Shown: positions 1 through 64,000 of the stretch, piece after piece
Numbering within the stretch: the first letter of the stretch is position 1
Layout: the number at the start of each line of letters is the position of its first letter
Origin: Octopus vulgaris
Taxonomy: Eukaryota
Assembly: GCA_951406725.2 (NCBI GenBank)
Contig: OX597828.1
Span: 1,178,001 to 1,242,000, forward strand
DNA length: 64,000 nt
Reading direction: 5' to 3'
Made by a program: the position numbers and the translations under genes
The notes under the pieces: model-generated
What the model was told of the DNA's origin: nothing
Database searches by the model: none
Seen by the model: only the letters and a program-made list of their open reading frames with translations

Positions 1-477
1 AGTCGACTCGTGTGAATTTTCTGAAACTCCTCTCCCCACTTCTGGAAAATGTTTTGCACAACAAATTCCGATGTAATCGAAATCTACACTATCTGAAGTG
101 TGTTTGTAGGAAATTTTATTTTAAAATATTCATTTTTCTGGAAGTTATGAGGAAACAAATTTGAGGAGGGAGGCGCGAACAGAAAAAAATCAAAAAGGCT
201 ACACTTAAGGAAATTGGCAGAACAAAATCGAATCAGAGAAAAAAGGGAAGAACGACACGAAACTCACAAAAGGCAAGAGAAGATAGATCGAATACATCGG
301 CGCTCCAGTGATCAACTAACTGCTACTTATTTTATTAAGCTTGAGATTAGTGATCAGAACGTAGATGAGGCTAATAATGAGGCTAATAATGAAGAAGAAA
401 GGATCAAAATTTCCTGATTTCTGCCCCACCACATCCTCTACTTTAGATGATCATAATCAGAAAATATTCCTTATTTT

Positions 478-621
478 GGCGATCCTTCGGAATAGGTACC
501 GGAAGTGGCTTTGTTTACATTTCTGAAGATAACAGAAACCTTTTCTCCCACCCCTAACCCCCCATATATATAAAAAAACACTTTCTTGAAATGTATCCGG
601 TACCTATACTGAAGTTACGCC
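478..621. mobile_element. 144-bp MITE, Merlin-like (GG termini, 8-bp TSD)
   Basis: Imperfect 26-bp TIRs: GGCGATCCTTCGGAATAGGTACCGGA vs the reverse complement of the right end GGCGTAACTTCAGTATAGGTACCGGA. Exact 8-bp flanking duplication CTTATTTT at 470-477 and 622-629. Lies in the DNAJC9 intron. Confidence 0.75.
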
Positions 622-1584
622 CTTATTTTTACTTCTGGGGTCGTCTGTCTTTCTATTAGAAACGTTTACCTGGGAATTTACTAAAAGTGAAAACAAAAAT
701 CGTATGTAACAGATAAGTCATCTTAACATATTTCTGTGTACCAGACCTTTAGCTGTTATTTTTAGCATAACGAGTTTCTTGGTGAGGGTTTCATTTGCCT
801 TCATTGTCTGTTTGTTGCTTCAGTAGAAATCTTCGGAGATTACGAAGATGCAAAAAGAAAAAAATTTTAACCCAACTCGCCGCCCCCCACTACCTCTCTT
901 TCCTAGGGGTACAAAAGGAAGTCTTGCCATGCATTTTTCAAGGAGGGGTGCGAACCTACATTTGGCCCCTTTTAAACACGTCACAAATTAGTTGCGTCGT
1001 TAACGCTCTAAGGAAGTAGTATCGGAATATCCAAGTCTATTTTTGTATTTTCCTCGGATCGTTTCGGTTTCATTATTAATCACGTAGATAAGATGTACTT
1101 GAAAAAAGACTGCAAATTTTTTTTTCCTAAATGTCACCAACATAATTGTAATCAACACCCTCGAAAACGTATATCTGTAAAAATTCATGGCAAAACGTGC
1201 ATTTTCTGTTGGAGAGAAGGTACGAATCTGTAGTTATGTTCCGAAAATAAAAAATTAAAAGTCGAGCCGGAAAGAAATGTCAGATGTGTTATTCAATTTC
1301 TTTGCGTAATTTATAAATACATACAACATATTTTATACATAAAACTCAGCGATACGAGCCAATATTAATTTGAGTTGTTCAGCACTCTGTGTCTGTGGGT
1401 GCCATCCATAACATCATTTACAAGTATATAAATGAACAATATTTATTGATTCTAACAATAAACACGGCAATCAGCTTTCGCTCCAATTAAAATCCTAGTC
1501 TCTTTAAAGACTACTCGATATTCGTGTTTCCCTATTGTGTGAAAATACAAAAGACCTAGTCATTTTAAGAGTGTTTAAATTTAC

Positions 1585-2156
1585 CTTTTACTCCGCTTGT
1601 GTTTCTTCTTCATATCCTCTTTTATAAACATTTCAAAGTTTGGCAATTGTTTCTTTTTAATAAGTCCTTGAACAATATTTACAAATCTTGGTTCGTCTTC
1701 AGAAGTAGAACACATCATATTATCCATAATTCTATCCATGTCACCTTCATATTCTACATAGCAGTTTTTCAAGTCTTCTAGTTCTTGAGCCGACCCTTTG
1801 TATTGTTTTTCGAACTCCATAACATCGTTGACAGAAATTCTTTTGAAGAGGCAACGCCAATATGCGTACCAATCCTTACCGTCATCGACCAAATCATCGT
1901 CTATGCTACCGGTTTGATCGTAGATGGCTCGTTTATCATCGTCCTGTAATATCGAGTAAATTTTTGACAAAACTTGAAACTTCGCTGTTGCTTCTTCTCG
2001 CTGGCTTTCAGTAAATTTATCTGGGTGTGTTGTTAGGGACTTTTTGTAATATGCTCTTTTAATTTCATTTGCACTGGCGGTTTTATCTACGCCGAATATT
2101 TCGTACAAGCAATCGCTGTTGAATAGCGTCCTACATAATTCAAATAGATTAGACAT
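1585..2156 (-). CDS. DNAJC9: DnaJ homolog subfamily C member 9-like, first coding exon
   Basis: J domain with HPD (LYEIFGV...YYKKSLTTHPDK...FQVLSKIYSIL...RAIYDQTG) followed by DNAJC9-type DWYAYWRCLFK, YKGSAQELEDLK, GDMDRIM, DEPRF. The ORF runs into a splice donor AG|GTAAAT (GT at 1584-1583). The C-terminal exon(s) were not found in the window. Confidence 0.9.
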
Positions 2157-2258
2157 TTTCTATTGTTTTTGATCCTTGTACTTTAAAAGCTTCGCAAAAT
2201 TAGACATAAAGGAAATATAAAATGTTCTTTTTATATCTAAATTGCCGCTAAGAAAATA

Positions 2259-2266
2259 GCGGGAAA
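2259..2266 (-). promoter_or_regulatory. Canonical E2F site TTTCCCGC upstream of DNAJC9
   Basis: GCGGGAAA on + (TTTCCCGC on -), ~100 bp upstream of the ATG in an otherwise AT-rich region. Confidence 0.6.
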
Positions 2267-2331
2267 CAAGCACGTTTAAGTGGGAAGTTACGGTTCTTAG
2301 CATGTAGCACTCCCCCTCTCTCTCTCTCTCA

Positions 2332-2365
<34 letters not shown>

Positions 2366-2369
<4 letters not shown>

Positions 2370-2550
2370 GAAAGAAAAGGACGTTCAGAATGCTGGATGG
2401 TTGTATATAAAAAAATATATATATTTATTTACATATCACATATTATTTCTTCAAATCACGTAATTAAATATGTGATTAGAAGAAATAATAAATATATATA
2501 TTTTTTTATATACAACCTTCCAGCATTCTGAACGTCCTTTTCTTTCATAT
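2366..2550. repeat. Long near-perfect inverted repeat (hairpin)
   Basis: ATATGAAAGAAAAGGACGTTCAGAATGCTGGA...TATATTTATT at 2366-2429 is mirrored at ~2487-2550. Inner arms 2441-2459 and 2472-2490. Embedded in (TA)n. Confidence 0.85.
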
Positions 2551-2599
2551 GTTTTAAATCTGTTTATCACCCCCAATACTTATCAAAAGATATCTAAAA

Positions 2600-2708
<109 letters not shown>

Positions 2709-3923
2709 TTGTTGCTTATTTTGATTTTAATCGCCTTACTTTGAAATTGTATGGATAATACCATACTAAATTCTGGTGCCTCAACTTAAGTACCATATTC
2801 ATTTGAATTAAAATTTGGGCTGAACTCATATATATATGTATGTATATAATGAGAGAGAGGGGAGCGAAACAGCATTATGGGCGATTAATAGTTGTTCGCA
2901 AATTATAGAAGGTGAAAAAAAGTGTAAATTATCGTGAATGCTTCCACTACCACCACCCAAAATATATGTTTCAAACAAAGGTATAACAATATGGCATGTG
3001 GTCAAGAGACACAAATTAGGTGCGATAATTAGATTTTCTGCAATCTTTGGAGTTAGAATCCCAAAACTACGACATTATTGAAATGGATAGTTCTACGAAA
3101 TTCAGCAAATATTATTACAACAGGTTTTCACATTATTACAAAATTTAATAGAAATTATTTTATTCGTATAATTTACCCGTAATGAGTTTATTTTTACCAT
3201 TTAAACACTAGAGAACCCACATTAATTTTAATAAAAATAAAACGATTTCAACTTTTGGAAGAAAATTCATCAATGCCTATGCACCAACTTGCCAGTAATC
3301 AAACTGACAAGTTTTTCACTATACGTAATTATTTTGAAATCGCATAATTATGCAAACCAACTAGTTTTGTTTCTTGCCATAGTTTAAATAAAGTCTTTTA
3401 AATCGGTTCTCCATACACAACAATTTCCCTTAATCATTATAGGCACAAAACTATTCAGGAAAAACCTGCAAGAGGACCCAACAGAGTAGGTGTACATGAG
3501 TTGGAAGCAAATATCAAACATCTACATCCACATGACTGAAAGCACAGATGACTCAAAACTTGTGGTGAACTTGTATTATGTAGATCAAAGCACTTTCACA
3601 AGTGGAGGAAACAATCTTTGAAGCAGTTGTCAAAATGTGATGCAATGTTTCTGAAAAGTTTCCCCATAATGATGAGACACAAGGTAAAAATACTCAAGGA
3701 ACAGGGAAATGAATCAATCAAGTCTTAAAACTTTTTGCAACTTTGCAAAACATTTTGCATGATGTCCAAAAAATTCAAACATTGTCATTCAGTGACATTG
3801 AATTAATTTGCCAGAATTCAATTGCATACAATTCATCAAAGGATACTAGAGACATTAGATGATGTCCTCAATCAATTATAAAGATTGCATTTAACACTTG
3901 AACTAGCTATTGAAAATACTCAC

Positions 3924-4180
3924 CAGTTGCGGACGCATGGGTGTTGTCCTAGTTGCCTGAACAACACCCTTTCTAGCTGAGCCGACATCAAATATAACAC
4001 TGTCATTTTATTTCTAGCAGTTTCTCAGCATTACTGTTTCATATGCATATCGACTGCTACAACAATGTTAGAATACATAAAAATGTGTATATTTGTTATG
4101 AATTGTGATTCCCACCTTATATTGTATATTTTTCAAAACTTTTGGGCAACACTAAAAAAAAATTCATGAATCCCTTGCTG
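3924..4180. mobile_element. Possible degenerate MITE
   Basis: CAG...CTG termini with weak TIRs and CTCAC repeated on both sides (3919-3923, 4181-4185). Confidence 0.35.
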
Positions 4181-4297
4181 CTCACAATCTATCTCTGAGC
4201 ATTGATATGTGTATTCCTACACCTGAAAGAGTGCATGTACTGTGTGTATCTTCCCTTAAAATCATTGGCAATTATGCTTCTACCCAATATAGTGTCT

Positions 4298-5100
4298 TGT
4301 GATATCATCAGATGGAGTGAGAGTGGCTGTGAAGCATAGCTTTTGAGAGGACCACTACATATAAATAGTAGCAGTCTGAGTAAGTGAGGTAGTTCATACT
4401 AGTCTTAAAGTTTACAGTTCGAGTTAGCGTGTTGGATTGTTGGTTCTTAAAAGATTGTTGTTACATTATGTTTGGTTACTGCCGTTGGTTTCAATTATAT
4501 TATTATCACACTGTTGCAACGTATTCGTTTATCCATAAGGATATAACATCTTATAATGATGATCGTTTGAAACTCACATTGGTTATTTGACAATTTCTGT
4601 GTCATAGAAAACCTATTAAGCACATTAGTACAGCTTCAAGAGAAGCAACAGGAACAACTACAGGAGTTGCAAAAACAAATACTACAACAACTACAATTAA
4701 TTGAGTTACAGTCGGTGAAATCCCCAAATCCAGTAATTCTGAGGATAGTATTAGGTTTCTCACATATTATAGAAGATATGAGGAAATTTTTAATGAGTGC
4801 AAGTCATGGTTGGAGGAGCAGAAAATAAGGCTTTTACTATGCAAGGTAGCTCCTGCCAAACATAAGCATTACTGTAACTTTATTCAAAAAGTCAAGTGAG
4901 ATTAGTTTCCAAGAAACCATGGAACTGCTTTCAAAAATTTTTCCTGATGGAAATTCATTATTCAACACCAGAATGGAGAGTTGGAACTTAACAAAGAATG
5001 AGGAGGAGGATTTTATCACTACATCAAAGTAGTCAACCATGTGTGTGAAAATTTCAAACTCCAGCTTCTCACTGACGATATGTTCAAATCACTTCAGTGG
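4298..5100 (+). mobile_element. Gypsy-like LTR (4298-4548) plus decayed gag fragment
   Basis: TGTGATATC...GATATAACA terminal inverted ends with an internal TATA. Downstream broken reading with a Q-rich coil and RYEEIF...KIRLLL...EISFQETMELLSKIF...SLFNTR...NEEEDF, typical of Gypsy gag. Confidence 0.55.
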
Positions 5101-5966
5101 AGTAAAGAGAATATTGTCATCTAAGTATATTGCCCACAACACCATTGCAGTAGCTGTCCTCATAACTAAGTTTGGCCTTATGAACTAGTCATTACAAGAA
5201 CTCTATGAAATAGATGTTCAGATTTGCAAGCTGTTCCATGTTACAGGAAACTTCAACACCAGTGGAGGCTATACTTCCCATGCAAGGGTGGTGGCCATGG
5301 TCTCAAATCTGTATTGATATCTTATAAAACACATATTCTGAGATTGAAATATCTGCAGTAGAGGAAAGAGACCAGTTACTATCTTGTGACCTTGAAATCA
5401 ACAACTTAATTAGGACAGCTAATGAACTTGAGGAGAGGTGTGAAATAAGAGCTGATATACACTGCATGTCAAATTATTAGGCAGCTCAGTTTTTCACAAT
5501 AACAAAGTATTTATTTGTTTGAATCCAGATACTTTTCCACTTCATGATGATAACATCCATCTGCATGTACAGTACCAAAATAAATCCAATCCACCCATAC
5601 ATAAAGAAACAACAGCCATTTTTGTTCATAATAAAAATGCTAATTATGCAAAAGCAAACATTTATTTAATGCGACAATTAATTTTTAACAACAAATATAA
5701 TCATAACAGACTTTATAATGAGGATAATAACATGTTTAAATGGAAATAATACAAAAAATATGATGTCTTAAAGTTCTTAATGATGGATGTATGATCTTCC
5801 ACATGAGAGAACGTCTCTGACACGTTTATCCATTGAATTTGTCAAGGTAACTATTTTATCTGGTGTAATTCTGTCAGCAGCATCCACAATAGCTTCCCAG
5901 GGTAATCTTTCGTTGAAAACTGCCATCCATCTTGATATATCTTCCTATAGAAATTCACGAGACACT

Positions 5967-8900
5967 TGTAATAAGTCATAACTTTTATTATTGGAGGTAA
6001 TGCATTAATATACAAGGTTAATTGAGGGAAGCTTATAACATTACATGAATATGTTTTGGTTGCAATCACACGTCTCCAAGTAAGTAAGGTGAATGGGAGC
6101 GCGAGCAGGTGTAAGGTGCAGCGGCCTGACCCAATGCATGTTGAAGAATCAACAGGCACTGAATTAATTTCTTTATTGCTTGTAAGGGCATACATAGAAG
6201 ATACAAAAGGAGGGGCCGGAGACAAACAATGGACAGTCTTACAGGGGAAGGGGTACTGGTGTTGGGGTTACAAACATGAAAGCTGTGATGAAAAATGGTA
6301 TGAGTTTAAAAATTTTAATGAAGTTAAAATATATAGATAAAATATACTGAAATATATATTTTTTCCTGAGTTTATTTTCAATCCACTGATTTGGAACCTT
6401 TGTTATGTTTTTCTTTTTTTATTTCCCTTTCTTTTTGGCAAGAAAACGTTTTCCTCCTTCTTCTCCATTTGACTGGCTACACCAACATGACCCCATTCAT
6501 ACTCAACTTTCTTACCACATTTGCCCATCTTTTTTCATACATGCTGAGAGGCAGGTACTTTCACTCCAGATGGATCTTCCTTAAAAGGTGGAAGTTGAAC
6601 CAACTTACCAACCCTTGCCCTGAGATAAAGTGGCCTGCCTCAATCCCTTTTGCACGTATCCTCCACACTGTCTCTTTCAGTATGGTCACTACACAGAAAA
6701 AGGCTGCCTTCCTTTTCTTGTTCAGGAAGGGACGCGGTACAATCTTAACTATGGACTCAGTCGAGAGCCGTACTTCTTCCACATCTGAAATCAGTTGTTC
6801 GACATAGGCAATCAACCGCTTCAAGTCCCCACAGTGTACAAAGGCGTGCATGACAGTTTCACTGATGTGTCTGCACCTCAGACATGTGGGGGTGAGTGTT
6901 GAAACCGTGTCTAGACAACCTCTCTCAAACCAATAGGACTGATCAGTAGCACAACAAAGCCATGGAATTCTGGAAATTATCCAGATATCTTGGTCCAAAT
7001 GCCCTTTCGAACAGGTTGGCCAGTTGTTCATCATCAAAGCTTAGTTTCCCCCAGGACATCATCAGACTTAAACTCTACCAACCCTCTATAGAAATCCACA
7101 GTAGTAACCGCTTGCTCAGGAGAACAGAGTAAGTGCTTGTCAGCACTCCTTCTGCCATTCTCCTGTCTTAGGTTTCTGTTTGATCCATGTGCCTAAGTCC
7201 CAGAGGGACTTCAATTGTGGGAAAAGCTGCTTGGCATGTGGTGACCTCACCTGTTCACCATCCAGGTAGCACTGGAGGTCTCTCAACCTCAACGTGTGCT
7301 TGCACATCATTAGCCAAGGCATCCCCAGCCCACCCTTTAACAGTTTCTGGCACCTCACAAGAGGTGGTTTCCCTTTTCACAAAAAGTGGAAAAGGATCCG
7401 TTCCAGCTTGGTCAGCCACAAACCGGGACAGGGCATGACAGTCAGGTGATAGGTTATCACAGATGCTATAAACACCTGTGCAACCTTGTCCCTCCCAAAC
7501 CAGATCTGGGTTATGGCTATCACCTTACTCGCTACCTCACACCAGTTCTCCACCTGGAGACCTGATGAAAACTAGATTCTGAGCAATTTAACCAGTACCT
7601 CCGTCCAGCATCCAATGATGCTGTTAGAAGGCATCAACTTGCCATGCCAGGTGCCGAGTTGCAAACCAACAGATTTTTCATGGTTAATTTTTGCCCATGC
7701 CACCACTTCATATCCTTTGATGGTGTCTTCTACATGAGGTAGCTGCCCTTCATCAGATATGATGATGGTAGCATCATCCGCATATGCCATCGCACTTCTA
7801 CCATAACATAGATCATGCGGGTCTCCCCCCATCATCCCCAATCTCCGTAGCAGTGGCTCAAGAGCCAATACATACAGGGGGCAGCCCTGGCAAACCAAAT
7901 ATTCAATCACAAACGGGCTCGAGAAGAACCCATTCACCCAGACAGATTTGATATTGCAATATAAAGCTTTGAACCAACCTCGGACAGTCAAGCCCAGACT
8001 GACCACCTAGAGGACCACCACCAAATACCGATGGTTGACCCTATCGAATACCTTAGACTGGTCTAAATTCACCAGTGCCCCACTTTTGCCAGGAACTTTA
8101 CCCATCCTCTCTATGGTGTAGCATATGAGATGAAGGTTGTTGAATATCATCCTTCCTGAGATGGCACATGTCTGTGCCTCTCCCACCAGGTCACCTACAA
8201 AAATCCACATTCTCTTGGCTAGCACCCTAGCCAAAATCTTTAACTCTGTGTTTAGCAGAGTTATGGGCCTATTTTATGTTATTCCCCTTGCTCATGTCCT
8301 TCCTGATCAGTGTCACAACTCCTCGGCTCACAGAGTTGGGAATTCTCCCATTCTGCTGCCAATTTGTGTAAACACTAGCCAGTATGTTCCCAAACAAGTC
8401 TGGCATACTTTTACAAAATTCGTAAGGTAGTCCATCTGATCATGGTGACTTGTCCCCAGGACACTCAGAAAGTACCTCTATAACCTCCTCAGCCATGATC
8501 ATCCCTTCCCAGCGCTTAGCATCGCATGCTGAAAGAAATGGGCCACCGGCCAGGAAATCCCGGAGGGAATCCCCATGGACCAACATCCCGCTCCTCCCGA
8601 ACAATGCAGCAAAGTGCTCATGAAAGGCCTTGCACATCTCCTGTCCATGTTCATTAACCATAGACCTTATTGTAGCATCCACGCCACATTGGGTTTCTAC
8701 TGAACGAGCCCACCTGGCAACATCAATACCCTCACGGCCCAGTGCACGTACTTTAGCCCTGACTCTGCATCCTTCATGTTTGGCATTGAGGTGTCAGTCC
8801 AAGGCCAATCTCACCGCCAAAACTTGGGGTGTAGAGTCCACTCTCAGCACCTCTTCTAATGCCTTAACTAAATCCCTTTCTACTCTAGTCTGCTCTTGAC

Positions 8901-11274
8901 TTAACTGCTTGCTAAATCTAATCGACTCAATTTGAATGGTTCTTTTGAGGGCACCCTACCACCGGTTATTTGACACAGTTCCAGTTAGAACCCTCATAAC
9001 TAACACCTTAATCTGGCTACAGTAAGTTTCGCAATCCAATAGGGACTTGTTCAACTTCCAATAGCCAGATCCCAGTCTATGGACCATATCTATATGCAAC
9101 CTACACATCACTAATTTGTGATCAGTGTAAGGTACATAGGTATATTGTGGACAGCTAAAACTAGACTTATCTCTAGTGTTAACTATAATCCTGTCTATGT
9201 AAGACCTGATCAATCTGTGGTGATTAGTCCAAGTCCATATTGGCATGCTTGGATTATCAAGTCTGAATCGATCTACCAGCCTAAATCGCTTCAGCAGATT
9301 GACAAGGCATGAGTTACATCTGCTATCATTTGAGCCTACACTATCCAGGCGTGCATTGAGAATAACGTTAAAATCACCGAACACAACTAGTGTCTTTGAC
9401 GTCACCAGAAAATTCTCCAGGTGTTGATAGACCTCATTCCATTTGCCTATTGTATTAGGCACGTAAATGCCACCAATGTGAAGGCCTTACCTCTGTATGT
9501 CAGATCTAGAACGACCAACTCACCTTGTGGGTCCACGAAGATTGTATGAGACTTTCTCATAGCTGTTCAGGAGAGATGAGAACTCCTGCAGCTTGGACTC
9601 TGTAGTAACCATCACATCGATTCTGTGTGTCCTGAGGTTGTCGAGGAAACACACCTGCTTCCTCTTCAACCCCAAACAATGCACATCTAAATAGCCAATA
9701 CATAGTGTAGCCATGTCAAGACAGTAAGAAGAAGGAAGGAAAATTCTATGCTTACCTGCTCATTCATTTCTTTTCGAGGGGGGTTGTTCTTAGTATCATT
9801 GGGGTAGGAAGCTCCCCCTCCTTCTTCTTGCACAGAAATGGTTCCATCGGCGGGTTGAATATTTTGGGGAGATCCTTGATATCAACAATGTCTCCTCTAT
9901 TTCTCTCCTTGAGTTCTAAATATAAGTCTCTCAAGACTTTTGCAATGGTTATCATATCATTGTCCTTGTTTTCGTAAACTCTCGTCCGTAGGTGTGGTTT
10001 AATCACTCCTTCCAAATATTTGCTTTGATTCTTGTAGGCAATTACTACAATGTCTTCCTTTTTGGGTATATCATTTTCAATTAAGCTTATTTTCCCACAT
10101 TTTGGCAGGGCCTTGAACTTTTTCTGGGTATCATTGGTTTTTACTATTTTATTTTTAGGAGTCGCTTTCCTTCCACATGAACAGTTAACACTGTTTCCTC
10201 CCCTATGTGAATGGACTCTGGGAGGCTTTCCAAATCAGCGGATGAGGCTTGAGCAAGAATCTCTAGAGTTTGGCCTCACCAGTTTTGTGGGGCCAAGCTC
10301 TAGAGATTTGAAAAATATAAAATTTTTCTCCCTTCCGAAAAGAGTGGTGACTACAATCCAAGCAGCCTCCACTTCTGGTGGGTTATTTTAAATTTTTATT
10401 CAAGAAGTTCTTCTACCCAGATATAAGGGTAGAAATAATATATTCCCATTCTGCACAGTTTGAGTCGAGAAGTCTTTAGCCTTCTCTACTGACTCAAACC
10501 ATACTTCTATTGTGGAAAACCTTGTTCTTCAGGCCAGGTATTTTATTTCCTTTAATACCGGCTTAAGGTATTTTTCAATGGTGCTTTCTTTCAGGTACTC
10601 GTATTTCTTGTTTTTGGCATTATATGACTTGTATATGATGGTTTTTCTCTTGTTTTGTTAATCATTTCGTTGGAAGGTGTGATGTGACTTTCTCCATTCT
10701 CTTCTGCAATCATGATGAAATAGGCCTGAAATTCTTCCTTTCGCAAAGTAATCTTTTCTGCTCTGCCAACAGCGGCGGCAAAATTCAAATTTTTCAGTTC
10801 TTTAACCAAAGACATTTTTTTTTGTAGCAAAAATTACTAAAAGCAAAGGAAAATAAATGATTGTTCCACAAGGAACACAGTTCACACAAAAACGAATAAC
10901 AATTTGTTTATCCTTCCCCCAAGGTGGGGGGAATAACAATTTACAAATGATTATTTGTAAAAATACAATGTTTCCCTTACAGGAAACCACAATACACAGA
11001 AAAAACAATTCCTTAAAGGATAACAATATTAAAAATAGCAATATTAAAAGCAGCTCTTCAGGTACTGAATGAATGCAACTCCAGACAGGCACTGAATGGC
11101 ACGATTTTAGAATTTCTTTCCTTTATATAAGGGATGGACTGGAAGTCCCTGACTTTCACGTAAAACCGGAATCTTCTAGAAAAGTTTCGAACATTCTAGA
11201 AGCTCGAAGGAGATTACTCTTGTTACATCCCTCTTCTATTTTGCTTACTGTCATAGCCACCAGGGGTCACTACA
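5967..11274 (-). mobile_element. Probable solo LTR (~375 bp) split by a Tx1 insertion (pieces 11274-11085 and 6164-5967)
   Basis: On - it begins TGTAGTGA and ends TTATTACA. It has a TATA box (CTTATATAAGG) and AATAAA near the 3' end. 4-bp flanks CACT/CCCT (1 mismatch). Confidence 0.6.
6165..11084 (-). mobile_element. Tx1-type (L1 clade) LINE, both ends present, decayed
   Basis: Fragments in order: ORF1; APE (GDFN, RSYIDRI, YTDHKLV, GYWKLN); RT (LDQSKVFDRV, QGCPL, AYADD); C-terminal CLRC..ETVMHAF. 3' end AATAAAGAAATTA. 13-bp TSD ACAGGCACTGAAT at 6152-6164 and 11085-11097. Confidence 0.9.
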
Positions 11275-11689
11275 CCCTTGTCAGCCCTCGAAGACCCAAC
11301 AAATTTCTTAACAGCTCAATGATCTCTTCCCAGGATCTTTGATATTTCCAATGTCATTTTTGTTTTTCCAAGCTGGTGGACTTCTCATTTGATGTTAAAT
11401 CACGTTTTTGTCCCATAATTAACACTTTTATTGAGCACTTGCCTAATAATTTAGGACAGTAAAATTGTTGCTGTTTCATGAAAATGGCTGCCATTTGTTT
11501 ATATCTGCATTGATCCAATTTATTTGACTACAGTATGCACAAGCAGACGTTGCCATCATTCAGTGAAAAATATCTGGATTCAAATGAATAAATACTCTGT
11601 TATTTAAAAAAAAAGAGCTGCCTAATAATTAGACATGCACTGTAGATCTCTCTGCCAAGAGCATTGGTAAAATCTATTTATAAGAACAA

Positions 11690-12460
11690 AATTTTTAAAA
11701 AATGGACCAGTTCACTTAGAAGATAGTACAAGTGTACTTGGCACAAAAAACACAAACCATAGAAGGCATTGATCATGTGAAAAGCTTGGCATAGAGTGCC
11801 AACAAGTTTATGACATCCCACTTTGAAGGCTACCTCCATGCAATTCAAGAGCAAGTGATCTCCATTAAGTACCTACAGCAGAAAAAGCAGAGATCATTGA
11901 TAGACAAAACAAACACTGAAGATGTCAACCACATTATTGTCAACTGCAAGAGAATGTTTTCCAGATATTATCTTCCCGTGAGACGTGATGCAGTGGTCAG
12001 AACAGTCTTGAAGAGGATAACAAAAAAGAAAACACCTACAGACAAAGTTGACTATACCGAGACCAGTGGGTCAAAAGAATATTGGTGGAACTTAGAAATT
12101 AAAACAGCTACCAAATTAAAAGACAACTGGCCAGATATTGTTGTGTGGGACCATAAGGAAAAAATATATTCTGTTGCGGAAATCAGCTGCCCTCTGGACA
12201 CCAATGTGGTTAGGAAAGTACAAGACAAAGAGGATGTCTATGGACTATTGATAAGGAGTTTGCAAATCTAGCACTCATGATACACCTCCAGCTTCATATC
12301 TATTATTATTGGAGCATGAGGATACATATCAAACTGTCTGGAACAAGGTATGGCTGATCTTGGTTTCTTGGGGAGAGAATGCAAATCTTTAATTCAGACA
12401 TTACCAATGATCATGTTATCTGGGACTATAAAAACCTGTAAGAGTTTAAGATTTAAAGGA
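11690..12460 (+). mobile_element. 3' fragment of a restriction-like-endonuclease non-LTR element (R4/Dong/NeSL type)
   Basis: AIQEQVI, EDVNHIIVNC, RRDAVVR, WWNLEIKT, WPDIVVWD..K.....EISCPLD.N...K..K...Y..L match the PD-(D/E)xK RLE domain. Confidence 0.75.
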
Positions 12461-12519
12461 TGACTAGCAGAGATACCTGGCATTGCTCGGGATTAAGATG
12501 GTATAGTTTTTATTGTTTT

Positions 12520-12709
12520 ATTTGTTTCAGTCATGTGACTATGGACATGCCGGAGCCCTAACTTTAGTCAAAGAAATCGACTCTGGGATTTATTCTTTGT
12601 AAGCCTTGTACTTATTCTATCAGAGTTTTACCAAATGGCTAAGTTACAGGAACGTAAACATAGTAACATCGATTGTAAAGTGATGGTGGGGGTACAAACA
12701 CAGACACAG

Positions 12710-12720
<11 letters not shown>
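12520..12720 (-). mobile_element. SINE 3' portion
   Basis: Matches the complete SINEs at 41586-42040 and 57804-58183 (TGTTTCAGTCAT...TATTCTTTGTAAGCC...). Confidence 0.7.
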
Positions 12721-12767
<47 letters not shown>

Positions 12768-12769
<2 letters not shown>

Positions 12770-13007
12770 GGTTCGAGTCCCATGCAAATAGGGAAGCCTT
12801 CCTTTTTCTATTGAGGGCTTATATGCCCTGTTTAATAACAGGGCATATAAGCCCTGTTTAATAACAGGGCATATAAGCCCTCGATATTTTCCTTAGTCAT
12901 TACACAATGATTGCCATAAGCTTTAAGCTTATATAAAAATACCATTATTATTATTTACAGGATTGTAAAATACGGTGCTGTATAACAAAACCATTTGCAC
13001 TGAAAGC
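12768..13007 (+). repeat. Repeat with B-box/tRNA-like ends and an internal perfect hairpin
   Basis: GGTTCGAGTCC B box at 12770. Hairpin GAGGGCTTATATGCCCTGTT-TAAT-AACAGGGCATATAAGCCCT with a tandemly duplicated right arm (12813-12882). Flanked by TA/CA microsatellites. Confidence 0.55.
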
Positions 13008-13045
13008 ATATATACACACACACACACACACATATATACACATAC

Positions 13046-13330
13046 ATGTTGGACTTAAGAAAAATCAGATTTGGTGTGCAAGAGAGACGACTGCACTGGT
13101 ATGGTCATGTGTTGTGTATGGATGAGGACAGCTGTGTGAAAAAGTGTCACACCCTAGCAGTAGAGGGAAGCTGTGGGAAAGGTAGGCCCAGGAAGACCTG
13201 GGATGAGGTGGTGAAGCACAACCTTTGAACATTGGGCCTCACGGAGGCAATGACTGAGACCTTTGGAGATACATTGTGCTTGAGAAGACCCAGAAAGCCA
13301 AGTGAGGCCATAACTGTGGCCTATGCCATT
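13046..13330 (+). mobile_element. RTE LINE 3' fragment
   Basis: VQERRLHWYGHV...GRPRKTWDEVVK, as in the long RTE copies. Confidence 0.85.
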
Positions 13331-13899
13331 GCAGGAAGGAATGGAGGAAGAATGGAGGAAAGGAGGAAGAATGGATAGTAACAGAGAGTAGAAGGAAGAA
13401 GAGGAAGAAAAGAAAGAACACTGAGTGTGATATGGTACCTCAGTCCAACTCAAGACCGCTCAGACCCACCTGCCCTATACAGACTCCAGACTCACCCACT
13501 CCCTTTCCCCATAGGAAAAAAAGAAAAAGAAAAAAGAGCAGACACCACCACAGAATTTAGAAGACCCCTCCCCCGGTGTAAAGGTTATAAAGAATGTTGT
13601 CATTGAGCGGTAGTGAGAGTGGAAATAGAAGTACTAGACCAGAGACTAAAGAGGAATTAGGACTCAGAGGCAGCGAGTGGTGTTGCTCAGTGTGGGGTGA
13701 GTAGCACACTCTTCATATTTTCATTTTCAGATATCATTCATGTTATCATAACCTTAATTTATTTTCTCATGTTCATTTTCATGTCACTCACAGTATCATA
13801 TCTTATTTTTACATATTTTTAATTGTTATATGTCCCCACATGTTTTGTAGTGTCCCCTCTGTGTTATGCCTTTATGGCAATTTAAAAGAAATAATGTAG

Positions 13900-14222
13900 C
13901 TTGCTTACAAACCACATGGGCAAGTGTCTTCAGCTATAGCCTCAGGCTTGCAAATGGATTTGGTAGATGGAAACTGAAAAAAGGCCATCATATATATGTA
14001 TGTGTAATATGTTTGTGTGTCTGTGTTTGTACCCCACAACATCACTTGACAACTGATACTGGTGTGTTTACATCCCCGTAACCTAGCGGTTCGGCAAAAT
14101 AGACTGATAGAATAAGTACTAGGCTTACAAGGAATAAGTCCTAGGGTCAGTTTGCTCGCCTATATATGGTGATCCAGCATGGCCACTGTCAAATGCCTGA
14201 AACAAGTAAAAGAGTAAAAGTG
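13900..14222 (+). mobile_element. SINE (decayed)
   Basis: GGGCAAGTGTCTTC...GGATTTGGTAGA.GGAAACTGAAA...CTGAAACAAGTAAAAGAG, shared with 57804-58183. Confidence 0.75.
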
Positions 14223-14237
14223 AGATACATATATATT

Positions 14238-14274
<37 letters not shown>

Positions 14275-14405
14275 CTACATGCATATATACATGCATATAT
14301 ATATGTATATACATATATATACATGTGTGTATATATACATGCACACAAATAGACATATATATAAATATATACATGCATATATATATGTATATATATATAC
14401 ATGTG

Positions 14406-14465
<60 letters not shown>

Positions 14466-16980
14466 AATTAAGATAGGGGTTGTAAATGCAACCCTCCATG
14501 GGATAACATATATCCAATATACTGCTAGTGAAGTACCCAACAAGGTTAATACATAAATGTTAATGATTGCGATGCAATCAATTCATTTACTGTATTATAT
14601 GGGCAAAGGTAAAATGATTTACCACAAATTACTAATACAAGATAAGAAAATGGAGAAATACATCTAAATCAAATATCAATTACCAGATAATACTCAATCA
14701 CATACTTTATTAAACCACCACATAAGAGACTATAGGGTTAAATATAAAAAGCAGAACAAATCAGTGTACATAAAGGAATGTACATAAAAAAGTGTACATA
14801 AAAGAGTAATGTTGTATAATAAGTAGAATATATATAAAAGAGAATATAAATATAAGTAAATATAAATATAAGTATAGATTACATCTTACAGCTGTTTTGG
14901 CCATGTAGATAAGTATGTCTCATTTTACCAATATTAGCCTTTTATGGTAGGTCAATATATAGATATAAATGAGACATTTACAAAAATATCATAAGGCCTC
15001 TTCAGAGATTATGTAATATAACTCAGTCTACATATATACCCACATGGGTGTAGGTACATACCCATAATACAACATATACATATACATATGAGTGCATATA
15101 CTCACACTCCTATACATATAAAAATATACATATACATAATGATATAAATAAATAATATAAACTAGTAAACATATAAATGTGTTCAACATTCAATGTCTCA
15201 GTTTTTCGACTTAATATTGTGATAATAAACATGCACAAATTAGTACCTAGATGCAAATATACATAGTCAATAGTACATTATATTACTTCATACTAATTTC
15301 TAAAGTGTCATTAAAGTTAGCATCATTATCGTTGTCAATACCATTAATGCTACCATTATTATCATTCATAATATTATTAATAACGCTTACATTAGGATCC
15401 AGAGTGGCACATATGTATGTCCGGGTTCCAGTTAGTAATTTTCCTTATGACATAAATACACTATTGGATTTGGATTTAAAATTATCATTATCTTCCTCAC
15501 GGTTGGTCATTTGAGAGCCGCCCGACCTCCACCACACTGCTGCGCATATACACCTTACACCGATAAAAGACTCTGTGGGGTTCCGAATATCATGCTTATA
15601 TCAGAATAACTATATATTTTTGTATATTTTTCCAGCCGGGACAGAAACAATCAATGTAGAACACATACATGGAGACACAAAAGTTATAAAATTATAAATT
15701 GTAAGGACCAATAGTACAGTCCTTATATAGATGAATGCTAAAAGGTTACTGGTAGAAGAATTATATGTTATTTAAATCTAGAGAAAGTGTACGCCAATTT
15801 GTGAAGGCAAAAATAATTTCGCTCATTAATGCTGTTAATAATGGGTTGGCCGGCTTTGATGATGAAGAAAATTTCATTGATACATAAAGAACATTTTTTA
15901 CTTCTACTATTGTATACAGGTGCAGATGTTAGTATTAAAATCTATGTTCTTACTCTTGAGTTCCCAGATATACGTTCTTAACCCCGTAGAGTTCATCCTA
16001 TTTTTATTTTTAAAAGTATATCTATGATAGTTTAGCCGTTGTTTTATACTATTTTTAGTCGCACCAATGTACACCCTGCTATTATATTGTGTATTTACAG
16101 TGCATTGGTAAACCACCTCTCTCCTCAGGCATTTATTACCAAACACACATTGATTCTTGCTTCTGCAATTGCAGCCATTAACAGATTGAGGAGATTTAAC
16201 CCTGGCAGAAATCCCCATAGCCCTATTCCTGTTGATATTATTGCACTTATTTTCACTACTACTCATGTTTATCTTTCTATCATTATAGAAGCAATCCAAT
16301 TTCTTCGTTGTTGAAGGAGGAGATGATGGTGGCTAGATACTATATCCTATTCTAATAGTTTTATTGTTAATTATTTGGCTAAATTTATTCTTACCCTTAG
16401 TAAATAGTCTATATATTACTTTATGTATTGTTCTGACTATATCCGTTTTAATCTGCATTGCATATGGTATTATTAGCCATAGTGTATCGTCATCACTATG
16501 TGGATTACTCCGCAAATTGTTATTCTTGGGAAAAACCCTATTATTCTTCCAACCCATATGCTTTCTACCCTTAGTATTGTCAATATAATGCCTAGAATTC
16601 CCCTTTAGATTGGTTTTATTAGTGACTTTATTGTTATTGTTATTTTTATTATTATTATTGTTTAGATGAACTCCACTATTACCATATATATTATCAATGT
16701 TACTATGGCTATTGTTAATATCCCTACTCTTAATACTTATTAATTGATTTATCTCCATTTTCTTATTTTTCTTGAATAAATATAAACATTGGTTTATCTA
16801 ATTACCTATTATTCATGAGTATTATAATTAATATTCACAACAAATATTAGGTATTGGACCAGTAATTCATTGGATATTACTATCCCTTAATGAGGCCTAT
16901 CTTATATATATTTTGAATTTAGTTCACGAAACCCAGGTAGGGAAACCCTGGTCTAGGTAGAAACCATTCTTTCTCCATTA
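14466..16980 (-). mobile_element. Penelope-like element (GIY-YIG endonuclease, Neptune/Naiad-like), 5'-truncated and decayed
   Basis: ORF 16299-15907: CNCRSKNQCVFGNKC linker, VVYQCTV...VYIGAT...KQRLNYH...F...STGLRTYIWELK. Upstream LIIPY...IRIGYS linker. Hammerhead motif in the downstream region. Ends in (TA)n. Confidence 0.85.
14879..15017 (-). ncRNA. Type I hammerhead ribozyme of the Penelope element (GAAA mutated to AAAA)
   Basis: On -: ACATAATCT-CTGAAGA-GGCC-[long insert with ATGTCTCATTT/AAATGAGACAT pairing]-GGCC-AAAA-CAGCTG-TA-AGATGTAA. The palindromic stem III is typical of PLE minimal hammerheads. Confidence 0.7.
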
Positions 16981-17204
16981 GAGAGAGAGAGCTAGAAGTA
17001 AAACTAAAAACACAGTAATGCGCGCGCGCACCCTTTACTTTTAGTATATATTTAATTGAAAGGAGAGGTGCGATTCTAAATAATTTCAGTTAACTTTCGG
17101 ATGTTTTAAATTATATATGAAATAAATTAGATTTCACCGAAATTTTGATTTTTAGAAAGGTTACGTATCATTATTGTTCGAAAATAAATTGTTTATCACT
17201 TTTA

Positions 17205-17335
17205 TTTCGTTTGAATCTTGTGAGAGAGCAGTGTAAGTATTGAGAAGCCTAGCGATGGCTTATGAATATGACGTCAACGCCAATCAGCGCGCAATTCGCC
17301 CAGAAAGCGCGGAATACAGTCTCCGCCATGATACT
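17205..17335 (+). promoter_or_regulatory. CpG-rich promoter of the Myb gene
   Basis: CHR-like TTTGAA 17210-17215; perfect CRE TGACGTCA 17269-17276; CCAAT 17280-17284; E2F-like GCGCGCAA 17287-17294 and GCGCGGAA 17307-17314; YY1-like CCGCCATG 17323-17330. Confidence 0.65.
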
Positions 17336-17453
17336 AGTTTTCATCTCTGCTTATGTTTATTTCAAGTGATTATTATCGGCATGAAGTAAATAGTGAATCG
17401 TTACGTGTGTCTTGTTATGGAAATACAATTCGTTTATTATATGATCAATCGTA

Positions 17454-17476
17454 ATGAGTGAGCCTCATAAGATTGG
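17454..17476 (+). CDS. Myb: Myb-family transcription factor, coding exon 1 (MSEPHKIG, phase 2)
   Basis: ATGAGTGAGCCTCATAAGATTGG followed by a consensus donor GTGAGT. It joins in frame (GG+A) to exon 47042. The 23-nt phase-2 first coding exon resembles vertebrate MYB exon 1. Confidence 0.7.
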
Positions 17477-18609
17477 GTGAGTTTTGTTAATTATTTTCGT
17501 CTATTTGTTTTCGATTGAAAGATGGTTTTTTTCAGACGTAACAAATATTTGTTCATAATTCTTCCTAATCTTTTTATTATATAAAGAAACGTTTTCATAT
17601 TTCAATTATTCGTTGGAATGATATGAAGCTGATTTTTATGCTGAATAAATATGTCTCTTAAGTCCATTTTAAAGGAAGAACACAGCAGGTCTGCTACCTT
17701 GTAGAAAGAACACAGTAGATATGTTACCTTATAGAAACAACATACGTCTTTGATTTGGATTTGCAGTGTGAAATGGGTTTGTTGAATGCTTTGTGAATTT
17801 ACCTAAAATATTATGCATGAAATTTGCTTTGTTTGTATAACTTTATATTTTATTATGAGATCTATTTTGTTGAAACGAAATACCTGTTTTAAGGTATCAT
17901 TAGTTTTCATAAAATGTGTCCATCAAAATTTTTTTCATTTCTCTTGATAATCTAAAATTTGTTTTCGATTTACCAAAATGTGTTTTGAGGCTTCAATATC
18001 GTAATTTAATAGCATTTTTTAACGTTTTTCTGGCGTTTGTTGATATATCTGGCGTTTGCTATAAGTATTTTAAAATGCGAATTGAAGTTTTAAGTTTTGT
18101 TTATTAAAGCTGGGTACAAGTTTTATGTGACAATATTTAGTGTAGATGATCTTTCCCACGTGTTATTATTCACATGAGATACTCAAGACAACTTTTAAAT
18201 GTGAATACGGTGTAATGGGACTGATCAGAGCGAAAACAGGTATGTTTTCGGTGGAAGAGATTTTATCATACGGTTAAGGTTTGCACGTTTAAAAACAATT
18301 TAATGCTAAGATAATTTCAGATAACATTGTTTTACAGGCACCCTATACAATAAAGACAAATTCTCAATTAGCACTTTCAAAACGTCTCATAAAATTATTA
18401 TACACGTACAGTCATGCACATCCATCCAAACATACGCTGTGTGTGTGTATTCAGGGCTCAAAAGTTAAGATCTCACTCTAGGAAAGAGCAGTTATGGGTA
18501 CAATAAGAGGTAAATCTCTACTATGTATGTATGAATATATGTGTATATATGGATGAGTACACACACACACATACATACATACACACGCAAACACATACAT
18601 ACACATATA

Positions 18610-18950
18610 CCATCAACATCATTTAGTGTCTATTTTTCATGCTGGCACACACCGTGACTAGTTCCTATGGCTGAATGCTCTTCCTAACGCCAACCACTCC
18701 AAGAGTATAGTGGGTGCTTTTTACGTGTCATCAGCACTGTCCACGATTACGATTTCACTTGGCCTGACGAGTCTTCTCAAGCACAGCAAACAACTAAAGG
18801 TCTCGATCATTTGTCATTACCTCCGTGAGACCCAACATCCGAAGATCATGCTTGAATCCTTTGTCCCATGTCTTTCTAGGTCTATCTCTTCCAGAGGTTT
18901 ATTCCACAGTTATTGATCAGCACTTCTTCATGCAGCTGTCCTCGTCCATA
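18610..18950 (-). mobile_element. RTE 3' end fragment
   Basis: CATCAACATCATTTAG tail and 3' UTR/C-terminal similarity to the RTE copies. Confidence 0.65.
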
Positions 18951-18985
18951 TGCATATATACTTATATGTACATATTTATAGATAT

Positions 18986-19078
<93 letters not shown>

Positions 19079-19139
19079 TATAATCATCATTTAGCGTCTG
19101 TTGTCTATGCTGGCATCGATTGGACATATATATATAGTT

Positions 19140-20465
19140 GCAGAAAGGTTCATAGCTCAATTAGGGAGAAAGTTAGCATAGATGAGATGCAGTTTGGATT
19201 TGTGTCAGGGAGAAGCACCACCGATGCTATCTTCCTGGTGAGGCAACTGCAGGAGAAATACCTGGCCAAAAATAAATCTCTGTTTCTGGCTTTCATTGAC
19301 ATGGAGAAAGCCTTTGATAGGGTCCCCCACTCCCTTATCTGATGGGCAATGTGGAAGCTAAGGATAGATGAGTGGTTAAAGATAGCTGCACAAGTCATAT
19401 ACATGGATGCTGTTAGTATGGTGAGAGTTGCCAATGAGTATAGCATGGAGTTCAGTGTACAATTAAAAGTTCACCAGTGGTCAGTTCTTAGCCTGCTCTC
19501 TCTCTAAGCCGTAACTGAGGAGTTTAAGACTGGCTGTTCCTGGGAGCTCCTCTATGCTGATGACCTTGTTCTTATTGCTGAATCACTACAAGAACTAGAG
19601 AAAAAATTTCAGGTATGGAAGTAAGGTCTGGAATCAAAGGGCCTTAGAGTTAACATAGCAAAGACCAAAGTATTGATAAGTAACAAATTGCAGGTACCTT
19701 CAGGGAGATGGCCCTGCTCGTTCTGTAGTAAAGGCATAGGTAGAAACTCCATAAGATGTACTTGGTGTAAGCTATGGACACATAACAGGTGCAGCAATAT
19801 CAGAAGAAGGTTAACAGGGAAAATAGTCTACATGTGGCAGATGTGTAGGTACTTTAAACTCCAGGAATGTATGAAAAATAGATATCCTCAAATGTCAGGG
19901 ATGATCCTTAGAAGTAGTAGATGCTTTCTGTTACTTGGATGATCAAGTTATTAGTGGGGGTTCTGAAAGCTTAGCTATTAGAATAAGAATTGGCTGGGTG
20001 AAGTTCAGATAGCTACTACCTCTGTTAGTAGCAAAGGGCTTCTCTCTCAGTGGGAGGCAGATTGTATGATGCCTGTGTATGGACAGCTATGCTACATGGC
20101 AGTGAGATGTGGACTGTGACTACTGAGGATATGCAAAGACTTGAAAGAAATTAAGCTAGTATGATTTGCTGGATGGGTAATGTCAGTGTGCATATACAAC
20201 AGTGTGATTTGAGAAAAACTGGGTATATGTAGCATCAAATGTAGTGTGTAAGAGAGAAGACTGTGGTGGTATGGCCATGTAATGCATATCAATGTGAACA
20301 GTAGCATCAAGGTGTTGAACTCTAATTGTAGAGGGAACGTGTGGAAGGGATAGACCCAGGAAGATGCGGGACAAAGAAAGGATCTACAAACATTGGGACT
20401 CGCAGAAGAGATGACAAGGGACCAAAACTCTTTGCAGCTTTTTCCGTGCTTGAAAAGACACGTTT
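19140..20465 (+). mobile_element. RTE LINE, 5'-truncated, decayed
   Basis: DEMQFGFV, STTDAIFLVRQLQEKY, DMEKAFDRVP, LLYADDL and PHD-like Cys motif; many stops. Confidence 0.9.
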
Positions 20466-20684
20466 AAATTCATCCCTTGCAACCCTCTCCAGCCAAGCAT
20501 CCCCAATCTTGTGGATCGTAAGTGCTGGTGCCATTTAAAATGCACCCAGTATACTCTGTAAAGTGGTTGGCATTATGAAGGGCATCCAGCTGTAAAAACC
20601 ATGCCAAAACAGCCCTTCAGCTGGTCAGCTTCTATCAAACTGTCCAACTCATGCCAGCATAAAAAACAGACATTAAATGATGAT

Positions 20685-20745
<61 letters not shown>

Positions 20746-20748
<3 letters not shown>

Positions 20749-23523
20749 AGCCTTTGATATTACTCAAGGCCTTTGATGAAATAGAAGGGGATATAGCTTC
20801 ACACGGTGTAGAAGACAACTGGAGGCTTCTACAGGACAACCTGCTGAGAGCTACTGACCAGATCTGTAGATGGTGCAAACTCCCCTCTCTATCCAAAATA
20901 ACATGGTGGTGGAACAATGTTGTAGACAGGGCTATTAGAAAAAAGAAACCAGCTTGGAAGAACGGTGGTAGCAGGGAACTGTATCAGACTGCCAGAAGTG
21001 AAGCTAGGAGACAGGTTTATTTAGCCAGAGGGGAAGCAGATAAGAAAAAATTTGTCAATGTTCTGAGCCGTGATGACCAAAGACTTGAGGTATTTTGTGT
21101 TGCCAGACAGTGTGTGAGAGAGAATCATGATGTTGTAGGAGAGAAATGTGTCCACATGGATGATGGTTCACTTGCACTAAATGAGGCTGCAAAGAGAGAG
21201 GTTTGGAGATGCCACTATGAAAGGTTGCTCAATAAAGAAAATGAATGGGAGAAAGAGAGTCTGCCGAATGTTGACCCAACAGAGGGACCAGCTATCCGAT
21301 TTGACAGTATCTTGGTAGATAAAGCAGTTAAGAGTATGAAGACAGGAAAAGCCCCCGGTCAATCAGGAATTACTGCAGAGATGCTCAAAATATCTGGCAG
21401 TGTCGGCTATAGCCTAGTCACCCGTATAGTTAATCAGGTGATACATGAAGGAGTCATACCCAATGACTGGTGTAGCAGCATAATAGTCAACTGCTACAAA
21501 GGTAAAGGTGATGCATTAGATACAAATAATTACAGAGGTATCAAGCTGTTGGATCAGGTAATGAAGGTCACGGAGAGGGTCATAGCCCAACTAATTAGGG
21601 AGAGAGTCAGTTTAGATGAGATGCAGTTTGGGTTTGTGCCAGGGAAATGCACCAGTGATGCCATATTTCTGGTAAGGTAGCTGCAGGAGAAATACCTAGC
21701 CAAAGATAAGCCCCTATACCTGGCTTTCGTTGACATGGAGAAATTCTTTGACAGGGTCCCCTGATCCCTTATCTGGTGGTCAATGTGGAAACTAGGGATA
21801 GATGAATGGTTAGTGAGAGCTGTGCAAGCCATGTACAGGGACGCTGTCAGTAAGGTGAGGGTTGGCAACGAGTACAGTGAAGAATTCCGGGTAGAGGTAG
21901 GGGTCCACCAAGGTTCAGTCCTCAGCCCCCTCCTATTTATCATAGTCCTCCAGGCAATAACGGAGGAATTCAAAATAGGATGCCCCTGGAAGCTCCTCTA
22001 TGCTGATGACCTTGCCCTAATTGCTGAGTCACTATCAGAACTAGAGAAGTTTCAAGTGTGGAAACAAGGATTAGAATCGAAGGGCCTTAGAGTCAACCTA
22101 GCTAAAACCAAAGTCCTAATAAGTAGGAAGGCAGGCAAACCACAAATCCCTTCAGGTAGAAGGCCCTGCTCGATATGTAGTAGAGGCGTAGGTAGAAACT
22201 CTATAAGATGTACCGAGTGTAAGCTATGGACACATAAGAGGTGCAGCAATATCAAAGGAAAGCTAACTGGGAAAATAGTTTTTGTATGTGGCAGATGCTC
22301 AGGAGCAATAAACAGTGAAAATGTGCAGAGAACAACTTCCGCCACATTCCAGGGAGAAAACTAGAAATAGTTGATAGCTTCCGTTACCTAGGTGACCAAG
22401 TCAGTATCGGGGGAGGGTGCGCTGAAAGTGTAGCTGCTAGAATAAGAATAGCCTGGGCAAAGTTCAGAGAGCTCTTACCTCTGCTGGTGACAAAGGGCCT
22501 CTCGCTCAGAGTAAAAGGTAGACTGTATGATGCATGTGTATGAACAGCCATGCAATATGGCAGTGAAACTTGGGCCATGACTGCTGAGGACATGTGTAAG
22601 CTCGAAAGGAATGAAGCCAGTATGCTCTGATGGATGTGTAATGTCAGTGTGCATACTTGACAGAGTGTAGGTACCTTAAGAGAAAGGTTGGACCTAAGAA
22701 GCATCAGATGTGGTGTGCAAGAGAGACGACTGCGCTGGTATGGTCATGTGGCGAGAATGGATGTGGATAGCTGTGTGAAAAAGTGCCACACCCTAGCAGT
22801 TGAGGGAACCTGTGGAAGAGGTAGACCCAGGAAGACCTGGGATGAGGTGGTGAAGCATGACCTTCAAACATTGGGCCTCACTGAGGCAATGACTAGTGAC
22901 CGGGACCTTTGGAAATATGCTGTGCTTGAGAAGACTCGGCAAGCTGAAGTGAGACCATAACCTTGTGGCCTATGCCAGGGGTGTAACCAGCCCACTTATG
23001 CGTACCTCTCCTTCATTGGACACTAAACTCTGCTTCGAAGACCTGTTGAGGCAAGTGAAATTGAAATGAAATTCGATGACTGGCATCTGTGCAAGTGGAG
23101 TGCTAAGAGTACCATACAAGCGTGATCATTACCAGAGCAAGCTGGCCTCCTTGCTGATGGGCATGTAAAAAGCACCATCCAAGTGTGATCGTTACCTGCG
23201 TCGCCTTACTGGCACTTGTGCTGGTGGCACGTGAAAAACATTTGAGCGAGGTCGTTGCCAGTGCCGCTGGATTGGTTCCTGTGCAGGTGGCACATAAAAA
23301 GCACCATTTGAGCATGGTTGTTGCCAGTACCGCCTGACTGGCCCTCGTGCCGGTGGCACATAAAAGCACCCACTACACTCTCAGAGTGGTTGGCGTTAGG
23401 AAGGGCATCCAGCTGTAGAAACTCTGCCAAATCAGATTGGAGTCTGGTTTGCCAGACCTCAGTCAAATCGTCCAACCCATACTAGCATGGAAAGCAGACG
23501 TTAAATGATTATGATGATGATGA
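20746..23523 (+). mobile_element. RTE LINE, 5'-truncated, with 3' UTR and (GAT)n tail
   Basis: RT motifs NYRGIKLL, GVHQGSVLSPLLF, YADD and C-terminal RRLRWYGHV. Tail ACGTTAAATGATTATGATGATGATG. Confidence 0.92.
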
Positions 23524-23530
23524 TTTATAT

Positions 23531-23630
23531 NNNNNNNNNNNNNNNNNNNNNNNNNNNNNNNNNNNNNNNNNNNNNNNNNNNNNNNNNNNNNNNNNNNNNN
23601 NNNNNNNNNNNNNNNNNNNNNNNNNNNNNN
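23531..23630. other. Assembly gap (100 N)
   Basis: Run of N. Confidence 1.
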
Positions 23631-24068
23631 CATCTGGAAGATCCTGGAGGGACGTGTCCTAAACTTTGGCATCGAGAGTTACGCAAATGCCAGAACTGGG
23701 CGCCACTGCCTGGTGCCTAGGACTCCAAACCTGCCATCAAGATGTAGGACAAGATTCTGTGATAGCCTGGGCTTCCGAGGCCCACAGCTCTTCAATATCC
23801 TCCCGAAGAACCTGAGAGACCTGCATGGGGTGGATGCAGATGTCTTTAAAATGAAACTGGATCTCTTCCTGTCAGGTGTCCCAGATGAACCAACTTCACG
23901 GCAGGAGGTGCAGATGAGGGCAGCTGCATCGAACTCTCTCATGCACCAAATGGCAGTTGCTAAAAAGCTTTCGTGAAGTAAAACCAAGTAGCAACACCAA
24001 ATGGCGGTGCCCCAGCATGGCCACAGCTCATAAGCTGAAACTAGAATCAATCAATCAATCAATCAATC
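23631..24068 (+). mobile_element. CR1-like LINE 3' end with (AATC)n tail
   Basis: Highly similar to 29263-29697. Confidence 0.9.
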
Positions 24069-24089
24069 ATGTCTCCAAAAAGATTTTTC

Positions 24090-24283
24090 GTTTCATGTTC
24101 GTCTCTGTTGCGTTGCATTCTTTCCTTCTGTGGCTGGCTGATTCGGAGCGGATCTCAGAATTGAACGGCCGAAATCTGCGATGAGGGATCAGTTTCTGAC
24201 TGAAGAATGAAGGCTTTGAATGACCCGTTTGTCTTTTTGTTCGTCCCTTCGTGTATTTCACGTTATTTATTTATGTAAATGTT

Positions 24284-24329
<46 letters not shown>

Positions 24330-25520
24330 ATGTATGTATATATGTATGTATGTATGTATGTATATATATATATGTGTGTATGTATATATATATGTGTGTG
24401 TGTATGTATATATATATATGTGTGTGTGTGTGTGTATGTATATATGTGTGTGTATGTATATATGTATGTGTGTGTGTATGTATATATATATATGTGTGTA
24501 TGTATATATATGTGTGTTTGTGTGTGTATGTATATATATATGTGTGTGTGTGTGTGTAAGTATATATATGTGTGTTTGTGTGTGTGTGTATGTATATATG
24601 TGTGTGTGTGTGTATGTATATATATGTGTGTGTGTGCATGTATATATATGTGTGTGTGTGTATGTGTATATATGCGTGTGTGTATGTATATATATATATA
24701 TATGTTATTATTTATTTATCTAAAGGCTTATTATATACATATATATATATATGTGTGTGTGTGTATATATATATATATGTTATTATTTATTTATCTAAAG
24801 GTTTATTATATACATATATATATATATGTGTGTATGTATATATATGTGTGTGTGTATGTGTATATATATATATATGTGTTATTATTTAATTATCTAAAAG
24901 TTATTATATACATATATATATATATGTATGTGTGTATGTATATATGTGTGTGTGTGTGTATGTATATATGTTTGTGTGTGCATGTATATATATGTGTGTG
25001 TGTATGTGTATATATATATATATGTGTATTATGTATGTTATCCATATGTTTATTGTATGCATATGTATATATATGTGTGTGTGTGTATGTATATATATAT
25101 ATATATGTTATTATTTATTTATCTAAAGGTTTATTATATACATATATATATATATATGTATGTGTGTATGTATATATATGTGTGTGTGTATGTATATATA
25201 TATATATATATGTTATTATTTATTTATGTAAAGGTTTATTATATACATATATATATATATGTATGTGTGTATGTATATATATGTGTGTGTGTGTATGTAT
25301 ATATATGTGTGTGTGTGTTTCATGTTCGTCTCTGTTGCGTTGCATTCTGTCCTTCTGTGGCTGGCTGATTCGGAGCGGATCTCAGAATTAAACAGCCGAA
25401 ATCTGCGATGAGGGATCAGTTTCTGACTGAAGAATGAAGGCTTTGAATGACACGTTTGTCTTTTTGTTCGTCCCTTCGTGTATTTCACGTTAGTTATTTA
25501 TGTAAAGGTTTATTATATAT
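24090..25520. repeat. Duplicated ~200-bp unit (24090-24290 and 25318-25520) bracketing a compound (TA)/(TG) microsatellite
   Basis: TTTCATGTTCGTCTCTGTTGCGTTGCATTC...CCCTTCGTGTATTTCACGTT occurs twice. The spacer contains GTTATTATTTATTTATCTAAAGGTTTATTATA about five times between dinucleotide runs. Confidence 0.85.
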
Positions 25521-25929
25521 TTCGCAGCGTACGTGCATAATAACTTCTTTATGTTTATCATATCAAAACCCCTGCACGATGTCTTTAAACTATTTTCTTT
25601 CCTTCGCCATTGCTTCGTTGCCAAATTGTTTTGGCGCCTTTTTCTCCCAGCCTCTCTGATTCCTTCTCTCCCTCTCTCTCTTGATCACTGCTTCTTCTCT
25701 GATTCCTTCTCTCCCTCTCTCTCTCTCGGTCACTGCTTCTGTCCTCGCCTTCTACCCTCCTTGGTCCCCTCTCTCTCTTAGCCCCTCCTCTCTCTTACCC
25801 TCTTGCGACTTGCTGCCTCAGCCATTCTCTTTCCATCGGCCACTTGTTCAACATGTGTCTTATCACCGAAAAGGTAATTATTTTTCCACGCTTGCTGATA
25901 TTGTTTTTGTGTCTCTCTTTTTGTGTTAA

Positions 25930-28900
25930 AGCCATAGGGCGCCTGTGTCATCCATGTTTTTAACCGTTACCGGTCGCACATTGGCGCACTTGATGCCATC
26001 TTTGAGAACGAGCGGGGCAAAGATGGCAAGAATGGAGACGATGAAAGCAGTCACCCCCACCTGGTGGACGCCCCCCGGGAGGAGGTTTTGAGTGAGAAAC
26101 CTGCCCGGGAAGTGAACCCAGGTGCAAGTTCTCCAACCGGCAGCAAGGGCCATGGAGACGGAGAACCCGGGGAAGAGGTAGAGGGAGGAAGAAGAACTAA
26201 AAGCAGGACCAAAGGGTGAAACAACCAGGAATGGAAGTGGAACCGCAAAGGATGGAAACAAGCAGCACACACTGGGTGTGTAGGTTCTACCTGAGAGGTA
26301 CCTGCTGGCATGGAAAGGAAGGTGCAGGCTGCCGCTTTGCACATCGGGGACCCTGCCGCAGAGACACGAGGCAGATGGACAAGCCATCAACACAAGGAAA
26401 GGGGAAGGTCCACGCACCACCTGCCCCAAAGCGGAGGTACGCAGATGTTGTGCGTGCCACAAACCGCAAACATGATGTTGTTGAAAGGGCAGCTGCTGAG
26501 CAGCAATCTTTTTGTGCATGGCACAAAAGATTGTACAGCAGCTGACCTGGCTTCATCAAACCCAAGCCCGCAGGTGGGACTACCCACCATATACAAGACT
26601 ACCACAGCAAACAGACCCAGGATGGACACTGCCGGCAACAACATACACCTCACCTCGATGCTCCTACTGAACATCAGAGGGCTGCAAACACTCAGTAACA
26701 GGACAAAGATCCCGTTCTTGAGAGACTTTGTTGCATGCAATCAAGCCTTATGCATTGCACTTACAGAAACGCACCTGAAACCGGACATAGCAGATGTGGA
26801 GTTACACATACCACAGTATGTTGTACTACGGACCGACAGAAAAGAAAGGAGTCATGGAGGAGTAGCTATGTACATCCGTGAGGACCTCACACCCCAGGTC
26901 CTCTTGTCATATTCAAACTCGGTGTGTGACACACTAATTGTACATATAAGGCAACTTGATGTAGTTGTGTGTGCTACATATTGCCCTCCAGATGCCCCAA
27001 GCCATGTGGGCAAGTTTGAAGACTGCCTTATAAAAATAGAAGAAGTTCTAATCACATTAGAACAACACATAAGTGTACTTCTTATGGGAGACTTCAATCT
27101 ACCCAATGTCAGATGGCCCGAGGGCCTTTCTCTCCCAGGAATGACAAGATGTGAACGACGACAGGCGAGGTCCCTCCTGAACCTCATCAACACCCTGTAC
27201 ATGGAGCAAGTAATACTCCAACCAACCAGGGCAGGTAACACACTGGATCTCTGCTTCACAAATAATATGGATCTCATCCATAATGTGAAAGTGACACCGA
27301 CACTACTCTCGGATCACAACATGGTAGAGCTGACCATGTACGGGCCAAAAGAGAGCATGGACATGCAGCCTACAAGAAACCCTCAGAATCTTTCCAGCTT
27401 GAACTACCATAAGGCAAACTGGAAACAAATTGAGAAAGAGATCCTCAAACAAAACTAGCGTAAATGTCTCTCCTCGCCAGACATCGACGTGAAACTTCAA
27501 CAATTCATGTCTGTAACGCAAGCCATATGCTACAAATGTGTCCCAGAGAGAAAGGCCACTGTACACAAGAACAAAATCCCCAGAGAGAGGAAAATCTTAA
27601 TGAGACGGCGTACAAAAATTTCAAATCGCCTAAACAAACAGATTGAAAGCAGTGAAAAGTCCCGCCTGAAAATAAAACTGTTGGAAATCGAAAAATGTCT
27701 GCAACTCTCCCATGAAAAGGAAAGAGCAGACAAAGAAGCCCGGGCTATAGACAACATAAAATCTAACCCCAGAGCTTTCTACAGGTATGCCAAAGAAACA
27801 GCTACGGTGCACTGTAGCATAGGGCCACTCCTTGAAAAGGATGGCACACTCACAGGAAAACCAATGAGGGTAAGTGAAATACTGAATGAACAATTCAAGA
27901 GTGTTTTCACTCCACCCCTTGGGCATTTCCAAATCACCAATCCAACTGACTTCTTTACCACTGCAGATATAAAATCAGAGGCGGCGACGATAAATTACAT
28001 CGATATAAAGGAAGACGATGTAATAAAGGCCATAGATGAAATGAAAACAGAATCAGCTATTGGCCCCGATGAATTCCCGGCAATCCTAAAAGTATATAAG
28101 AGAGTCCTAGCAAGACCACTGCAGATCCTCTTTCAGAGCTTCCTAGCAGCTGGCAAACTTCCAAAAAAACTGAAGGAAGGTAAAATATGCCCTATTCATA
28201 AAGGTGGTAGCAGAGCAGAGGCCAAGAACTACAGACCTATCTCTCTCACACATCAGCAAGGTCATGGAACGAATAGTCAGAAGGAAACTAATCACCTTCC
28301 TTGAAGAAAATGACTTGCTGCCTGACACCCAACATGGTTTCCGACCAGGAAGAAGCTGTTTAACTCAACTCCTACAACACTATGACTGGGTGCTGAAACA
28401 ACTGCTCAACCACTCAAATGTGGAAGTCATATATCTCGACTTTGCAAAGGCCTTTGATAAAGTCGATCATGGAATGATATGTCACAAACTGCGTGATCTT
28501 GGCATAGTTGGAAAATTGGGAGAATGGCTTCATGACTTTCTGAAGAATAGAAGTCAGGTGGTAGCAGCCAATGGGGCCACTTCCATTAACACACAAACAG
28601 TGAGCGGTGTTCCGCAGGGCACTGTTTTGGGACCACTACTGTTCATAATAGCCCTCTCAGACATGCCCTCAGACACGCAGAGAGCCACGATCACAAGTTA
28701 TGCAGATGCTCCAAAAGTTTCACAGGCAATACAGAACCCTGAAGACACTAAGCACCTGCAATGTGAGCTGGACGAAATATACAAGTGGGCTGAAAAGAAT
28801 AGCATGCAGTTCAATGCTGAAAAGTTTCAAGCTTTATACTATCAGCATGCAAAACTAAATGCAATACCCAATGAATACATTGGACCCGGAGAAATAGCAA

Positions 28901-29697
28901 TCCCAGAGGCACAATCAGTGCGTGACCTGGGTATTTACATGAGCGATGACGCAACCTTTCGTGTTCATGTTGCTAAATTGGCAATGAAATGTAGACGACT
29001 GGCCGGACGGATTCTCAGAACCTTTAGAACAAGAGAACAAGAAACCATGATGGTCCTCTGGAGGACACTTGTCCTAAGCCACTTGTGACTAAGCTCTCAG
29101 TTATGGTCACCATCCAGTGTCAAGTTGATCACAGAGCTCGAGGTGATCCAGCGTAGCTACACGAAGAAGATAGCCTCTATGCAGAATGTAAGCTACTGGG
29201 AAAGAGTCGAGATTAAAACTATATTCCTTGGAGCGTAGGCAGGAAAGATATGCCATAATATACATCTGGAAGATCCTGGAGGGACGTGTCCCAAACTTTG
29301 GCATCGCGAGTTACACAAATGCCAGAACTGGACGCCACTGCGTGGTGCCTAGGACTCCAAATTTGCCATCAAGATGTAGGACAAGATACTGTGATAGCCT
29401 GGGCTTCCGTGGCCCACAACTCTTCAATATCCTCCCGAAGATCCTGAGAGACCTGCATGGGGTGGATGCAGGTGTCTTTAAAATGGAACTGGATCTCTTC
29501 CTGTCAGGTGTCCCAGATGAACCAACTTCAGGGCAGGAGGGGCAGATGAGGGCAGCTGCATCGAACTCTCTCATGCACCAAATAGCAGTTGCTAAAAAGC
29601 TTTCGTGAAGCAAAACCAAGTAGCAACACCAAATGGCGGTGCCCCAGCATGGTCACAGCTCATGAGCTGAAACTAGAATCAATCAATCAATCAATCA
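25930..29697 (+). mobile_element. CR1-like LINE, near full length, frameshifted
   Basis: ORF1 remnant with CCCH finger CRFYLRGTCWHGKEGAGCRFAH. APE (LNIRGL, LTETHL, GGVAMY, GDFNLP, LDL, SDH) and RT (QHGFRPGRSCLTQL, YLDFAKAFDKV, GVPQGTVLGP, YADA). (AATC)n tail. Confidence 0.92.
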
Positions 29698-31500
<1,803 letters not shown>

Positions 31501-32173
31501 GCCGGTTCGCGCACGCATGCGCGCCGCATGCACCTCGCCCTTGGACCCGACGAGACCTCCCGCCCGTTCCTGGGATGTCGCTTGTCGTTGGGTTTTCCCA
31601 CGCCCGTCTCCGCGGGACCACTCTTCCATCTTCCCCTCCGCTGGAGTCCTTTTCCTTAAACCCCCCCCTTTTCGTTACACACACGCGCACACATACACAC
31701 ACATTGCTTCTTACACACATTCAATCTACTCGCCATTAATACTACCACGACACTGGACACACACACACACTACTACCCAACACACGCTGGCACGCTACAT
31801 ACGCCCCCACCCCCTTCCCCTCCCTCCCTTCCTCCTTCCTCCCTTTTCTTACTACTGACCTTTGTCTGCTATGCTGACCACCGTCTCGCCCTACCTCACA
31901 CGCCTACACACAGACGCACACACTAACACATACATATATTTTTTGTTTTTATTTCGCCTCACACACACACATACACACACGCACACACTCACACACATAC
32001 ACACACATCTGTTGCGTTACCAACCTTGTCTCCACTCTTTTGCCTTTAAAAACCCACTTTGCTCTTGTTATCGTAAACATCCGCCTTTCACCATGTGTAA
32101 CTCCTAACACCAGTCGTTTTTCTCTATCTCCGTGGCCCGCTCTGGGATCTTTCTTTCCTCTCTCTTCCTTCTT

Positions 32174-32212
32174 TATGTTTCCGACGAAGAGCTCCGCTCG
32201 AAACGTCATACC
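32174..32212 (+). ncRNA. Degenerate minimal hammerhead-like motif in a Penelope-type terminal repeat
   Basis: CCGACGA-A-GAGC-TCC-GCTC-GAAA-CG-TCA. The downstream TTTCCTGAGCGCC.ATAAT end recurs inverted at ~32660-32722. Confidence 0.55.
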
Positions 32213-32291
32213 TCCCTGCTTCCATTTCCTGAGCGCCTATAATATACTGTAATTGTTCCATTGTTGTTGTTTTTTGTTTCCCGTTTGGATT

Positions 32292-32330
<39 letters not shown>

Positions 32331-32627
32331 TGGGGGACACTTGGGGGTCTAGATCGGACACCTTCTGCCCGATCTCAATCAAATTTCCAACATGGTAAAG
32401 TGGAAGCAGATTTGTCATTCAAACGTGGAAATCTAATTTTTTATAAATAGGAGAGAGAAAGATAAAGAGTAAGAGAAAGCAAAGGAGAGTCCAAAAGAAA
32501 AGAAGAGTAAGAGAGTGAGAAAGGAGAGAAACAAAGAGGGAGAATGTGGCGATAAGAAACAGAAAGGAAGCAACAGAAAGTAACAACCACACCCTCACCC
32601 GCGCGTAGAGCGGTACACCTTAAGCTA

Positions 32628-32663
<36 letters not shown>

Positions 32664-32719
32664 CAAAAGACGAAGGCAGGTGGAAAACAAACGAACAATT
32701 GTATTATATGGCGCTCAGG

Positions 32720-32766
<47 letters not shown>

Positions 32767-32882
32767 TTCAGAAAAATGGCCCCCTAAGACTTTAACTTTC
32801 AACTTGCTTCATTCATATTTTTAAGCGTTCCTATGAATTATATTCAAACTCGTTGTTCCTACGAATTATATTCAAACTCGTT

Positions 32883-35800
32883 CATCATCATCATCATTTA
32901 GCGTCCGCTTTCCATGCTAGCATGGGTTGGACGGGTCAACTGGGGTCTGTGAAGCTGGAAGGCTTCGTCAGGCCCAGTCAGATCTGGCAGTGTTTCTACG
33001 GCTGGATGCCCTTCCTAACGCCAACCACTCCACGAGTGTAGTGGGTGTTTTTTACGTGCCACCTGCACAGGTGCCAGACAGAGCTGGCAAACGGCCACGA
33101 ACGGATGGTGCTTTTACGTGTCACCGGCACGGGGCCAGGCGATGCTGGCAATGGACACGAACGGATGGTGCTTTTACGTGCCACCGACACGGGGCCAGAC
33201 AGGGCTGGCAAACGGCCACGAACGGACGGTGCTTTTATGTGTCACCGGCACGGGGCCAGACAGAGCTGGCAAACGGCCACGAAGAGGCGGTGCTTTTACG
33301 TGTCACCGGCACGGGGGCCAGCTGAGGCTGGCAACAGACATGAACGGATGGTGCTTTTACATGCCACCGACACGGGGCCAGACAGAGCTGGCAAACGGCC
33401 ACGAACGGACGGTGCTTTTACGTGTCACCGATATGGGGCCAGGCGAGGCTGGCAATGAACACGAATGGATGGTGCTTTTACGTGCCACCGACACGGGGGC
33501 CAGACAGAGCTGGCAAACGGCCACGAGCGAATGGTGCTTTTACGTATCACCGACATGGGTGCCAGACGAGGCTGGCAGCGGACACGAAGGGATGGGTCAC
33601 TTAACCCCTGCTTTCTGATATATGATTTGATTTTAATTGTTCTCACTGGTCTTGCCGGGTCTTCTGACGCACAGCATACTTCCATAGGTCTCGGTCTCTG
33701 GTCATTTCCTTGGTGAGACCTAGAGTTCGAAGGTCGTGCTTTACCACCTTGACCCAGGTTTTCCTGGGTCTACCTCTTCCACAAGTCCCCTCAACTGCTA
33801 GGGTGTGGCACTTTGATTCTAAACCTTGCTTTGATTCTAAACCTGAAATTTCTTCTCCAGTTCTGATAGTGACTCAGCAATTAGAGCAAGGTCATCAGCA
33901 TAGAGGAGCTCCCAGGGGCATCCTGTCTTGAATTTCTCCGTTATTGCCTGGAGGACTATGATAAAAAGGAGGGGGCTGAGGACTGAGCCTTGGTGGACCC
34001 CTACCTCTACCCGGAATTCTTCACTGTACTCGTTGCCAACCCTCACCTTACTAGCAGCGTCCCTGTACATGGCTTGCATAGCTCTCACTAACCATTCATC
34101 TATTCCTAGTTTCCTCATTGACCACCAGATAAGGGATCGGGGGACCCTGTCGAAGGCTTTCTCCATGTCAACAAAAGCCAGGTACAGGGGCTTATCTTTG
34201 GCTAGGTATTTCTCCTGCAGCTGCCTTACCAGGAATATAGCATCAGTGGTACTTTTCCCTGGCACGAACCCAAACTGCATCTCATCTAAACTAACACTCT
34301 CTCTAATTAGTTGGCTTATGACCCTCTCCGTAACCTTCATCACCTGATCCAACAGCTTGATACCTCTGTAATTATTTGTATCTAGGGCATCACCTTTACC
34401 TTTGTAGCAGTTGACTATTATGCTGCTACACCAGTCATTGGGTATGACTACTTCATGTATCACCTGATTAACTATACGGGTGACTAGGCTATAGCCGACA
34501 CTACCAGATATTTTGAGCATCTCTGCAGTGATACCTGATGGGCCTGGGGCTTTCCCTGTCTTCATGCTTCTAATTGCCTTAGCTACCAAGGAACTATCAA
34601 CCCTGATAGCTGGTCCCTCTGTTGGGTCAACGTTCGGCAGACTCTCTTTATCCCATTCATTTTCTTTATTCAGCAACCTTTCATAGTGGCGTCTCCAAGC
34701 CTCTCTCTTTGCATCCTCGTTTAGCGCAAGTGAACCATCTTCCATGCGAACACACTTCTCTCCTACCACATCACAATTCTCTCTCACACACTGTCTTGCA
34801 ATGCGAAACACCTCCAGTCTTTGGTCTTCACGGCGCAGAACATTGGCAAATTTTTTCTTATCTGCTTCCCCTCTGGCTAGATAGACCTGTCTCTTAGCTT
34901 CCCTTTTAGCAGTCTGATACAATTCCCTGCTACCACCGTTCTTCCAGTGCTTCCAAGTCTGTCTCTTTTCTCTAATAGCCCTGTCTACAACACTGTTCCA
35001 CCACCACGTTCCCTTGGGACGAGAGGGGACTTTGCACCAGCCACAGATCTGGTCAGTGGCTCTCAGCAGGTTGTCCCTTAGAAACGTCCAGTTGCCCTCT
35101 ACCCCATGTGATACTGTATCCCCTTCTACTTCGTCAAATGCTTCAAGTAGCATGTCTCTAAATCCCTGTCCATTCGCAGGATCTTTAAGCTTCCAGATCC
35201 TTTCTTCTCCATGTTGGTCGTCTTCTTGTTGTCCTCCTAGTCCTGATCCTAAAGTCACTAACTACCAGTCTATGTTGTGGGGTACATTCTTCGCCTGGGA
35301 AGGTTTTGGCATTTATAAGTAGCCATCTCTCCCTTTGCCTGGCAAGGATGTAGTCAATTTGGCTGGTATGTTGGCCCGATCGGTAGGTGACTAGGTGGCT
35401 GGTAGGTTTCCTGAAGTTAGTGTTGCAAATCATAAGATTATTTGCATCGCAGAACTCCAGCAGCCTGGTTCCCTCCTCGTGCGGGAACCAGAGCCATAGC
35501 CTCCATGTACGCCATGGAAGCCCCCAGCATGTCGTCCAACCTGACCATTGAAGTCACCAGCCACAAAGAGAAGGTCCCTGTCGTTCGTCAACGAGGTTGT
35601 CTGGTAGAGTGTCATAGAATCGGTCTTTCTGTCCATTAGGTAGCCTCGACTGAGGAGCATAGGCTGATATAATGGTTGCTAAACTATGATGAAGCGCTAA
35701 TCTAATTTTAAGTATTCTGTCGCATACTCTGATTACCTCAATTACTTTATCTACCCATTTCTCAGCGATAAGTATACCCACGCCTCCAACCCCGTCAGTG

Positions 35801-36704
35801 TTCCCTGCCCAGAAAATCTTGTACCTGTGTTCCTTGCCTGTGAGGAACCTAGCAGAACCTCCTCTCCACCTTACTTCTTGCATGCAACATATATCCACAC
35901 ATCTCCGTTCAAGCATCTCAACTATCTCTCCAGACCTACCTTTCAGTGTGCCAACATTGAGGGGGTGCCAACCCTGAGGGTGTGGGAGGTATGGGCCCTA
36001 GAGACCCTGCGTCGGTGGACAGTAGCTTCATGTACCTGAAAAGAAAGCTCGCATTTGGCAGAATTCATGAGCAAGTAGTACAGTAGCCTTCAATTCAACC
36101 TGCATAACACTACCCATTCATATTTTGCACTGTATGATCATTACCTTACCTAGGTCGAAACTAGGGGTAGGGATGGTGAAAGAGCATTTGCAGTCTTCAA
36201 GGGAAGCAACCCAGGGATGGAAAACAATAGTAACTTCCGGCATGTGTGGAGGGGGCGGGTGGGCGGGTCAACCCCAAACTAGCAAGAGGATTCTGTTAAT
36301 CATGAGAGCAAGAAAGCAGGTTTGAAAAATATCAGAGAAAGTCAAATTTTAGGGGAGACGATGAGTGGCTATGAAACGGGAGCAAATAGGGAGACAAGAC
36401 TAAACGAAAAACATTACATGAATGGTATGTTGAAAACTGAAAGAAAATATGAAGAGAGGGTACTGAAAGGATAATAGAGAAAAATTGAAGAATAATGAAA
36501 GAATAGTGATTATACGTGCAAAGGGTAGGAGAAAGCGAGGTTGAAATAAATCTTAGCTTTAGCCGTTCATGAGCTGTGCGTTTGTAGTGGAGTTGAAAGC
36601 AAGTGGGGTTACCGATTTGCGATCGCTAGTTTATATATGGCGATGGTGGTTATCGAAGACGGGGGCATATAGAAACATAGGGAGAGGGACAGGGTTAGTT
36701 AGAG
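32883..36704 (-). mobile_element. RTE LINE with both ends, internal deletion after RT, minisatellite in 3' UTR
   Basis: APE (CCMQEVRWRG, SAYAPQ, GDFNG, SQIDYIL) and RT ORF 35258-33837. (GAT)n tail at 32883. Flanked on both sides by the same 28-bp tandem repeat. Confidence 0.92.
33040..33590. repeat. ~60-bp GC-rich minisatellite (~9 units) in the RTE 3' UTR
   Basis: Unit approx GGTGCTTTTACGTGTCACCGGCACGGGGCCAGACAGAGCTGGCAAACGGCCACGAACGGAT. Confidence 0.9.
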
Positions 36705-36803
36705 CGTTATTCCTACGAATTATATTCAAACTCGTTGTTCCTACGAATTATATTCAAATTCGTTGTTCCTACGAATTATATTCAAATTATATTCAAACCT
36801 CGT
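36705..36803. repeat. 28-bp tandem repeat (other half at 32827-32882)
   Basis: Unit TTCCTACGAATTATATTCAAACTCGTTG. Confidence 0.9.
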
Positions 36804-36835
36804 TGCTTCGAGGTTCGCCCGCCCTCCCACCCCTC

Positions 36836-36940
36836 CACCAATACCGGAAGTTTCTACACCAATACCGGAAGTTTCTACACCAATACCGGGAGTTTCTGCA
36901 CCAATACCGGAAGTTTCTACCCCAATACCGGAAGTTTCTA
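36836..36940. repeat. 21-bp tandem repeat x5 containing ETS motif CCGGAAGT
   Basis: Unit CACCAATACCGGAAGTTTCTA. Confidence 0.9.
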
Positions 36941-37009
36941 CCCCTGTCTTACTTGACTATCCGAGTATACCCCCACTCGCACCTCTATGTAGGGTTTATT
37001 TGATCATAT

Positions 37010-40000
37010 AGCGCAAAAACTGTGAAATGTATGCAGGTTGTAGTCTAGTGTTTCCATATGAAATCTGCCAAATGCAAGCTTTCTTTTCAGGTACATGACA
37101 CGGCTGTCCCTCATCCCAGGGTCTCAGAGACCCACACCTCCCACACCCTCAGTGTTGGCACATTGAAAGGTAGGTCTGGAGAGATTGTAGAGCTGCTTGA
37201 ACGGAGACGTGTGGATTTATGCTGCATCCAGGAAGTTAGGTGGAGAGGAGGTTCCGCTAGGCTCCTCACAGGCAAGGAACACAGGTACAAGATTTTCTGG
37301 GCAGGGAACACTGACGGGGTCGGGGGCGTGGGTATACTTCTTGCGGAAAAATGGGTAGATAAGGTAATTGAGGTAGTGAGAGTAAGTGACAGAGTACTTA
37401 AAATTAGATTAGTCTTTCACCAGAGTTCAGCTACCATCATCTCGGCATATGCCCCTCAACCAGGTCTACCGGAAGGACAAAAAGACCAATTCTATGACAC
37501 CCTATTGCGGACTACCTCATTGACAAATGACAGTGATCTTCTCTTCGTGGCAGGTGATTTCAATGGACATGTTGGATGGCATATCGGGGGCTTCCATGGC
37601 GTTTATGGAGGCTACGGATTTGGCTCTCGTAATGAGGAGGGAACCAGGCTGCTGGAGTCCTGTGATGCAAATGACCTTATGCTCTGCAATACCAACTTCA
37701 GGAAACCCACCTCTCACCTAGTCACCTACCGTTCTGGCAGACACACTAGCCAGATTGACCACATCCTTGCCAGAAAAAGGGAAAGAGGGCTGTTTATAAA
37801 TGCCAAAACCTTTCCAGGCGAAGAATGTATTCCTCAACATAGATTAGTAGTTAGCGACTTCAGGATCAGAGCTAAATGGTTGCTCAGAAGAAGACCAGCT
37901 TGGAGGAGAAGGGTCTGGAAGCTTAAAGATCCTGCAAATGGACGGAGATTTAGAGACATACTACTCGAAGCCTTTGACGAAATAGAAGGGGATATAGCTT
38001 CACTTAATGTGGAAGACAACTGGAGATTTCTCCGGGACAATCTGCTGACAGCCACTGACCAGATCTGTGGATGGAGCAAAGTACCATCTCGACCCAGAGT
38101 AATGTGGTGGTGGGACACTGTGGTTGACAGGGCTATTAGACAAAAGAGACAGGCTTGGAAGGACTGGAAGAACGGTGGTAGCAGGGAATTGTATCAGACA
38201 GCTAGAAGGGAAGCTAGGAGACAGGTTTATTTAGCCAGAGGGGAAGCGGATAAGAAAAAATTTGCCAATGTTCTGAGCCGTGAGGATGAAAGACTTGAGG
38301 TATGTGTTGCAAGACAGTGTGTGAGAGAGAATCGTGATGTGGTAGGAGAGAAATGTGTCCGCATGGATGATGGTTCACTTGCGCTAAATGAGGATGCAAA
38401 GAGAGAGGTTTGGAGATGCCACTATGAAAGGTTGCCGAATAAAGAAAATGAATGGGATAAAGAGAGTCTGCCGAATGTCAACCCAACAGAGGGACCAGCC
38501 ATCCGAGTTGAAAATTCTTTGGTAGTTAAAGCAATTAGAAGCATGAAGACAGGGAAAGCTCCAGGCCCATCAGGAATTGCTGCAGAGATGCTCAAAATAT
38601 CTGGCAGTGTCGGCTATAACCTAGTCACCCGTATAGTCAACCAGGTGATACACGAAGGAGTCATACCCAATGACTGGTGTAGTAGCATACTAGTCAACTG
38701 CTACAAAGGTAAAGGTGACGCCCTAGATACAAATAATTACAGAGGTATCAAGCTGTTGGATCAGGTGATGAAGGTTACGGAGAGGGTCATGGCCCAACTA
38801 ATTAGAGAGAGAGTTAGTTTAGATGAGATGCAGTTTGGGTTCGTGCCAGGGAAAAGTACCACTGATGCTATATTCCTGGTAAGGCAGCTGCAGGAGAAAT
38901 ACCTAGCCAAAGATAAGCCCCTGTACCTGGCTCTTGTTGACATGGAGAAAGCCTTGGACAGGGTCCCCCGATCCCTTATCTGGTGATCAATGAGGAAACT
39001 AGGGATAGATGAATGGCTGGTGAGGGCTGTGCAAGCCATGTACAGAGATGCCGTAAGTAAGGTTAGGGTTGGCAACATGTACACAGAAGAATTCAAAGTA
39101 GAAGTTGGGGTCCACCAGGGTTCAGTACTCAGCCCCCTCCTATTTATCATAGTCCTCCAGGCAATTACGGAGGAATTCAAGACAGGTTGCCCCTGGGAGC
39201 TCCTCTATGCTGACGACTTTGCTCTAATTGCTGAGTCACTATCAGAACTGGAGAAGAAGTTCCAGGTGTGGAAGGAGGGTTTAGAATCGAGGGGCCTTAG
39301 AGTCAACCTAGCTAAAACCAAAGTACTAATAAGTAGGAAGGTAGACAATCCACAAATGTCTTCAGGAAGATGGCCCTGCTCGATCTGTAGAAAAGGTGTA
39401 GGTAGAAACTCTATAAGATGTACCCAGTGTAAGCTATGGACACATAAGAGTTGCAGCAATGTCAAAGATAGGCTAACTGGGAAGATAGTTTTTGTATGTG
39501 GCAGATGCTCAGGAGCATTATCCTCCGAAAATCTGCAGAAAACAACTTCCGTCACTTTTCAGGGGGAAAAACTAGAAGTAGTTGATAGCTTCCGTTACCT
39601 AGGTGACCAAGTCAGTTGTGGGGGTGGGTGCGTTGAAAGTGTAACTGCTAGAATAAGAATAGCCTGGGCAAAGTTTAGGGAGCTCTTACCTCTGCAGGTA
39701 ACTAAAGGCCTCTCGCTCAGAGTAAAAGGCAGACTGTATGATGCATGTGTACAAACAGCCATGCTACATGGCAGTGAAACATGGGCCGTGACTGCTGAGG
39801 ACATGCGTAAGCTTGCGAGGAATGAAGCTAGTATGCTCCGATGGATGTGTAATGTCGGTGTACATACTCGACAGAGCGTTAGTACCTTGAGAGAAATGTT
39901 GTACCTAAGAAGCATCAGTTGTGGTGTGCAAGAAAGACGATTGCGCTGGTATGGTCATGTGGCGAGAATGGATGAAGATAGGTGTGTGAAAATGTGCCAA

Positions 40001-40503
40001 TCCCTAGCAGTTGAGGGAACCCGTGGAAGAGGTAGAGCCAGGAAAACCTGGGACGAGGTGGTGAAGCACGACCTTCGAACTTTAGGCCTAACTGAGGAAA
40101 TGACCAGCGACTGAGACCTTTGGAAATATTCTGTACGTGAGAAGACCAGGCAGGACAAGTGAGCCCAGCCCACTTATGCATGCCTTTCCTCCCTTGGACC
40201 CAAAGACCTGTTGAGGCAAGCGAAGTCGATATCGAACCTCATCCGATGACAGGCACCCATGCCAACCTCCTTTGCTTGTGAAGACATGTTGGGGCAAGTG
40301 AAATCGACTGGCTTCCTTGCCGGTGGCACATAAAATTCACCCACTACACTCATGGAGTGGTTGGCGTTAGGAAGGGCATCCAGCTGTAGAAACATTGCCA
40401 GATAAGACTGGAGCCTGGTGCAGCCTTCTGGCTTCCTAGATTCCCGGTCAAACCGTCCAACCCATGCTAGCATGGAGAACGGACGTTAAACGATGATGAT
40501 GAT
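37010..40503 (+). mobile_element. Near-intact RTE LINE (APE-RT-PHD-like ORF, 37058 to just past 40114)
   Basis: ORFs 37058-38986 and 38990-40114 are in the same frame, separated by one TGA where paralogues have TGG. A second TGA at 40112 lies near the C-terminus. (GAT)n tail. Confidence 0.95.
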
Positions 40504-40572
40504 ATATATAGTGCGTAATTTAGATGACAGTTTATTCACTGCACCCTGTACGTGTTTATGTACATACATGTT

Positions 40573-40603
<31 letters not shown>

Positions 40604-40789
40604 CGTTACCAGCATCGCCTAACTGGCACCTGTGCCGGTGGCATGTGTAAAAAGATTCGAGCGAGTTCGTTGCCAGTACTGCCTGACTGGCCCCCTCAGT
40701 CAAAATTGTCCAACCCATGCTAGCATGGAAAGCGGATGTTAAACGATGATGATGATGATATATATGTATATATAATTTATTTATGTGTA

Positions 40790-41420
40790 TGTCTTTGTGT
40801 CTGATTTTCTCTTCACTATTGCTTGACTGCTGATGTTGGTGTGTTTACAAAAGATACTGATAAAATAAGCACTAGGCTTACAAAGAATTAGTCATGTGGT
40901 TGATTTCTTTGGTTAAGGTGGTGCTCCAGCATGGCTACAGTCAAATGACTGAAACAAGTAAAAGAAAAGAACAAAAGCATACACACACATTTACATATGA
41001 GTGGGGCGTATGGTCGTTTGAGAATTTGTTTGCAACCACGTTTTTTTCAGGTTCAGTTTCAGCCTATCATCTTGGACATGTGTCTGACCAAAGCTTTGTG
41101 GATTGTGCCTGATGGAAATTAAAAGAAGTCTGTTGTGTGTATGTGTGCTTGTGTTTGTGTAATGTTTTTGCTTTGTGCTGCCTTTTGATATGGTCAGCAC
41201 ATTCTAAATAAATCCTTTTGTCATACAAATGGTGTCATTTGTTAGCAATCTTCTATGAAAACATGCCTGGCCATTGTACTGCTTGTTTGAAAGATTAAGT
41301 GAAATATTACCTTACTTGGAAACAGGTGAGTGTTGGTTACAGGAATACTGTCTGGCCATAAAAAATCTGCTTCCATGAATTTTACCGAACTCATGCAAGC
41401 ATGGAAAATTGGGCATTAAA
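40790..41420 (+). mobile_element. Decayed SINE fragments
   Basis: GGTGGTGCTCCAGCATGG...GACTGAAACAAGTAAAAG 3' end and a tRNA-like head at ~41000. Confidence 0.55.
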
Positions 41421-41585
41421 ATGACAATGATTTGCGTGTGTGTATGCATGTCTATGTGTGTCTTATCTGTATTTTTTTTAGAGAAGTTTGTATGCTATGG
41501 GAAAAGTAATTTGACATCTTAAGACTACCCTTATTCCTGAAAGTAAAAATATCAAATGAAAAATGTCATGCAATAAGACACATAC

Positions 41586-41845
41586 TCTTTTACTTGTTTC
41601 AGTCATTTGATTGCGGCCATGCTGCAGCACCGCCTTTAGTCGAGCAAATCGACCCCAGGACTTATTCTTTGTAAGCCTAGTACTTATTCTTCCGGTTTCT
41701 TATGCCGAACCGCTAAGTTACGGGGACGTAAACACACTACCATCGGTTGTCAAGTGATGTTGTGGGGGGGGGTGCAAGCACAGACATACAAATATACACA
41801 AACACACACATACATATATATATATATATACATACATATATATAC

Positions 41846-41888
<43 letters not shown>

Positions 41889-42040
41889 GCTTCTTTCAGT
41901 TTCCGTCTACCAAATCCACTTACAAGGCATTGGTTGGCTATAGCAGAAATACTTGCCCAAGGTGCCACGCAGTGGGAATGAACCTGGAACCATGTGGTTG
42001 GTAAGCAAGCTACTTACCACACAGCCACTCCTGCGCCTAT
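41586..42040 (-). mobile_element. Full-length tRNA-derived SINE with internal (TA)/(CA) run
   Basis: Reverse complement begins GGCGCAGGAGTGGCTGTGTGGTAAGTAGCTTGCT...GGTTCATTCCCACTGCGTGGCACCTTGGGCAAGT; same family as 57804-58183. Confidence 0.88.
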
Positions 42041-42289
42041 TTTCTTTTTGATATAAGTCTCATAGTGTCTCACTATTAATTGCATTCTTTCATGTGGTGC
42101 ACACATACACAGACCTAAAAAGAATGCATGCTCTTCCTCTTTCTTTCTCTTTCTCTAATCCATGTACCTCCCCTACAGTAAGACATTTGTTTCAGTCTCA
42201 CTGTCTCATTTCAACCTTTTATCATCTGACACAAGATAACCTTCTCTAATGCTCTTTCCCCTCTCAAAAATTCCATGTCTTGCAAAGTT

Positions 42290-42600
42290 ACTTGGTGACC
42301 ATACCAATGCAGGTGCTACTTAAAAAGCATCCAGTCCACACCGTAAAGTGGTTGGTATTTAGAAGGGCATCCAGCTGTAAAAACCATACCAAAACTGACC
42401 TCACCTGTAGTAGTGCCATGTAAAAAGCACCCAGCCCACTCTCCAGAGTGGTTGGTGCTAGGAAGGGTATTCAGCCGTAAAAAACCATGCCAAAAGAGAC
42501 ACAGAAGTATGGTGCAGGCTTCTGCCTGGCTGGCTCCTGTCAAACCATCCAACCCATGCCAGCATGGTAGGAGGACATTAGACAATGATAATGATGATGA
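42290..42600 (+). mobile_element. RTE-tail-derived fragment/SINE
   Basis: GAAGGGCATCCAGC.GTAAAAACCAT...CCAACCCATGCCAGCATGG...GATGATGA. Similar pieces at 20476-20686, 40604-40758, 46430-46735 and 47708-48008. Confidence 0.7.
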
Positions 42601-42669
42601 CCTTTGTTGCACTAGAGAATCAGAAAGTCAACCATTCTCATTCATTTCAGTAATGTGGCTGCTGTAACT

Positions 42670-45600
42670 GAGAATTCCTTATCCTCACAGACAAAGAAAG
42701 CACCAACACCTAACACCCAATTTGGATTCTTTTTTTAAATATTGTAGAAAATAACAATTTTAGGGATGCAATCATTGATGTTGGTACAATGAAAAGGAGG
42801 TCTGGTGAGATTATCAAAATCATGGAGCATCACCATTTCAATGTGTGTAGTGTGCAAGAAGTGAGATGGAGGGCAGGGCTCTACTAGATTCCTCCTTCTG
42901 GAAAGGCAAGAGTGATGGAGTGGGTGGTGTGGGCATATACTCTTAGCAGAAAAGTGGGTAGATACTAATTGAGCTAGTCAGAATATGTGATATGGTTATT
43001 AAGACTTATCATATATAACTTAAAAGTTACAATTATCTCTGCCTATGCTCCACTGTCTGGGTTAGCTGATGAGCAGAAGGACCAATTAATTCTATGAGGT
43101 CCTTCTGTAGACTACCTCAACGACAAAGACAGAGATTTAGTTATTGTAGCTGGTGACTTCAGTGGACTTGTTGGGTAGCATCCCCATGTATTCCATGGTA
43201 TGTATGGTGGTTATGGCTTTGGCCCCAGGAATGAGGAGGGAACAAAGTTACTGGAGTTCTGTAATAAAATGATCTCATGATCTGCAACACTAACTTCAGA
43301 AAACCAGCCAGCCAGCCACTTAATCACTTATCAGTCAGGTGGGAACATAAACCAGATTGATTACCTCCTCACCAAGCAACAAGATAGGCAGATGCTCACA
43401 AATGTAATGTCTTTTCCTGGTACATCCCAACATAGGCTACTAATTAGTGACTTCAAAATTAGGGCTCATCATCATCATTGTTCGATCATGGTCGAGACAA
43501 TGGAATTTACTATGTTACACCAGACTTCACGGTCCATCATAGCATTACCGAGGCCCTGTTGCTGGATGCCTGTATCCTTGGAGATTACATCAGAGTAGGA
43601 GAGTGTGTGTCCTCTGGTATCGCGAGCATATGGCTTCCAGAGGAGAAGAGTAGAAATTACCGACAACATCCCAGCTATAATTTAGAAGGATGATAGATTT
43701 CACGTACTTTTGCTCAATCTTTGCAATCACATACTTTCCACCTTTATAGCTTCAAAGATTTGGCACCAATCTCAAATCATCCCAATACCCCAAAAAAGGC
43801 GATTTATCCCTCGTCACCAACTACAGGGGTATATCTCTATTGTCAATTGCTGCAAAATTGTACAACAAACTGGTTTTAAACCGTCTTGTCCCTTTTGTTG
43901 AACTTTTGCTCCGAAAGAACCAAAATGGATTCAGACATGGGCACTCAACGTTGAGCCAAATACTATGCCTACGCAGACTTATTGAAGAATCAAAAGCATT
44001 TAATTGCGATCTTGCAATGGTGTTTGTAGACTTTTCTAAAGCATTTTGACTCTGTAGAATAGGTACAAGATGTTTGAAATCCTTAAGCTCTATGGGATTC
44101 CAGACAAAATCATCTCTGCCATCAAGGTTCTCTACACAGATACGTCTTAAACCATCTTAACCCCTGATGGGGAAACATCTTTCTCAATCAAAGTCGGAAT
44201 ACTGCAGGGAGACACACTCGCCCCATTTCACTTCATCATTGTCGTTGACTATGTGCTACGTATGTCAGTTGATACCGTTTCTGGTAAGGGCTTTGAAATA
44301 AAACCTAGAAGTTCCAGACACCCAGCTGAAATTAGGGCTAGAAAGACTCAGAGAAATAAACCATACTGGAATAGAAGATTATGGATGCTCAAAGACTCCG
44401 CAAACTAACAGAAATTTAGAGACATTCTAATGGAAGCCTTTGATGATAGAGAGGAGGAGGTGGTGGGGATATATAGCTTAGAGGACAATTGGAAGTTCCT
44501 GCGGGACAATCTACTGGGGACCGCTAACCAAATCTGTGGCTTGTGCAAAGTCCCATCAGAGTTGATAACAGTATAATAAATAAGGCAATTAAGGATATGA
44601 AGACAGGGAAAACCCCTGGATCATCAGGAACCACTGCTGAGATGGTTAAAATATCTGGTGGTCTATAAGGAAGTTAGGAGTAGACAGTGGTGAATTTAGC
44701 ATACAAGTAGGGGTTCATCAAGGCTCAGTTCTTAGTCTTCTCTTATTCATCATAATCCTTCAGGCTATAATGGAGGAATTCAAAACTGCATGCCCATGGG
44801 AACTGCTATATGCTGATGACCTTGCTCTTATTGCAGAATCTGAAGCAGAATTGAACAAATTCCCGGTATGAAAGCAAAACCTGGAATCAAATGGCCTTAA
44901 TGCTAACCTGGCAAACACTAAAGTTGTTAGCAAGAAAGCAGATAAGACTCTCTTTCCATCAGGTAAATGGCCCTTCTCAGTAGGAAAGCAGTGGGAAGTA
45001 ATTCCATTCACTGCACTCAGTGAAAGCTATGAACACATAAGAGATGCAGTGGAACCACAGGTGGATTAACAGATAAGGTCGCCTTCATGTGTGGCAGATG
45101 TGCAGGAACATTAAGCACTAAGTGCACACGGAACTTAGACTCTCTCAGATACCCAAGAGACTCTCTTGAGGTTGTAAATAGCTTCTGCTACTTAGGTGAC
45201 CAAATTAGTAATGGTGGTGGGTGCTCTGAAAGTATTGTTTCTAGAATAAGAATAGGGTGGAGGAAGTTTTGGCAGCAAAAGGGCTCCCTCTCAGAGTGAA
45301 AGGTAGTTTTTAAACTGCGTGTCTATGAACGACTATACTCCATGGTAGTATAGGGCTCTGAATGCAGAGGAAGTGTGTAGACTAGAGAGCAATGAAGGTA
45401 GTATGCAACATCAGTGTGCATGACCAACAAAGTGCAACTGTGTTGAGAGAAAAGTTGGGTATAAGAGGAATTAAATGTGGCATGCAAGAGAGGACATTAT
45501 GTTAGTTTGGACATGTGATGCGTATGAATGAAGACAGCTGTGTAAAGAAGTGTCAGTTGCTGAAAGTTGATAGCACCTGTAGAAGAGGGGGATCCAGGAA

Positions 45601-45720
45601 GACATGGGATGAAGTGGTGTGGACCAGTCTTAGGATGTTGGGGCTCATGGAGGAGATGACAATGGAATGAGATGTCTGGTGATATGAGTTTCTAGAGAGG
45701 ACCTGCCCACATCAGCAACA
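42670..45720 (+). mobile_element. Old, heavily decayed RTE LINE interrupted by another RTE-like insertion
   Basis: Broken APE, RT (GVHQGSVLS, LLYADDL) and C-terminal motifs. Confidence 0.85.
43467..44328 (-). mobile_element. 5'-inverted RTE-like insertion (different family)
   Basis: 11-bp TSD AAATTAGGGCT at 43456-43466 and 44329-44339. The 3' end with (GAT)n tail is on -, the RT fragment (NYRGIS, QNGFR, FVDFSKAF, GILQGDTLAP) is on +. Confidence 0.85.
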
Positions 45721-47041
45721 CTGAATGCCAGAAGCATTGTGTCCTATCCACATGTAACAATAAAATTTTCACACCTCCTCCCCCAACAAATCAAACTGCA
45801 TCTCCTCTCCTAAACTGCATCTTTTCTATTCCTTTTTATACCCTATGATTATTTCCCACTCCCTATCCCTGCCCTCATTGCTCTGCTCACTGTATCACTG
45901 CATTACCCTCTCCTTCTTTATACTTAGGTTCTCACCAGTCACTGCAACCCCACTCCCTACTTGCGCTTTCTCAACAATACTTGACGATGTATATTATGAC
46001 CTCCATACCTTGAGGGCATGCCACCATTTATGTCGCTGTTCCTTACTTTACAATCCCATCTATGCTCAGATTCCTGTTCCTTCTGAGTATTCCCTGGCAC
46101 TTCACCACCATCTCTCTCTTGCTCTCTTTTGCACTCTTGCTGTCTCCTACTCCCCCCCCTCTCTGGCTGGCTAGCTTGATAACTATGTATCTCCTCTATG
46201 GCAGCACACCTGTTTCTGCCCTCATTCTTGTTACTTGTCCCCTCCCCCTATCTTCCATTCTTTCCCTTTCTCTCTTCCTCTCCCTCTGTCTGTCTGTCTC
46301 TGGGTGGATAACCAAGTACCTCCTCTATAGCAAGATACCTGTTTCTGCCTCTCTAGCCTTTCATCATCTGACACTAGATCTCCTCCTCTAATGTCTCCTC
46401 CCCTCTCAAAAAGTCATTGTCTTGGAAGTTACTTGGTGACCATGCCGGTGTTGGTGCTATGTAAAAAGCATGCAGACCTCACTGTGAAGTAGTTGGCAAT
46501 TGGAAGAGCATTCAGCTGCAAAAAGCAGGCCAAAACTGACCACCTGTGCTGGTGCCATGTGAAATGTGACGTGGAAGTCCACTCTGTGGGGTGGTTGGTG
46601 TTAGGAAGGACATCCAGTCGTAAAAACCATGCCAAAACTGACACAGTAGCCTGTTGTAGTCTTCTACCTGGCCGACTCCTGTCAAGTGTCCAACCCATGT
46701 CAGCATGGAAGGCAGAAGTTAAATGATGATGACACTGATGATTTAAAGCTGTACATTAATAATAGCTTTCATCATCTTTATAATACAGATTTTGATTGTT
46801 TATAGCTCATGTGTAGAATGGATATTGCAACCAGTGCTTCTACCGGACTACTAATAATCTTTGTATTGTTTCATTCAGTTAGACCATATTGTGTTACATT
46901 TCAGTCACCATAATTCACCTTTGCAATCACCATAATGGGTTAGTTGTTTCAGCAATATTGCTCATCTAGAAAAAAAAACGTTTCAAGTTTTAGTTTTTTG
47001 TGATATGAATTGTAATTAAAAATTTGCTTTTTTTGTTGCAG

Positions 47042-47168
47042 AGGCAGTAATCGACAGTCATTCAAAAGTGAGGATGACACTGACAGCGAGGTATTGGATC
47101 ATGATTATAATATATCATTCAGTTCAAGCAATAAAGTAATAAATAAAGGCCGATGGACTAAGGATGAG
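47042..47168 (+). CDS. Myb: Myb-family transcription factor, exon 2 (acidic DHDY region and start of repeat R1)
   Basis: Polypyrimidine tract and CAG acceptor. Translates GSNRQSFKSEDDTDSEVLDHDYNISFSSSNKVINKGRWTKDE then donor GTAAAT. Compare c-Myb SSDEDDEDFEMCDHDY...GKTRWTREE with an intron at the same position. Confidence 0.9.
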
Positions 47169-49028
47169 GTAAATAATCATTCATTTGTAAAAGTGTTTTT
47201 GCTTTCTCCTGGATACTATTGAAACAATTGTTTTTGACAGATAAATGCTTTTCCTTCTGCTAATTACTTCAAAAATGAATTTTTTCATGCTCCTTCAATA
47301 GAGCTATCTGGAAGAAAGCTGTTGGGTGAGGGCAGGAGAGAACAGGTAGTAAAATACACAAGTGCTAATAATTTTTAGCTGTAGATGTTGAATTTCACCC
47401 TTTCTTTACTATATCTCTAGGTAAAAGATGTATTTTAATTAAATTCTAAAATATTTAAGAATTTAAAGTTGGTTTTGTAAACAACTATAACTTTTTGTGT
47501 TTTGGGAGAGTCATGCCAATAACTCATGCACTGGTCTGTGTGTTATTATTGGCATGATTGCCCTTCCAAGGCTCAGTGTGTGTGTGTGTGTTATAATTAT
47601 TGGTGTAATGAGCTTCCCAAGACATTGGATTTGTTTCAACTCACAATCTAGCAAACCAAATACAAAAACTATAGTTTTTTTTTTTTTTTGTTTTTGATTT
47701 TTAATAATGTTGGGCCTCACGGAGGCGATGACAAGTGACTGAGACCTTTGGCAATATGCTGTGCTTGTCAAACCCAGTGAAATTGTAATTGCGACCATTG
47801 CCGGAGTCATGTAAATGGCACCTGTGCCAAAGACATATAAAAAACATCCATTACGCTCTCGGAGTGGTTGGCATTAAGAAGGGCATCCAGTTGTAGAAAC
47901 CATACCAAATCTGACCTGGTGCAGCCCTCTGGTTTATCAGTTCCAGTCAAACTGTCTAACCCACACCAGCATGGGAAACGTCAAATGACAACGACGATGA
48001 TGATGATGTTGTTTTGAGCACTACAAAAAGCTCTCTTACAATTTTTGCCCGAAAGATGCTCCAATTACAAGTAAGTACAAGTAAAATCAGTAACATTTAT
48101 CCCCACTTAAATGTAGATGTTCTGTTAAAACAGACTATACTGCAGCTGATACCATGAGAGAAACTGGTTTCTGGTGCAAAAATTACTCACATCACTAGCA
48201 ATATAATCAGGCATGCTTTTTGCACCAGAAGCGTTTGTGAATGATATCTTTTGAAAAGATTAGCACCACAACACTTGTCTTATTGAGTTCTATCATATGA
48301 GGTAAAAAAAAATTTATAGGTTTTGAATTTGCTTTTAGGCATTACCACTGTTTTTCAGCACATTTGGCCCCAGTAGTTTTTCTATTAAAAACTTTTTTTG
48401 ACATAATTTACATCATCAGATTCCTCTAATGAGATCTATCAGAAAAGTTGAATTTAAATATAGTTTTCTTTTGAAATAAGAATAATATTTGGAGTCAAAG
48501 TCAATTTCAGGTGTTAATCTCCTTTTTTTTCCGCTAGTTTTTACCTCAGTACTTTTTGTCTACTGAATACTTTTGCATGGATAGATTCCACTTGCCAAGA
48601 TCTATCATATAGGCTAAAATAAAATATAAATTTAAAAAAAAACAACTAAAAAATAAACAAGCAAAAAAACATTTGGACTCAGTTGATTTCAGGCTTTACA
48701 CACCTGTTTCTGACCTGACATATTTACTGAAACTTTTTTTTCTACCAAAGCATTTTCAAATTTTATAGCTGAAAGTGTAGCTTAGGATGTGACCAATCTA
48801 AAAATGTAAGCATCATCTGGTTAAAAACTGAGTTAGTGGCAAAGCCTAGAAGTGGTCGCGAGTGATTAAATGTTGACCTTAAAAATATTATTCATACACT
48901 ACTGTGTGTGAATGATATATATATGATTAGGTTTTATAAATATTTCTCAAATTTACTTTGAATTTTTTGTTTACCTGTAATTTTAATTTGCCTGTAAGGT
49001 GAGTAACAAGTTTTGATTTAATTTCTCT

Positions 49029-49392
49029 TGTAAACAAACATAAGTTTGTTTTTGAAGTGTTGAAATGTATTGTAGACCAAGTAGAAAGATATATTTTTCA
49101 ACACATAAATACTGAACAGTATATATAAAGGATAAAATCCTTTTAAGAGCAGAAAAATTTGCTGGCAACCAGCTTTGAGGATCGAACTCACACCCCTCCA
49201 ATATCCGGTTGGAGTGCTCTCTCCTTTAAGCTAAACTGCTGACCGGTGAATAATTCTTCAATTTTAGAAGTTATAAAGTCATCCAGAAATGCTAGATGTC
49301 ATATAGAGAACGTCATATGTAAACAAACCTAAGTTTGTTTTTGAAGCACTGAAATGTATCGTAGAACAGGTAGAAGGATGTATTTTTCAACA
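49029..49392 (-). repeat. 289-bp-period unit (75-bp direct repeats) enclosing a tRNA-like sequence
   Basis: TGTAAACAAAC.TAAGTTTGTTTTTGAAG...TATTTTTCAACA at 49029-49103 and 49318-49392. Confidence 0.85.
49168..49240 (-). pseudogene. tRNA-like cloverleaf (pseudo-tRNA or SINE head)
   Basis: AGCAGTT-TA-GCTT(AAAGGAGA)GAGC-A-CTCCAA(CCGGATA)TTGGAG-GGGT-GTGAG(TTCGATC)CTCAA-AGCTGGT, followed by TTTTT. The anticodon arm is non-canonical. Confidence 0.65.
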
Positions 49393-52300
49393 TGCAGGAC
49401 AGTTTCACCATCCTGCTTGCATCTTGCTCAAACCATCAATGGCGCACACCCATGTCTAAAGACCTTTTCTTGAACCAGTAAAGCTCCTCTGTAACATTGG
49501 CAGGCCAGGGACTTTTGGTAATTATCCATAGGCCCCGGCCCAAATGTTCTTTGGAACAGGTTGGCCAGTTGATCTTTGTCGAAGCCCAGAGTTTCTCCCA
49601 GGACGTCGTTACACTTAATCTCTACTAACCCTTAAACTTAAACTCAACTAACGAGGTAGTACACCCCGCCATCGGCATTGCCTGACTGGGAGAGAAGCAC
49701 GTGTGCCTGATGGCACTCTGCATGCCACACACCCAACCTCTGTCTATACTTTATCTATGGGTTCAGTTTGGTAAACGATGTGAACTGTGGAAACAACAGC
49801 TTGATGAACAGAGACCACATCTGCTCACCGTCCAGGTAAAACCAGAGGTGCCTAAGAGGTGTCTGCGCATTTTTAGCCACAGCATCCCTAGCCCACCCTT
49901 CAGTGGCTTTTGGCAGCAGATGGAGCGCCTTACAAGAGGTCTGCTGCCCCTCCACAAAAAGCGAAAGAGCATGCATTCCAGTTTGTTCAGCCACGAATCG
50001 GTCAGGTAGTAGGTGATTACAGAGGCGATAAACACCTCTCCAACCTCCGCCCTCCCTTTCAAGGACAGCCTCCGCTCAGACCAGGTCTGAGTTAGGAGTG
50101 CTACCTCGCTCCAATTCCTCTCTATCTGGAGATCTGGACCTAACCAGACTCCAAGCATTTTTACTGGCCCTTCCATCCAATGTCCCACGACGCTGTCGGA
50201 AGGCATTGACTTGCCCCTACAGGTGCCGGTTTGCAAGCCGATCAATTTATTCCAGTTGATTTTCGCTCCTGCCAGCGTTTTGTAATCCCTTAAGGCCTCA
50301 CCTACCCACTGTAGGTGCTTGACCTGGGATACGATGACAGTGATGTTGTCCGCATATGCTGAAGTTGACTTTCCACACCCTAGATCTTGCGGAGCATCCC
50401 TCATAGCTTCCAACCTCCTCGGCAATGGCTTGAGGGCCAAAACGTAGAGAAGTGGGGAGAGGGGGCACTCTTGATGTACTGAATGTTCAATGCTGAATGG
50501 CTCTGAAAAGAAAACGTTCACCTGAACTACTGATTCAATGTTGCTGTATAAAGCGTTAATCCATCTGTGGACGGTCGGCCCGAAGCCAGCCGCCATGAGG
50601 ACCGCCGCCAGATACTGATGGTCTACCCTGTTGAATGCTTTCGATTGGTTTAAATAGACCATACCCCCACCCTTGCCAGGAATCCTATTTACCCTTTCTA
50701 AGGCATAGCGTAGAAAGTGGAGATTGTCGTGGATGGTCCTGCCAGGGATGGTGCAAGGTTGTGCCTCGCCAACAAATTCACCCATGACCTGCACTAACCT
50801 TTTTGCTAAAACCTTGGCCAAAATCTTCAACTTTGCATTAAGCAGAGTGATGGGCTGAAAATTATCAATTAAATCACCCTTGTTTGGGTCCTGTTTTAGT
50901 GCCACCACCCCTTGGCTCACAGACTTGGGAATTCTCTCGTTCTACTGCCTGTTGGTGTACACGCATGCAAGTAGGTGCCCAAACAAGTCTGGCATGCTAC
51001 TATAGAGTTTGTAAGGCAGACCATTGAGTCCCGGCAATTTGTTCCCACTGCAGTCTGCCAACACATCTTTGATTTCCTTGGCTGTGATTGGCGCTTCACA
51101 AAATTCTGCATCCCGCCCCGACAGATATGGCAAACCGGCCAGGAAGTCTGCAAGCTTTTCCTTGTGCTCCAGTCTGCCACTCCTCATGAATATTTGGGTT
51201 CATTTACTGATCGACCATATGGGTCCGTCAAAGATCGAATGGTTGAGTTGTTGCCACACTGGCTCTCTACCACCCGGGCCCATCCGGCCACGTTGATCCC
51301 TTCCTGTCTCATTGCACGTATCTTAGCCCTGACAATGCACCCTTCGTGTTTAGCATTGAGATGTTGGTCGAGTGCCAACCTTGCCGCTAACACTTTCGAT
51401 GCACCGCCTGACCTCATTTCCTCGTCTACTGCCTCAACTAGTTCCTTTTCTACTTTGTTTCTAGCACTAGCTAATTCTTTTCTAAATATAATTGACTCAA
51501 ATTTGATGGCTCTTTTCCAATAGCGACTTGTTTAGCTTCCAGTAACTGGTACCTCGTCTTCACATACTATCTAGGTCGTGCGTACAGGTCAGTAATTTGT
51601 GATTGATGTAGCTGACGATATGGTGTTGTGGACATCTAAGTATTTTCTTATCTTTCTTTCTAGTAATGATTCTATCTATGTAAGATCTGGACTACCCGTC
51701 ATTTCTTGCCCAGGTCCATGCTGGAATGTCTGGGTGGCCCAGTCTGAATCGATCTGCCAACTTAAAATGACTTAGCAGATCGTTGAGGTAAGGGTATCCC
51801 CTCCTATTCTTTCTCGAGCCAACATAATTTATGCGGGCATTGCAAATTGTGTTGAAGTCGCCGAGCAATAGTAACGTGTTCGACATGCCAAGAAAATTCT
51901 GTCTGGCTTTTCCTTCACAGGGAGCATAGACAGCGACCAGCCTAAACACTTTACCACTGCTGTGCGTCACATCCAAAACAACCAACCTGCCTTCTGGATC
52001 TATAAAGACAGTTCTAATCACTAAATCCATGTTTTTCCTGACTAGTACTGCCACTCCTCGCCCCCTCCCAGTTGGCAGGGAGAAACATATTTCTCGTAGC
52101 CGTTTAGAAGGGGCGAAAAAGCCTGCAGCCCACTCAGTTTGGATTCGGTAATTACAACTACGTCCAAACGATGCAACCCAAGGTCGTCAAGGAGGCAACC
52201 TTGCTTCCAATCCGACCCCAGACTGCGTACATTTAAACAACCGACTTTAAATGAGAATGTGAAAGATAAATCATATGTTTAAAAATTACTGTTTTAATGG

Positions 52301-53967
52301 GAGAGAGGGTGTAGTTTCACCCTCCTCATTTCTGTCTGCAAGTGTTGAGGTTTGCGAGGTCATTTTTTTAGAGAATTGCCTGTACAGATGGCTCGAAAAG
52401 TTCATCTGTAACAGGCTGATGTCCTCCGCAAAAGATTTTTTTAGTTTGAAATAGTCTGTGTTGTCGATAATATAAAACTCGACATTTGCAAGAATTGTTT
52501 AAATCTGTTTAAATCTATTTAAATCTGTTTAAATCTATTTAAATCTGTTGCGATATATTTTTTCGACGACTTCATTAAAACAATTTGGTCTCTCAAGAGT
52601 TTGTTATTTTTGTTTATCGCTGTGAAGTTGTTTCTCTTTTTTTTTATTAGGCGATTGTGGAGGGGTATGTGTGTGTGCTTGTAGATGCGTAGGTGTTTGT
52701 AGGTGTCTGTGTTTGTGTGTCCTTTTTCCAGTGTGTGTGTTTTTTTGGCTAAGTGTGTGTTTGTGGGTGTGCTTTCTCTCTCTCTCTCTCTCAGCATAGT
52801 CCTGTGTATCCGAAGAGGGGGGGTCGTTTCCGTCTTCTTTTTGAAGGTTCCATGGTGACCCACTCCTGGTGTTGTTGTTGTTTTCTCCCGCTGTCAACTG
52901 TACCTCAGTAGTTTGTGCGCGTGACATGATTGCTATTTCTAGTGGTGTGGTCATTGTCTTCATTGCCTTTTCTGTTGTGTTTCCTTTGATTGTTTCTTTT
53001 TTCTTACAGTTCGACCTTATGTGGCCTTTCTCACCACATTTATAGCACCTCAGCTTTCGCCCCTCAACTACCACCATCAGGCTGGTATCTTCCTCAATTA
53101 TAATTGAACAGGGCATTTCTTCTCAATCGATGGGGTTTGCTTGAATGAAGAGCTCTAAGGCTTGTCCAACCCAGTTCATGTGGTGGTATCTCTTCGCCCG
53201 TAGAATGGTAATTTTTTCCTCTCTGCCCATGAGGATAGCAGCTACCAGCCAGGCCACATATATTTTGGGTGGTATATCACTGACCCTAACTTTGGAAGTT
53301 CTCCTTCCTAAGTTGACTTCAATGTCATTGTTGAATGTTCTCTGGCTTTTTCTTCGATAGGGAAACGCACTGCCGAAGCAACTACCCCTTGCTATATAAC
53401 TTGTTTGTTGCCATATTGGCCTCAAGCATTTCTCTATGGCTTCCCTCGTCACGAAGTCAATTTTTCTATTTTTGATGTGGTAAGTCTTATATGTTTAGTG
53501 TTTTTCTCTCCGTCATGTTGATTAATTCACTGGGGGGTAGCAGCTTCATATTTTCACCTTGTAGTAAACTTTGATATTTTAAAAAATCTTCCTTGCTTAT
53601 TTCAATATTTTCACAGGGGCGACTTGCTGCATTCACAAAATTAACTCTAGATTTTTCTTGTTGTGTAGCCTCACTAAACATTTTATCGTCAATGACATTG
53701 TAGCGAGTGCATGCGATGCTTCTATATCTTTACCGCTATGCCTTGAAACAAAATTTCAAAGATTTCCTTGGACTCGGAAGAAATTGGTGGCAAATTCATG
53801 TTTTTAGCTGTTTCCTCCTTGAAACAAGGGGGAAAAGACAGCAAAATTCTGCTGTAACAGCAGAAAAGAAGTGGTCTCGATGACCAAAATGGTAAATTTT
53901 CACAATCTTCAGCATAAAGACAATCTTTCACAGTGGAGCAAAGAATAACACGGCCAAAAAACAATTC
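49393..53967 (-). mobile_element. Tx1-type LINE, 3'-truncated, decayed
   Basis: ORF1 with CYKCGEKGHIRSNC knuckle; APE (LVAVYAP, GDFN); RT ORF 50920-49763 (QSKAFNRVDH, CPLSPLLY, AYADN). Ends within the C-terminal CxxC region. Confidence 0.9.
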
Positions 53968-54371
53968 CAGTGGCAGAAGTCACTAGAAAAACTCTTATAT
54001 ATTTGCAAACAGGCCTTTTCTTTCATCGTGATCTGGTGATTACCACCCGTTAATAAGAGGCAATAACCTCGAAACCATGGTCTGGTGCGTATCACTTAGG
54101 CTTACGAGAAAGGGATGGCCTCCCTTTGCAAATACCATACCAGCTGGAGACGATGATCTTCTGGGGCTAAAAAGCTACAGTAACACCCCCCTTTGTGGTT
54201 AGCCATATTGAGATGGCTATTATACTTTACATTGTCGAGCGATTACTGTTTACATCTCGTTCTGAGATTTAATAATGCTTACAGACAGTTTTTTTGAAAT
54301 CAGTGGCAGAAGTCACTAGAAAAACTCCTATGTATTTGCAAACAGGCCTTTTCTTTCATCGTGATCCGGTG
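53968..54371 (+). repeat. 333-bp tandem unit with hammerhead (retrozyme-like): unit 1 plus 5' part of unit 2
   Basis: CAGTGGCAGAAGTCACTAGAAAAACTC at 53968 and 54301. The rest of unit 2 resumes at 61089-61343. Confidence 0.9.
54036..54095 (+). ncRNA. Hammerhead ribozyme copy 1 (G5 mutated, probably inactive)
   Basis: GTGATTACCACCCG-TTAATAA-GAGG-CAATAA-CCTC-GAAA-CCATGG-TC-TGGTGCGTATCAC. Confidence 0.7.
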
Positions 54372-57264
54372 TTTTGACTCATCTAGGGACCCCTCTTTCA
54401 TCTGCGTATTGAGAAGTTAGCTGCCTATTTTGTTGAGTGAGTTCGTTTTTTGTTCGTCGTTGTTTGTGTTTGCTCGTGAATTGAACAGTTATCCGTTGTG
54501 TGACAGTAATTTTTGCCCTACAGGGCTGAAAATTCTGTGTATAAACATTGTTATTACCTTCGGGATAATTTTTTTTTTTATTGAAAAATTGGTTCTCATA
54601 ATTTGAGAAATGGAGTTCGACTTGGTGTCGAGGAGCAACTTTCCCGTGATGGGAAAAGGTGAACAGAAGGATATCGAGGTTAAAAAACAGTCTTTTTCGG
54701 CCGCAGTGAACGGAACCGTAACGGAAGTAGAATTTAAAATAGAACAGTTGTTCGAATACCGGAACTTGGTAAAAAAGGAAGGCAACGAAATAAAACTGGT
54801 ACCGCCGCAAGCGATATTACAGGAAATAAAGACCAAGACAGTTGTATACAAGGTTTACAGTAACAAAGAGAAAAAAATAATGGACGTGAAGAACGAAATA
54901 GTAGAGAAGTGCTTGTCCCCGGTGTGGAGCAAAATTCGCTACATCGGTCGAGGTGCCCGCAGCACTACCGTTGAAGTACATTTCGACTCGGCTGATGTGG
55001 CAAGAGAGATTTCATCGATGACCTTAAAAAGTGAGGACATCATGTTACTACCTACTTATATGGGAAAAAGAACTGCGAAACTATATGTGGAAGACATTAC
55101 AAGAGGATATGATATAATGTGGGTAGCAGCGGCGGTTCTGCACGACGTAGAGCAGAAAGTTTCAATTCTGCAGATGAAAAGGAAAGAGGAGGTAAACTGG
55201 AAGGGACAAGCACTCGAACTCCTCGTTTAAGCAGAAAATAATGTGCTAGAAAACTTACCCGATAGGGTATTTATTGAGGAGGGAATTACAATGAGAGTGT
55301 CAGTGGAGGGGCGCAGACCTAGGTGTTTCAAATGTGGTGAAAAGGGTCACATCCGCTCGAACTGCATAAAAAAAAAGAAAAACAGCGAAGCCCCTCCTCA
55401 AAGTGCTTCAAACACAGAAAAAGAAAAGGCGGAAAAAGACCCCAAGACTACGACAAGGAAGGGAATCGAAACGGAAGATAAAAATGAACAAAAATGGAAT
55501 TTACACATGTGACACACAAAAGAAAAAAAGAGAATACCCTGGACTCCCCTCCCCAAAGAAAAAATCAGCAAACACCGCAGAGATACATACAAAACAAATT
55601 CCCCAGCCCTACCCCCACGGCACTGTCCCTCCCCATAAAACAAGATTGGAAAAAATTGATTTAAAAAAATGAAAAGATTGTAGCATTCGATGAGAAGAAC
55701 GATAGAGTGTTTAAGTATTTTAAATTTTCAAAACTGAAATTATTCAGTAAGTCTGCAGACACTAAGTCGACCACTCGTTTTGCAAAAATAAAGGAAGACG
55801 AGTGGAAGGAAAAAACACTCCAAGAACATTTTAAAAATAACCTCATTAGAGATGTAACCAACGAAATACTGGAGGGCAAACTTACAATAACCCCGGCAAC
55901 CACACCTACCCAGAGCCCTGCAGCTACGACCACAAGGGAGGAAGAAGGGGAAGCATGCAGATTTAAACTGTCATGCTCCCTGTCCCAACCGTAAGTTTAT
56001 TTTTTTCTCTCTCTCCGACAATGGCAAAGCTGGGTTGTGTGAATGTGCGTGGAATGGGGTCGAAATGGAAACAAATTTGTCTCCTGAACGACCTCACGAC
56101 ACACGGAGTGGACGTAGCTATTGTAACCGAGTCCAAGATGAACGGGGCCCAAGCGTTCTCGCCTCTTCTAAATGGTTTCGAGAAATTTATTTCTCCTAGC
56201 CGAGGAGGAGGAAGGGGCGTGGCAGTCCTTATCAGGAAGAGCTTGGACTTGCAGGTAAGTACTGTCTTTCTGGACCCAGAAGGCAGGCTGGTCGTTCTGG
56301 ATGTGACCCACGTAAGTAAACAGTCCTTCAGGTTGGTAGCTGTCTACGCTCCGAATGAGTGTAGGCAGTCGGGTTTTTTTTGGAATCTGGAGCACTTTTT
56401 AGTGACGTCGAAAACGGTAGTCTTAGTAGGGGGACTTTAACACTGTCCTCGAAGCGCGGGTCGACAGTGTTGGCTCAACCAATAGGAAGGGGAACCCTAG
56501 TCTCAAGGGTCTACTAGAGAGCTTTAATCTAGTAGACCGTTATCGACTGGATGAGCCGAGCGTTCCACAGTGGACGTGGAGTAACAACGACGGCTCACGC
56601 AGATCGTATATACATAAGATATTCGTTAGGAAAAGAGATAAGGATACGTTTAGTTGTCCACAGTTTCACATTGTGCCTTACACGGATCACAAATTTGTGA
56701 CTTGTAGGGTGCAATTAGATAAGTGTCATAGACAGGGACCCGGGTACTGGAAGCTGAACAAGTCTATTTTGAATTGTGAAGACTTCCGTACCCGGATTAA
56801 GGTGTTAGTACAGAGGGCATTATGTGGCACCATCATTAACAATAGATGGTGGCACTCCCTCAAAAGAGCCATTCGTTCAGAGTCCATTAGATTTAGCAAT
56901 CAGCTAAGGTTAGATAGGTCTAGGATAGAGGACGATTTAGTTAAGAATCTAAACGAGGCAATGGAATCTGGCTCTGCATCCGGAGTGATGGCGGCAAGGA
57001 CGGTATTGTACCGTCACCTTAACTCCAAACACGAAGGTTGCAGAGTTAGAGCTAAGCTATGCGCAGGGAAACGAGAAGGTATTAACGTTGCCGGATGGGC
57101 CCGTCGAGTGGAGAGTCAGAGAGGCAACAAAGCTTCAATCAAGTCTTTAACTGACGAACAGGGACACAAGATCTATGGACAGGAGGAGATGCAAAAGTTT
57201 CTTCACCAGCATTTCACCCGCGCATTTGGGGGTGGTGGTTCGCTGGAGCCGGGCAGGGCCTTAA

Positions 57265-58733
57265 CCCTTTCGATACCAAATCGCCCAAAGCCGCCCGAAA
57301 AAAATTTTGGTTAATGTGACCAAACCGCCCAAACTCGCCCGTATTTACCTATTCATATTTAAATGAGAATATCAGAGCAAATCTCTTTAGTACATTCGTG
57401 AAAACACGTATTATACTTCGTAAAGAGTTCAACTACAGTTTTGTACAACAATCTAAGTGTAATTTTAATTCCGTGAATTTTGGGAGATTTTTTTCCGAAA
57501 TTTGTTCCTATTGTGTTTTCAAAATTTGTAATTCTGACAAAAAATGGATACGAATTTCATTATATCAAGCAGCGAGTCAGAATTCGAAGGATTTTCTACT
57601 GAAGACCTTCATAAATCTAACTCAATGACTGAAAAAAAAGCACGTGGTATTTGATAATGAATCTGATGTTTCATTTTCCGAAAGTGAAAATAGTGAATTC
57701 GAGAGCTCCGACAGCGATAAAGAAAATGAATTGGCACCTGAATGGAGTGAAAATTTAAAAACTGTTTCTTTCGGTGATTTTTCTGAAGAAACTGGACCAA
57801 GCCGGAGTGGCGCAGGAGTGGCTGTGTGGTAAGTAGCTTGCTAACCAACCACACGGTTGCGGGTTCAGTCCCACTGCGTGGCATCTTGGGCAAGTGTCTT
57901 CTGCTATAGCCCCGGGCCGACCAATGCCTTGTGAGTGGATTTGGTAGACGGAAACTGAAAGAAGCCTGTCGTATATATGTATATATGTATGTATGCGTGT
58001 GTTTGTGTGTCTGTGTTTGTCCCCCTAGCATTGCTTGACAACCGATGCTGGTGTATTTAGGTCCCCGTCACTTAGCGGTTCGGCAAAAAGAGACCGATAG
58101 AATAAGTACTAAAAGGTGGTGCTCCAGCATGGCCGCAGTCAAATGACTGAAACAAGTAAAAAGAGAGAGAGTAAAAAGAGAGTAAGCCACAGACTTTCCC
58201 AGAAGAGTAAAGCCTTAGACTATTTCTTTTTACTTTTTCGAATGAGCCCATTTGAAATCATTATGGCGGAAACGAACCGTTACGCTAAACGTAAACAAAG
58301 CGAAGGAAAAGATAGTTAGTGGTTTCCCATAACCTTAAATGAAATTAAGACTATTTTGCCATAAATATTATTATGGGTATCAGAAAGTTACTCAGAATAA
58401 CAAATTCTATCGTAAAATTTTGTTGTATACCCAATTGAATATTAGTTAATAACCCATTTTCTATAGCGATGTTTGAACAACATTTTAATAATTTTATATT
58501 TTGTTGAATTTACCTGTATCTACCTGCAATTAGAGTCACTTTGTGACAAAAATTATAGTATAGAATTGGTTGTGAACATTTCATTAAATTATCTTCCAAA
58601 ATTCGCGTTAATATATTGATAAATAAAAAAGTTATAGTTGTTTAATGAAACCAGACTAAATTTATGATTATGTCAGAAATTAATTGAAACACATAAGGGG
58701 TGTATTTTGGTCAGAAATATAGTAACGAAAGGG
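57265..58733 (+). mobile_element. piggyBac element, internally deleted
   Basis: TTAA TSDs (57261-57264, 58734-58737) and TIRs CCCTTTCGATAC / GTAACGAAAGGG. Acidic transposase N-terminus and LDYFFLLF...IMAETNRYA...WFPITLNEIK (PGBD-like). Confidence 0.9.
57804..58183 (+). mobile_element. tRNA-derived SINE inserted in the piggyBac
   Basis: A/B-box head GGAGTGGCTGTGTGG...GGGTTCAGTCCC, 3' GAAACAAGTAAAAAGAGAG tail, TSD AAGCC at 57799-57803 and 58184-58188. Confidence 0.9.
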
Positions 58734-61088
58734 TTAAAGGACTTCCTAGCCGGCGGACCGCGGTTCTCGGGGCGTGAGGTGGAGTGCTGTGAAGGAGTGA
58801 TCACTCCCGCGGAGATAGAGGGGGTACTGGCCAGATGTGCTGCCCTACGAGTTTTATCAAAGTATGCCGGACTTGTTCGGGGGAATACTGGCAGGCGTCT
58901 ACGCGAACTGGCAGCAGAACGGGAGAATTCCCAGTGGTGACGCTAATCCAGAAAGACCCGAGCAAGGGGGATAACATTAGTAATTACAGGCCCATAACTC
59001 TACTTATTGTAGAGTTAAAGATTTTGGCCAAGGTGTTGGCAAAAAGGTTGACGACTGTCATGGAGAAACTTGTAGGGAAAGCACAGACATGTGCAATTCC
59101 AGGCAGGTCGATCCAGGACAATCTTCACCTTATACGCTACACCTTAGATAGGGTGGGTAAATTAACCGGCAAGGGCGGGGTAATGGTCCATTTAGACCAA
59201 AGTAAAACGTTCGATAGGGTAGACCATAAGTACCTGGCGATGGTCCTCGAAGCGGCTGGACTGGGCCCTGAATTTCGCGGGTGGATCTCCGCTATGTATA
59301 GCGGCATCAAGTCCACCGTCCAGATAAACGGTTACCTAATGGAACCGTTTTCGATCGAATGTTCAGTTCGTCAAGGGTGCCCCTTGTCACCACTTTTGTA
59401 CGTGTTGGCTCTCGAGCCATTGCTGCGAAAGTTGGAGAGGCTGGGAAGTAACCCGGATGAGATCGAAGGCGGGAGGACGGTTTCTGCTTATGCGGATGAC
59501 GTCACCCTCATCGTGTCCAATGAGGCTCAGCTACCTTGTGTAGAAGATGCTATCAGAGGATACGAGGCGGTGGCAGGAGCAAAAGTTAACAAGGACAAGT
59601 CGATTGGCTTACGCCTCGGCACCTAGAGGAGCAAGTCGATATCGTCCAGTGCCGTGGGACACTGGACAGATGGTCCTGTTAAGTTGCTAGGAGTTTGGTT
59701 TGGCCAGACTCCCAAACGGAGAGGAATTGGAGTGAGGTGACGGGCAAGGTGGAGGCCATAGTACGGACCTGGTCCGGAAGGTTTCTGTCCTTGAAAGGAA
59801 GGGCGGAGGTGGTACAGATGTATATTGCATCTGTAATCACTTACCGCCTGACCGTTGTCCCTTGCCCCGATTCATGGCTTAGCAAGTTGGAGCGAATCCT
59901 TTTCCGCTTTTTGTGGAAGGGAGGAAAGCCACTTGTGAGGCGCTCCGTTTGCTGCCAGGAACCGTTAAAGGGTGGGTTAGGAATGCCTTGGTTGATGATG
60001 CGCAGACATGGTTGAGGCTGAAGCATCTCTGGCACCACCTGGAGGGTGATAAGGTGTGGAGTCTGCTGGCAGGGGAATTTTTCCCAAGACCGGCTTCCTT
60101 AGTGAATTTTAAACCCGGTTGCATCAAAAGACGGAATCTGACTTTATGGCAAAAGGAGTGCCGACAGGCACTCACGCTGATCCACAAGGCGGGCAAGGCT
60201 GGCTGCGGAAATACCACCTCGGTATTTTATAGCAGGCTGGTAGAGGCAAAGAACGACGACGTCCTAGGAGGAGCTCTGGGGTTCGACGAGGACCAGCTTA
60301 CCAACCTGTTTAAAAATACTTTCAGGACGGGGTATTTGGATAATTTCCAAAGATCCCTAGCCTGGCAGTGTTACAGGAATGCTTTACCTGTTCGCGAGAA
60401 GTTATCGCGGCACGGAATTTCAGTGCCACCGACATGTCCAAGATGCGGGTTGGACGATGAAACCATCCAGCACGCTTTTGTACACTGTCGGCAGTTGTCA
60501 GACTTGATAAGTTACGCAGAACACGTGTTATCGCATCTGGGACGAGTACAGCTGTCGGCTGAGTCTATGATTAAGATGATACCGCCAACTGGACTCTCGA
60601 AGGAAAGGTGAGGCATGTTTTCACTGCACGGTTGCAGTAGTAAAAGAATGCATGTGGCGTACAAGAATGGAAGGAGTCGCAATAGGATCCTTTGTCTCAG
60701 GCCCCGGCTTGCTCACTTACTTCAGATATCATCTGAAGAGCAAAATGGGGCTGGAAAAGAAGACCTTACCATGAGGTGTGTATGAAAAAAGATGGAAGGA
60801 AGTGGCGAAAAAGGTGGGTGTCAGAAACCCAGTTTAACTATGGATGGAGAAGAGGAAAGGAAAGCTGCTGGGCCTTATAGGTTGCCGGGGTTTAAAATAT
60901 ATCAGTAAGATTTCAATCTAATGTAATGTTATATTAGTCAATGCAAAGGACAATTTAAATACAGTTTTTTGTATAATGAATAATCCATATATTTTGGAAA
61001 TTTTTAAATGAACCACTTAACTGTTTTTTGTATGTATGTCCTGTATTGTTCTTCTATGTACTGATTTTATAATCATAATAAAGAATTA

Positions 61089-61343
61089 ATCGTGATCTGG
61101 TGATTACCGCCCGTTGATAAGAGGCAGTAACCTCGAAACCGCGGTCCGGTGCGTATCACTTAGGCTTACGAGAAAGGGATGGCCTCCCTTTGCAAATACC
61201 ATAAGGGCACAGATAGTGTACCTAAAGCCAGCTAAAGCTACAGTAACACCCCCTTTTGTGGTTAGCCATATTGAGATGGCTATTGTACTTTACATTGTCA
61301 AGCGATTACTGTTTACATCTCGTTCTGAGATTTAATAATGCTT
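61089..61343 (+). repeat. Remainder of retrozyme-like unit 2
   Basis: Colinear with 54025-54281 except for a divergent middle segment; ends in (TA)n. Confidence 0.9.
61100..61159 (+). ncRNA. Type I hammerhead ribozyme with U3-A8 covariant core, predicted cleavage after C61146
   Basis: GTGATTACCGCCCG (stem I 5') - TTGATAA - GAGG CAGTAA CCTC (stem II) - GAAA - CCGCGG (palindromic stem III) - TC - CGGTGCGTATCAC (stem I 3'). Confidence 0.8.
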
Positions 61344-61649
61344 ATATATATATGCCTGTGCATATATGGGTACAGCACATAAAAAAGACGTGAACAAAAT
61401 GAAAAATGAGAACATAAAAAAACAAAGACATGGAAAATTAACTTTTTTCGAACAATGAAAGAAACAAGTAGAGAAACGAGGAGGCAACATGAAGAACGAT
61501 TCCTTCATCAGTTGTCCCCTGTTTTATCTACTCTGCATTTCAAATGTTGGGACAAGACGCGACTTCGTTACAACAGTCGTTCTCGCAAAGCAATTTAAAT
61601 AAAATTTTGGATTTGCAGAGAGTTAAAGTGGTAACAAAAACAGGACAGT

Positions 61650-62490
61650 ATGTGTATTTCTGCATTTGATATACCTGGTTTCAGGTGTGTTTACATAAGT
61701 GCTATGAATAATGCTTTGATTGCATGCAACAATGTCCCTCAGGGAAGGAATTTTTGTCCTGTTATTTAGTGTTAACAGTCCTTTGATGTTCAGTAAGAGC
61801 ACCGATATGATGTGTGTGTTGTTGCCAGTGGTGTCCACCTTGGGTCCATTTGCTGCAGTGGTCTTGTGTATTGGGGATAGTCCCATCTGTGAGATTGATG
61901 CAGCCAGGTTAGTTGCTGTACAATCTTTTGTGCCATGCAAAAAAAAGATTCTTGTTCAGCAGCTATCCTTTCAACAACATGTTGATAGGACTGGTTTGTA
62001 GCATGCGCTATATTTGCATATTTCTGTTTTGAGGCAGGTGCTATGTAATCCTTTCCCTTTTGCGAGTGGATTCCACTCTGTTTCATGTTTGTGTGGCAGG
62101 GTCTTTGGTGTGCAAAACAGCAGCTTGCACCTCCTTCTCCATGCTAGTAGACCTTTCAAGTAGAATTTACATATTCGTATGTGCTGTCTCTTTTTAACAT
62201 TTTTTGATGTATAGGCAGTCACACTTGCTTCTTTGTTTGGCTTTGTTTTTTGCTCCTTTTGGTCTTCCTTTCTGGGCTCTTTCACCTCCTTGGCTTTTTA
62301 CTTTGATGGTGGTAGGGGCACTTGGGTTTTCTTTCCTTGCTGGTCTCTTTGTACCGTCTTCTTTGTTTACCTGAATGTCTACCAAGTGGGGAGAACATCT
62401 TTCACATATATCCATGCCTCTGATCTTGTCATCTTTGCTCTGTTCATTATCAAAGGTGGCATCAAGTGTGCTAATGTGAGATCTTATGAG
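61650..62490 (-). mobile_element. CR1-like LINE 5' fragment
   Basis: Homologous to ~25975-26820 (ICKFYLKG, SVLLLNIKGL..NRTKIP). Confidence 0.85.
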
Positions 62491-62539
62491 AGCGTAGGAG
62501 TGTATAAACTCCTGCATCTTTCGCTCTATCTGTTTTGTG

Positions 62540-62800
62540 TTCTTTGTATGAATTTTGAATAACCCTAGCTGTGTGAATGGTACATTACCATCCTGAAAGA
62601 TTACCCTATCATCAGGGAATGATGTTTGTACTAATTGATGGATATAATCAACTAAAATATCCAATTAATCCTTGGCATTAACTTTGCCATGTAGAAAAAC
62701 TAAAGGACCAAAAGAATTCTGTGATATGGCTGCCCAAATCATCACAAAGCCACCACCTCCATGCTTGACAGCATGGTTAAAGGCTTCTTTGGGCTGTCTA
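62540..62800 (-). mobile_element. Tc1/mariner transposase fragment
   Basis: GGGGFVMIWAAIS...GKVNAKD...DILVDYIH...IFQDGNVP (DDE region). Confidence 0.75.
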
Positions 62801-63559
62801 CATATTGCTCTGGTTATAATTTACAAAGTCTTATCTGCCAATTAATTCATTGATTAAATCATCAAATAAGCCACCTCTCAAAGAATGATGAGTGGCCATT
62901 TTTTAAAAGAAAGTTTTGATAAAATAAACCTTAGGAGGAGGGGGGGAATCACAAAAATTCAACATGTTTGTTGTTAACATTGACCCATGCATGAATAAAT
63001 GATAGAGAAAGGGATTACATTTTTGTCCTTTAGATTAGAGACTTGCATAACTCCTTTTAAAACTGATGTAAACAAGAGTAATTCAATTTGTGCAGTTTCA
63101 GACAGTGTAGGACAGATAGACTGGTAGATACAGTGTTGTACAGATTCATGTTCTACAGGGTGCTAATCTATATGTTAATATGGTAAGGCCAAATGCATTA
63201 AGCTGTTACGTGACTAGTTAAAGGGAGTGGTGAAGAACAAGGCAAAAAGGAGAGAGAAGTGTTAACATGTGGTAAGGGAAAAGTAATAGTTATTACATGG
63301 TTAGCAAGTTAGTTGAAGGGAGAGATATAGAGTAAGAGAGTTTGAAATACAATATTTTAGCAGAAGAGTGATGTTCTGCTGGTGAGGTTAAAAAAATGTA
63401 CATAAAGAGAGAGTGGAGGGCAGTTATATTAAGAGTGAGAGATAGTATGCTAGCCAATGCATTATGCTGTTATATGGTTAGTGGGAGAGGTAAAGAGAAA
63501 CAGAGAAATGATAATGATGTGAAGAGGGGAATTACATAGGTAAGAAGTTTGTTGAAGTT

Positions 63560-64000
63560 ATGAGGGTTGGCTGAAAAGTTCATCACAGGCTGAGCAAGAT
63601 ACTCTCATGGAATGACCAAATGAGGTTTATTTTTCGACAATTTCCCTTGTGGTTTATACACTTCTTCCATCAGTGTTGCAGTGCCTGGATCTTATTGATG
63701 AAGAAGCTTTCATCCTGTTGATTGAAAAAGTCATCAACAGCAGATACGATATTATCATTACTGTGATACTGGTTCCTGACCAAGTGTTTTTTCACCCTAA
63801 CCCTAACCCAAATTAGGAGAATAGGTGATCAATCTGTTTAAAGCCACAGTCACACACAGCAACCATTGAAACCAAGGATTTGTGTGTTGGAGCATTGACT
63901 GATGAAACAAGATCCCTTTCATCAGTTTTCCTGGGCATTTGGTCTTGATAGCCTTTTGTAATGCTTCAGCAAGTTGGCATAATTCTCTTCATTGTTGGTG
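63560..64000 (-). mobile_element. Mariner-like element remnant (runs off window)
   Basis: TA-TGAGGGTTGGCTGAAAAGTTC terminus resembling mariner TIRs, with decayed transposase-like sequence on -. Confidence 0.5.

Follow-up and report, generated by a model that had tools for sequence, protein, structure and literature searches.

Target-Specific Insertion of an L1/Tx1-Type LINE Lineage into a Likely Hammerhead Retrozyme of Octopus vulgaris

Organization of the Locus

The window, that is, the whole 64-kb stretch of Octopus vulgaris DNA that was analysed, contains a dead LINE flanked on both sides by pieces of a short repeat carrying a predicted hammerhead ribozyme (Table 1). Once its nested insertion is subtracted, the LINE measures 5,248 bp (~5.25 kb), and it is further damaged by stops and frameshifts. 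The 1.47-kb nested insertion, presumably piggyBac-like by its hallmarks, itself contains other repeats. The LINE ORFs matched PF03372, PF00078, PF13966, and PF00098, human L1 ORF2p was the closest solved relative, and the domain set of Tx1 elements was found, namely APE, RT, and a C-terminal zinc-binding domain in ORF2 and a CCHC knuckle in ORF1. Judging by these domains, the element appears to belong to the L1/Tx1-type LINEs; protein searches returned no named Tx1 reference. At another locus (L206), ORF2 is unbroken over 1,146 codons.

Table 1. Features at and around the LINE insertion, in window coordinates. Retrozyme and hammerhead assignments are predictions. TSD: target site duplication.
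Feature	Position	Strand	Remarks
Neighbouring older LINE of another family, outside the system	49393..53967	-	Adjoins the repeat at this locus only
Upstream retrozyme unit, 333 nt	53968..54300	+	Hammerhead ~54036-54095, G5 to A at 54052, altered stem III
Start of next retrozyme unit, split by the LINE	54301..54371	+	Hairpin ~54301-54319; TATA-like word 54329-54334
5' TSD copy, 14 bp, ATCGTGATCCGGTG	54358..54371	+	
L1/Tx1-type LINE, subfamily A, dead copy	54372..61088	+	93-95% identity to 15 other copies
ORF1 with CCHC zinc knuckle	54610..55991	+	Broken by stops and a frameshift in the window copy
ORF2: APE endonuclease, reverse transcriptase, C-terminal zinc-binding domain	55967..60831	+	Broken in the window copy
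1.47-kb insertion nested in the LINE; TTAA duplication, short inverted ends	57265..58737	.	Window copy only
LINE 3' end: AATAAA plus 6 nt	61077..61088	+	Target joined without poly(A)
3' TSD copy, ATCGTGATCTGGTG	61089..61102	+	First 3 nt of distal stem I (61100-61102) inside the overlap
Remainder of the split retrozyme unit	61089..61344	+	Stops at one of two preferred 3' ends, followed by (TA)n
Type I hammerhead, U3-A8 core, palindromic stem III	61100..61159	+	Predicted cut after C61146

The two 14-bp copies of the duplication differ by one mismatch, and the 3' copy does extend into the first bases of stem I, as an earlier note on this DNA had described. The same note placed the LINE in a ribozyme array. 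Retrozyme sequence was indeed found on both sides of the LINE, but it amounts to only ~1.2 units upstream and 0.8 unit downstream, and the upstream hammerhead (~54036-54095) is likely inactive. Elsewhere in the window, a 61-bp tandem repeat of about nine copies (33050-33595) has related copies near other loci, and another long repeat is present in three copies (20562-22646, 33837-35967, and 37049-40114) that are ~90% alike, with ORFs of up to 645 codons.

The Hammerhead and Its Repeat

The hammerhead downstream of the LINE comprises the core UUGAUAA (61114-61120, a U3-A8 variant), stem II (61121-61134), GAAA (61135-61138), and a palindromic stem III (61138-61145). It looks intact and lies in the sense orientation, and its predicted cut falls 58 nt beyond the LINE 3' end, in agreement with the distance of ~58 nt given in the earlier note. 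A hammerhead descriptor gave one match in the 64-kb window versus none in 20 mononucleotide shuffles. No hammerhead was found among the 40 Rfam matches at E ≤ 0.1, probably because of the U3-A8 core, and the folding z-scores of the window hammerhead were modest (−0.8 to −1.85). The type I call is based on the core nucleotides (YUGANRA...GAAA...UH), the 3-8 pair, the three stems, and covariation across 40 distinct copies. The 3-8 pair was formed in 39 of these copies (CG in 20, UA in 14, and UG in 5) and compensatory changes were observed in stems I, II, and III, while the 10.1-11.1 pair was formed in just 25. Co-folding gave an 8-bp intermolecular stem III. The combination of a U3-A8 core and a palindromic stem III is described for Penelope hammerheads, which cleave weakly as monomers (PMC4209133).

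The repeat unit is non-coding and ~355 nt long (range 330-385 nt). Most copies comprise one to two units, with direct and inverted pieces that are truncated at the 5' end. Two 3' ends, ~45 nt apart, are preferred, and the insertion sites are AT-rich. A ten-unit array with a 355-bp spacing was also found (L321-L322, G000:C4:13620967-13624193); in L321, three consecutive units were read, each containing the core, and this array is likely a source of multimeric RNA. Non-coding tandem units of 150-450 nt, at least two of them consecutive and with a complete hammerhead, correspond to the unit features reported for non-LTR retrozymes (PMC7229834), for which an origin as non-autonomous derivatives of Penelope has been put forward (bioRxiv 10.64898/2026.07.22.740005). 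The 5' truncations and inversions, AT-rich targets, and two 3' ends are those expected of a Penelope-derived repeat, the last fitting the two-start 'tail' of Penelope (PMC11167929). The target repeat is thus likely a non-autonomous Penelope-type retrozyme. With the systems described in these reports and in PMC4209133, it has in common the size of its units, the type I hammerhead with U3-A8 and a palindromic stem III, copy numbers from monomers to a 10-mer, AT-rich sites, and the tail-like spacing of its 3' ends. Unlike the non-LTR retrozymes described there, it serves as a host for LINEs; its self-cleavage, and linear and circular monomer RNAs such as those of non-LTR retrozymes, are predictions.

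A second, distant retrozyme family (family 2) was observed at two loci (L171 and L175, in tandem at L171), with a ~385-nt unit, a CCGAUGA core, and a longer palindromic stem III; its alignment score was 149 versus 64 ± 8 for shuffled sequences. A small hairpin lies ~57 nt upstream of the insertion site in the window (~54301-54319), and its pairing, judged by eye, is kept across the subfamilies and in family 2. This hairpin and its homologues are candidates for an RNA or promoter element.

Genome-Wide Census of Insertions

The genome (2.8 Gb, 227 contigs) was searched with a LINE-internal 32-nt pattern, allowing up to three mismatches, a design that more diverged copies escape. It gave 68 matches, all of which were read, versus none for the reversed control. 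Sixty-seven of the 68 3' ends were found at the same target site: 61 in retrozyme family 1, two in the distant family 2, and four stacked on another LINE in the duplicated site. The only off-target copy (L203) has a duplication of 12 bp that is similar to the target read in reverse complement. A query made of the LINE only, from which 40 3' flanks were scored and 30 read, led to the same repeat in 27 cases, a related repeat in one, and the 5' end of another LINE in two, and the target 14-mer terminated all 30 5' flanks. Reading of the family's flanks thus did not return the unrelated sequences that had been named beforehand as speaking against targeting. A share of flanks above 20% in one repeat type has been used to define target specificity (PMC4494074), and 67/68 is far above this value. 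Target specificity for the retrozyme repeat, as proposed in the earlier note, is strongly supported.

Two subfamilies were distinguished among these ends, A (48 ends) and B (20 ends), with duplications of mostly 14 bp for A and 17-20 bp for B, and B prefers other retrozyme subfamilies than A. A TSD was found at 54 of the 68 ends, 34 of them being perfect, with locus-specific sequences, and none of the 68 3' ends carries a poly(A) tract. In empty retrozyme copies, the 14-mer was present once in each of the 25 that were read, and one tight pattern of intact sites had 292 exact matches, a few of which are junctions of a third family, C, described below.

Contigs from four runs, labelled as four organisms, also contain the LINE, with empty-site joins in X1, X10, and X17. 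None of the pieces listed from these runs bridged the LINE-target junction; the sequences found are all contigs, with no entry recorded as RNA, and RNA ends and strand are not readable from contigs. Among 80 metagenome loci at 23-48% identity, many of them short and too distant to bear on this lineage, no hammerhead matching the descriptor was found.

Independence of the Insertions

In subfamily A, the pairwise identity was 97.1% for the LINE versus 81.7% for the flank, and the two were uncorrelated (Mantel r 0.07, p 0.23). This comparison covered 38 copies with family-1 flanks and a LINE portion of 450 nt or more, after exclusion of three compound loci. For the 18 copies of subfamily B, the values were 97.7% and 91.2% (Mantel p 0.11). 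By comparison between the two sides, the retrozyme halves flanking one LINE were 95% alike (median of 48 loci), with seven loci below 90% and the window locus at 88%. Fifteen 5'-truncated copies with different cut points were all on target at the 3' junction; at the 5' junction, eight of them join the upstream target at the expected site and seven are without it. Similar LINEs in diverged flanks, together with locus-specific TSDs, thus indicate independent insertions into pre-existing repeats.

Five loci (L016, L210, L174, L195, and L215) contain 5'-truncated LINE pieces without a direct upstream target; in two of them, the downstream retrozyme has an inverted twin. These loci are possible Penelope-mobilised LINE-retrozyme chimeras.

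Related LINE Families

Family C is 83% identical to A/B in ORF2, with different UTRs. Of its 12 ends, eight were located at the target with a hammerhead, one was stacked, two were at a target-like word before an unassigned element, and one was off target. The target site is thus common to families A, B, and C, which form one clade (support 97/96), sister to the other two LINEs of the window in a tree made of unnamed relatives only. At L311 and L314, a family-C end is followed by a target-like word and then by a T-rich stretch similar to the 5' UTR of a LINE, which may represent a fourth family at the site.

The second LINE of the window (49393-53967) had been put forward in the earlier note as support for targeting. 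Its abutment in the opposite orientation at 53967/53968 was confirmed, but none of 19 other copies of its family (L152-L170) has a retrozyme at the 5' junction, and this LINE was rejected as support. One of the 19 has a 66-nt retrozyme scrap ~250 nt off, away from the junction. The 5' ends of this family are mostly in or beside (CT)n, a location similar to the microsatellite targets of Kibi and Koshi. The third LINE (6165-11084, minus strand) had been credited with a different target, and this proved correct: its family (L323-L327) has a 13-bp duplication and four of six ends at the same word in another repeat, which has no hammerhead. This family, which looks target-specific too, has the same tail-less 3' end as A, B, and C.

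Discussion

The reading that we favour, with a probability of about 0.75, is that of a target-specific L1/Tx1-type lineage with a single insertion position, the predicted hammerhead cut lying 52-67 nt downstream of it. In this reading, insertion likely proceeds by target-primed reverse transcription from a nick that the element's endonuclease has made, and transcription likely comes from the upstream retrozyme, without a need for the ribozyme. From the biology of Tx1L, R1Bm, and R2, the APE domain would select and nick the site, target-primed reverse transcription would follow, and pairing of the read-through RNA with the nicked target would give the uniform tail-less 3' junction. At four loci (L184, L220, L221, and L225), this junction is shifted by 2-3 nt and the additional bases are those of the upstream flank at the same locus, which indicates that the 3' duplication is target DNA. 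As for the 5' side, the LINE RNA would begin with target sequence of the donor locus, as suggested by 5' duplications carrying alleles of another retrozyme subfamily. The benefit for the LINE would be a dispersed, non-essential target, renewed by the retrozyme's own spread.

These foreign alleles were scored by eye and post hoc: differences between TSD copies that match the allele of another subfamily were found in the 5' copy in 7/13 cases versus 1/11 in the 3' copy (Fisher p 0.033). Donor-type 5' TSDs with recipient-type flanks were observed in L185, L226, L230, L198, L208, L199, and in L227 for its family-C end. The original allele of L199 is preserved in an inverted twin, and the beginning of the foreign tract lies 56-95 nt upstream. 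Foreign alleles in the 5' duplications would imply an RNA starting in the upstream retrozyme, which would then probably be the source of the promoter; we regard the chances that the retrozyme supplies the LINE promoter as evenly balanced. A TATA-like word at −26 to −32 was found in 27 of 41 loci and was missing in 14, the surrounding DNA being AT-rich, and is weak promoter evidence. A start set by this word exactly at the TSD was rejected since the L199 tract extends beyond it, to 56 nt upstream or more. The foreign alleles hint at an annealing of cDNA that carries upstream target sequence, similar to that described for R2 (PMC3774820); the signal is small, and gene conversion between copies would mimic it.

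Two other explanations for the distribution of the insertions were considered. The endonuclease might simply favour a short degenerate word whose frequency in the retrozyme is fortuitous, which would account for the off-target copy L203, whose duplication is like the reverse complement of the target, and for target sites that vary at several positions. The target motif (−4 to +14) holds ~20 bits, and at a weakest-decile threshold one match was found in 278 kb of background. By a very rough extrapolation, thousands of chance sites would be expected per genome, yet only one of 68 insertions lies outside the repeat. We thus consider this explanation very improbable. Moreover, the two insertion sites in family 2 have core-motif scores no better than the top 1% of the background, which probably indicates guidance beyond a short motif. 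It may also be imagined that one or a few LINE insertions occurred and that LINE and repeat unit then spread together, by the Penelope machinery or by duplication. A few truncated copies lacking a direct upstream target or adjoining a Penelope-style inverted copy (the five loci named above) are what occasional mobilisation of chimeras would leave. As a general cause, this spread is ruled out by the locus-specific TSDs, by a flank divergence far above that of the LINEs and uncorrelated with it, and by the match between the two halves at one locus; three LINE families and two retrozyme families also take part. It is the least probable of the explanations considered, and independent, targeted insertion is retained.

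The role of the ribozyme was weighed separately. The downstream hammerhead could cut read-through RNA ~58 nt past the LINE, thereby producing a fixed 3' end whose target complement primes reverse transcription; where a locus has two hammerheads, the LINE RNA might even become circular. In line with such a capture, the hammerhead is in every case unbroken by the insertion and in the sense orientation, a recognisable core is present in 49 of 63 retrozyme flanks with the cut located 56-61 nt from the LINE end in 46 of these 49, the hammerhead stems covary, the homologous position is used in the distant retrozyme family, and a direct upstream hammerhead lies ~313-322 nt away at L177, L202, L204, L222, and L062. 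However, in families A, B, and C alike, AATAAA precedes the junction by 6 nt, and since cleavage is expected 10-30 nt after this signal, ordinary processing would occur ahead of the ribozyme site. The related 6165-11084 family has the same tail-less end without any hammerhead, and ribozyme processing of the 3' end is thus probably dispensable. The chimeras at L016 and L210, if copied from RNA, would imply read-through that had not been cut, a later deletion being another explanation for them. In addition, hammerheads with a short palindromic stem III are reported as poor cutters when single (PMC4209133, PMC7229834), so that dimers would probably be needed. Processing by the captured ribozyme therefore seems unlikely to us. 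We are also doubtful of a broader proposal, in which the lineage, inserted just within the transcription unit of the retrozyme and transcribed from it, would use the promoter and the hammerhead of the retrozyme as an RNA-processing kit, its 3' end being cut by the host ribozyme, or both ends at dimeric loci to give a circularisable 5.6-kb RNA, and its site being found across diverged retrozyme families by a cue beyond the DNA motif.

Targets reported for Tx1 elements in PMC4494074 include DNA transposons, LTR elements, snRNA and 5S genes, satellites, and microsatellites, with examples such as Xenopus Tx1L (piggyBac-type Tx1D), crocodilian Tx1-Mar (Mariner-N4), Tx1-9_AMi (Harbinger), Tx1-8_Crp and Tx1-4_AMi (LTR elements), Keno (U2), and Kibi and Koshi (microsatellites). 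The present lineage resembles this clade as an APE-RT LINE with a fixed site in a multicopy or mobile element, TSDs, and tandem stacking; it differs in that a retrozyme is absent from the targets named in the accessible text of that article and in that several families use the site across diverged target subfamilies. If the LINE is co-transcribed with its target, it would be like R2, in which upstream target sequence on the RNA gives uniform 5' junctions (PMC3774820), and like R1Bm, in which downstream target sequence allows accurate 3' priming (PMC7265360). R2 has a restriction-like nuclease, and the HDV-like ribozyme at its 5' end is part of the element itself, whereas the hammerhead here belongs to the target and lies 3' of the element. 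An octopus repeat annotation (PMC13282606) lists 13 active L1-Tx1 families and, in its accessible part, hammerheads or ribozymes are unmentioned. A full-text literature search found no report of a Tx1 element targeting a hammerhead repeat, although Repbase entries or supplements may already record such a target. The retrozyme, with its predicted self-cleavage, is an added target class for site-specific APE retrotransposons.

The system amounts to three-layer parasitism: the LINE exploits a repeat that is non-autonomous and in turn likely relies on Penelope elements. With their different subfamily preferences, families A, B, and C make up a natural series for changes in APE specificity, together with the close relatives directed to (CT)n and to a further repeat, which bears on the design of site-specific insertion tools. 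Finally, the fixed distance to the hammerhead offers a clean test case for the use of a host ribozyme by a LINE in 3'-end formation.
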